In this document: positions 1 to 33,088 of the stretch, piece after piece
Layout of the letters: each line of letters begins with the position of its first letter
How positions within the stretch are numbered: position 1 is the stretch's first letter
Source of the DNA: Candidatus Falkowbacteria bacterium
GTDB lineage: Bacteria; Patescibacteriota; Patescibacteriia; Patescibacteriales; UBA12465
DNA length: 33,088 bases
Direction: 5' to 3'
NCBI GenBank assembly: GCA_903839955.1
Contig: CAIMEI010000053.1
Location: forward strand, 1 to 33,088
Notes under the pieces: generated by a model
Databases searched by the model: none
Told to the model about the DNA's origin: nothing
Seen by the model: the letters and a program-made list of their open reading frames with translations, nothing else
Program-made: the position numbers and the translations under genes

Positions 1-265
1 AATTTTTAGCCAAGCTGTCCGCTCTGCTATCTGCCTCATTCCAACGGTTATTGGTCCACTGACAATCGTTTTTCCAGTAGTTGACGCTTCTTTTCAAAGA
101 GTCGACGTACAAACTATCGTTTTTGGACATTACTCCTCTTTGTTCATGCTTCCCAATCAAATGGGGAAACTTTCCAAAGAGGAACCAGGACCCAATAAAG
201 GTCAAGATTATCAATAAGATTGCTGCTAGAACGTTTCTGATTTTTTTCCCTGTACTTGTTGCCAT
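1..265 (-). CDS. hypothetical membrane-anchored protein, N-terminal part only (runs off left edge)
   Basis: Minus-strand frame is open from ATG 265-263 to position 1. Own translation: MATSTGKKIRNVLAAILLIILTFIGSWFLFGKFPHLIGKHEQRGVMSKNDSLYVDSLKRSVNYWKNDCQWTNNRWNEADSRADSLAKN... It has one N-terminal hydrophobic helix and starts 6 nt after the stop of the upstream gene. An in-frame alternative ATG lies at 130-128, preceded by AAGAGGAG. It is absent from the ORF track because it has no stop in the window. Confidence 0.5.
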   Translation of the reverse strand, partial: MATSTGKKIRNVLAAILLIILTFIGSWFLFGKFPHLIGKHEQRGVMSKNDSLYVDSLKRSVNYWKNDCQWTNNRWNEADSRADSLAKN

Positions 266-271
266 TTTGTT

Positions 272-1249
272 TTAGACTTTAAGGTTAAAAATTTCTTGAT
301 TAAAGCCTAAACGATTTTCCGTTGGCAACAAAGATGGTGAAGGTCTAGAAACTTCCGACAATTTGAAGTCGAATGTTTCCTTGTCCCAGATGAGAAAGAT
401 GATCGGCACCAGATTTATTTTGAACTTCAACATAAATCTTGGAGTGCTAAGAAATTGCATCTCCGGCGTAATTTCCAAAATGTTTTGTTGGAAGTAAGGA
501 AGTTTAAAAAAACTAATCCCTGCTCCAACGGTGAAGAATTTGGCATTGTCGCTCAAATTCACGACTTGCGGATGTTCCATCCCGAAGCCGACCGCTAAAT
601 CAACGTTCATTAACCAGTCATCATTGCTGGAAATAAAGAAGTTTGCCATCGTTTCGGTGAAGGTGGCTTTAAAAACCTGATTGTTCCAGGTCAGGGAGTC
701 CCCGATTGAGGTTATTCTGTCGCTGTAATAAAGGTTTTTGTAGCTGGACAAGGGCTGGCGATAATCTACCGCCAACATGTGTCTGCTAAACCAAGTCGCC
801 ATCGGATCAAAAATTCCGATCTTTAGAGAGAAGTTCAAGTTGGCATCGCGTTGCCAACCGTCATAGGCTTTGGCTAATTCTTTCGTTCTAGTGGTTGCTT
901 GCCCGAAACCCAAGCGGGTTTTTAGGAACCAACCGCCATCATCTTCGCCGGCGCCAAATTTTGTATTAAAAGAAATACCGGTGTGCCAAGCAACAGAACG
1001 GCTTGTCCAAGACTGGTCTTCATTCTTCGAATACAATTCGTTCGTTTCCCCGTAAACTCCGAGAAAACTAGAACCGCCATTAATTCTCAACGGACAAACG
1101 TCCAAGGAGAAGGTGCGGAAATTGAATTCATTGCCCATGCCGATATTAGAAATGCCATTATCAATAGTGGCATCTAATTTTTGAGCATGCAGTGCTGTTA
1201 TGCTAATCATCCCGAAAAGCATAACTAAAAAAACTAAGGTTTTTTTCAT
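272..1249 (-). CDS. secreted beta-strand-rich protein (porin/beta-barrel-like pattern), function unknown
   Basis: 325-aa ORF. N-terminal signal peptide MKKTLVFLVMLFGMISITALHAQ. Many segments of about 10 aa have alternating hydrophobic/aromatic residues (AWHTGISFNTKFG, GWFLKTRLGFGQ, NLNFSLKIGIF, LMNVDLAVGFGM, FFTVGAGISFFKL). No family recognised. Confidence 0.7.
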   Translation of the reverse strand: MKKTLVFLVMLFGMISITALHAQKLDATIDNGISNIGMGNEFNFRTFSLDVCPLRINGGSSFLGVYGETNELYSKNEDQSWTSRSVAWHTGISFNTKFGAGEDDGGWFLKTRLGFGQATTRTKELAKAYDGWQRDANLNFSLKIGIFDPMATWFSRHMLAVDYRQPLSSYKNLYYSDRITSIGDSLTWNNQVFKATFTETMANFFISSNDDWLMNVDLAVGFGMEHPQVVNLSDNAKFFTVGAGISFFKLPYFQQNILEITPEMQFLSTPRFMLKFKINLVPIIFLIWDKETFDFKLSEVSRPSPSLLPTENRLGFNQEIFNLKV

Positions 1250-1314
1250 CGTTTCTGCTATTTATTATTGTTAACGTTCATTTTAATTATGGAAACTACT
1301 ACTTTTCGTTCCCT

Positions 1315-1340
1315 CGCCAACGCTATTTAAAGCGCTGGCG
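1315..1340 (-). terminator. GC-rich hairpin between two minus-strand genes (possible terminator or processing site, no clean U-run)
   Basis: CGCCAACGCT (1315-1324) and AGCGCTGGCG (1331-1340) form a 10-bp stem with 1 mismatch and a 6-nt loop, 14 nt downstream of the stop of the Wzz-like gene. Confidence 0.3.
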
Positions 1341-1353
1341 GCGGAATAAAAAT

Positions 1354-2202
1354 TTATTCGCGCGGCAAGATGTTGGCCATGCTGCCTTTCAACTCGGAGG
1401 CCTCTTGCTCGGTTAATTGTTCATTATCCAACCAGTTGCCGGCCAGAAATTCTGGGTCGGACGCCAATTTTTCATAGCGCACCGGCACCTTTTCATCTCT
1501 GCTTCCGTGGCTGCGCACGGCAATGTTCTGGTTCTTGGCCGCTTTTGTTTTACGGCGGCGCGCTTTCGGCCGGCCGAAAAGATAAAAGTTATGCTTCTCT
1601 TCCGGTAGGAAATAAATATAGAGCAAACCAAAAGCTAAACCAAATAAGACAGAGAGCAGAAAATTAATCAGCGGGTTCGGATCGGTCGGGTAGGAAGAAA
1701 CCAGCGGCTGGTCTAATAAGCTGACCTTCACGGTGCTGCCCATGCCTTGATAATTAAAGTTCTTGTTGATCAAGACGTCGTTAACCGCCAAAGCAATCTG
1801 CTTGGCTTGGTAAGGATCCGGATGATAAATAGTTAATTCAATGATGCCCGTATCGCTCAAGCTCTTGGCCTTCACCGTCTTGGCCCAGATCTTCTGTTTC
1901 TGAACAGCATTGTCGGTGAAGTAAGATTTATCAATATTATACTGCGAATTCATGGTCAGATCGTAAAAAGAACTGGAGTCAATGACCTGGGAGAACAAAT
2001 CGCCCAAATATTGGTTGGACTTGGAAACGGTATAGGGGTCCACTTCGCTGGTATTCTGAATAACCAGCAATTTGGAGGTAGTGCTATATTTCAAGGGCTG
2101 GGCAAAGGTAAAAATCAGGCCCAGGGCAATAAAAACGAAAATCCAAGACCACAGGGTCTGGCTCTTTTTTCGCGAAAGTTTGAGAAAATCCTTTAATTCC
2201 AT
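1354..2202 (-). CDS. Wzz-like polysaccharide chain-length determinant family protein
   Basis: 282 aa. The N-terminus (MELKDFLKLSRKKSQTLWSWIFVFIALGLIFTFAQPLKYSTTSKLLVIQN) matches the Wzz N-terminal TM plus periplasmic pattern. A second TM lies near the C-terminus (LINFLLSVLFGLAFGLLYIYFL), followed by a basic cytoplasmic tail. Confidence 0.75.
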   Translation of the reverse strand: MELKDFLKLSRKKSQTLWSWIFVFIALGLIFTFAQPLKYSTTSKLLVIQNTSEVDPYTVSKSNQYLGDLFSQVIDSSSFYDLTMNSQYNIDKSYFTDNAVQKQKIWAKTVKAKSLSDTGIIELTIYHPDPYQAKQIALAVNDVLINKNFNYQGMGSTVKVSLLDQPLVSSYPTDPNPLINFLLSVLFGLAFGLLYIYFLPEEKHNFYLFGRPKARRRKTKAAKNQNIAVRSHGSRDEKVPVRYEKLASDPEFLAGNWLDNEQLTEQEASELKGSMANILPRE

Positions 2203-2248
2203 AGTAAAATTTAGGTTTATATATATGATACTACTAATCTAACTCTCT

Positions 2249-2277
2249 ATTATAGTATATAACTTTTTATTTGTCAA
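2249..2277 (-). promoter_or_regulatory. sigma70-type promoter for the Wzz-like gene
   Basis: On the minus strand: TTGACA (2277-2272), a 17-nt spacer, TATAAT (2254-2249). It lies about 45 nt upstream of the ATG at 2202. Confidence 0.6.
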
Positions 2278-2372
2278 GTCCGTATAGCGGCCTGCGGCCA
2301 CACGGACCAAGGCCTTTGTCCGTAAAATAAGCAACCGAAGGAGCGTGTCGGGCGCAGTACGGCTATACACTC

Positions 2373-2401
2373 TTGACAAAAAAAGATAAACAATGTATAA
2401 T
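2373..2401 (+). promoter_or_regulatory. sigma70-type promoter (extended -10) for the 2450 gene
   Basis: TTGACA (2373-2378), a 17-nt spacer ending in TG, TATAAT (2396-2401). The ATG is at 2450. Confidence 0.65.
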
Positions 2402-2449
2402 AGTAAGGTAAAAAAATAATCAAGCCGAAACTAATAATTAAGATAAAAT

Positions 2450-3757
2450 ATGAAAAAAATTATTTCCCTGACTATTCTGGCCGCCGTCGTGCTTTTTGCC
2501 GCCGTGCCTGCTGGTCAAACTAAAAACAAATCTTATTATTCTGGCGACGCCCTTAACTATAATGGCCAGCTAGTAATCGCCTCCGCGAATACCGGCAATT
2601 TGGAAATTTTCAAATTGAACGGCAATAGTTTGGATCGCGTTATTAGCGTCCGCCCGCTCAATGCCCGCTTCAACCGCTATGATAGCTACTACCAAACCAA
2701 GCTCTCCGAAGAGAATGGCCATTTGTATGCTTACGCGATCACCGACTTCAAGGTTGATAAGTACGACATCAGCGCGCTGAGTGCTAACCCGGCTTTGGTT
2801 AATACTATTTCCAATACCTATTGGGAGTGGTATGGCGATATGGACCAGGTCGGCGACCATTTCTTAACTATTGGCAGCCAGGGCGTTAAGCTCTTAAATA
2901 GCGACATGCAGGTTGTGGATAGCTATAACTTAAAAGATGCTGACCAATACAATATCCGCGTCAGCGAAGATGGCCGTTACCTATTAGACATTCAAAATAA
3001 CGCCGTCCAGGTTTTTGACCGCCAAACTCGCAGTATCGTCAGCACCATTTCCTTAAACTACAATAAGGCTTCTGACAATCGCCGCGCCGCCATGGATGCC
3101 AGCGGTAATATCTTTGTCACCGACGACTTCTATACCAAAGAGTTTTCTCTCGACGGCACCTTGAAGGCCAGCTTCCGCCACTTGGATCAGCCGGGCTACG
3201 ATACCGTTCTGACCGATAACAGCGTTTATTTTTCCAACGGCGTCGGCGTCGTTAAATTATCTCAAGATAGCTTGAAACTGCAGAAATATCGCTACACCGG
3301 CGTCTACGGCGGCAACGGCTGGGCCATGGGCCTAAAAGCTGTTCCGACCGACAATGGCGATCGCGTCGTGGTCTTTAACGGTTCCGGCATCTTGGTCTTG
3401 AATCAGAATTTACAGAAGACTGCCTTCTTCGCCAGCGATATCGCGGCCGACGAAATCTCCGCCACTCCGACTGAAAATCTCTGGCTAAAAACGGACACTA
3501 ATAGCGCTCAGCCGGGTGTTAACCTGAAGTTAAGCGGTGGCGGCTTCGCTCCGAACGAACTGGTCAATATTTATTTTGACGGCCAAAGCAATCAGAATGC
3601 CCAAGCCGACAACCAGGGCCAATTCAGTGCCAACTTAATTGTGCCAGTCATCACCATGGCTTCCACCACTCCGAGCAAGGCCGTGGACATCAAAGCCGTG
3701 GGGGCAACCTCCGGTCTCCACTACAGCACCAGCTTCACCGTCAGCAACATCCATTAA
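2450..3757 (+). CDS. secreted protein, beta-propeller-like repeats with a C-terminal Ig-like segment; function unknown
   Basis: 435 aa. Signal peptide MKKIISLTILAAVVLFAAVPAGQ. Repeated motifs of the type 'DG.Y/L..D..N..V.VFD' and 'DASGNIFVTDDF' resemble NHL/YncE-type blades. Family not identified. Confidence 0.7.
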   Translation: MKKIISLTILAAVVLFAAVPAGQTKNKSYYSGDALNYNGQLVIASANTGNLEIFKLNGNSLDRVISVRPLNARFNRYDSYYQTKLSEENGHLYAYAITDFKVDKYDISALSANPALVNTISNTYWEWYGDMDQVGDHFLTIGSQGVKLLNSDMQVVDSYNLKDADQYNIRVSEDGRYLLDIQNNAVQVFDRQTRSIVSTISLNYNKASDNRRAAMDASGNIFVTDDFYTKEFSLDGTLKASFRHLDQPGYDTVLTDNSVYFSNGVGVVKLSQDSLKLQKYRYTGVYGGNGWAMGLKAVPTDNGDRVVVFNGSGILVLNQNLQKTAFFASDIAADEISATPTENLWLKTDTNSAQPGVNLKLSGGGFAPNELVNIYFDGQSNQNAQADNQGQFSANLIVPVITMASTTPSKAVDIKAVGATSGLHYSTSFTVSNIH

Positions 3758-3767
3758 TCTAGAATAG

Positions 3768-3798
3768 AAAAACACCTCGGTTTTACCGGGGTGTTTTT
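3768..3798. terminator. bidirectional intrinsic terminator between convergent genes
   Basis: AAAAACACCTCGG, loop TTTTA, CCGGGGTGTTTTT, giving a stem with 1 mismatch. An A-run lies on one side and a T-run on the other. The stop codon of the GT4 gene (3783-3785) sits in the loop. Confidence 0.6.
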
Positions 3799-5006
3799 TT
3801 GTTGAGTACTTGCTGATAAATATTCAAAAGATCTTGCCGGTGTCTTTCAAGGGATAAATGCTGGACGCTTTGCTTGGCCAAGGCGGCAATGTCGGCTGGC
3901 AAACTAGCGAGCAAATTAATCTTCTGCGCCAAATCGCTAGCGGTTCCGGCTTCAAACAAGAAGCCGTTTTCACCGTCGCGAATTATTTCCGGCAGACCGC
4001 CAATTCGAGCTGCCACGACTGGAGTTCCGGCGCTTAAGGCCTCGAGAATGGAGAAAGGCATATTCTCCGGCCAACGGGAAGGAACAATCACGGCCTGCGC
4101 TTGAGCAACTAGCGTTTGCAATTCGGCGCCCGACTTGAAACCCAAGAATTCCACGCGGCCGGCGATTTTTGCCTTCTTGGCCATCTTCTGCAAGCTTTCT
4201 TCCTCCAAGCCGATGCCGGCGATTTTCAAATGATGATTAGGTAAATCCTCCAAAGCCTTCAAAATCAAATCCACGCCTTTCTCTTGGCCCAAGCGGCCAA
4301 AATACAGCAAGTAGCCGCTTTTGGCGGCTATTTCCACGCCCGGTTGATTAGCAAAATTTGGCAAGACGGTGATTTTTTCGGCCGGCCAGGCGAAACGCAC
4401 GGCCTCTTTCTTGGCAAATTCGCTAGGCGAAATAAATAGGTCGACGCCGTGTTCATAAAATTTGCACAAGCGATGGTGTGTCCACATTTCCACACTCGCC
4501 ACCAGGCTGCGGAAAAAAGAATCGTCCAAACAGCGATATTGCAGGCAATGGTGATAATGGCCGTCGTGGCAGCGCTCACAGACTCGACCTTGCGTGTAGA
4601 GCTTGTAGTTCGGGCAAAAAAGCTTGTAGTCGTGCAGGTGCATGACCACCGGAATGCCTCGTTTTTTGGCGGGCGCCAGGATGGAGGGCGAAATCTGATG
4701 ATAAATGTTGTGCAGGTGAATGATGTCCGGCTGAAAATCTTTCAGCAGACGGGCAAATTTGCGGCGCGCCTCCAAGCTGTAAATGATGCGGCCCGGAGTG
4801 CGGATTAAATCAAAGAGATTGTTGCGGCGGAAATCGAGATTAGAAACAAAATATTTTTCCCAAGGCGAAGGCCGATTGTTTGGATGGCGCATGGAAAAAA
4901 TCGCCACCTCGTGGCCGGCCGCCGCCAGAGCCGCGGAAATATCCAAAAAATACTTTTCCGCCCCGCCCCGCTGGTAATTAAATTTGTTGACCTGAAGAAT
5001 TTTCAT
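3783..5006 (-). CDS. glycosyltransferase family 4 (GT-B fold)
   Basis: 407 aa. The C-terminal half has the typical GT4 pattern (GRLGQEKGVDLILKAL ... VPSRWPENMPFSILEALSAGTPVVAARIGGLPEIIRDGENGFLF, E-x7-E). The N-terminus MKILQVNKFNYQRGGAEKY is typical of this family. Confidence 0.9.
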   Translation of the reverse strand: MKILQVNKFNYQRGGAEKYFLDISAALAAAGHEVAIFSMRHPNNRPSPWEKYFVSNLDFRRNNLFDLIRTPGRIIYSLEARRKFARLLKDFQPDIIHLHNIYHQISPSILAPAKKRGIPVVMHLHDYKLFCPNYKLYTQGRVCERCHDGHYHHCLQYRCLDDSFFRSLVASVEMWTHHRLCKFYEHGVDLFISPSEFAKKEAVRFAWPAEKITVLPNFANQPGVEIAAKSGYLLYFGRLGQEKGVDLILKALEDLPNHHLKIAGIGLEEESLQKMAKKAKIAGRVEFLGFKSGAELQTLVAQAQAVIVPSRWPENMPFSILEALSAGTPVVAARIGGLPEIIRDGENGFLFEAGTASDLAQKINLLASLPADIAALAKQSVQHLSLERHRQDLLNIYQQVLNKKTPR

Positions 5007-5025
5007 AAAACAAAAAACTAAAACT

Positions 5026-5055
5026 TTGACTTTTACCCCAAAAACAGGCTAATAT
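5026..5055 (+). promoter_or_regulatory. candidate sigma70-type promoter for the O-antigen-ligase-family gene
   Basis: TTGACT (5026-5031), an 18-nt spacer, TAATAT (5050-5055). The ATG is at 5078. Confidence 0.45.
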
Positions 5056-5077
5056 TATTATATCATATTCCTAAATT

Positions 5078-6418
5078 ATGAGAAAACTAAACTTGAGGAT
5101 TAGACATGAATGGAGCTTGGTGCTCGCCCTTTTGGCGGTGCCTTTGATTATTGCCATGCAGCTGCCGATTCTCCTGACTCTGGCCGGTCTGGGCTTCGCT
5201 ACTATCTTTTTTATCGGCGTTAACTGGCCGAAAGCGGGCTTGCTACTGTTTATTTTTCTGCGCCCCACCTTTGATTTTCTCTACCAATACCGTCTCACCA
5301 CTTCTTCATCTTTTAACTTCACTTCCCTTTACGCCCTCTTAACCATCGCCTTCTGCCTGCTAATCATTTGGGAAAACCGCCAGCGCCTGCCAAAAATCAA
5401 AAGCTGGTGGGCCTGGATGATTATGCTGCTTATCGGCGCGGCCTCTCTTTACTATACTATCAGCCTCAGTCTGACAATTGACGAATTTTTCCGGCTAACG
5501 AGCATTGTCCTGTTATTTACTAGCGCCTACCTGCTTTTTGCTGATACCAAAGGGCTCACCAATTTAATCCGCACCATTATTTTTTCCAGCGTTATCCCAG
5601 CCGCTATTGCCTTCTGGCAACTAGCCAACGACACCGGCATGATGGACGCCGGCCAAAACCGGGTTTTCGGCACCTTCGCCCACCCGAACATGCTCGCCTA
5701 TTTTCTGGTTCTGCCAATCACCCTGGCGACTTTCGCTGCCCTCAATCTGGGCAAAAATCGCGTCGAAAGCTACGGCTACGCCATTTCTTCGGCCGTTCTG
5801 GTGGTCGTTTTGGCTTTCACCTACACGCGCGGCGCCTATGTCGCCCTGGCAATTATGCTTCTCATTATCGGTCTCGTGCGCTTTCGTGCTTTCTTGCTCG
5901 TCGCCGCCGCTTTCGGTCTGATTATTTATTTGGCTCTGCCGCAAATTAACGCCCGCGTGAATAGCTTGCTTGCTTTTGATCCCTATGGCTCAATGGGCTG
6001 GCGGGTCAGTTTGTGGACGGACGGCTTTTCCTATTTCCAGCAAAAGCCCCTGCTCGGCAACGGTCTGGGCACCGGCCCGATGGTTATCGCCGACAACCGC
6101 GATTTCTCCCTCGGCGCGACTGAACCGCATAATGACTACCTGCGCATCGGCCTAGAGAATGGCGTGGTCGGCGTGGTCGCTTATTTGGGAATTATCTTCA
6201 CGGCTCTTTTGGACCTTTATTACGGCTTCAAAAATCAGAAGAAACCGCGTCTCAAAATGCTCACTCTCTTTGCCATTGCCTGTTTTATTTCCCTGGCAAT
6301 CATGAGCTTCGGCGACAATATTTTGAGCGACACTGCCCTCCAGTGGCCGCTCTGGGCGCTCCTTGGTTCAATTATCGCCAATAATTTCCAGGCCAAAAAG
6401 GATCTAGAACTAATTTAA
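5078..6418 (+). CDS. O-antigen ligase / Wzy_C family polytopic membrane protein
   Basis: 446 aa with about 10-12 hydrophobic segments. Characteristic Wzy_C stretch: HPNMLAYFLVL ... AFTYTRGAYVALAIMLLII ... GNGLGTG ... EPHNDYLRIGLENGVVG. Confidence 0.85.
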   Translation: MRKLNLRIRHEWSLVLALLAVPLIIAMQLPILLTLAGLGFATIFFIGVNWPKAGLLLFIFLRPTFDFLYQYRLTTSSSFNFTSLYALLTIAFCLLIIWENRQRLPKIKSWWAWMIMLLIGAASLYYTISLSLTIDEFFRLTSIVLLFTSAYLLFADTKGLTNLIRTIIFSSVIPAAIAFWQLANDTGMMDAGQNRVFGTFAHPNMLAYFLVLPITLATFAALNLGKNRVESYGYAISSAVLVVVLAFTYTRGAYVALAIMLLIIGLVRFRAFLLVAAAFGLIIYLALPQINARVNSLLAFDPYGSMGWRVSLWTDGFSYFQQKPLLGNGLGTGPMVIADNRDFSLGATEPHNDYLRIGLENGVVGVVAYLGIIFTALLDLYYGFKNQKKPRLKMLTLFAIACFISLAIMSFGDNILSDTALQWPLWALLGSIIANNFQAKKDLELI

Positions 6419-6436
6419 TATTTTTTGCACCAATAT

Positions 6437-6476
6437 AAAAAAGCTACCGAAATAAAACCGGTAGCTTTTGTTTTTT
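6437..6476. terminator. bidirectional intrinsic terminator between convergent genes
   Basis: AGCTACCG (6442-6449) pairs perfectly with CGGTAGCT (6459-6466) around a 9-nt loop. It is flanked by AAAAA upstream and TTTTGTTTTTT downstream. Confidence 0.65.
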
Positions 6477-6491
6477 ATGAGTTGTTGTCGT

Positions 6492-7442
6492 TTAACCGCG
6501 GCGCGAAAAGATGACACCGAGATTAAATAATGATGAATCTAGCGGTCTAGAATCCAGTTGAATTTCTCCGTCATTATTAAAAGACAGATAGACATTCTTT
6601 CCTTCGAAATCCAGAGCATTTGTTCTGAAACCTTGGCCGTAGGGCAAAGGATCAGGATTACGATAATAATAAATTAGCAGGTCGTAGAAAGCTTCCACTG
6701 GGCTACGACGAAATAGCTGGTTGAATTTCAGATGGAATAATTCCTCGTCCGAGGAACTATTCATTAGGGACTGAAAGCAATCGCCTATAGCACTGCCGTA
6801 TTCATCTGAGCACTTAAGGCCCTGAAAAACTTTACTCACAGCGTAGTCATACAAACAATCCGTCTCCACCGAATAACCTCTATTCCTCGATCCTTCAATA
6901 AACTCTTTCCCGCACAAAGCCCAACCGAAAGTTGACGCATCTTCCAGATAAAATTTTTCCTTTTTAAAACTAGTCCTTTCCAACATAACTCTAAGCAAAT
7001 CAAAGCCATGAGTTTTAAACCGTTTGATAATCCTATCAATACTCAAAATCTGGCCATCTTCGTCTTTATCAAAGCGAAAAATCAAGTATTGCCCCAACTC
7101 CTTGGCGCGTTTCAATTCTTCGCGATCAAAAGGAATTAGCGGAAAACCATCAAGGCCGCCGCTAATGCCATCGCCAAAAATAATTTTTTTGACCTCTCTG
7201 GGGCCGAAAACATTTTCTTCGCCCAAAATAACTTGCGCGGCAATGATTTGCTCCAGCAAGGAATAATCCGTCCAAGGCCTTTCTCTTGCCGACTCCTCGG
7301 TGGTGTGGATTTCATTAGCTTCGCTAATTTCTGTTGGTGCCGGCTTTCTGTTAATTCTTTTTAGGGTTCCTGGGGATATTTTAATAGCCACCAGGCTAAT
7401 CACTATGGCCAGAATAGAGATGATAATTGCTGTTGCTCCCAT
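6492..7442 (-). CDS. hypothetical protein with N-terminal membrane anchor
   Basis: 316 aa. N-terminal TM MGATAIIISILAIVISLVAIKI. No motif recognised in the rest. It has its own promoter and terminator. Confidence 0.65.
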   Translation of the reverse strand: MGATAIIISILAIVISLVAIKISPGTLKRINRKPAPTEISEANEIHTTEESARERPWTDYSLLEQIIAAQVILGEENVFGPREVKKIIFGDGISGGLDGFPLIPFDREELKRAKELGQYLIFRFDKDEDGQILSIDRIIKRFKTHGFDLLRVMLERTSFKKEKFYLEDASTFGWALCGKEFIEGSRNRGYSVETDCLYDYAVSKVFQGLKCSDEYGSAIGDCFQSLMNSSSDEELFHLKFNQLFRRSPVEAFYDLLIYYYRNPDPLPYGQGFRTNALDFEGKNVYLSFNNDGEIQLDSRPLDSSLFNLGVIFSRRG

Positions 7443-7486
7443 TTTTTTATTTTTTTGTTGTTAATGAATCAATTAATAATAGAAAA

Positions 7487-7515
7487 ACTTTATTCTTTTT
7501 GTCTTTTTTTGTCAA
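7487..7515 (-). promoter_or_regulatory. candidate sigma70-type promoter for the 6492-7442 gene
   Basis: Minus strand: TTGACA (7515-7510), a 17-nt spacer, TAAAGT (7492-7487). Confidence 0.5.
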
Positions 7516-7544
7516 GGGGCTGATTTATTTTTACCTAATAATAC

Positions 7545-7572
7545 AAAAAATCCCGATTTTTTCGAGATTTTT
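7545..7572 (-). terminator. intrinsic terminator after the DUF4012 gene
   Basis: AATCCCGA (7549-7556) pairs with TCGAGATT (7562-7569): 8 bp, 1 mismatch, 5-nt loop. The A-run at 7545-7550 reads as a U-run on the minus-strand transcript. Confidence 0.5.
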
Positions 7573-7596
7573 GTTGAGCGCTTATTTGTTGAAAAT

Positions 7597-9465
7597 TTAG
7601 GGCAAAGATTGGTCGCCGCTTTCCAGATCCATTTTGTGCACCGCGCCACTGGGAACGACTAAGCTGGCGCTTTCAATCCGGCTGCCGCTCTGGCGCTGCC
7701 AATATAATTGATAATTCCCGGCCTGGTATTGAGAAAAAATTCTGTCCGGCAATTGATAGGTCAAATCCACTGCCCCGCTTTTTTGAGTATCAACGGTAAA
7801 GAAAAAACCGAAGATTGTTTTGTTGAGCGCTAAGTCGTCCGTCGCGTCCACGGCGCTGGCCGCCCCGTTGATGCTCAGCAGTTTGCTACCCAGAGGAACT
7901 AAGACGCGGGTGTAAGTACGGTATTTGGTGGTGCGCCAATCTTTGGTGCCGTCGTGGCGATAGCTCAAATGAAGAGAAGATTTAAGACTGGTGCCGCTCA
8001 GGCTCAAGGTGTCAGTCCAGTTCTTGCCGACCACGGCATCGCTTTTGAAAGCCGCCAGGTTGGCGTCCACGATCATCAGATAGTCACTGTCGGGATTTTT
8101 CACTTCTCCGGCCCAGCCGAAATTTTTCACCAGGTCTTCGCCGGCAGGATCGTTAAGGTAAATCTGAATATTTTTGGCGGCCAAATTTTTCTGGATGAGC
8201 GCTAGAATTTTCGGATAGTCTTGATAGGACAAAGCGAAAAGCCGTTTTTTGAGTTCGGTAAAAATATCATTAATCACCGCCTTGCGATCCCAGGAAGAAA
8301 TATTTTCTTTGGTGTAGCTCTGTTCCACTTCATACTGCAGAAGCTCTTGGAAATTATCTCCTTTATAGGTCACCTTATTCACTTCAATCGGGCCGACCAG
8401 GTCAATCAAATCGGCGGCGAGGGCGGGGTTGATGGAAATAACGCCGTTGAACTGGGCAGGCGTTTTCTTGTCCAGGACTAGCTCCCGGTCGTAAGTGGTC
8501 TGGATTTGCCGGGCCGAAGTCGGCCAGTCGGGCGACCAATTGGCATCGCGCAAAAACCAGCGGTCCACTTTGAGGTATTCCTTCAAGGGAGCAGGCGGAA
8601 CAAAGTCCATCGTGTCTTTGACCGGCATGTCTAGGTGATAAGTGTCTTCGGAAAAAAAGTTTTTCAAGCTGCCGTTTTGGATGTCCAAAATACCATAGGT
8701 CCCCAGGAAGCCGCCGCTCGGCCTTAACTCGTCGTTGTTTTGCAAGAGAATCAAAAATTTGGCTGGCTCGGGACTGCCAACAAAGAACTGGGAAAGCTCC
8801 GCCACTGGCACGGCCGAGTTCAAGAGCGAATCCGCTTCGGAAAGCTTTTGATCCAAATCATTAATCTGTGAAAAAACTGGCAAAAGAATGCCCACGCGGT
8901 GAATCTTGGTTAGATTGAGCTGGGCCAAGGCGAGGTCGGCCTTGATGCCATTGAGCTCCGGCGCCCCTTCTCTGGCTAGCTGGAAAAACTCCGCCTTCTT
9001 GGCGTCGGAAAGATTATTGAAGTTGCCGGTGGGCGAAGAATAGATGACCTGTTGGAAACGATCCGCCAAAACGGCGCCGCTTTCCACCGCTCGGCTGAGA
9101 ATTTCGCCGGTTTTGGTGAGATAGTTCAGGTCATCGATTTGATTGCGATAGACAAAAAAATTCTTCATCCAGGGCTTGGCGGCAATCACTGCCAAGTCGC
9201 TTTCAGCTTGGGAAAAACTGGCTTGCGCTTCTTCGGCCTGCTTGGCGGCGCCGGCAAAATCACGGGCCTTGGCCGCGGCGACCGCGCCGTTTAACTCGCC
9301 TTTAGCGCTTACTTCGGAAACATAGAAGGAACGGAAGCGGTTGATGGTCGGCAAAAAGAACAGCAAAAACAAAAGCACCGCCCCCACCAAAAGCCAGGAA
9401 ACGGTTTTAATTACTAATAAAATTACTTTGAGCCCCGTGCGGCGCCAAGACATATCTTTGACCAT
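7597..9465 (-). CDS. DUF4012 domain-containing membrane-anchored protein
   Basis: 622 aa. N-terminal TM (VILLVIKTVSWLLVGAVLLFLLFFL). Core motif LLQNNDELRPSGGFLGTYGILD, followed by RDANWSPDWP, is what I recognise as DUF4012. That family is common next to polysaccharide genes in Gram-positive and CPR genomes. Confidence 0.8.
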   Translation of the reverse strand: MVKDMSWRRTGLKVILLVIKTVSWLLVGAVLLFLLFFLPTINRFRSFYVSEVSAKGELNGAVAAAKARDFAGAAKQAEEAQASFSQAESDLAVIAAKPWMKNFFVYRNQIDDLNYLTKTGEILSRAVESGAVLADRFQQVIYSSPTGNFNNLSDAKKAEFFQLAREGAPELNGIKADLALAQLNLTKIHRVGILLPVFSQINDLDQKLSEADSLLNSAVPVAELSQFFVGSPEPAKFLILLQNNDELRPSGGFLGTYGILDIQNGSLKNFFSEDTYHLDMPVKDTMDFVPPAPLKEYLKVDRWFLRDANWSPDWPTSARQIQTTYDRELVLDKKTPAQFNGVISINPALAADLIDLVGPIEVNKVTYKGDNFQELLQYEVEQSYTKENISSWDRKAVINDIFTELKKRLFALSYQDYPKILALIQKNLAAKNIQIYLNDPAGEDLVKNFGWAGEVKNPDSDYLMIVDANLAAFKSDAVVGKNWTDTLSLSGTSLKSSLHLSYRHDGTKDWRTTKYRTYTRVLVPLGSKLLSINGAASAVDATDDLALNKTIFGFFFTVDTQKSGAVDLTYQLPDRIFSQYQAGNYQLYWQRQSGSRIESASLVVPSGAVHKMDLESGDQSLP

Positions 9466-10082
9466 TATTTTTTGTTTTTACTATTATCATCGTCATCAAC
9501 TAACACGATTTTTTTGCCGTGAATGATGTTGTAGATGAAAAAATCAGCGATATCTACCCGGTAACGGTACTCTTTGTAGTCCATGATGGTGTAGTTGAGT
9601 TCGCGGCCCAAGTCCTCTTCCAGCTTGCTGATTAACGGAACAACTTTTTCACGATTTACGCGCCCGACTAGGAGGATGTCCGTTTGCGATTTGGGATTGT
9701 TGACCAGCGTGCCGCTTAAAATAAGTATTTTCGGTGAACAAGCTGCTAATAATTTCTCGCCAAAATCATTACTGGAAAGAATCTGAGATTTCACAATCAA
9801 GGCCTTTATTTCCGGAAAGAGGACGAAGTCTTTGTTGACGTGATAAAACTTCTTCTCGGTTTTGTTGAGGACTTTTTTGACTTTCTTCCCGGAAAGCTCC
9901 CGGATCTCGTCTTCCACTAGCAAGCCAAAAGACTGGAGGTTTTCTAGTTCCCTGCGGATGGAATTGACTTGCATTTTCAAGTCCCGGGAAAGCTGGCGAA
10001 GATAAAATTTTTGTTCAGGGTTGAGAACGAAAATTTTGAGAATCTTGACCCGCGCCTGGGAGCCGAATAATTTGGTTAACAT
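9465..10082 (-). CDS. winged-helix (ArsR/MarR-like) transcriptional regulator with uncharacterised C-terminal domain
   Basis: wHTH pattern: LFGSQARVKILKIFVLNPEQKFYLRQLSRDLKMQVNSIRRELENLQSFGLL. I place the start at Met16 of the tracked ORF (ATG 10082) because a TTGACG-N17-TATCAT promoter lies inside the longer ORF. The stop overlaps the DUF4012 start (TAATG at 9467-9463). Confidence 0.75.
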   Translation of the reverse strand: MLTKLFGSQARVKILKIFVLNPEQKFYLRQLSRDLKMQVNSIRRELENLQSFGLLVEDEIRELSGKKVKKVLNKTEKKFYHVNKDFVLFPEIKALIVKSQILSSNDFGEKLLAACSPKILILSGTLVNNPKSQTDILLVGRVNREKVVPLISKLEEDLGRELNYTIMDYKEYRYRVDIADFFIYNIIHGKKIVLVDDDDNSKNKK

Positions 10083-10110
10083 TTGTTTATTCGCCACTTT
10101 GTTGTATAAT
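10082..10110 (+). promoter_or_regulatory. candidate extended -10 promoter for the 10172 gene (divergent, overlapping)
   Basis: TGTATAAT at 10103-10110. The -35 is poor (TTTGTT, 10082-10087). Confidence 0.35.
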
Positions 10111-10111
10111 A

Positions 10112-10140
10112 ATGATATAACAACCAACTGAAAGCGTCAA
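10112..10140 (-). promoter_or_regulatory. candidate promoter for the wHTH regulator / DUF4012 operon
   Basis: Minus strand: TTGACG (10140-10135), a 17-nt spacer, TATCAT (10117-10112). Confidence 0.45.
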
Positions 10141-10171
10141 ACTAAAAATTTACCCGAATCAAAATTTTTTT

Positions 10172-12433
10172 ATGTATAAAATCGCTCCCTTAATTCTCAA
10201 TTCCGGGAAAAAAACCGGCGGTGCCGGCCAGATTTTTATCGCCCAGCCGGACGCCCTCAAGGAAGATGTCGCCGGCAAACTATTCATTCTGTTTGAGGCC
10301 AAAGGCAAAAGCGCCGACTTGAGCCAAGTAGCGGATTTTTTGGTCGCCAACCTAAACTACTATTATTACGAAAACGAAAAGATTTCCCTGCTCGGCAAAG
10401 TCAAAGACTTGAAACCGGAAAATATTTTTGAAGGGGCGCTCGCCAAAACCAATTCCGAATTCTGGGAATGGCTCAACAACGAGAAACTTTCTTTCAACCC
10501 GGTAAACGCCAGCATCACCGCCGGCATCGTTTTGGAGCAAGAAATCCACTTCTCTTCCTTCGGTTCCAACACCATCAAGCTGATCTTCAAAAAAGGCGGC
10601 GGCTACGAAATTGTGGATCTTTTGAAAAATGAAACGGACCACGACGGCTTCGGCGATAAGCTTTTTTCTTCAGTGGTCAGCGGCCAATTGCCCGCCGACG
10701 CCTCCTTTGTCCTCACCAACGAAGCTTTACCGGAATATGTTTCCGAAGATGACCTGAAAAGTATTGTTTCCAAATTGCCGCCGATTAGCGCCGCCGAACA
10801 GTTGAAAAACCTGCTGGCCGCCTCCAACTCCTTCGTTCCCTTCCTGGGAATTATCGTCAAAAGCACCAAATTGGGGGCAGAAAACCGTGAAGTGGCCTAT
10901 AGCGATTCGGCGAGCGCCCACTCTTCCATGAATAACCTCAATTATACTGAGGAAAAAACTGAACGCTTACTGTCGCCCATCGGCGCTTTTAATATCCGCA
11001 AAGGCGTCAAAAAAGCCAGCGGATTTTTAGAACGATTCATGCCGCGGCCGAAAGATCCGGAAATTAAAGCAGATAGTTACAAAGAAGAAATTAATCGTTC
11101 GCCTCTGATCTCACCGATCAGCGCTGGCCCGCAAAGAATTGAGATTTCCGAACCGATGCGCCGCCGCAGCAATCAGAAAAAAAGCGCCGGTCCAAATTTC
11201 CGTGGCATCATGAGTGCGGGCGCTTCCGCCACCGTCGTGGGAATCAAAAAAAGCGGCCAGCTTTTTAGCCTGACTTTCTGGAAAAATTTGCCGCAGAAAA
11301 TCAAAGCTTGGTTTTTGGCCCTCAATCTTCAGCAAAAATTCTTGGCCGGCATTTTATTATTCGGCTGTCTTTTCTTGGCCTACAACCTATTATTCACCGG
11401 CAAAATCAATAAGTCCCGAGAAGAAGGCAAATTATTCACCGCCACGATTTCCAGCACCAAAGACAAGGAAGATCAGATTGACTCCTATTTGCTCTACGGC
11501 AACGAAGAGGGCGCCAAAATCATCGCTGGTAAAATTGAAAGCGACTTGGACGGTCTCAGCCAAAAACAGAAAAATAGCAACGACTTCAAGACCGTCAATG
11601 ATCGTTTCACGGCTCAGCTGGCCAAAATTGAGCACCTCAACAAAGTAGAAGCCACGGCCGTTTTTGACTTCGCCACCACTTTGCCCGGCGCCAATCCAGA
11701 AACAATTTATTTAAAAGATTTTACTCTTTTCGCCTTTGATAGCAGCTCAAAAACCTCTTTCTTGTATGATCTCAAAAATTCCGACGCCAGTAAAAACGCC
11801 GTTAGCAAATTGAATTCACCGATTTTCGGCACAAGCGACAAAGCCGGCGTCGTCTACCTGTTTAGCGGCGACAACATTGGCAAATTAGACGCCGCCCAGA
11901 ATTCTTTCAGCTTCACCCCGGTGACCCTGGGCGCCAATCAAACAATCGTCAGCTTTGACACCTACGCCAACAAAGCTTACCTGCTCAATTCTGGCGATGG
12001 CCAAATCTACCGCTACGTCATCAAAGACGGCAGTTATCAAGGAAGCGAAGCGCGCCTCGCCACTCCGGCGGGCACTGACGCCGCCTCCTTCACCATCGAC
12101 AAGCTTTCTGATAACAGCCCAATTTTCCTAGCGAAAAAAGATGGTGAAATTCAAAAATATCTCAACGGCGAAAAACAAAATTTCAGCTCCGATTCACTTA
12201 TGCCAATCACGAGCGGCGTTTCCAAAATAATCTTAGACGGCAAAAATATCTATCTGGTTGACCGCCAAGAGAAAAGAATTATTGCTTTCACTCTGGACGC
12301 AGGCAAGACGCACGCCAAATTCCGCGCCCAATACGAATTTACCAATCTCAGCGAGCTCAAAGACGCCACCATCACCGGCAACACCGCCTATCTGCTCAGC
12401 GGCAGTAAAGTTTATAGCGCCGTGTTGAAATAA
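10172..12433 (+). CDS. large hypothetical single-pass membrane protein (degenerate PP2C-like N-terminal region, beta-propeller-like C-terminal region)
   Basis: 753 aa. One central TM (FLAGILLFGCLFLAYNLLF). The N-terminal 200 aa resemble the PPM/SpoIIE layout (ITAGIVLEQEIHFSSFGSNTIKLIFKKGG ... SFVLTNEALPEYVSEDDL) but lack the catalytic Asp residues. The C-terminal half is repeat-like and beta-rich. Confidence 0.7.
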   Translation: MYKIAPLILNSGKKTGGAGQIFIAQPDALKEDVAGKLFILFEAKGKSADLSQVADFLVANLNYYYYENEKISLLGKVKDLKPENIFEGALAKTNSEFWEWLNNEKLSFNPVNASITAGIVLEQEIHFSSFGSNTIKLIFKKGGGYEIVDLLKNETDHDGFGDKLFSSVVSGQLPADASFVLTNEALPEYVSEDDLKSIVSKLPPISAAEQLKNLLAASNSFVPFLGIIVKSTKLGAENREVAYSDSASAHSSMNNLNYTEEKTERLLSPIGAFNIRKGVKKASGFLERFMPRPKDPEIKADSYKEEINRSPLISPISAGPQRIEISEPMRRRSNQKKSAGPNFRGIMSAGASATVVGIKKSGQLFSLTFWKNLPQKIKAWFLALNLQQKFLAGILLFGCLFLAYNLLFTGKINKSREEGKLFTATISSTKDKEDQIDSYLLYGNEEGAKIIAGKIESDLDGLSQKQKNSNDFKTVNDRFTAQLAKIEHLNKVEATAVFDFATTLPGANPETIYLKDFTLFAFDSSSKTSFLYDLKNSDASKNAVSKLNSPIFGTSDKAGVVYLFSGDNIGKLDAAQNSFSFTPVTLGANQTIVSFDTYANKAYLLNSGDGQIYRYVIKDGSYQGSEARLATPAGTDAASFTIDKLSDNSPIFLAKKDGEIQKYLNGEKQNFSSDSLMPITSGVSKIILDGKNIYLVDRQEKRIIAFTLDAGKTHAKFRAQYEFTNLSELKDATITGNTAYLLSGSKVYSAVLK

Positions 12434-12455
12434 GAAATTATTCATCAACTCCACC

Positions 12456-12482
12456 AAAAAACACCCTCAGCGGGTGTTTTTT
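12456..12482. terminator. bidirectional intrinsic terminator between the 753-aa gene and rplL
   Basis: AAAAAACACCC, loop TCAGC, GGGTGTTTTTT: a 6-bp GC-rich stem flanked by A- and T-runs. Confidence 0.65.
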
Positions 12483-12509
12483 GTCGAAATATTTTCCTTT
12501 GTTTAAAGC

Positions 12510-12908
12510 TTATTTCAAAGTGACTTTGGCGCCGGCTTCTTCCAATTCTTTCTTGATTTTTTCGGCTTCTTCCTTCTTCACACCTTCGCGTACTAATTTC
12601 GGAGCGGCATCAACCAAATCCTTGGCTTCTTTCAAGCCGAGCTCGGTGATAGTGCGAACCACTTTGATCACGTTGATCTTGCTAGCACCACTGTCGGTCA
12701 ATTCGATGTCAAAAGTGTCTTTCACTTCCGCAGCTTCAGCTGGGGCGGCAGCGGCAGACATCATCATGGCTGGGGCGGCAGCAGAAACGCCGAATTTTTC
12801 TTCTAAGATTTTTACTAACTCAGCTAAGTCCAAGACTGACATCTTTTCAATTTCGCTGACGAGGGAGGCGAACTTGGCCGGTACCTCGATTTCTTTTTTG
12901 TCTTCCAT
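12510..12908 (-). CDS. rplL: 50S ribosomal protein L7/L12
   Basis: 132 aa. It has an Ala-rich hinge ([18 protein letters not shown]) and the conserved C-terminal domain ([56 protein letters not shown]). Confidence 0.96.
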
Positions 12909-12948
12909 AGTTTTAAAGTTAATTATTTTTTAAATTCTGAGCTTGAGC

Positions 12949-13476
12949 CTAGGCTTTTTGCTCTTCAATGGCTTTTAAGACGTACACTAAATTGCGCAGA
13001 TTGCCGGATAAAGCATTGACGAAACCGGAAATCGGAGCATTCAAGGAACCAACCAGCTTGGCATACAGCTCAGTCTTGCTCGGTAATTTGGCCAAAGCGA
13101 CCACTTCTTCCTGGGAGAGCAATTTGCCGTCCAAGAGGCCGCCGAGAAAGAAAATATTTTTTTCTTTGCCCTTGGCGAAAGCGTGTACCGCTTTAACGGG
13201 CGAAACTTCGTCTTCATAAGAGAAGATCGCCGCGATCTTACCGTCAAAACCGCGAGCATTCAAGCCCTCAATCCCTTGATTTTTGAAAGCCAAGTTCATC
13301 AAAGTCTTTTTAGCGACATAGTACTCGCCTTTTTCGGCGCGCAATTTTTCGCGTAAAGATTCGTTGTCCTTCACTCCCAAAGCATTAAAACCAGCGAAAA
13401 CAATAGATTTGGATTTTCCGATCTTTGCTTCCAGACTGCGCAGGATTTCCTGCTTTTGGATTTTTGATTTTGGCAT
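12949..13476 (-). CDS. rplJ: 50S ribosomal protein L10
   Basis: Typical L10 sequence (KSKSIVFAGFNALGVKDNESLREKLRAEKGEYYVAKKTLMNLA ...) directly upstream of rplL. I prefer the start at MPKSKIQ (ATG 13476) over the tracked ATG at 13497. Confidence 0.93.
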   Translation of the reverse strand: MPKSKIQKQEILRSLEAKIGKSKSIVFAGFNALGVKDNESLREKLRAEKGEYYVAKKTLMNLAFKNQGIEGLNARGFDGKIAAIFSYEDEVSPVKAVHAFAKGKEKNIFFLGGLLDGKLLSQEEVVALAKLPSKTELYAKLVGSLNAPISGFVNALSGNLRNLVYVLKAIEEQKA

Positions 13477-13744
13477 ATTATCAAAATATTTGTGCATTTT
13501 TCCGCTACGGGTTTTTTCTGGGGCAAAAACTAACTAACGTTATTTTTTGCTTAACGAAAAAACAGTAGCGAGAAAAACCCACAAATATTTGATAAACAGC
13601 TAATAAATAACCGTTTATCTTATTCTAAATAAAAAAAGCGACCTTTCGGCCACAGAGAGAAAATTAGCTAAAAATAGCTAAATAATCGCCTCGGCAAGAC
13701 TTATGTTGGTGCTTGCGGTCTGTGGCTTCGTTTTTGTTACTTAA
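13477..13744 (-). promoter_or_regulatory. structured 5' leader of rplJ (L10-leader-like attenuator)
   Basis: About 260 nt lie between the promoter and the start. A long-range 8-bp helix joins 13719-13726 and 13649-13656 (minus-strand reading GCCACAGA / TCTGTGGC). It is followed on the transcript by a GAAA-tetraloop hairpin (13641-13652) and a 7-U run (13631-13637). Further mutually exclusive helices lie next to the start codon (GGGTTTTT/AAAAAACCC and CGCTAC/GTAGCG). Confidence 0.45.
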
Positions 13745-13772
13745 ATAATAGCATAAATCCACGGAGTGTCAA
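13745..13772 (-). promoter_or_regulatory. sigma70-type promoter of the rplJL operon
   Basis: Minus strand: TTGACA (13772-13767), a 16-nt spacer, TATTAT (13750-13745). Confidence 0.6.
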
Positions 13773-13817
13773 GGTTTGAATAAAATTAAAAAAGACCCAT
13801 TTTTTGTAAACGGATCT

Positions 13818-14261
13818 TTAAGTTTTGATGAACTGAAAGTGATTGTTCTGACAGTCCACTATAATACCCTGCCCCTCGGGGATGGTTTTAAAAATTTCTA
13901 AGTTGGTAAACAAATAATGCTCGCCAAAGTACTTAGGGAAACGATCGCAATACTTGAAATTACTGACCAAGATGAGGTTGTCCTCGGCTTTAGACTCCAA
14001 AATTTCCAATAATTCGTGGAGCATCGCCGGACCAGCACCTGTCAAAAGCGGCTGTTCCTCGATAAAATAAATTAATTTTTCCGAGATTATCTGCGCACTC
14101 TCCTTGAAGATTAAGCCGGGCGGACTAAGAATTAAGCCCGAAGGTCCCTTTAGAACGGCGGCTAATTTTAAGGCGACGTTTTCCATTTTTTGCCGACCGA
14201 CCAATGATAAATGCCCATTCAAACCAAGGGCGCCATGATTAACCATTACTAATTTTTTCAT
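13818..14261 (-). CDS. histidine-phosphatase-superfamily paralog with degenerate catalytic residues
   Basis: 147 aa. Collinear with the upstream paralog (MKKLVMVNHG... versus MKKLVIIRHG...), but RHG has become NHG and the second catalytic His region LVTHRE has become LVSNFK. Confidence 0.65.
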   Translation of the reverse strand: MKKLVMVNHGALGLNGHLSLVGRQKMENVALKLAAVLKGPSGLILSPPGLIFKESAQIISEKLIYFIEEQPLLTGAGPAMLHELLEILESKAEDNLILVSNFKYCDRFPKYFGEHYLFTNLEIFKTIPEGQGIIVDCQNNHFQFIKT

Positions 14262-14326
14262 AATTCCGAATTTTAAGATTGTTAATGTATGCCTTAAAAT
14301 TAGCGTTTTAAAATCGCCCTGTCAAA

Positions 14327-14815
14327 TCAAGAATTGGCTTCGTCCGCTCTTGAGACAAGCAATCTGACGACCTCAGCGCTTTCGCAATCTATCATTGCCC
14401 CCTCTCCTTTGGCAAGTACGGGGAAACGAAACTGCTTTTCTAGGGGCTTGCCCTTCATGGATGAGCGGAAAAAAAGAGGAAAATCTTCACAGTATTCACG
14501 GTGCGTTACTAATACTATAAACTCGACTTCATTCTCCCTTTCCCTAATCAACCTCAGGAGAGCGGGAAAATCCACCGGGCGCCTCTTTTCAGACCAAAGC
14601 AGTCTATGACTTTCAAAAGATATGCCTAACGTATCGGCAATTATGGTCGCACTTTCCGAGGCACGATCGGCAATTGAGCTTAGAATCAAAACTGACCGGC
14701 CAGCAACTTCTTTTTTTAATAGTTGCGCTAGTGCCGTAATTTGATCAATACCCTCTTCGGACAGGTGCCCGTTGGCGTCATAATCTCCATGTCTGATAAT
14801 TACTAACTTTTTCAT
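14327..14815 (-). CDS. histidine phosphatase family protein (SixA/PGAM-like)
   Basis: 162 aa. RHG motif at residues 8-10 (MKKLVIIRHGDYDANGHLSEEG). Also SS..DRASESA and LVTHRE, consistent with branch-1 histidine phosphatases. Confidence 0.8.
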   Translation of the reverse strand: MKKLVIIRHGDYDANGHLSEEGIDQITALAQLLKKEVAGRSVLILSSIADRASESATIIADTLGISFESHRLLWSEKRRPVDFPALLRLIRERENEVEFIVLVTHREYCEDFPLFFRSSMKGKPLEKQFRFPVLAKGEGAMIDCESAEVVRLLVSRADEANS

Positions 14816-14854
14816 GGTTGAATTTTTAATGAATCAAAATATTTTTATTCCCCG

Positions 14855-14883
14855 ATATTACTCTGTATTATCAATTCTGTCAA
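14855..14883 (-). promoter_or_regulatory. sigma70-type promoter for the histidine phosphatase pair
   Basis: Minus strand: TTGACA (14883-14878), a 17-nt spacer, TAATAT (14860-14855). Confidence 0.6.
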
Positions 14884-14884
14884 T

Positions 14885-14923
14885 AAAAAACCGTCTTCCT
14901 TGTTCAAGAAAACGGTTATTTTT
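14885..14923 (-). terminator. intrinsic terminator overlapping the 3' end of the AlaE-like gene
   Basis: AACCGTCTT...AAGAAAACGGTT forms an imperfect stem. It is flanked by an A-run (14885-14890, a U-run on the minus transcript) and a T-run. Confidence 0.5.
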
Positions 14924-15428
14924 GGCGTTTTGCCCGGCGGTGATAATAATTTCTGGTTTTATCCAGAATAAAGCCGTAGAGCCAGCCCATAAATAAGTTG
15001 TCCAATATGTACAGTCCTGAGACGCGGAGAATGATTTTAATGCCAACGCCAACAAATAGGGCGACGCCAACATAAATCGGGATCTGATAAACCGAGAGGG
15101 CCAAAGCGTCAGAGAGCGCCCGGCGAAACCAGTGCCCGTTCAAGCGGACCCGGAACCAATCAATCAGACATCCCAGAAAATAAGCGCCAGCGAAGCGAAT
15201 GACATTGTAGATGATTCTCACCTCCCACCATTGCCTCATGTTAGTTCCGCCTAAAACTACTTCATAAAAAATAGTTAAGGCGCTAGTGATAATCCCGAAG
15301 ATTATCATGGTGACGGTATTGATTTTTATTTCTACCCAGGGAATTTTCAAATTCTTCCTGGCAGAAAATCCCAGCGGGATAGCCAGCGTTTTGGCACGCT
15401 GCAAACAGAAAAATTTGATTTTTTTCAT
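14916..15428 (-). CDS. alaE: L-alanine exporter AlaE family membrane protein
   Basis: 170 aa with 4 hydrophobic segments. From memory of E. coli AlaE, the C-terminal half aligns well: SDALALSVYQIPIYVGVALFVGVGIKIILRVSGLYILDNLFMGWLYGFILDKTR versus [55 protein letters not shown]. Confidence 0.65.
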   Translation of the reverse strand: MKKIKFFCLQRAKTLAIPLGFSARKNLKIPWVEIKINTVTMIIFGIITSALTIFYEVVLGGTNMRQWWEVRIIYNVIRFAGAYFLGCLIDWFRVRLNGHWFRRALSDALALSVYQIPIYVGVALFVGVGIKIILRVSGLYILDNLFMGWLYGFILDKTRNYYHRRAKRQK

Positions 15429-15478
15429 GGAAATTTTTTATTTGTTAATGAATCATGGCGCCCAGAGGAGCCAAGATA

Positions 15479-15507
15479 AAATTACTCTCTTTTTGACAAT
15501 TCGTCAA
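15479..15507 (-). promoter_or_regulatory. candidate promoter for the AlaE-like gene
   Basis: Minus strand: TTGACG (15507-15502), a 17-nt spacer, TAATTT (15484-15479). The -35 is part of an inverted repeat, TTTGAC-N5-GTCAAA. Confidence 0.5.
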
Positions 15508-15508
15508 A

Positions 15509-15536
15509 CAAAAAAGACGGCTCTTTGGGCCGTCCT
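15509..15536 (-). terminator. intrinsic terminator after the LMW-PTP gene
   Basis: On the minus transcript: GACGGC, a 7-nt loop, GCCGTC, followed by TTTTTT (plus-strand A-run 15510-15515). Confidence 0.65.
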
Positions 15537-15556
15537 TCCTGTTCTGAATAAATATT

Positions 15557-16012
15557 TTAGACTAATTTATTTTTCACCAGCCACTCCTCAACGTGCTCCT
15601 TGATGACGGCAAAAGTTTCTTTGGCAAACTGAACTGCTTTTTCCTGGTCGCCGCCGTTAACAGCCAAAAGTTCGTCGGGCATATCGGCGATATACCAAAT
15701 TTCATAGGCTTTTAGGTCACAGCCCAGTTCCTCACAACAAAAATCGTATTGTTTGACGCTCATGAAAATCAGTTCGTCCTGGTTCTCGATGATTTCTTTA
15801 GTGCTTTGAATCCAGTGCAAGGAAGCATATTTTTCCAAACCCTCTTCTTCCAAAAGATCGACGGTATAACCACCGATGGCGCCGTTAAGGTTACGCTTTG
15901 CTTCGATGCCACTGGAACTCACAGTGAGGCCAGGAATGTTTTTTGACTTCAAATAGGCTTCCGCCAAGCGACTGCGGAAGGTGTTGCCGGTGCAGACAAA
16001 ATGGATTTTCAT
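15557..16012 (-). CDS. low-molecular-weight protein-tyrosine phosphatase / ArsC-like
   Basis: 151 aa. N-terminal P-loop MKIHFVCTGNTFRSRLAEAYL (C-x5-R-S). Confidence 0.85.
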   Translation of the reverse strand: MKIHFVCTGNTFRSRLAEAYLKSKNIPGLTVSSSGIEAKRNLNGAIGGYTVDLLEEEGLEKYASLHWIQSTKEIIENQDELIFMSVKQYDFCCEELGCDLKAYEIWYIADMPDELLAVNGGDQEKAVQFAKETFAVIKEHVEEWLVKNKLV

Positions 16013-16440
16013 AATTTGGATATTTTCTTTAATTCTTTTTTAAGATTCTTTTCTTCATCGGTGCTTAAAATCTTTCGTACTGCCGTGTTAAGGCTCGTAT
16101 CTTGAATAAAGCCGCCGGGAATAATGTGGCCGTGCAGATGTTTGATGCTCTTACCCAAAGACCCGCTGTCCCTGGTCAGAAGTGTACAGTCATTATGACC
16201 GAGCTTGCCCAGGGTTTTCACGCCCGTCACAAATAAGGCTGTCATGCAGATATGCTCTTCCCAGGTCAGCTCCGCTAAATTTTCCACGTGGCGCTTGGGG
16301 ATCACCAGGAGATGATATTTGTGATAAGGCGCCAAGGAATAGGTGAGATAAGCCCCGTCATTTTCCAGGAGAATTTTACCCTTGATGTCCTCACAAAAGG
16401 GACAAACCTTCAGGTTTTTGAGATAAGTTAGGTATTTCAT
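16009..16440 (-). CDS. HIT family nucleotide hydrolase/transferase
   Basis: 143 aa. Histidine triad HLHGHIIP near the C-terminus and an N-terminal CPFC. It overlaps the downstream LMW-PTP start by 4 nt. Confidence 0.85.
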   Translation of the reverse strand: MKYLTYLKNLKVCPFCEDIKGKILLENDGAYLTYSLAPYHKYHLLVIPKRHVENLAELTWEEHICMTALFVTGVKTLGKLGHNDCTLLTRDSGSLGKSIKHLHGHIIPGGFIQDTSLNTAVRKILSTDEEKNLKKELKKISKL

Positions 16441-16486
16441 AATAAACTTATTTTAGCACAAATCCGACACTTTCCGGAAGTCGCTC

Positions 16487-16516
16487 TTGACATTTACCAG
16501 TTATTTATGATAAATT
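16487..16516 (+). promoter_or_regulatory. sigma70-type promoter (extended -10) of the small-paralog cassette
   Basis: TTGACA (16487-16492), an 18-nt spacer containing TG (16508-16509), TAAATT (16511-16516). The ATG is at 16553. Confidence 0.6.
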
Positions 16517-16552
16517 CAGCCATAGTTTATTAACAACCAAAAAAGAAAATAA

Positions 16553-16894
16553 ATGAACAAAGCCGCGACCGAATTTGAAATTGATGATTTGAAAAGGCAA
16601 ATTATCAATCACGAGAATCTCAGCAAGCAGATAAAGGATATTTTTCTAGCCCTAGTGAACAATAGTTGCCGCCTCACCAGAGCAGTCGCCTTTGCCGCCG
16701 AGGAAGAAATATTTCCCGCGCTCCTAAAAGGAGATACCGTTTGCCACTGCGTCATTCACGAGAGAAGATGCCTAACCGTTGAATGCGACCGTCAAAAAAA
16801 ACAATATCTGGTCTATTTTCAGCCAGACGTTAAAGAAAAAGTAATTTTCAACAGAAATCAGGCGGTAGTTATCGACCTTGAAGATATTAAATAA
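16553..16894 (+). CDS. small hypothetical protein, paralog A (Cys-containing)
   Basis: 113 aa. It lies between a consensus promoter and a strong terminator. It shares an N-terminal helix and a C-x4-C element with the next ORF. It also has an extra CHC...C (VCHCVIHERRCLTVEC). Confidence 0.6.
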   Translation: MNKAATEFEIDDLKRQIINHENLSKQIKDIFLALVNNSCRLTRAVAFAAEEEIFPALLKGDTVCHCVIHERRCLTVECDRQKKQYLVYFQPDVKEKVIFNRNQAVVIDLEDIK

Positions 16895-16900
16895 ATCATC

Positions 16901-17221
16901 GTGAACGATAACCAAGAAAAAATTCAGGTGATCAAAAACCAAATTTTGGCCCTGCCCTTCAACAACCAGCGCATGAAAAAAATAATGATTGCCCTCGTTG
17001 AAGAAAGCAAGCTGCACAAAGCTACTTCTTTTCAGCCCTCCAATCCAGACGACGGCTTTCCGGAATATTCTTATTTGAAATTCACTTTTCTCAATAAGTA
17101 TATTTTTAAAAGTGTTTGCCGGAAAGGACAATGCGTTGTCACCTATCGCCCCAAGGGCAATAAGGCGAGCGCCCGACCAATCACCGCCGAAAAAATAGAG
17201 GCAGTGATTATTAAAACTTAA
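16901..17221 (+). CDS. small hypothetical protein, paralog B
   Basis: 106 aa with a GTG start 6 nt after the stop of paralog A. IKNQILALPFNNQRMKKIMIALVEES aligns with LKRQIINHENLSKQIKDIFLALVNNS of A. The C-x4-C element is CRKGQC. Confidence 0.55.
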   Translation: MNDNQEKIQVIKNQILALPFNNQRMKKIMIALVEESKLHKATSFQPSNPDDGFPEYSYLKFTFLNKYIFKSVCRKGQCVVTYRPKGNKASARPITAEKIEAVIIKT

Positions 17222-17246
17222 AAACCGATTGTTAGTAATCGGTTTT
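17221..17246. terminator. bidirectional intrinsic terminator (small-paralog cassette / uvrC)
   Basis: AAAACCGATT, loop GTTAGT, AATCGGTTTT: a perfect 10-bp stem followed by a T-run. The uvrC stop codon (17232-17234) lies in the loop. Confidence 0.7.
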
Positions 17247-18413
17247 TTTATACCCTGAATTTTTCTTCGCTCCTCGTTTCCGGCCAAAGTTGGCAAAACG
17301 GTGCGCCTCTTCCCTGACCTTCAAAAGTACCGGTTTGAGATTTTTGAAAAGTTCTTTGGAATTGTCTTTGGTGCCGCGCGCAAACACCAGGCGGTCGCCG
17401 CCGAATTTGGAAATGCCTACTAGCGACGGGCGCAAATTTAGCTTCGCTAGCTCCCGAGTCAAGAAAGAAATCTGTGGTGAACCGCCGTCAATCATAATCA
17501 GATCTGGCATAGGCCACTCGGCGTGCTGAAAACGACGGGTCAGAACTTCCAGCAAGGCCCGTTCATCGTCACCGCCGGGGGCTTCCTGGAGCTTGAAGAG
17601 GCGGTACTGCGCTTTATCCGGCTCCGTACCGGAAAAGACCACCATCGAGCCATAAGAATCCTTGCCGGCCAAGTGAGAAATGTCATAGCCTTCAATGCGG
17701 TTGAGGTGCGGTGTCTCCAAATTCTCTTCCCGCATCAAGAGAGAAACATCTTGCAAGTGACGCAGGGCTTTTTCTTGGAGCGGATTTTCTTTGGCCAGCT
17801 GTTTCAAGAGTCTCGTCCTTTCTCCGGACAAAAGCATTTTCAAGTGCTTGATATTTTTTTGATAGTCCTTGGGCTTAATGATGCCCAGGCAGGAACCTGG
17901 ACATAGACCAACTTGATAATCAAAACAGGCTTTGCCATTATTTGGCACGCAGGTGCTCCAGGGGAAAACTCTCCGGATTAGCCTTAGAGCGTTCGCGATG
18001 AGAGTTTGCGATTGGTAGGGACCGAAAACCGTATAGCGGTCTTCGGGAAATTTCTTCAGGTCTTGGCCACGGATGATAATCGGCTTGGGATAGTCGCCGC
18101 TGGTGATGACGATATAAAGGAAAGAGCGATTGTCGCGGTCGCGAACATTATATTTCGGCCAATAGCTTTTAATCTCCTTGGCTTCCAAAATTATCGCCTC
18201 CAGCAAAGTTTCCGTTTCCTGCCAGCGCAAATCATGGGCGCTCGCCACCATTTCGGCAATGCGCCGCTCCACGTTTTTCTGAAAATATTGAGAAAGCCTA
18301 TTCTTGAGACTGGTCGCTCGGCCGACATAAAGAACTTCTCCATTTTCGTCTAACCAAAAATAAACGCCAGGCGCTTTGGGGGCTAATTTTGCTTTTTCTT
18401 TGGGGGTTGGCAT
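17232..18413 (-). CDS. uvrC: excinuclease ABC subunit C, shortened form
   Basis: 393 aa. N-terminal GIY-YIG (GVYFWLDENGEVLYVGRATSLKNRLSQYF). Cys-containing linker (CFDYQVGLCPGSC). C-terminal endonuclease domain (RIEGYDISHLAG ... DLIMIDGG ... EEAHRFA). Canonical UvrC is about 600 aa. Confidence 0.85.
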   Translation of the reverse strand: MPTPKEKAKLAPKAPGVYFWLDENGEVLYVGRATSLKNRLSQYFQKNVERRIAEMVASAHDLRWQETETLLEAIILEAKEIKSYWPKYNVRDRDNRSFLYIVITSGDYPKPIIIRGQDLKKFPEDRYTVFGPYQSQTLIANALRLIRRVFPWSTCVPNNGKACFDYQVGLCPGSCLGIIKPKDYQKNIKHLKMLLSGERTRLLKQLAKENPLQEKALRHLQDVSLLMREENLETPHLNRIEGYDISHLAGKDSYGSMVVFSGTEPDKAQYRLFKLQEAPGGDDERALLEVLTRRFQHAEWPMPDLIMIDGGSPQISFLTRELAKLNLRPSLVGISKFGGDRLVFARGTKDNSKELFKNLKPVLLKVREEAHRFANFGRKRGAKKNSGYKKTDY

Positions 18414-18433
18414 TTATAGGAATCCAAAAGAAA

Positions 18434-18787
18434 TTATAATTTTTCTAAAAAAATATCTATTTGCTCCAATAAATAAGAAGTCGCTCTATTTTTTCTTAAG
18501 GCTGTAATATTTTCGTTGCAATTAAAAAAAATTTCTGCACTTTTTAATTCATCATCAGATTCGTTTGAGTCTATATTATTTTTTAACGCCCAATCATCTC
18601 TATCAATAAAAAAGTCTTTATACCCAGGTCTATTATCTTCTTTGTAATTACCGTTTAGACCAGAAACCACCACTTTTAACTGGCTAGCAATATATTTATC
18701 CCCACATAAGCAAATATATGGTTCGTAAACAAATTTTATATTTATATTTTGACCTTTGATATTTTTGTATAATAGAAAATTATTCAT
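18434..18787 (-). CDS. hypothetical protein (AT-rich islet)
   Basis: 117-aa ORF in a visibly AT-rich stretch. It starts 8 nt after the upstream ORF and ends 20 nt before uvrC. No motif recognised. Confidence 0.5.
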   Translation of the reverse strand: MNNFLLYKNIKGQNINIKFVYEPYICLCGDKYIASQLKVVVSGLNGNYKEDNRPGYKDFFIDRDDWALKNNIDSNESDDELKSAEIFFNCNENITALRKNRATSYLLEQIDIFLEKL

Positions 18788-18795
18788 ACAAAATA

Positions 18796-19089
18796 TTATT
18801 TATATTGTTTATAGCAATTATCTTTAGCTGCTTGTATTTTGCTATCTAAATCTGGGATATACTGAAAATCCTTAGTAACAGGGTTCGTCTCTAGTTTTTT
18901 GACATTGTTAGTTGCATTGTCTAAACAAACAGACAATCCAACTTGCTTATCTTTTTCCATTTGCAACTCTATCTGTTGATACTTTTCAATAGACCGCTGT
19001 TTATTCGCCTGGCTGGCATAGTAAAATCCTCCAAGAATAAGCGAACATAATAAAATACTAGCTGGTAAAATTAATTTATGTTTATTCAT
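18796..19089 (-). CDS. hypothetical small membrane-anchored protein (AT-rich islet)
   Basis: 97 aa. N-terminal TM (LILPASILLCSLILGGFYYA). It starts 15 nt after the Fic stop. Confidence 0.5.
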   Translation of the reverse strand: MNKHKLILPASILLCSLILGGFYYASQANKQRSIEKYQQIELQMEKDKQVGLSVCLDNATNNVKKLETNPVTKDFQYIPDLDSKIQAAKDNCYKQYK

Positions 19090-19104
19090 ATTATATTTAT
19101 TATA

Positions 19105-20010
19105 TTATTTTTCAGTTATCCGACTTTTGTATTCAAAATCCTCGCCGATTTTCCAAACGCCTTTTTCTCGGAAAGCCGGAATGTTCTGGCGGCGCGCGGC
19201 ATTAATCATTCCTGGGGCGGAAAAATTATGCATCTTGGTATATTCGGAAAGAGTAATAATTTTTTGACCTTTAAGATAAGTGATTCTTTTATTTAATGAT
19301 TCGGTTAAAGCTAAGGCAATAACCCTTTCCATTGTTTTAGTATTCTTTTCGTCGCGATATCGTGAAAAGGATTGATAGTATTCTTTCTTTTCGCGATCTC
19401 TAATAATAATTATCGGAAAGCCCAGGCGTTGCAACTGAAAACAAATCAACACCCGGCCAATACGGCCATTGCCATCACAAAATGGATGAATAGTTTCAAA
19501 ATCTAAATGAAATTTAGCAATTTTATCCAAAAAATAATTAGCTAAATCACTGGTATATTCGGTGATGATCGCTTCAATCATCCGCTCAACATGTTCCGGC
19601 GCCGGGGCGACATGAGTTCCGACGCGAACATATTCACCAAGCTTTCTAAAACGCCCAGCAATATTATCATCAATTCCGCCAATCAGCATTTGATGCAAAA
19701 GCAAAATTGTTTCTTTGTTGGTCTCAGTTTCTTTGCTCTTATTGCGAATGTAGCCGATAACGCGAGCCAAATTTTTAGCTTCGTAAACTTCGCGCAAAGA
19801 AACATCGCGCGAGACCTCCATGTCCAAAAGAATCTTCTCAGTTTCTTTGAGGGTTAGGGTGGAATTCTCAATAGCGTTGGAATTATAAACGCTTTCTGGC
19901 GCTTCTGCTTCGTCAATCATCACCAAAAGAGACTCCTTGCCCTGGCGAAGAGTGTCATATTCGCTTTTTAAGGCTGTGAGCCTGTCTTTTATCGGTTTTG
20001 TGACCGCCAT
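19105..20010 (-). CDS. Fic family protein (class II, intramolecular inhibitory motif) with C-terminal HTH-like tail
   Basis: 301 aa. Fic motif HPFCDGNGRIGR (nt 19453-19488). N-terminal SNAIEN (nt 19864-19881) fits the [S/T]xxxE[G/N] inhibitory-helix motif. The C-terminal ITLSEYTKMHNFSAPGMINAARRQNIPAFREKGVWKIG resembles excisionase/HTH_17-type domains. Confidence 0.9.
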   Translation of the reverse strand: MAVTKPIKDRLTALKSEYDTLRQGKESLLVMIDEAEAPESVYNSNAIENSTLTLKETEKILLDMEVSRDVSLREVYEAKNLARVIGYIRNKSKETETNKETILLLHQMLIGGIDDNIAGRFRKLGEYVRVGTHVAPAPEHVERMIEAIITEYTSDLANYFLDKIAKFHLDFETIHPFCDGNGRIGRVLICFQLQRLGFPIIIIRDREKKEYYQSFSRYRDEKNTKTMERVIALALTESLNKRITYLKGQKIITLSEYTKMHNFSAPGMINAARRQNIPAFREKGVWKIGEDFEYKSRITEK

Positions 20011-20035
20011 ATAGTTTATTATTTAATATAATAGT

Positions 20036-20064
20036 ATTATAGACGATTTACATAAAAAAGTCAA
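20036..20064 (-). promoter_or_regulatory. sigma70-type promoter for the Fic gene
   Basis: Minus strand: TTGACT (20064-20059), a 17-nt spacer, TATAAT (20041-20036). Confidence 0.6.
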
Positions 20065-20065
20065 T

Positions 20066-20108
20066 ATTTAGTGAATTACACCCATTTTTTACTTCCTATT
20101 CACTAAAT
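20066..20108. repeat. perfect 11-bp inverted repeat (terminator for uvrA and/or operator at the Fic promoter)
   Basis: ATTTAGTGAAT (20066-20076) and ATTCACTAAAT (20098-20108) are separated by 21 nt. The repeat lies 15 nt downstream of the uvrA stop and abuts the Fic -35 box. Confidence 0.6.
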
Positions 20109-20123
20109 TATCTAATAATCCCT

Positions 20124-22658
20124 TTATTTCCCCTTCTCCTTCGCCACCGTGAAATCCAGATACTCCTTCAAATATTTGCCCGTGATACTCTTCTCGTTCT
20201 TGGCCACTTCTTCCGGCGTGCCATAGGCGACAATCTTACCGCCCTTCTCGCCGCCTTCCGGACCGAGGTCGACAATGTAGTCCATCGACTTGAGCATGTG
20301 CAGATTGTGCTCAATCACCAAAACGGAATTGCCCTTCTCCACTAATTGATTCAAAACGACGAGCAGCATTTCAATATCGTGATAGTGCAAGCCGGTCGTC
20401 GGCTCATCCAAAAGATAGAGCGTGCGCTTACCCAAGGTCATGCTCAGCTCCTTGGCGATTTTGACGCGTTGCGCTTCCCCACCAGAGAGGGTGGTGGAAG
20501 ATTGGCCGAGTTTCAAGTAACCCAAACCGACGGCGTCCAAAACCTTTAATCTATCGGTAATTAAATAGTTTCCGTCAAACAAATCAATCGCTTCCACGAC
20601 GGTCATATCCAAAACATCGGCAATGCTTTTACCTTTGTATTTGACCTGCAAAGTTTCGCGGTTAAACCGCTTGCCACGGCAGACTTCGCACTCCACCAAA
20701 ACGGCTGGCAAGAAATGCATTTCAATCATATTGAAACCGGCACCTTCGCAAGCTTCACAGCGACCACCTGGACGATTAAAAGAAAAGCGGCCGATGCTGT
20801 AGGCGCGTTCACGCGATTCTGGCAGGGCGGCAAAGAAGTCGCGAATGGGAGTGAAGAAGCCGGTGTAGGTCGCCGGGTTGGAGCGCGGTGAACGGCCGAT
20901 TGGCGACTGGTCGATGATGACCACCTTGCTGACATATTCGGCCCCTTTGAGCTCGGTGACATCCTCTAGCTTGGCCTTCCCCGGACGGCTCTTTAAGTGA
21001 ACAAGATTTTTATACAACACGTCATAAAGCAAGGAAGATTTGCCGCTTCCCGAGACGCCACTGACCCCAACCAGGCGGCCGAGCGGGATCTCAACTTTGA
21101 GGTTTTTCAGGTTATTTGCGCGCGCCCCGATGAATTTTAACGATCCCCGGCTCTTGTCGCGGCGCTTTTTGGGAACTTCAATCTTCTTGACGCCGGTCAA
21201 ATATTGTACTGTTAGTGACTTTTTTAAGGCCTGCTTATTTTTGTCGGGATTCGTCAAATCTTTGATGTCACCAATGGCCACCACTTCCCCGCCATGTACC
21301 CCGGCTAAGGGGCCGAGATCGACCAGGTAGTCGGAGGCGAGGATGGTGCGCTCATCGTGCTCGACGATGAGCACGGTGTTGTTCTTGTTGCGTAAGGTCT
21401 TGAGAGTTTCAATTAAACGATCAGTGTCACGCTCGTGCAAGCCGATGGTCGGCTCATCCAAAACGTATAGAGTACGTGAGAGTTGAGAGCCAATTTGTGA
21501 GGACAGGCGAATACGCTGCGCTTCCCCACCAGAGAGAGTTTCGGCTTCGCGATCCAGTGATAAATAGTCCAAACCGACGCGATTCAAAAAGTCCAGGCGG
21601 TTTAAAATTTGGCCAATCACGTTCTCGGCAATCGTCAGCTCGCGTTTGGTCATTTTCTGATAGTACTTCCAAAAAAAGTCGTGCAGCTTTTCAAGCGACA
21701 GCGCACCAACCTCGGCGAGGTTCTTCCCGTGAACACGGACCGAAAGGGCTTCGGGGCGCAATCTTTTCCCACCGCAAGCCGGGCAATCTTTCTCGGCAAA
21801 ATAACCGATCTTTCCTAGGCCGGTACATTCCGGACAAGCCCCGTGTGGGGAATTAAAAGAAAACAACCTCGGCTCCACTTCCGGAAAAGAAAAGCCATCA
21901 TTGGGGCAAGTCCAATTGGAGGAAAGCAGAAATTCCTGGTCCTCAAAATTAGCAATCACCAGCCCCTTGCTATAGTTGATGGAATTTTCCACGGCTTCAA
22001 AAAGTCGCGTTTCATCGGAAAGCATCACCTTGTCGATGACAACATCAATACTGTGTTTCTGGTTGGCGGAGAGTTTTATTTTACTGCGCAGAGGATGTTT
22101 GACGCCATCAATGCGCGCCTCAAAATATCCAAGATGGATATAGTCATAAATCAGCTGATAATACTCGCCTTTACGGTCACGAACGACCGGACTGATAATG
22201 GTGACGTACTCTTTTTTTGCTTCCTTGCCCCGCGTGAGGATGATATCAATCATTTCTTCCAGGGACAGCTTTTCAATCTTGGTCCCGCAGTGCGGACAAA
22301 AGACTTCCCCAACCCGAGCATAAAGGATACGCAAATAGTCGTGAATCTCCGTCAGGGTGCCGACAGTGGAACGCGGATTGTGGGAGAGAGCTTTTTGGTC
22401 AATGGAAATGGCCGGCGCCAAGCCGATGATTTCGTCCACTTCGGCCGGTTTTTTTTGGCCGAGGAATTGGCGCATGTAGGGCGATAGGGATTCGACGTAC
22501 TGCCGCTGCCCTTCGGCAAAAATGGTATCAAAAGCCAGCGACGATTTGCCACTGCCGGAAACGCCGGTAATCACCGTCAAAGAATTATGCGGTATTTCCA
22601 GGCTGATATTTTTCAAATTGTGCATCCGCGCACCGCGGATGATGATTTTTTCGTCCAT
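20124..22658 (-). CDS. uvrA: excinuclease ABC subunit A, lacking the insertion domain
   Basis: 844 aa. It is collinear with E. coli UvrA from MDEKIIIRGARMHNLKNISL and has two ABC modules (GVSGSGKSSL twice; LSGGEAQR twice). Canonical UvrA is about 940 aa. Confidence 0.96.
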   Translation of the reverse strand: MDEKIIIRGARMHNLKNISLEIPHNSLTVITGVSGSGKSSLAFDTIFAEGQRQYVESLSPYMRQFLGQKKPAEVDEIIGLAPAISIDQKALSHNPRSTVGTLTEIHDYLRILYARVGEVFCPHCGTKIEKLSLEEMIDIILTRGKEAKKEYVTIISPVVRDRKGEYYQLIYDYIHLGYFEARIDGVKHPLRSKIKLSANQKHSIDVVIDKVMLSDETRLFEAVENSINYSKGLVIANFEDQEFLLSSNWTCPNDGFSFPEVEPRLFSFNSPHGACPECTGLGKIGYFAEKDCPACGGKRLRPEALSVRVHGKNLAEVGALSLEKLHDFFWKYYQKMTKRELTIAENVIGQILNRLDFLNRVGLDYLSLDREAETLSGGEAQRIRLSSQIGSQLSRTLYVLDEPTIGLHERDTDRLIETLKTLRNKNNTVLIVEHDERTILASDYLVDLGPLAGVHGGEVVAIGDIKDLTNPDKNKQALKKSLTVQYLTGVKKIEVPKKRRDKSRGSLKFIGARANNLKNLKVEIPLGRLVGVSGVSGSGKSSLLYDVLYKNLVHLKSRPGKAKLEDVTELKGAEYVSKVVIIDQSPIGRSPRSNPATYTGFFTPIRDFFAALPESRERAYSIGRFSFNRPGGRCEACEGAGFNMIEMHFLPAVLVECEVCRGKRFNRETLQVKYKGKSIADVLDMTVVEAIDLFDGNYLITDRLKVLDAVGLGYLKLGQSSTTLSGGEAQRVKIAKELSMTLGKRTLYLLDEPTTGLHYHDIEMLLVVLNQLVEKGNSVLVIEHNLHMLKSMDYIVDLGPEGGEKGGKIVAYGTPEEVAKNEKSITGKYLKEYLDFTVAKEKGK

Positions 22659-22670
22659 ATTTTCTGATTA

Positions 22671-23246
22671 TTACTGGAAAGGATTGGGAGCGGAAAAACT
22701 GATCAGATCCAGGTGATGATTAATAAATTCAATCGGCGTACCATATTTGCGGTTATACAAGAAATCCACGGAGCAGAAAAAGGCCTGATGGTAGTCAAAA
22801 CCCAATTTGGCACTCACTTCTTTAACCGCTTCTTCGGAGTCGCCTTCCACTTCTACTAGGGGCTCGAGATAGGGCCATTCATCAAGGGTTATTTCCACGC
22901 CATCTAGCTTCCAGAGTTCCCGCTTGGTCTCCTGATAGGCCTTGCGCCGACAGCCAATGCTGGTGAGAAAATCCACTGCTTCGTCAAAATTGTCCACTTC
23001 CAGACAGGTTTCTTTCTGGTTATCAATTTGACCGCCACTGACGACTTTCAGGCTCATGGTGATCTTGTCGTATTCCCGACGAACTCTTAGCCAGCCGTCT
23101 TTGATTTCGTGACCGACCGGCAATTCAAAGACCTCTCGGGTCATCATGAACTCCGGATGAATGCGCTCCGCCCCGGCTTTTTCCAAGCGCGCGCGGATCT
23201 CGTCTTTGTTTATTTCAATAAAAGTGGCTTCAAATTCGGTTTTCAT
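22671..23246 (-). CDS. CYTH domain protein (CyaB/ThTPase-like)
   Basis: 191 aa. N-terminal EFEATF (an ExExK-like motif with Thr in place of Lys), then WLRVRRE, ITMSLKV, KETCLEVD, ETKRELWKLDGVEITLDEW and LVEVEG. Together these match the CYTH strand pattern. Confidence 0.75.
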   Translation of the reverse strand: MKTEFEATFIEINKDEIRARLEKAGAERIHPEFMMTREVFELPVGHEIKDGWLRVRREYDKITMSLKVVSGGQIDNQKETCLEVDNFDEAVDFLTSIGCRRKAYQETKRELWKLDGVEITLDEWPYLEPLVEVEGDSEEAVKEVSAKLGFDYHQAFFCSVDFLYNRKYGTPIEFINHHLDLISFSAPNPFQ

Positions 23247-23254
23247 ATTAATAA

Positions 23255-24880
23255 TTAGGCCTGCCCTTCCGGCTGATTATAGTTCCAGTTTGGATGGTAG
23301 TAGGTATTATCTTGCTTTCCGGACTCGGCTAGATCGTCAAACAGTTTACGGAAATTTTCATAGCCTTTTTCGGAGTGAAAAAGATCCTTCATGTGAGAAA
23401 TTAATTCTCGAGAATTTTTCCCGAAACAATTAGGGTCATTGTAATATGTATCGATAATTTCCCGGTAAATTTCTTTAGTAAATTTTTCGCCCCTCTTCAT
23501 TATTCCCATATCAATCAGCTCGTTTTGCAAAATTTTTAAGCGTACATAGCGTTCAGTGGCTTTTTTATAATAATCATTATCTGATTGATCGCCGACGGAA
23601 TCTTTGTCTGTAAAGTCGGGGGCATAGGTTGTTTCTGACAGAATTTTTTGAGCAGCCAGGGAGAGTCCGGAATTTCCGTTGGTAGATTCGTGGTGCAGTT
23701 CATGTTCAATGGCGGTTTGGAAGAAGTCATCGATTTCCACATCAAGCGGTATTGTCACTTTATTGGTACCATTTGAAAAATAGGCATAACCACCAGACTC
23801 CTTGTCAATATCTTTGCTGAATTCAAAAACCGCTTCGGCATTATCCACATTTTTGATTCTCACCTGCTGGTGCTTTAGGGCTTTGGCGCGGTTAATCTTA
23901 AATTCCTTCATCAATCGATCCACGTAGCTGGAGTCTTTAATTGTATTCAGTACTCGCCCTTTGGCTTCTTGAAAAATTTTCATGATTAAAGGCGCCCGCT
24001 CAATAAGCTTGTGATCTTCAAGTTTGAACTCCGCGTCCTGGCCAGAAATAGCCTCAGCTAGCCTTTTTTGCAGTTCGGCCAAAGTATTTCTAATGTCTTT
24101 AACTAAATCCTCGTCAGCCTCCTTGTTGCCTTCAAGGTCCTTCAGATAGCTTTTATTCATTTCAATTTCGTCATTCAAGTCGCTGATATTCCTGTCGATC
24201 ATCGCCTCCTTAATTATGTCGGAAGAAATGTTACTGAGATTGATTCCTGGATTTTTCTTTTTCAAGTCTTTTTTGGCTTCAACAAATCTTTTCTTGTAGA
24301 TTTGATCGGCAATCATTTTTTTGGCCAAAACGCTGTCGGTCGCCGCTTTTTCCTGTCTATCTAAATGATGATGATTGATCTTATAAATACGAGTTAAATC
24401 GTATTCATTGGGACTCAGGTTGCGGACGGTCTCTTCTGTCGGCAGTGCTTCTTCTTCCTGGCTATCCTCCTCTATGTTGGCCTGGCGGATATTCCGAACA
24501 ATGGGCGCTTCATCTTTATTGCTATAATAATTATCTATTTCTTGCAGGAGCCCTGACATCAAACCGCCGGACAAGGCGATGGGGATGAATTCACGGCCGA
24601 TGCGGCTATGGCGTAAAATTTCCAAGACGCTGCGTTGAGATTTTTCTTTTTCTTGTCGAACTTCCTGGTTCGCCTTCTTAATAATAGTAAAGACTTCCGG
24701 ATTATCCGGAAAACTTTCCGTGATTTTTTCGCCCGACTCCACCACGTGCTTTTCGCTGGCTGAAGCGGTTTCAATAAAATCCTGCAAAGCCTGACGAGCT
24801 CCTTCGAGGCCGGGCTCTTTGATTTCACCAGATTCAACGATCGGCGTTTCTTCCTGATTGTCTAAAATTTCTTTGGACAT
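23255..24880 (-). CDS. hypothetical acidic/coiled-coil protein with C-terminal HExxH (zincin-like) motif
   Basis: 541 aa. The N-terminal two thirds are rich in E/K/D and look helical. HELHH lies at residues 393-397 (nt 23690-23704), preceded by beta-like segments (GGYAYFSNGTNKVTIPLDV). Confidence 0.75.
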   Translation of the reverse strand: MSKEILDNQEETPIVESGEIKEPGLEGARQALQDFIETASASEKHVVESGEKITESFPDNPEVFTIIKKANQEVRQEKEKSQRSVLEILRHSRIGREFIPIALSGGLMSGLLQEIDNYYSNKDEAPIVRNIRQANIEEDSQEEEALPTEETVRNLSPNEYDLTRIYKINHHHLDRQEKAATDSVLAKKMIADQIYKKRFVEAKKDLKKKNPGINLSNISSDIIKEAMIDRNISDLNDEIEMNKSYLKDLEGNKEADEDLVKDIRNTLAELQKRLAEAISGQDAEFKLEDHKLIERAPLIMKIFQEAKGRVLNTIKDSSYVDRLMKEFKINRAKALKHQQVRIKNVDNAEAVFEFSKDIDKESGGYAYFSNGTNKVTIPLDVEIDDFFQTAIEHELHHESTNGNSGLSLAAQKILSETTYAPDFTDKDSVGDQSDNDYYKKATERYVRLKILQNELIDMGIMKRGEKFTKEIYREIIDTYYNDPNCFGKNSRELISHMKDLFHSEKGYENFRKLFDDLAESGKQDNTYYHPNWNYNQPEGQA

Positions 24881-24883
24881 ATT

Positions 24884-25048
24884 TTATGACGACAAAGACG
24901 AGGAAAGCTCTTCGTGCTTTTCTTTGTCCTGCTTTTTTAAAACGGCGGCGATTTTTTGATCGCGCTCATTAAGGATCCGACTGAACCGTTCCTTGAAAGC
25001 GGTTTCTATTTTTTTTAATTCGGCCGAGATTTTTTCTGCCTCGTTCAT
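24884..25048 (-). CDS. 54-aa ORF, candidate stand-alone UVR-like helical hairpin
   Basis: It is below the ORF-track length cutoff. Own translation: MNEAEKISAELKKIETAFKERFSRILNERDQKIAAVLKKQDKEKHEELSSSLSS. It starts 11 nt after the uvrB stop and ends 3 nt before the next gene. Without it there would be a 179-nt gap in an otherwise tightly packed operon. Confidence 0.45.
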   Translation of the reverse strand: MNEAEKISAELKKIETAFKERFSRILNERDQKIAAVLKKQDKEKHEELSSSLSS

Positions 25049-25059
25049 ATTATTAAAAA

Positions 25060-26952
25060 TTAATTTTCGGCGTGATCCAGCATGTCCTCAATCTTTTTGA
25101 TGACGGTCTGCGGTGTGATGCCATGCTTCTTATTATACTCTAATTGTTTGATTCGGCGACGGCGCGATTCGGAAATTGCCCGCTCCATGGAGTCAGTAGT
25201 TTTGTCGGCATATAAAATAATCCGGCCCAAAACGTTACGCGCCGCCCGGCCCATTGTCTGCAACAAAGAAGTTTGACTACGCAAGAATCCTTCACGATCA
25301 GCATCCAAAATAGCTACCAGAGTCACCTCCGGCAAATCCAAGCCTTCACGGAGCAGATTAACGCCAATCAGGACATCAAATTTCCCCTCCCGGAATTGCT
25401 TGAGAATTTCCGTGCGCTCAAAAGTTTTGATGTCGGAGTGGAGATAGTTGGCCTGTAAACCTTTTTGGTTCAAAAAAGTGCTCAAATCCTCAGCCTGGGC
25501 CTTGGTTAAAGTATTAATAATCACTCGCTCGCCTTTGGCGGCGAGCACTTCCGCCTCAGCCATGATGTCATTAATCTGGCTATAGTTTTTTTCCTTATCA
25601 AAAACCGGACGGATTTCAATTTCTGGATCCACCAGGCCGGTCGGACGAATTACCTGTTCCACCACTTTGGTGGAATGCTCTCTTTCAAAATCTCCAGGCG
25701 TGGCGGACGTAAAAATGGTCTGACCGATGCGCTTCAAGAATTCCGCAAAGCGCAAAGGACGATTATCCATCGCCGAGGGCAAGCGCCAGCCGTATTGCAC
25801 CAGCGTTTTCTTGCGCGCCTGGTCGCCATTGAACATGCCGCGCACTTGCGGAACGGAAATATGCGATTCATCAATCACCGTCAAAAAATCCGGCTTGTCA
25901 TCCTTCCAGGGAAAATAGGCCAAAAGTGAATCCGGCGCCTGGCCGGCTAATTTGCCGGTGAGATGGCGAGAATAGTTTTCGATGCCGTGGCAATAACCAA
26001 GTGAGCGCAGCATTTCCATGTCGTAGTGCGTGCGGCGCTCCAAGCGCTCGGCCTCCAAAAGCAGGCCAGCCTCGCGGAAATAAGCCAGGCGGTCGTTCAA
26101 TTCTTCTTCAATATGCTTCACCGCCGCTTCCACTTGCGGCTGAGTGGAAACAAAATGCTTAGGCGGGAAAATCATAATTTCCGGCAGGGACTCCAAAATG
26201 TTCTTGGTGGTGTTATCGATTACTGAAATTTCTACTACTTTTTGGTCGGCCAGTTCAAAGCGATAAACGAGATTTTCCGATTTCGGCCGCACCTCAAAAA
26301 CATCGCCGCGCACCCGAAATTGGCCGCGCTCCACTTCGCCGTTGACCCGCTCAAATTGCATTTTGATGAGCTGGCGGATTAAATCGGCGCGCGTCATCGT
26401 CTGCTCTTTTTCCAAGCGCAAAGCAGATTCCAAATAGTTGAAGGGGATACCGAGATTGTAAATGCAAGAAACGGAAGCGACAATAATCACGTCGCGCCGC
26501 GTCATCAATGAAGAAGTGGCGGCGTGGCGCAGACGGTCAATTTCCTGATTGATCATCGCCTCCTTGTCGATGTAAGTGTCCGTGATCGGCAAATAAGCCT
26601 CCGGCTGATAATAGTCGTAATAGGAAACAAAATAATGCACCGCGTTATTGGGAAAAAAATTCTTGTATTCACGGTAGAGCTGAGCGGCCAGCGCTTTGTT
26701 TGGCGCAATCACCAGGGTCGGCCGATTAAATTCAGAAATCACCTTGGCGGCCGTGAAAGTCTTGCCGCTGCCGGTAACGCCCAAAAGAGTCTGGAAGGCG
26801 GCGCCGGATTTCAGACCTTCAAGCAGCCCCTTGATGGCCTCAGGCTGATCACCGGCCGGCTCAAAAGGCGATTGCAAGTCAAAAAGCGGTGTTTCAGATT
26901 TCTGAACACCGTCTTTTGAGATTTTGGTCTTTTTGAGCGTTGATTGGGCCAT
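25060..26952 (-). CDS. uvrB: excinuclease ABC subunit B, lacking the C-terminal UVR domain
   Basis: 630 aa. It shows Walker A (GVTGSGKTFT), the DESH box (VIDESHISVPQ), helicase motifs (GINLLREGLDLPEV, QTMGRAARN) and HGITPQT near the end. It terminates about 60 aa earlier than E. coli UvrB. Confidence 0.96.
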   Translation of the reverse strand: MAQSTLKKTKISKDGVQKSETPLFDLQSPFEPAGDQPEAIKGLLEGLKSGAAFQTLLGVTGSGKTFTAAKVISEFNRPTLVIAPNKALAAQLYREYKNFFPNNAVHYFVSYYDYYQPEAYLPITDTYIDKEAMINQEIDRLRHAATSSLMTRRDVIIVASVSCIYNLGIPFNYLESALRLEKEQTMTRADLIRQLIKMQFERVNGEVERGQFRVRGDVFEVRPKSENLVYRFELADQKVVEISVIDNTTKNILESLPEIMIFPPKHFVSTQPQVEAAVKHIEEELNDRLAYFREAGLLLEAERLERRTHYDMEMLRSLGYCHGIENYSRHLTGKLAGQAPDSLLAYFPWKDDKPDFLTVIDESHISVPQVRGMFNGDQARKKTLVQYGWRLPSAMDNRPLRFAEFLKRIGQTIFTSATPGDFEREHSTKVVEQVIRPTGLVDPEIEIRPVFDKEKNYSQINDIMAEAEVLAAKGERVIINTLTKAQAEDLSTFLNQKGLQANYLHSDIKTFERTEILKQFREGKFDVLIGVNLLREGLDLPEVTLVAILDADREGFLRSQTSLLQTMGRAARNVLGRIILYADKTTDSMERAISESRRRRIKQLEYNKKHGITPQTVIKKIEDMLDHAEN

Positions 26953-26976
26953 AAATTACTTAACTCTTAACCAACA

Positions 26977-27005
26977 ATTTTAACGAAAAATCGCTAAAAA
27001 GTCAA
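26977..27005 (-). promoter_or_regulatory. sigma70-type promoter of the uvrB operon
   Basis: Minus strand: TTGACT (27005-27000), a 17-nt spacer, TAAAAT (26982-26977), 25 nt upstream of the uvrB ATG. Confidence 0.6.
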
Positions 27006-27043
27006 TATTTGCCGCCATCATTCCGAGCAACTAGCCAATTACT

Positions 27044-27427
27044 TTATTTTACCAAATATTTCTGCAGATTGGCCTGAGATTGCGGTGAACTATGCTTGCC
27101 GACGGAGTGGAACATTGCGCTTGCATCCTGTCCGCAACCGTTTAAAATCTTGTTCCCGCCCGGATGCATGCCGGATTGAACGTAAGGAGTGACATTATAG
27201 GTCTGGCCATCAATAATCATCCAGCAATCCGTGGCGCTATTGTGCTTGGCAACTTCTGCTAAGGCGGCCGGCGTAGCCGCTGGCGCGGTCACTTGCGTAT
27301 CACTGGCGCTTACTGCCGGGGTGTTGCTAGCCGGGGCAGCCGTCGGAGCGGTTGTTTGGCTCGCACAGGCCGCCAGAAAAAGCGGCGCGAGAACAAGCAA
27401 AGAGATCAAAAGGTGTTTTTTCTTCAT
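27044..27427 (-). CDS. cytochrome b5-like heme/steroid-binding domain lipoprotein
   Basis: 127 aa. Lipobox signal peptide (LVLAPLFLAAC|AS), a Thr/Ala/Pro-rich linker, then VAKHNSATDCWMIIDGQTYNVTPYVQSGMHPGG with the HPGG signature of cytochrome b5-like domains. Confidence 0.8.
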   Translation of the reverse strand: MKKKHLLISLLVLAPLFLAACASQTTAPTAAPASNTPAVSASDTQVTAPAATPAALAEVAKHNSATDCWMIIDGQTYNVTPYVQSGMHPGGNKILNGCGQDASAMFHSVGKHSSPQSQANLQKYLVK

Positions 27428-27571
27428 AAAATTATGGGGTTTAAATTAATAATAAATTCCTTATTTATTTATACGCCAGCTTCAAGCTTTTTGATTGAAC
27501 CAGCCTCTAAAATAAAGATATCCTAGTGATAAATATATCATAAAAATCCGATAAAGCCAAAGCGTCTTTCT

Positions 27572-27600
27572 GTAACTTTTTTCCCTGTTTTTCGTATAAT
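27572..27600 (+). promoter_or_regulatory. candidate promoter of the leader/small-ORF unit upstream of the MFS gene
   Basis: TATAAT at 27595-27600. The -35 is weak (GTAACT or TGTAAC, 17-18 nt upstream). Confidence 0.35.
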
Positions 27601-27613
27601 TTAGCAGAAACAT

Positions 27614-27772
27614 ATGCAAAAGATCCAAAAACACAACCCGAATTGCAATAAAGCCATGGACTATCGTTCTTGGGGCTTTATTTTTGGCTTGGTAACCGAT
27701 TTTCAGACCGGGTTGGTGTTAACGAATGTCGTCTTAGACGAATACTCTGTTTTAAGAGAAAAAACGCCATAA
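27614..27772 (+). CDS. 52-aa small ORF (possible leader peptide/small protein, or non-coding leader)
   Basis: Own translation: MQKIQKHNPNCNKAMDYRSWGFIFGLVTDFQTGLVLTNVVLDEYSVLREKTP. It starts 14 nt after the TATAAT and is followed by a strong terminator. Below the ORF-track cutoff. Confidence 0.3.
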   Translation: MQKIQKHNPNCNKAMDYRSWGFIFGLVTDFQTGLVLTNVVLDEYSVLREKTP

Positions 27773-27804
27773 TTAGATAATTTTCACAAAATTTGCGAAA
27801 AATC

Positions 27805-27844
27805 ATCTCCCCAGGTCCGAAATCGGTGCCTGGGGAGATTTTTT
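27805..27844 (+). terminator. intrinsic terminator 45 nt upstream of the MFS start codon
   Basis: ATCTCCCCAGG (27805-27815) pairs perfectly with CCTGGGGAGAT (27829-27839): an 11-bp stem with a structured 13-nt loop, followed by TTTTTT. Confidence 0.7.
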
Positions 27845-27888
27845 ATATATTTTTTCATCATTTTTTAACAATTTAATAAATAAATCAC

Positions 27889-29082
27889 ATGAGAACAAAA
27901 ATTTCTTCTCTTTTTCTGATTCACGCTTTAATTAGCGGGATTGCAATTTCTTTCTTCTTTACGACTTATCAACTTTTTCTCAAAGGAAAAGGGATGAGTT
28001 TATTAGAAATCAATTTGATTAACGGCTTCTTTATGGCCGCCGTTTTTCTCCTAGAAGTGCCAACAGGCGCTTTTGCCGACGCGACGAGCCGGGTAAGATC
28101 CATCGTCAGCGGCTCCCTGCTCCTCGCCGTTTCTTTCGGCGCCTACTTTTTCGCCCATTCGTTCTGGCAATTTGTCGGCGCAGAAATTATCGGGGCGCTC
28201 GGGCAATCTTTAATTAACGGCGCCATTCAATCCTGGCTAATCAGCTGGTTGAATACTTTAGGCGAAAGCCAACGATTAAAAAAATTGTTCGCCCGCCAAG
28301 TGTCCATTAGCCAAATCGGCATCATGGTTGGGGCGCTAGTCGGTAGCCAGCTGGGCAGTTATAATCTGGCTTGGCCCTGGCTAGCCTCGGCATTTTCCTT
28401 TGTCCTGGTGGCAATTTTCGTAGCTTTCTTCCCAGAGAATCACGAACAAAGAGTGGTGGCTAAGGTTTCTTTTACGGCCATTTTCTGCCGGGCGCGCGAG
28501 GGATTCTTATTCAGCTTAAAAAGAAAAAGCATCCTCTACATTGCCGCTTTCTCCGCCCTCTTCTTTTTCTGCCTGCAGGCAGTGAATATGTACTGGCCGC
28601 TTTTCTTCGCGGATAAAGGAATTACTGTTAGCAAACTGGGGCCGATGTTTTTCGGCGTTAGCCTAGCTACCATTATCGGCGCCAAAATCGGCGAATTAAT
28701 CCCCAAGAAATCCGAGGAAAAAAGATCATTTTTGGTTGTACCGCAAATTGTGACTGGCCTGGCAATAATTGCTTTGACCTTTTCGCTGGCCAACTCCTGG
28801 ATTATCACTTTTTTCTTGCTGCACGAAGCGGCCCGCGGCTTCTATAAACCCGTGCTGACCGTTCAACTGAACGCCGAAATACCCGAAAGAATTCGGGCCA
28901 CGGTGAATTCCTTTGAATCCATGTGTGAAAAATTCGGCGCTTTTCTCGGCCTGTTAATTTCTGGCGGGATAGCCCAAGTAACGTCCATTGGCAACTCCTG
29001 GCTAGTGAGCGGAATAATCCTGCTCGCTGGTATCCTGCTTTTCTATTTATTCAGAAAAACGGTGCCCTCAAAAAAGGGGTAA
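27889..29082 (+). CDS. MFS transporter
   Basis: 397 aa with about 12 hydrophobic helices. Loop 2-3 has the motif GAFADATSRVRS (MFS motif A-like). Confidence 0.85.
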   Translation: MRTKISSLFLIHALISGIAISFFFTTYQLFLKGKGMSLLEINLINGFFMAAVFLLEVPTGAFADATSRVRSIVSGSLLLAVSFGAYFFAHSFWQFVGAEIIGALGQSLINGAIQSWLISWLNTLGESQRLKKLFARQVSISQIGIMVGALVGSQLGSYNLAWPWLASAFSFVLVAIFVAFFPENHEQRVVAKVSFTAIFCRAREGFLFSLKRKSILYIAAFSALFFFCLQAVNMYWPLFFADKGITVSKLGPMFFGVSLATIIGAKIGELIPKKSEEKRSFLVVPQIVTGLAIIALTFSLANSWIITFFLLHEAARGFYKPVLTVQLNAEIPERIRATVNSFESMCEKFGAFLGLLISGGIAQVTSIGNSWLVSGIILLAGILLFYLFRKTVPSKKG

Positions 29083-29149
29083 GAAAACATGAAGGTTTTT
29101 ATTTTGAGATAAAATACTTTGTCTGGAATAAAAACCCCTAAGCTAACAA

Positions 29150-29185
29150 AAAGCTACTTGTAAAAAGTAGCTTTTCTTTTTGGCC
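29150..29185. terminator. bidirectional intrinsic terminator between MFS and GT-C genes
   Basis: AAAGCTACTT (29151-29160) pairs perfectly with AAGTAGCTTT (29166-29175): 10 bp with a 5-nt loop, then TTTTCTTTTT. Confidence 0.7.
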
Positions 29186-29209
29186 GCATTAATATGAGTA
29201 ATTCTAATT

Positions 29210-30742
29210 CTACGACCGCCCATTATAACCCAACAGTCGCAAGCTTTCTTTTTCCTGAAAATACACCGGGGCGACATTCATCAAAAAATGGACATAGTTT
29301 TGCCAATCATCATTGGCGCCGAAAGTTTCAATCACCCGCCGTTCCGGAAAAAATATTTTGTCGCCGCGATTGGTGATGATGATTGCGTCTGCGGGGATGT
29401 CTTTTAATAAATTTCCCGCCTCAATTCGGTTAGCGCTTACCTTCTGGCGTACGGCCAAAATGTTATTGGGATCACTAATCAGCAGCTGATAAAAACTCAT
29501 TATTGCCAAGATGACAATGGCCGCGCCGCCGAAATACTTAGTTTTAAGCCGGCGATTTCCCTCCACCAAAGTGAGCGCCGTAAAAGGCAAAATAGCCGCA
29601 AAAATTATCAGCCAATAACGGACATAGGAAGCGCCCAGATGATTCAAGCTCAAAGTCACCAAATCATCAAATTTCCAGGAACCATAATAATTAAACAGCC
29701 AAAGGAGCACGAAAATTGTCAGCCCAAAGTAGAGCTTGGCCGCCGCTTCTTTTTTCTTCCAGTCCTTCACAAAAATAAAGCCGCCTAGAAGCGCGAGCAA
29801 AAAAGTGACAGGCGAAATCAGGATAAAATAATGCCAAAAATTATGCAAAGCCAAGCGCGGATAAAAACCGAAGGGCAAAAAAGCTTGCGTCAAAAGGCGC
29901 AAAAAGACATTAGAATGCTGGGCAAGTGCCGGCAATTTATCATAACCCGTGACCAAGAGACTGCCGAAAATCCACTGCTGAAAAAAGATAGACGGCAAAA
30001 TAGCGAGGTAGGCCGCTCCCAAAAACAGAGTGACATTCAATAAGCGCAGCTCCCTTCTTTTAGCGATTGCCACAAAAAGATAAACAACGGCCAGCCAAAT
30101 GAATTCCGAGGGCCGAATCGCCAGCGCCAAGCCGGCGCTCAAGCCGGAAAGAAGCCAAAGCCAGAATTGATTTTTCTTGGCATAGGCCAGCAAGGCAACG
30201 CTGACCAAAAATAGTGAGACAAAAGGCACGTTCGGCAATAAAGATTCAAAAGAATAATATTGCCAAGGCGCGCTAACGCCCAATAACAAAGCCGAAAATA
30301 GCGCCACGCTTTCGCTGGCAAAAACTTTTTTGACGAGATAATAAAAAGCCCAGACCGCTCCCAGGGCCAAAACCGGGGTGAAATAAATTATCGCTCCGCT
30401 CCCAAAAATCTTGGCGAGCGTCGCAAATAAGATAATCAATCCGAGAAAACTTCCTGGCACCACCGCGCCGAGCGCATTAGTGTTAAAGCTACGCGGATGA
30501 ATTTGATTTTCTGCCCACAGATTAAGCGGTTCCGGCAGGGCCAAGCGATGGTGGACTAAAAGCTCCTTGGTCCAAAAATAATTTGCTCCTTCGTCCGGCC
30601 AATCAAACTTCAAGCCGATGCCATTAGAAATTTTTACCGGCGTGATTACTGTGAATTGGAAAATTAAAAAAGCGAGCGAAAAAATCGCCAGGATGGCCGC
30701 TGGTCTGAACAGGCGGATTTTTTTATCGGCTAGTAATTTCAT
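29210..30742 (-). CDS. GT-C-type (GT39/ArnT-like) polytopic membrane glycosyltransferase
   Basis: 510 aa with 11 or more TM segments, followed by a C-terminal soluble domain of about 90 aa. The first extracytoplasmic loop has a DE motif (FDWPDEGANYFW), as in the ArnT/PMT family. The assignment rests on architecture rather than strong motifs. Confidence 0.65.
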   Translation of the reverse strand: MKLLADKKIRLFRPAAILAIFSLAFLIFQFTVITPVKISNGIGLKFDWPDEGANYFWTKELLVHHRLALPEPLNLWAENQIHPRSFNTNALGAVVPGSFLGLIILFATLAKIFGSGAIIYFTPVLALGAVWAFYYLVKKVFASESVALFSALLLGVSAPWQYYSFESLLPNVPFVSLFLVSVALLAYAKKNQFWLWLLSGLSAGLALAIRPSEFIWLAVVYLFVAIAKRRELRLLNVTLFLGAAYLAILPSIFFQQWIFGSLLVTGYDKLPALAQHSNVFLRLLTQAFLPFGFYPRLALHNFWHYFILISPVTFLLALLGGFIFVKDWKKKEAAAKLYFGLTIFVLLWLFNYYGSWKFDDLVTLSLNHLGASYVRYWLIIFAAILPFTALTLVEGNRRLKTKYFGGAAIVILAIMSFYQLLISDPNNILAVRQKVSANRIEAGNLLKDIPADAIIITNRGDKIFFPERRVIETFGANDDWQNYVHFLMNVAPVYFQEKESLRLLGYNGRS

Positions 30743-30762
30743 ATTTGTTGCTTATTTCCTAA

Positions 30763-31215
30763 TTATAGCACACCGCCGTGATATTTCAGTCGATAAACCG
30801 CCTGGCCTTGATGGTAAATAGCCTCCTCGCCCGAAAAAGCCTCAAGATCGCCAATAAACTTATTTTCATATAAAAATTCTCCCGCACCAAATTCCTGCGG
30901 CCCGCGAAAGGGCGCGCTGACACTAGCCTTTTTCAGGCAGGCCTTGAGAAACGAATAAATTTCCCCTTGCGAAGCGCCATCCATCGGTTGGCAATGTCCG
31001 AAATAATTCATCAACCAAATCGCCTCCTTGCCTTGAAAAACCAACTCTTCCCCGCCGAAGGGGTTGGAGCCAAAATAGCGGTCGCGATAGAAAAAATCGC
31101 CCTGAGAGAAACTTAATTCCCGCGTGCCGTCTGGCAAGCGTTTTTCTCCGCCTTCCCCTTTGGAGGCATAGGTGTTTTTCTTGGCCTCAACTAAAAATTC
31201 CGCAAAAGATGTCAT
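30763..31215 (-). CDS. DUF5680 domain protein
   Basis: 150 aa. FLVEAKKNTYASKGEGG ... FYRDRYFGSNPFGGEELVF ... IWLMNYFG ... FRGP ... YRLKYHGGVL matches my memory of the DUF5680 family. That domain is often fused or adjacent to XRE HTH domains. Confidence 0.65.
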   Translation of the reverse strand: MTSFAEFLVEAKKNTYASKGEGGEKRLPDGTRELSFSQGDFFYRDRYFGSNPFGGEELVFQGKEAIWLMNYFGHCQPMDGASQGEIYSFLKACLKKASVSAPFRGPQEFGAGEFLYENKFIGDLEAFSGEEAIYHQGQAVYRLKYHGGVL

Positions 31216-31664
31216 ATTTTTTTCAAAAGCTGGTAAGCAATTTTAACATCAACCGGCAATTCGGCGACTAAGGAAAATTCTTTTTTGCCGCCAAGCTTCT
31301 TCTGCCACAATTTCAAATAATAGCGCCCCTCCTTGGTAACTGGAAAGCCCTGAATATTGACGCGATGGCGAAACCTAGCGCTCCCCGGCTTGATTTGCTG
31401 GCTGTTTTCAAATGAACTCAAAACCAAGCCGCTAGAATCAATGAATTCCCCTTTTATTTCCAAGCTATTAGAAACCGACGAATCTTCGGCAATCCAATAA
31501 CTGACCAATTGGAATTCTACCGGGATAACAATTTTTTCATTTTCAACAATCTTGTCTTTATCAATCACCACATTCATCTCCTCAATACAACCAAAAATAC
31601 TAAGGATGTTGTTTTCGAAGTCAATTGACGATTTTTGGCAAAGCACCGACCAAACATGTTTCAT
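31212..31664 (-). CDS. hypothetical protein (beta-rich; possibly DUF6941-like)
   Basis: 150 aa. Its stop overlaps the DUF5680 start by 4 nt (ATGA), and it starts 4 nt after the XRE stop. Family assignment is uncertain. Confidence 0.6.
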   Translation of the reverse strand: MKHVWSVLCQKSSIDFENNILSIFGCIEEMNVVIDKDKIVENEKIVIPVEFQLVSYWIAEDSSVSNSLEIKGEFIDSSGLVLSSFENSQQIKPGSARFRHRVNIQGFPVTKEGRYYLKLWQKKLGGKKEFSLVAELPVDVKIAYQLLKKI

Positions 31665-31668
31665 ATTT

Positions 31669-32079
31669 TTATTTTATTAAAATTTTATTACTAACATCAA
31701 ATAACTCAGATTCTTGTTCATTTTTTTCGGCCCGGCCAGCGACCTCGCTCCCAAAAAAACAATATTCAACCACCTTGGAAAAACCAAAGATTCTCGACCA
31801 ATTGTCTTCTTGGAAATGAAGAGCGTCTTTTATCTTATTGAGGGTTTGGTAGCGGACATCAACACCGGCGTTTTCAATATTTGAAATCATTTTCTGGGTC
31901 GTGCCCGTTAGCGCGGCGAGTTCTTGTTGGCTAAGCCCTCGCGAAATTCTCGTGTTATATACCTCCGCACCCAACCTCATCCGGCCAGCCGCCTCCTTGG
32001 AATATTCCAAAAAACGCGGATTCTTCCTGGCCTCAGCCAAGGGGTCGACGGATGATTTTATTTTATTGGTATTTTTCAT
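31669..32079 (-). CDS. XRE family helix-turn-helix transcriptional regulator
   Basis: 136 aa. HTH: RISRGLSQQELAALTGTTQKMISNIENAGVDVRYQTLNKIKDAL. It has a C-terminal extension of about 45 aa. Confidence 0.85.
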   Translation of the reverse strand: MKNTNKIKSSVDPLAEARKNPRFLEYSKEAAGRMRLGAEVYNTRISRGLSQQELAALTGTTQKMISNIENAGVDVRYQTLNKIKDALHFQEDNWSRIFGFSKVVEYCFFGSEVAGRAEKNEQESELFDVSNKILIK

Positions 32080-32104
32080 AACTTTTTGGGTTTAACTTAA
32101 ATTT

Positions 32105-32133
32105 ATTATATCTAAATAGATATAGCCAGTCAA
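32105..32133 (-). promoter_or_regulatory. sigma70-type promoter of the XRE operon
   Basis: Minus strand: TTGACT (32133-32128), a 17-nt spacer, TATAAT (32110-32105). Confidence 0.6.
32107..32124. promoter_or_regulatory. 18-bp palindromic operator candidate inside the XRE promoter
   Basis: TATATCTA-AA-TAGATATA: perfect 8-bp arms occupying the spacer and overlapping the -10 box. Confidence 0.55.
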
Positions 32134-32160
32134 TAAAGCCAACTCATTTAATTTAAGAGA

Positions 32161-32190
32161 AAAAGGACCGCCTCTTTAGACAGTCCTTTT
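32161..32190 (-). terminator. possible terminator after the radical SAM gene
   Basis: AAAGGAC / GTCCTTT stem with a 13-nt loop and A/T runs on both sides. Confidence 0.4.
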
Positions 32191-32201
32191 GTTTTTTAGT
32201 T

Positions 32202-32990
32202 TTAATGCCGGAAAAATCCTTTTACCGGAATATTGTATTTTTTACTGAGCTCTCTTGCCTCTTTCTCGATCTCGTCCCAATCAATTTGGGAAAAATTCGG
32301 CAGATCCAGGCCGGCTTTTTGATAGGCCGCCTTAACCTTTTCTCGGTTATACTGCTGATAATTAAGCGCTTCAAACATGAGGTAGTCTATTTTTCCGCTC
32401 AGTTCCGAAATTATTAAGTTGAGGTCGCTGATGCCGGGCAAAATCGGCCCGACAAAGGCGTAGGTTTTTATTTGGTTATCATGTAGGAGCGAGAGAGCCG
32501 CCAAGCGATGCGCCGGCGAAGAAGCTGCTGGTTCAAAAATCCTAGAGATTCCCTCATCCAAAGAAGTGATAGTCAGTCCGACTTCGCAATGGGAAAACTT
32601 TTTCAAGATATCCATATCCCGCACCACCAGTTTTGATTTGGTGAGGATGGAAATGGGAAAGTCATGGCGGCTTAAAATCTCCAAGATCCCTCGGGTTAAT
32701 TGCTGCTTCTTTTCCAGCGGCTGGTAGGCGTCGGTGACGCTCCCCAAAAGAACGGTGCCGATTTTTTTACCCTGACCGGAAAGTTCTTTCGCCAAGACTT
32801 CAAGTGCATTGATTTTGACGTCCAAAAAATCGCCCCATTCCTCCTCATGATTTGTGAAACGCTTCATGAAGCAGGCGTAACAATAAACACAGGCGTGAGC
32901 ACAGCCGACATAGGGATTAACGCAATAATCCACCGCCGGCAATTTACTGGCGGCCAAGACCGTCTTGACCTTTATTTCTTGGATTTTCAT
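32202..32990 (-). CDS. radical SAM protein (SplB/COG1533 'DNA repair photolyase'-like)
   Basis: 262 aa. NPYVGCAHACVYCYA carries the C-x3-C-x2-C cluster motif in the sequence context typical of the spore-photoproduct-lyase-like family. Confidence 0.8.
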   Translation of the reverse strand: MKIQEIKVKTVLAASKLPAVDYCVNPYVGCAHACVYCYACFMKRFTNHEEEWGDFLDVKINALEVLAKELSGQGKKIGTVLLGSVTDAYQPLEKKQQLTRGILEILSRHDFPISILTKSKLVVRDMDILKKFSHCEVGLTITSLDEGISRIFEPAASSPAHRLAALSLLHDNQIKTYAFVGPILPGISDLNLIISELSGKIDYLMFEALNYQQYNREKVKAAYQKAGLDLPNFSQIDWDEIEKEARELSKKYNIPVKGFFRH

Positions 32991-32994
32991 GGCT

Positions 32995-33088
32995 TTAGCG
33001 GTTATTTAAATGGGCCAGAACTCGGCAATAATTTTTTCTTTCACCGAACCCCAGCTCGCCTCGCGCTCTCTTCAAAATATCATCAAAA
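32995..33088 (-). CDS. possible 3' end of an upstream gene (runs off right edge)
   Basis: Only one minus-strand frame is open to the window edge (...FDDILKRARGELGFGERKNYCRVLAHLNNR*). Its stop at 32995-32997 lies 4 nt before the radical SAM ATG. It is too short to identify. Confidence 0.3.
   Translation of the reverse strand, partial: FDDILKRARGELGFGERKNYCRVLAHLNNR

Follow-up and report, generated by a model that had tools for sequence, protein, structure and literature searches.

A CYTH enzyme and a predicted surface zinc-peptidase cassette between uvrB and uvrA in a Patescibacteria genome

The 33,088-nucleotide stretch of DNA analysed here (the window; Candidatus Falkowbacteria bacterium, GCA_903839955.1 CAIMEI010000053.1:1-33088) comes from the genome of a Patescibacteria (CPR) bacterium akin to Falkowbacteria-type MAGs, and in it orf54, p541 and a CYTH gene lie between uvrB and uvrA. 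The explanation that we favor, with a confidence slightly above even, is a lineage-specific, probably co-transcribed genome-integrity array in which uvrB and uvrA are accompanied by two unrelated passengers, namely a CYTH enzyme with a housekeeping role and a surface-protease cassette that rides in operons. Judged from the sequences, the CYTH protein and p541 are probably not subunits of nucleotide excision repair (NER), their tie to the uvr genes being shared transcription instead.

Organization and transcription signals of the uvrB-uvrA block

The minus-strand order uvrB, orf54, p541, CYTH, uvrA was confirmed, and the five tightly spaced open reading frames of a preliminary description of this DNA were reproduced with gaps of 11, 3, 8 and 12 nt. 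The features of the locus are as follows.

25060..26952, minus strand: uvrB (630 aa)
24884..25048, minus strand: orf54 (54 aa), first gene of the orf54-p541 cassette
23255..24880, minus strand: p541 (541 aa), HExxH protein
22671..23246, minus strand: CYTH gene (191 aa), central to the uvrB-CYTH-uvrA arrangement of the lineage
20124..22658, minus strand: uvrA (844 aa)
17232..18413: uvrC (TIGR00194 match)
27044..27427: cytochrome-b5-like lipoprotein gene, separated from uvrB by a 91-nt gap
26977..27005, minus strand: promoter-like site TTGACT-N17-TAAAAT in this gap, upstream of uvrB (10/12 match)
20036..20064, minus strand: promoter-like site TTGACT-N17-TATAAT just past uvrA, before a Fic gene (11/12)
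20066..20108, strand not assigned: perfect 11-nt inverted repeat ATTTAGTGAAT / ATTCACTAAAT after uvrA (arms 20066-20076 and 20098-20108, 21-nt loop)

The promoter previously proposed before uvrB is indeed present, with 10 of the 12 consensus positions, and the sole minus-strand match that surpasses it in a scan of 16.5-28 kb is TTGACT-N17-TATAAT (20064-20036), which likely marks the downstream limit of the uvrB-uvrA unit; the block is bracketed by the two best minus-strand promoter-like sites of the region. Moreover, gaps of 3-12 nt leave no space for promoters outside the coding sequence, and no separate promoter is recognisable for the orf54-p541 cassette. As to termination, it had been proposed that the first hairpin or terminator occurs only after uvrA, and the 11-nt repeat does lie there, but it is A+T-rich and therefore not a classical terminator, and weak hairpins exist within the block. 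Indeed, weak promoter-like matches (9/12) and terminator-like hairpins are present within the coding sequences, and since their totals (26 promoter-like sites and 26 hairpins) are just modestly over those of shuffled sequences (17.6 +/- 3.6 and 15.7 +/- 3.7, respectively), functional promoters or terminators may or may not exist inside the block. Altogether, with gaps of at most 12 nt and promoter-like sites on both sides, the block has the appearance of one transcription unit, in agreement with the preliminary description, and we infer that uvrB, orf54, p541, CYTH and uvrA are probably co-transcribed.

Note that tight co-directional packing is not peculiar to the uvr genes, since the block is part of a co-directional run of ~14.5 kb (12949-27427, ending at ribosomal protein L10). 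This run is a mixture of unrelated functions. Genes of a genome-integrity type do occur in the neighborhood (uvrB, NUDIX, uvrA, ogt-like, uvrC and HIT).

UvrA, UvrB and UvrC are shortened NER proteins

All three Uvr proteins of the window score above the NCBIfam equivalog cut-offs, as would be expected of canonical UvrABC: UvrB with 917.9 bits (NF003673, cut-off 743; residues 24-628 correspond to model positions 2-597 of 653), UvrA with 1180.8 bits (NF001503, cut-off 1147; residues 286-834 correspond to positions 403-941) and UvrC with 293.3 bits (TIGR00194, 285.45). In contrast to the canonical system, in which the genes are dispersed, they are clustered here and their three products are shortened. 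UvrB contains the Pfam-type domains UvrB_inter, Helicase_C and UvrB and ends ~10 residues past its PF12344 match, while UvrA contains UvrA_inter and is without a counterpart for ~110 model positions (roughly 290-402, insertion/DNA-binding domain). Domain searches detected no DNA-binding/insertion domain in UvrA and neither UVR nor HhH domains in UvrB and UvrC, which bears out the earlier notion of a reduced NER machine.

The CYTH protein is a conserved enzyme with an altered signature motif

The CYTH protein matches PF01928 over residues 47-147 with 35.4 bits (gathering score 23.2) and, weakly, the profile of the Pyrococcus CYTH structure 1yem (E = 1.3e-3). Its relatives number over 1200, the best 120 listed being 61-100% identical and all named ones Patescibacteria; the family spans the Patescibacteria at about 60-80% identity. 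Across 27 sequences there is no variation in the acidic and basic residues that a CYTH active site should possess (R54, R56, K67, K102, R109, E118, D122, E123, E128 and E132), and the Arg/Lys together with the C-terminal acidic residues would line the tunnel. The CYTH family signature is an N-terminal ExExK motif. Here the motif reads ExExT, with E4 and E6 invariant and Thr in the Lys position in 27/27 sequences, and since an invariant Thr replaces the classical Lys, the chemistry may differ from that of characterised members. Thus, the protein resembles the triphosphate tunnel metalloenzymes (NeuTTM, YgiF, CthTTM), whose fold is a tunnel formed by an eight-stranded beta-barrel, in passing the PF01928 threshold and keeping the acidic/basic residues, but differs from them by ExExT and by a conserved extra C-terminal region of ~40 residues. 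A class IV adenylate cyclase (CyaB, TIGR00318) was rejected, with 23.9 bits under an equivalog cut-off of 57.95, and none of the PADLOC defence-system models matched. Characterised bacterial CYTH members are mostly triphosphatases, not cyclases (PMC3440374).

Among 80 species-level Patescibacteria loci, 26 display the order uvrB-CYTH-uvrA, with a CYTH-uvrA distance below 65 nt in about 20 of them; full-text literature searching did not find this position of a CYTH gene between uvrB and uvrA. An ORF on the opposite strand intervenes between uvrB and CYTH in some relatives. The remaining CYTH loci are without uvr genes, among them at least 26 with full 10-kb flanks. In addition, NUDIX, Maf and nucleoside-deoxyribosyltransferase-like genes are enriched within two genes of CYTH (19/280 versus 16/974, odds ratio 4.4, P = 3e-5, a P-value inflated because related genomes are counted). 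The Patescibacteria-wide distribution, the loci devoid of uvr genes and these neighbors tell against the earlier proposal that CYTH is an NER accessory.

p541 is a predicted membrane-anchored zincin

p541 consists of an N-terminal helical region, a hydrophobic segment, a disordered linker, a helical stalk and a C-terminal zincin-like domain, the last being conserved among 146 representative relatives, and its AF2 model has a pLDDT of 81. It matches no Pfam, NCBIfam, PADLOC or PHROGs family, and domain searches of p541 and its relatives detected no DNA-binding domain. Its main features are listed below.

24542..24595, minus strand: Gly/Ala-rich hydrophobic segment REFIPIALSGGLMSGLLQ of p541 (aa 96-113), predicted membrane anchor
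23321..23995, minus strand: zincin-like catalytic domain of p541, about aa 296-520 (AF2 pLDDT 88.6, pTM 0.85)
23690..23704, minus strand: HELHH (HExxH motif), aa 393-397 of p541, metal-binding/catalytic motif
23552..23554, minus strand: E443 codon of p541, predicted third zinc ligand in the conserved TERYVR

The topology was called from the hydrophobic segment and the positive-inside flank charge across relatives. An equivalent segment precedes the catalytic domain in 121/139 relatives, and in 113 of these 121 its N-side flank is more positive than its C-side flank (mean charges in relatives of +2.4 and -0.6, respectively). Sixty of the hydrophobic segments begin within the first 35 residues, 45 of them being followed by a small-x-small motif, and some relatives have classical signal peptides. 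In the window p541 itself, the segment is weakly hydrophobic and short, with 12 uncharged residues and a Kyte-Doolittle value of about 1.2-1.5. From these data, p541 is predicted to be a single-pass N-in/C-out membrane protein whose catalytic domain lies outside the cell.

Within the p541 family, E394 and H397 are invariant and H393 is at least 90% conserved (71 sequences), and E443 is invariant in 139 sequences; taken together, H393, E394, H397, Y437 and E443 are invariant or nearly so in 71-139 sequences in which the average column identity is 8-18%. In the AF2 model, the HExxH motif is located on helix 385-399 and E443 on helix 441-458, and strands 349-353, 367-368 and 374-378 lie ahead of the HExxH helix (local pLDDT >90). 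As modelled, the C-terminal domain is thus a gluzincin-type domain, with a helix-borne HExxH, a third-ligand Glu and a preceding beta-sheet. The order and spacing of the HExxH, an invariant Tyr ~40 residues on and a Glu 6 further may resemble those of the anthrax lethal factor active site (M34). In BFVD, the fold is matched best by domains from proteins of Cellulophaga and crAss-like phages (as an example, the structural protein of Cellulophaga phage phi14:2, E = 1.4e-5, TM 0.64). Weak matches to PF18818 (MPTase-PolyVal) were found in 13/71 relatives (best E = 4.8e-4), whereas the window p541 has none and reaches none of the Pfam thresholds; in a PDB fold search the domain gave no significant match, and ArdC was absent among the 50 matches listed. 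The polyvalent-protein peptidase family combines a beta-sheet, an HExxH helix and then a Glu-bearing helix (PMC5512222), all of which p541 shares with MPTase-PolyVal (ArdC C-terminal domain, phage virion proteins). In contrast to these multidomain phage or plasmid proteins, p541 stands alone as a chromosomal gene amid housekeeping genes, is paired with a small ORF, and encodes a predicted membrane anchor and a stalk. The polyvalent-protein peptidase domain has also been linked to lethal factor (PMC5512222). In the PDB matches listed for p541, lethal factor itself gave neither a sequence nor a fold match, the only entry of this kind being Certhrax (E = 1.1).

As an HExxH protease gene placed among DNA-repair genes, p541 recalls SprT, Wss1 and SPRTN. 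These crosslink proteases combine an HExxH with a third His ligand and a DNA-binding module. Their identity was rejected for p541, as its third ligand is Glu and not His, it has no DNA-binding module or SprT family match, and its catalytic domain is predicted extracytoplasmic, i.e., not in the compartment of the DNA; SprT/Wss1 structures were also missing from the PDB fold matches listed. Likewise rejected were ImmA/IrrE, repressor-cleaving metalloproteases that have a helix-turn-helix repressor as adjacent partner (no Pfam match and a weak fold match only, E = 0.029), and anti-phage defence (no match to the PADLOC models). The predicted location, as well as the Glu-type zincin, counts against the suggestion, made from the operon context, that p541 acts on protein-DNA adducts.

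The orf54-p541 cassette occurs in several gene contexts

orf54 encodes a small, charged protein that matches no Pfam family or PDB relative and PADLOC only at chance level (E = 0.0047), and it is probably helical and cytoplasmic as judged from its sequence. An HMM built from 7 homologues and run against 6051 ORFs matches only ORFs that directly precede long-form p541 homologues (-8 to +5 nt; E = 6.6e-6 in locus L102). The orf54-p541 pair has a GC content of 0.42, against 0.48-0.50 for the uvr genes and CYTH, and compared with locus L001, p541 is 36% identical versus 87-89% for UvrA, UvrB (87%) and UvrC. We infer that orf54-p541 behaves as a fast-evolving two-gene cassette. Its copy number and position are variable, since it is found before CYTH, after CYTH, without CYTH or as tandem pairs, and p541 is missing from uvrB-CYTH-uvrA in the majority of the clade's genomes.

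The comparison of gene neighborhoods proposed in the preliminary description found CYTH and p541 both syntenic with uvrA/uvrB in other genomes, so its reading is not countered by a lack of synteny. p541 homologues adjoin uvrB or uvrA in 11/17 informative loci, and this adjacency recurs at 24-36% protein identity. The linkage of p541 to uvr genes was also seen to outlast rearrangement relative to CYTH. Five loci have unrelated contexts, including L102, where two paralogues, one short and the other long, are found together with a small ORF between the alpha and beta genes of POR (pyruvate:ferredoxin oxidoreductase). In L089/L090, a LexA-like gene (TIGR00498, E = 3e-25) lies directly upstream of the p541 homologue, and a repressor-type neighbor is confined to L085 and L089. 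Occurrence in the POR operon, downstream of lexA and amid unrelated genes does not sit well with the earlier view of p541 as an NER accessory.

Proposed functions of the array and its passengers

According to the explanation that we favor, CYTH would be a cytoplasmic triphosphate-tunnel-type hydrolase that in this clade took a fixed place between uvrB and uvrA and in others tends to adjoin NUDIX, Maf and nucleoside-deoxyribosyltransferase-like genes. It would most likely hydrolyse a triphosphate substrate (inorganic triphosphate or of the (d)NTP type) in nucleotide-pool or polyphosphate housekeeping, a role which would fit a genome-integrity neighborhood without making CYTH an NER subunit. The cassette would ride in host operons, namely uvrB-uvrA in the clade studied here, the POR operon in another lineage and a position downstream of lexA in a third. 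p541 would extend from a cytoplasmic N-terminal helical region through the helical stalk to an extracytoplasmic gluzincin-type domain (HExxH, Tyr, Glu), and its invariant catalytic residues suggest that it is probably an active peptidase at the predicted cell-surface location. Several points weigh against this explanation: 11/17 uvr-adjacent loci plus one lexA locus exceed what is expected of a neutral passenger (most cases probably share the ancestry of one clade), the hydrophobic segment of the window p541 is short and weak, the P-value of the CYTH enrichment is inflated by related genomes, and ExExT in place of ExExK may mean a different chemistry.

Membership of a DNA-damage regulon, with orf54-p541 as a damage-inducible envelope effector kept near uvrBA or lexA for co-induction, is in our opinion unlikely. 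SOS-induced membrane checkpoint proteins such as YneA, ChiZ and SidA are encoded beside lexA in other bacteria. By analogy, the two kinds of damage-response neighbors (uvrB/uvrA in 11 loci and the LexA-like gene in L089/L090), the predicted extracytoplasmic topology of p541 and the persistence of its uvr linkage through rearrangement would fit such a role, but lexA adjacency is limited to one lineage, no conserved operator-like motif was seen before uvrB on inspection of 25 loci, and five loci have unrelated contexts, the POR operon included. A more specific proposal, which we hold to be rather improbable, is that orf54-p541, as a secreted or membrane-anchored cassette and possibly together with CYTH, was recruited into the DNA-damage response of one CPR clade, where it would be co-expressed with uvrBA (with lexA in another lineage) and act on the envelope; its role during DNA repair could be to halt division or to remodel the attachment surface in ultra-small episymbionts.

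We find it very doubtful that a reduced UvrABC is assisted by p541 and CYTH as accessory factors, p541, for example, trimming DNA-protein crosslinks to UvrABC-sized peptides and CYTH handling a nucleotide/polyphosphate cofactor or signal. Bacterial NER handles crosslinked proteins only below about 12-14 kDa (review PMC6945406), so a protease would be sensible, and NER proteins deprived of usual domains make extra factors conceivable; the recurrence of uvrB/uvrA synteny in several arrangements and the invariant catalytic residues of p541 are also in line with this role. However, the catalytic domain is predicted extracytoplasmic, as it is in 113/121 relatives, some with classical signal peptides, and the protein is a Glu-type zincin, not SprT/Wss1, in which no DNA-binding domain was detected. 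Moreover, the cassette also occurs in the POR operon and other unrelated contexts, most genomes of the clade do without p541, and CYTH is mostly unlinked to uvr genes. A variant, in which the weak hydrophobic segment of the window p541 is not a membrane anchor and the protein works in the cytoplasm as a protease that supplies crosslinked DNA to the reduced UvrABC, is less likely than the recruitment into the DNA-damage response proposed above. Finally, mere chance adjacency in a dense genome, with each gene read from its own unrecognised promoter and without functional or transcriptional link, has little probability: it would suit the mixed functions of the 12949-27427 stretch, the weak internal promoter-like matches and the opposite-strand ORF that parts uvrB and CYTH in some relatives, but not the gaps of 3-12 nt, the closeness of CYTH and uvrA in about 20 genomes or an adjacency of p541 to uvr genes that recurs at 24-36% identity.

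Conclusions

CPR/Patescibacteria have tiny genomes, and the majority of their lineage-specific proteins are unexplained. Our analysis delimits a family of predicted zinc peptidases that is restricted to CPR and probably exposed at the cell surface (146 representative clusters, no Pfam/NCBIfam model); its members are accompanied by a small partner gene and, unusually, are placed within housekeeping operons. A CYTH enzyme of high conservation was also recognized, in which the signature motif is altered and whose gene has a fixed place between uvrB and uvrA in a single clade. Recruitment into the damage response, if true, would constitute a new type of output of the bacterial damage response. If the link with DNA-damage genes is transcriptional hitch-hiking only, it would be a caution against inferring function from operon position in CPR genomes, and if it is regulatory, it would provide a first handle on the stress responses of organisms not yet cultivable alone.

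Results

The preliminary description had placed two uncharacterised genes, encoding a 541-aa HExxH protein (p541) and a 191-aa CYTH protein, within a nucleotide excision repair (NER) operon. Both adjoin uvr genes in other genomes as well, and since this synteny recurs, their association with uvr genes is real. The block and its surroundings comprise the following features.

27044-27427: protein with a cytochrome-b5-like domain and a lipoprotein-type signal sequence, immediately upstream of uvrB
20124-27005, minus strand: the block, uvrB-orf54-p541-CYTH-uvrA (orf54 being a 54-aa ORF that precedes p541)
25060-26952, minus strand: uvrB, 630 aa
23255-23330, minus strand: C-terminus of p541
20124-22658, minus strand: uvrA, 844 aa
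18434-20064: three-gene insertion between uvrA and uvrC (a Fic protein and unknowns of 97 and 117 aa)
17232-18413, minus strand: uvrC, 393 aa
16009-16440, minus strand: HIT-family nucleotide hydrolase/transferase, after uvrC

The five ORFs lie exactly where they were first described, with gaps of 11, 3, 8 and 12 nt, and the promoter-like site upstream of uvrB is present (10/12 positions matched). An 11-nt inverted repeat, taken as a possible terminator, does follow uvrA but is A+T-rich. Over the 11.5 kb scanned, a single minus-strand promoter-like match was better (11/12), directly after uvrA and before the Fic gene. Within the genes of the block, weak matches resembling promoters or terminators exceeded the shuffled expectation only modestly and are uninformative on internal signals, and no structured RNA in the window reached the Rfam gathering scores. 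The block sits within a 14.5-kb same-strand run of mixed functions that ends at ribosomal protein L10. Inspection of the regions upstream of uvrB in 25 loci showed that in many relatives uvrB trails another gene by a few bases, and gave no shared LexA-box-like operator.

Several relatives likewise have the cytochrome-b5-like gene close to uvrB (L002, L006, L009, L016, L019 and L084; loci up to L080 are anchored on CYTH, those from L081 onward on p541 homologues), and the HIT gene adds a nucleotide-metabolism flavour to the array. The three-gene insertion, with the 11/12 site as its own near-consensus promoter-like site and a GC content dropping from 0.40 to 0.26, takes the position where relatives have genes for an EamA transporter and an Ogt-like protein. 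Its Fic protein has matches in PDC-S04 and SoFic, which are candidate families for defence (E = 3e-35), and a Fic gene 51% identical to it lies 6 kb from a p541 homologue in L096. Moreover, an opposite-strand gene (~195 aa, signal peptide, no Pfam family) stands between uvrB and CYTH in L002, L019, L020, L082 and L084, so that a simple transcript common to uvrB and CYTH-uvrA is impossible in those genomes.

UvrB, UvrA and the downstream UvrC are all above the curated equivalog cut-offs of NCBIfam. All three are shortened: UvrB terminates right past its PF12344 match and showed no UVR domain, UvrA has no counterpart to ~110 model positions (roughly 290-402, insertion/DNA-binding domain), and UvrC consists of GIY-YIG and RNase-H-like domains only, with neither UVR nor HhH detected; the same lengths are seen in relatives (about 611, 835 and 390 aa). 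The idea that orf54 supplies, as a separate protein, the UVR domain that UvrB and UvrC lack was rejected, since orf54 does not match PF02151, retrieves neither a UvrB nor a UvrC chain at E values up to 10 and travels with p541, not with uvrB.

The 191-aa protein is assigned to CYTH by Pfam (35.4 bits, threshold 23.2), while it does not reach the CyaB model cut-off and matches no known defence or phage family. It has more than 1200 relatives; the best 120 listed are 61-100% identical and every named one is from Patescibacteria. Between the lineages that carry the names Falkow-, Moran-, Woese-, Uhr- and Vogelbacteria, identities remain at ~60-80%. An alignment of 27 sequences shows full conservation of the acidic and basic residues that a CYTH active site should have, except that the Lys of the ExExK signature is replaced by an invariant Thr. 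This ExExT is found throughout the Patescibacteria family (L001-L080), together with a conserved ~40-residue C-terminal extension ending in NPF. Characterised bacterial CYTH enzymes are in most cases triphosphatases rather than cyclases (PMC3440374), and we predict a triphosphate hydrolase that would act in nucleotide or polyphosphate housekeeping.

Scanning a single genome from each species confirmed 524 CYTH loci, of which the best 80 were fetched and searched with the window's proteins. CYTH lies between or beside uvrB and uvrA in 26 of these 80, usually with uvrC a few genes downstream, and ends less than 65 nt before uvrA in about 20 of the 26; the remaining loci of the 80 contain no uvr gene, and 26 of them do so over full 10-kb flanks (Moran-, Woese-, Uhr-, Vogel- and other lineages). 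The common layout of the uvr-linked clade is uvrB-CYTH-uvrA-(EamA transporter)-(Ogt-like)-uvrC, sometimes with NUDIX, GNAT, deoxyribosyltransferase-like or PNPOx-like genes between uvrB and uvrA. Once neighbours had been clustered and named, NUDIX, Maf and nucleoside-deoxyribosyltransferase-like genes filled 19 of 280 positions within two genes of CYTH versus 16 of 974 at greater distance (odds ratio 4.4, P = 3e-5, an optimistic value as the genomes are related). CYTH is thus a conserved core member of the array in the uvr-linked clade, whereas the family overall, mostly found without uvr neighbours, is independent of uvr genes.

Pfam holds no family for p541 or orf54, and word-seeded homologue searches with p541 alone or with its family profile returned nothing beyond p541 itself. 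An exhaustive HMMER search gave 146 representative relatives (71 below 1e-10) that have in common a ~250-residue C-terminal domain; in p541, HELHH occupies aa 393-397. In 71-139 sequences whose columns average 8-18% identity, E394, H397 and E443 never vary, Y437 varies rarely if at all, and H393 and R447 vary only rarely; this predicted HExxH...Y...E site of gluzincin type is under strong selection. The AlphaFold models are confident (pLDDT 81 for full-length p541 and 88.6 for the C-terminal domain, the latter built from trimmed sequences), with a small sheet, the HExxH helix and then a Glu-bearing helix, which agrees with a published description of the zincin-like peptidases found in polyvalent proteins (PMC5512222). 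The domain had no significant match in a PDB fold search (best, neprilysin, E about 0.4), and the full-length model gave helical-repeat noise only. In a viral structure library, the domain clearly matches domains of "structural proteins" of Cellulophaga phages phi14:2 and phi4:1 (E = 1.4e-5 and 3.3e-4, TM 0.64 and 0.55) and also of crAss-like phage proteins, with weaker polyvalent-protein and IrrE-like matches. PF18818 is weakly matched by 13 of 71 relatives, and neither p541 nor orf54 matched a defence or phage family. At its very C-terminus (window 23255-23330), preceded by a linker of low model confidence, the family has a conserved aromatic motif, TYYHPxWxY, which could be a sorting or binding signal.

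Upstream of the catalytic domain, 121 of 139 p541 relatives have a Gly/Ala-rich hydrophobic segment, and none has one downstream. The N-side flank of the segment is more positive than its C-side in 113 of the 121 (mean +2.4 vs -0.6); in 60 relatives it starts within the first 35 residues, followed in 45 of them by a small-x-small motif, and some have the look of a classical signal peptide (e.g., MNKFEKNLKKVVGIGAITSLSLGSIAEAQS in L089). The p541 of the window is a long form, i.e., with an N-terminal helical region (~95 residues) before a weaker segment (aa 96-113). Simple rules, rather than a dedicated predictor, thus predict an N-in/C-out topology with the zincin domain outside the cytoplasm.

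Loci of p541 homologues were collected by a metagenome scan with a 16-sequence subset, since the 71-sequence alignment lacked a sufficiently conserved stretch, and by exact-sequence look-ups; three contigs were set aside as uninformative.

Genomic settings of p541 homologues (POR, pyruvate:ferredoxin oxidoreductase)
Beside uvrB and/or uvrA: 11 loci (L081-L084, L086-L088, L092, L099, L100, L104)
Downstream of lexA: 1 locus pair (L089/L090), with a LexA-like gene as the immediate upstream neighbour
Other contexts: 5 loci (L085, L091, L095, L096, and the POR operon L102/L103)

Arrangements include uvrB-(orf54)-p541-CYTH-uvrA, uvrB-CYTH-p541-uvrA and uvrB-p541-uvrA without CYTH, and double copies either flank CYTH or stand in tandem. 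Among the other contexts, with some neighbours named by eye, are a pseudogene of the family beside an XRE-type gene (L085), homologues between RsmI-like and MetG-like genes (L091, by eye) and before an RNase HII-like gene (L095, by eye), and one in a variable region (L096). In L089 (1858-3877; also L090), 82 nt separate the LexA-like repressor gene (TIGR00498, E = 3e-25, short of the curated cut-off) from the p541 homologue that follows it, which bears a classical signal peptide. In L102 (4868-8064; also L103), the genes for the alpha and beta subunits of POR are separated by a same-strand unit with tiny gaps. Its three members are a p541 paralogue of the short, secreted type (306 aa), a small ORF resembling orf54 (about 54-64 aa, according to which start codon is used) and a long paralogue (687 aa).

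At several loci, an orf54-related small ORF lies immediately upstream (-8 to +5 nt) of long-form homologues; an HMM from seven such ORFs, run against 6051 ORFs, matched only ORFs in this position, including a distant case (E = 6.6e-6), and orf54 has no detectable relatives in Pfam or PDB. Compared with L001, the nearest relative, UvrB, UvrA and UvrC are 87-89% identical and CYTH 79%, but p541 only 36%; the GC content of orf54-p541 is 0.42 versus 0.48-0.50 for the uvr genes and CYTH, the latter having the same composition as the former.

Discussion

The proposal that p541 and CYTH are NER accessory factors is thus supported in part: the synteny holds, but a role as NER subunit is not supported. 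We suggest that orf54-p541 would rather be a cassette riding in host operons, because the position and copy number of p541 vary, the gene is absent from most genomes of the uvr-linked clade, some copies interrupt a metabolic operon of unrelated function, the catalytic domain is predicted to lie outside the cytoplasm, and the protein appears to be a Glu-type zincin without a DNA-binding module. A regulatory link of the cassette to DNA damage would agree with the fact that the cassette recurs next to uvrBA and in one case adjoins lexA, but we consider such a link unlikely. That p541 could serve UvrABC as a crosslink protease is biologically sensible, because bacterial NER is restricted to small crosslinked proteins (PMC6945406), but this conflicts with the predicted topology.

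Full-text literature searches gave no description of a CYTH or HExxH protein inside a uvr operon, and the uvr-CYTH/p541 synteny is both robust and undescribed. Taken together, these results speak against a new repair mechanism. The block is a lineage-specific variant of a uvr gene cluster in which a conserved CYTH enzyme is encoded together with a zincin of a hitherto undescribed CPR family, whose members are probably surface-exposed and have a small partner gene.

Follow-up and report, generated by a model that had tools for sequence, protein, structure and literature searches.

The uvrB gene in the DNA analysed here encodes a UvrB protein without its C-terminal UVR domain. The DNA is a contig of a Candidatus Falkowbacteria bacterium (CAIMEI010000053.1, assembly GCA_903839955.1), and its full 33,088 nucleotides are referred to as the window. 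An earlier note, made from the letters alone, proposed that the UVR domain had been either split off as a free peptide, encoded by a 54-codon open reading frame just downstream of uvrB, or lost. Our analysis indicates, with high confidence, that the domain was lost and not split off, that the 54-codon frame is a real gene which most likely has its partner elsewhere, and that the position after uvrB is a variable slot. Of the earlier interpretation, the loss of the domain and the non-canonical recruitment of UvrC are retained, and the split peptide is abandoned.

UvrB ends at the start of the linker

The uvrB gene (26952..25060, minus strand) encodes 630 residues and ends in ...KHGITPQTVIKKIEDMLDHAEN. 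The protein has the helicase core; Pfam detects UvrB_inter (the UvrA-interaction domain), Helicase_C and PF12344 in it, and finds no match to the UVR domain (PF02151). As controls in the same scan, UVR is recovered at residues 634-667 of E. coli UvrB (29 bits) and at residues 205-237 of E. coli UvrC (39.9 bits). In BLASTP, residues 24-630 align with residues 5-602 of the 673 residues of E. coli UvrB. The C-terminus follows directly on the PF12344 motif and corresponds to E. coli residue 602, at the start of the E. coli linker, and the last 71 E. coli residues (603-673, linker and UVR) have no counterpart. The protein scores above the cut-offs of TIGR00631 (902.2 bits, cut-off 750.1) and NCBIfam NF003673 (917.9 bits, cut-off 743), the latter matched only at profile positions 2-597 of 653. 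By its whole-protein score, helicase, UvrB_inter and PF12344 it is a UvrB, with domain 4 missing. [quoted passage not shown]

The early end is shared by related proteins. PF02151 is found in none of the 120 nearest UvrB proteins (77-100% identity, 611-647 aa). Among 73 Patescibacteria species-representative loci in which the uvrB end is complete, sampled mostly from one part of the group (Falkowbacteria, Komeilibacteria, Buchananbacteria and a few MAGs labelled Saccharimonadales or Saccharibacteria), the stop falls 0-8 residues past ...KKIE[ED]FLD.. in nearly all, and a few carry K/E/R-rich tails of 24-46 aa. A UVR HMM gives at most 2.5 bits for UvrB in all 72 scorable Patescibacteria loci. 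Six non-CPR loci from the same scan, which are themselves training sequences of the HMM, reach 70-77 bits and carry LEFExAAxLRDxI. These results support loss of the UvrB domain across the lineage. Related genomes had been considered as possible carriers of a fused UvrB; the sampled relatives have the same early end point instead.

A frameshift introduced by sequencing or assembly would also yield a short UvrB, with the small frame as the out-of-frame tail of an ordinary protein. The length of UvrB is the one observation that favours this. The stretch 24990-25188 across the uvrB/small-gene junction, together with neighbouring stretches, is reproduced with 0 differences and 0 gaps in contigs of three independent lake-water runs; the comparison covered contigs that had been assembled from four runs of low depth (2-6x). 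The 120 database proteins and those Patescibacteria loci whose uvrB end is complete have this UvrB end too. Furthermore, the frame of the small gene relative to uvrB varies by locus (gaps of 11, 4, 13 and 25 nt), and its product is not UVR-like in any case. We therefore give the frameshift, also raised in the earlier note, a virtually negligible probability.

UvrC and UvrA are reduced as well

The uvrC gene (17232..18413, minus strand) encodes 393 residues, in which the Pfam matches at E<=10 are limited to GIY-YIG and PF08459. UVR, the central RNase H-like domain (PF22920) and (HhH)2 are not matched, and the same scan detects UVR, PF22920 and HhH in the E. coli UvrC control. An unfiltered UVR HMM gives -0.2 to 1.5 bits on UvrC. 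The 120 nearest UvrC proteins (384-411 aa) have the domain set of the window protein, with UVR, PF22920 or (HhH)2 in none of them. The protein passes TIGR00194 narrowly (293.3 bits, cut-off 285.45) and combines GIY-YIG with a C-terminal RNase H endonuclease that has the catalytic D/D/H, as expected of a UvrC. In a pairwise alignment, its YDISH, IDGG and EEAHRFA align with FDISH, IDGG and DESHDHA of E. coli. UvrC proteins of this kind are frequently annotated just as 'GIY-YIG nuclease family protein'.

[quoted passage not shown] At the UVR position of the window UvrC, the AlphaFold2 model and the alignment place a conserved short helix pair (residues 199-223, ...KENP.QAKALKHLQDVSLL). A pairwise alignment hinted at a correspondence between NPLQEKALRHLQDV of UvrC and NLEFEEAARIRDQI, in a stretch that is highly conserved and helical. 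We rejected a vestigial UVR domain at this site: hhalign of residues 181-228 against UVR returns a probability of 0.9%, so the helix pair is a positional equivalent and not a UVR domain.

The uvrA gene (20124..22658, minus strand) encodes 844 residues, with ~114 residues of the canonical insertion domain missing. Pfam finds UvrA_inter and no UvrA_DNA-bind, and the NCBIfam match skips from protein residue 286 to profile position 403. In a pairwise alignment, residues 283-400 of a 938-aa UvrA have no counterpart in the window protein. The UvrA called after uvrB measures ~830-880 aa in Patescibacteria loci, compared to 938-941 aa in two non-CPR controls.

As judged from protein sequence, the UVR-UVR handshake is lost on both the UvrB and the UvrC sides. 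The reduced UvrABC architecture is common across the lineage. The UvrB domain and its UvrC partner therefore disappeared together in an ancestor of these lineages. The earlier note had deduced a non-canonical recruitment of UvrC from the state of UvrB. The present comparison supports such a recruitment, and the case is stronger than its author knew because UvrC lacks its half of the handshake too. The three Uvr proteins are highly conserved, so that UvrABC repair is probably still functional. Since 3' incision in E. coli requires the UvrB-UvrC contact (PMC10085695), a replacement contact must be postulated. The strongly conserved helix pair 199-223 of UvrC would be one candidate for it.

The small gene is unrelated to UVR

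The small gene (24884..25048, minus strand; 54 codons, MNEAEKISAELKKIETAFKERFSRILNERDQKIAAVLKKQDKEKHEELSSSLSS) begins 11 nt past the uvrB stop, in a different frame from uvrB, exactly as had been described, and ends 3 nt ahead of the next ATG. Its product is lysine-rich, and no signal peptide was found in it. The peptide family comprises 11 clusters among 5.8 billion proteins, all on Patescibacteria-type contigs. Its members maintain a length of 41-54 aa down to 28% identity, with F18, R29, K32 and K38 invariant. The dN/dS ratio is 0.07-0.37 in four of five informative pairs, and the fifth pair holds five changes in total. Going by this pattern of conservation, the frame is a real gene. AlphaFold2, supplied with the 11-sequence alignment, predicts a single uninterrupted helix over residues 3-53 (mean pLDDT 96). 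Searches of NCBIfam, PADLOC and PHROGs gave no acceptable identity for the peptide or its partners. The candidates ZorA (E=0.0047) and FlgN (E=0.0044) stay far below the cut-offs, and were probably picked up because of coiled-coil composition.

If uvrB had been split, this gene would encode the detached UVR domain, still mediating UvrB-UvrC contact or UvrB dimerisation. Its distance of 11 nt from uvrB and the position of most family members after uvrB fit this reading, and so does the string F-x6-R-D-Q, reported in the earlier note as a match to UVR domains. The string is present and rare, with a single occurrence in the 66,172 residues of the window six-frame translation; it is one four-residue match, spotted post hoc. 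It is not conserved in the family. F22 of the window peptide is L in the 10 other members, D30 is N in 5 of the 11, and RDQ becomes RDK or RNK in relatives. UVR alignments have an invariant L-x-F-E-x-A-A-x-x-R-D core (F, E, A, A, R, D), whereas the positions of the A-A pair are I-L in the peptide family.

Profile comparisons likewise reveal no UVR similarity. The search against PF02151 that the earlier note had called for gives no match to the peptide at E<=10, and a home-built UVR HMM, made from 8 UVR domains and run unfiltered (--max), stays at or below 2.8 bits for all 11 family members. As a control, a leave-out version of this HMM scores E. coli UvrB at 26.4 bits and E. coli UvrC at 30.8 bits. 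The hhalign probability of the peptide against UVR is 0.2%, and the peptide profile retrieves no Uvr chain from PDB sequences at E<=10. The UVR fold is a helix-loop-helix (PMC10085695), whereas the peptide is predicted as one continuous helix, in disagreement with the helix-turn-helix-like shape suggested before.

The distribution of the gene points in the same direction. After domain fission, the free piece should be present wherever the fused domain is absent. Besides the window, the peptide is encoded downstream of uvrB in only 3 of ~74 Patescibacteria species-representative loci (L003, L015, L066), whereas UvrB is UVR-less in all 72 scorable loci. The peptide is missing after uvrB in ~70 loci where UvrB has no UVR domain either. 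One family member follows tyrS instead, and UvrC offers no UVR domain for pairing. The 54-aa peptide is unrelated to UVR, and we regard a split UvrB, the other alternative of the earlier note, as extremely improbable, since four independent tests contradict it.

Gene content between uvrB and uvrA

In the window, the genes from uvrB to uvrA are separated by 11, 3, 8 and 12 nt. The best sigma-70-like promoter match lies upstream of uvrB (26977..27005, minus strand; 10/12 positions, from a consensus scan only). At the uvrB/small-gene junction and at the junction with the following 541-aa gene, the consensus scan of the minus strand finds no promoter-like or terminator-like site. A single transcript covering uvrB, the small gene, the 541-aa gene, a CYTH gene and uvrA would agree with this.

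The CYTH-domain protein (22671..23246, minus strand) has 191 residues (Pfam CYTH, E=1.3e-8). Homologues are encoded directly after uvrB in ten of the loci, and a CYTH gene is often located between uvrB and uvrA in relatives. Overall, the uvrB-uvrA gap in relatives contains nothing, a CYTH gene, the peptide with its partner, or a zincin-like gene alone, and the position after uvrB reflects a variable slot. Eight or nine of the 11 peptide clusters directly follow uvrB, which may be no more than inherited synteny among close relatives. Member P0131, with a 272-aa partner (L081-L083), follows tyrS and has no uvr gene nearby. In L003, a second copy of the peptide gene is found 1.8 kb downstream, ahead of a second paralogue.

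Since most clusters follow uvrB, a repair-related role is compatible with the location. The peptide could be a new accessory factor that has no descent from UVR and either replaces the handshake or acts with UvrA, UvrB or UvrC. This would explain its place inside the uvrB-uvrA operon, and it agrees with the recurrence of the gene in the uvrB-uvrA gap, ahead of two distinct gene families, and with its probable co-transcription with uvrB, no terminator-like site being present in between. However, the family has 11 clusters in 5.8 billion proteins, compared to UVR-less UvrB and UvrC in hundreds of lineages, and the peptide therefore cannot be the general solution. P0131 is encoded away from uvr genes, and the constant neighbour of the family is the downstream gene and not uvrB. 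We consider a repair factor unlikely.

Proteins encoded downstream of the small gene

The 541-aa protein (23255..24880, minus strand) is a putative membrane-anchored or secreted zincin-like metallopeptidase composed of four regions. Hydropathy and charge delineate an acidic N-terminal region (~1-90, net charge -8), a hydrophobic segment (~94-112) and a linker. The C-terminal domain (~300-540) contains an HExxH motif (H393, E394, H397) and E443. In an alignment of 70 sequences, E394, H397 and E443 never vary and H393 almost never does, which means that HExxH and the third zinc ligand of a zincin are conserved across the family. The 541-aa protein itself has no match in Pfam, NCBIfam, PADLOC or PHROG. 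The family of its C-terminal domain consists of 146 representative clusters and is unnamed in Pfam, NCBIfam, PHROGs and PADLOC. PF18818 (MPTase-PolyVal) is matched weakly by 13 of the 70 members (best E=4.8e-4), and the family profile matches myroilysin around HExxH (E=0.07). None of the family members reaches the cut-off of a curated peptidase family.

A gene starts 3-4 nt past the stop of the peptide in every context that was read through (the window, L081-L086, L090 and L092). The partner proteins form three BLAST-unrelated groups, and homology of the 541-aa protein with the L081 and L084 partners was rejected because the BLASTP matches are not significant. With an HMM of the group-1 N-terminus, the N-termini of groups 2 and 3 score higher than each of 300 composition-matched shuffles, a weak similarity of 9-14 bits for which the shuffles are the only comparison set. 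A peptide charge of +6 to +8 accompanies the most acidic N-termini (-16 to -17). In L002, a group-1 protein has an N-terminal extension, and the peptide gene is absent upstream.

Gene order, spacing and charge indicate that the 54-aa protein is most likely a partner of the downstream protein. It may bind to the acidic N-terminal region in the cytoplasm, as a helical chaperone, adaptor or regulator, and its gene would be translationally coupled to the downstream gene. In the contexts that were read through, the downstream product begins with an acidic region of ~90 residues and continues with a body that depends on the lineage. In the window this body is a zincin-like HExxH domain, preceded by a signal-anchor-like segment, and other lineages have two bodies unrelated to it.

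The conserved spacing of 3-4 nt to the next ATG could also mark a translational leader (uORF), whose translation matters for the downstream gene while its product does not. No Shine-Dalgarno-like sequence is visible ahead of the downstream ATG, as would suit such a leader. The purifying selection on amino acids in four of five pairs and the four invariant residues argue against it, and coupling is in any case compatible with a functional product. We judge a mere leader to be very unlikely.

Discussion

To our knowledge, the UVR-UVR contact is the only mapped interface between UvrB and UvrC. A full-text literature search found no paper on UVR-less UvrB or UvrC in Patescibacteria. If it is true that a natural UvrABC exists with no handshake on either side, it would provide a ready-made minimal system for asking what the handover of a verified lesion from UvrB to the nuclease really needs. 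For annotation, the short length of UvrB in CPR bacteria should not be taken as a sign of truncation or splitting. The small gene represents a narrow, lineage-specific family and an example of a conserved small protein with a variable partner, which is of value as the host organisms have few characterised genes.

A broader reading has two separate parts. A large block of Patescibacteria would possess a minimised, working UvrABC in which UvrC reaches the UvrB-DNA complex by an undescribed interface, possibly the helix pair KENP.QAKALKHLQDVSLL. The peptide and the acidic N-terminus would constitute a modular partner or targeting device with interchangeable C-terminal domains. We see the chances of this reading as evenly balanced.

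Several known systems bear a resemblance to these proteins. The family of the 541-aa protein is below every curated cut-off and still shares with the zincins (PF18818, myroilysin) the H-E-x-x-H motif and an invariant downstream Glu. LXG polymorphic toxins of Gram-positive bacteria have WXG100-like or Lap partners, small helical proteins encoded just upstream. The arrangement described here is analogous: a small alpha-helical protein is encoded first, and the proteins encoded after it share their N-terminal region and differ in their C-terminal bodies. It differs in that EsxB chains are matched only at E ~0.5, Pfam gives no LXG or WXG match, and no such secretion genes were seen in the vicinity; in their place, the partners of group 1 have a Sec-type signal-anchor-like segment. 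The peptide resembles a UVR domain in being helical, charged and ~35-50 residues long, and F-x6-RDQ is shared by the window copy only. In contrast to UVR, the family conserves F18, R29, K32 and K38, forms one helix and has noise-level UVR profile scores.

UvrB*, which is E. coli UvrB without domain 4, is a proteolytic or engineered product. The window UvrB is similar to it, as the helicase core, beta-hairpin region, UvrA-interaction domain and PF12344 are kept and the C-terminal helix-loop-helix is absent. Unlike UvrB*, it is a natural, conserved product of a whole lineage and is paired with a docking-less UvrC. Domain 4 of E. coli UvrB has been reported to be auto-inhibitory (PMC7835731) and to be the docking site for UvrC (PMC10085695).

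Compared to canonical UvrC, the window protein is missing the central PF22920 and (HhH)2. It is similar to Cho and other UvrC-like nucleases of reduced domain content in combining GIY-YIG with a Cys-rich part and in serving UvrAB-dependent repair with fewer domains than a full UvrC. Class II Cho proteins have no UvrB-binding domain (PMC10085695). The match of the window UvrC to NCBIfam Cho is weak (49.6 bits) and, in contrast to Cho, the window protein retains the RNase H endonuclease at its C-terminus, where residues align with FDISH, DGG and H538 of E. coli. With these residues kept, both cuts would be possible in principle.

UvrB ends before the UVR domain

The uvrB gene (26952..25060, minus strand) encodes a 630-residue protein with the C-terminus ...KHGITPQTVIKKIEDMLDHAEN. 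Pfam assigns UvrB_inter, Helicase_C and the PF12344 motif to it and finds no UVR domain; the same scan detects UVR in both of the E. coli proteins, UvrB as well as UvrC. BLASTP matches residues 24-630 to positions 5-602 of the 673 residues of E. coli UvrB, and NCBIfam identifies the protein as UvrB (917.9 bits, cut-off 743), covering only profile positions 2-597 of 653. The C-terminal UVR domain is missing, which confirms what the earlier note had read from the sequence.

The domain is absent from UvrB across the whole sampled lineage. Of the 120 proteins closest to the window UvrB in a collection of 5.8 billion (77-100% identity, 611-647 aa), not one lists PF02151; those that carry a name are labelled Patescibacteria or Falkowbacteria. 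Scanning the GTDB species representatives gave 80 loci, 73 of them Patescibacteria with a complete uvrB end and six non-CPR. In nearly all of the 73, the frame ends 0-8 residues past ...KKIE[ED]FLD..; the UvrB of L032, L074, L053, L057 and L068 instead carry K/E/R-rich tails of 24-46 aa, none of which qualifies in UVR scoring. At the six non-CPR loci, UvrB continues into a linker and LEFExAAxLRDxI. A UVR HMM trained on these six proteins (70-77 bits, which are training-set scores) gives at most 2.5 bits in 72/72 scorable Patescibacteria UvrB. The earlier note had left open whether the domain was split off or lost; loss is the correct alternative.

A fused UvrB in relatives, or an indel at the gene junction, had been considered as well. 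The 120 relatives are all UVR-less, and positions 24990-25188 with their flanks show zero differences and zero gaps in contigs independently assembled from three lake-water runs. Since these contigs agree and the end point recurs in the Patescibacteria loci and the 120 relatives, we reject an error or a local event as the cause of the short UvrB.

An N-terminal extension of ~19 residues (MAQSTLKKTKISKDGVQKSE..., 26893-26952, minus strand) is shared by the window UvrB and the relatives closest to it (629-630 aa); it is missing from E. coli UvrB and most 611-aa relatives. Many GTDB records with a clearly Patescibacteria-type uvrB (L001, L004, L008 and others) are titled 'uncultured Gammaproteobacteria bacterium', and record titles look unreliable for the taxonomy of these loci.

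The small gene is coding and unrelated to UVR by any comparison made

Eleven nucleotides past the uvrB stop, in another frame, lies the 54-codon ORF described earlier (25048..24884, minus strand). It does contain F-x6-RDQ, a string found just once when the window is translated in all six frames. A profile search collects a family of 11 clusters of 41-54 aa, with length kept down to 28% identity. In four of five informative pairs dN/dS is 0.07-0.37, the fifth having five changes only. Maintained length and low dN/dS indicate that the ORF is coding.

The proposal that this peptide is a detached UVR domain, making a split UvrB, is refuted. PF02151 does not match it at E<=10, and an unfiltered UVR HMM gives at most 2.8 bits in 11/11 family members (leave-out control: held-out E. 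coli UvrB 26.4 bits, UvrC 30.8 bits). Aligning the peptide alignment to the UVR alignment with hhalign returns a probability of 0.2%, and the peptide profile finds no Uvr chain among all PDB sequences at E<=10. AlphaFold2 with the family alignment predicts one helix (residues 3-53, pLDDT 96). F18, R29, K32 and K38 are conserved; F22 is L in the ten other members, and I-L occupies the positions of the invariant UVR A-A pair. The small ORF is a conserved gene for which no relation to UVR can be detected. Wherever its context can be read through, the next gene starts 3-4 nt past its stop.

Partners and genomic context of the small gene

In the window, this next gene is a 541-codon ORF (24880..23255, minus strand) that begins 3 nt past the small ORF. 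A simple site scan finds no promoter-like or terminator-like site between uvrB, the small gene and the 541-aa gene, and the latter two may be translationally coupled. Across 22500-27300, 17 terminator-like hairpin-plus-T-run sites were counted vs 6.6 +/- 2.7 in shuffles, mostly within coding sequence and on either strand; composition may account for them.

The partner proteins fall into three groups unconnected by BLASTP. All have an acidic N-terminal region of ~90 residues (net charge -4 to -17), and with an HMM of group-1 N-termini, those of groups 2 and 3 outscore all 300 composition-matched shuffles. Peptides with the highest positive charge (+6 to +8) are paired with the most acidic partner N-termini. 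Homologues of the 541-aa protein at L036 and L059 lack the N-terminal extension and have a signal-peptide-like segment right at the start; no peptide match was found at these loci. Judging by gene order, spacing and charge, the small helix probably binds this acidic region of its downstream partner. In the 541-aa protein, the C-terminal 240 residues define a family of 146 representative clusters with invariant HExxH and downstream Glu and weak zincin-like matches.

In most relatives the next gene after uvrB is uvrA, or a CYTH gene with uvrA behind it. Beyond the window, L003, L015 and L066 are the only species loci where the small gene was found. L003 carries a tandem duplicate cassette of small gene and zincin-like gene (2974-6389), the latter paralogues of the 541-aa protein: copy 1 encodes a 54-aa peptide and a 538-aa partner, copy 2, 1.8 kb from uvrB, a 41-aa peptide and a 501-aa partner. 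The L002 orthologue of the second partner has no peptide gene ahead. Across L001-L074, the uvrB-uvrA gap is empty (e.g. L001, L004, L042) or holds a CYTH gene, peptide and partner, or unrelated genes; at L002, L036 and L059 it holds the zincin-like gene alone. Varying in this way among close relatives, the gap resembles a recurrent insertion slot.

Of the 11 peptide clusters, eight or nine are located after uvrB, which would fit a repair-linked role of the small gene; we regard such a role as very improbable. The most divergent member, P0131, follows tyrS and precedes a 272-aa gene on three contigs, and none of the uvr genes is close to it. We favour the uvrB-uvrA gap as a variable slot that would host cassettes of the peptide/partner type.

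Genes for uvrB, uvrA and uvrC share a single strand within <10 kb (17232-26952), interspersed with small, zincin-like, CYTH, Fic/DOC (20010..19105, minus strand) and 117-aa (18787..18434, minus strand, without family) genes. Elsewhere, a cytochrome b5-like haem-binding domain protein (27044-27427) and a DUF5680 protein (30763-31215) are encoded on the minus strand, and large ORFs without a Pfam family lie at 272-1249, 1354-2202, 2450-3757, 6492-7442 and 10172-12433.

UvrC and UvrA are reduced as well

In UvrC (18413..17232, minus strand, 393 aa), the UVR element, the central RNase H-like domain (PF22920) and (HhH)2 are all undetected; the E. coli UvrC control shows all. The nearest 120 UvrC proteins (384-411 aa) have an identical domain list, and this reduced form is found across the sampled lineage. 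Aligned to E. coli UvrC, the protein keeps the Cys-rich motif and the residues at the FDISH, DGG and H538 positions. It exceeds the UvrC-equivalog cut-off by just 8 bits, and several NCBI records label such proteins merely 'GIY-YIG nuclease family protein'. UvrA (22658..20124, minus strand, 844 aa) lacks ~114 residues, the insertion domain of canonical UvrA (283-400 of the 938-aa control); at related Patescibacteria loci, the UvrA called behind uvrB has about 830-880 aa.

PMC10085695 and PMC7835731 describe a pairing between UvrC element 191-233 and the C-terminal helix-loop-helix of UvrB. Because each protein is without its pairing element, this UvrB-UvrC handshake is missing here on both sides. 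At the position of the E. coli element, UvrC has a strongly conserved stretch, LLLSGE..RL.KKL.KENP.QAKALKHLQDVSLL, modelled as a short helix pair (199-209 and 211-223, pLDDT about 90); it has no similarity to UVR profiles, at -0.2 to 1.5 bits by HMM and 0.9% by hhalign. The non-canonical UvrC recruitment that the earlier note saw implied stands as a reading of the sequences, and is strengthened because UvrC has co-lost its UVR element. Repair would remain functional despite the reduction, with an alternative contact probably recruiting UvrC.

A full-text literature search found no description of a reduced UvrABC architecture in Patescibacteria. The window system is a reduced version of the known UvrABC, adjoined by a narrow, unnamed family of small proteins.
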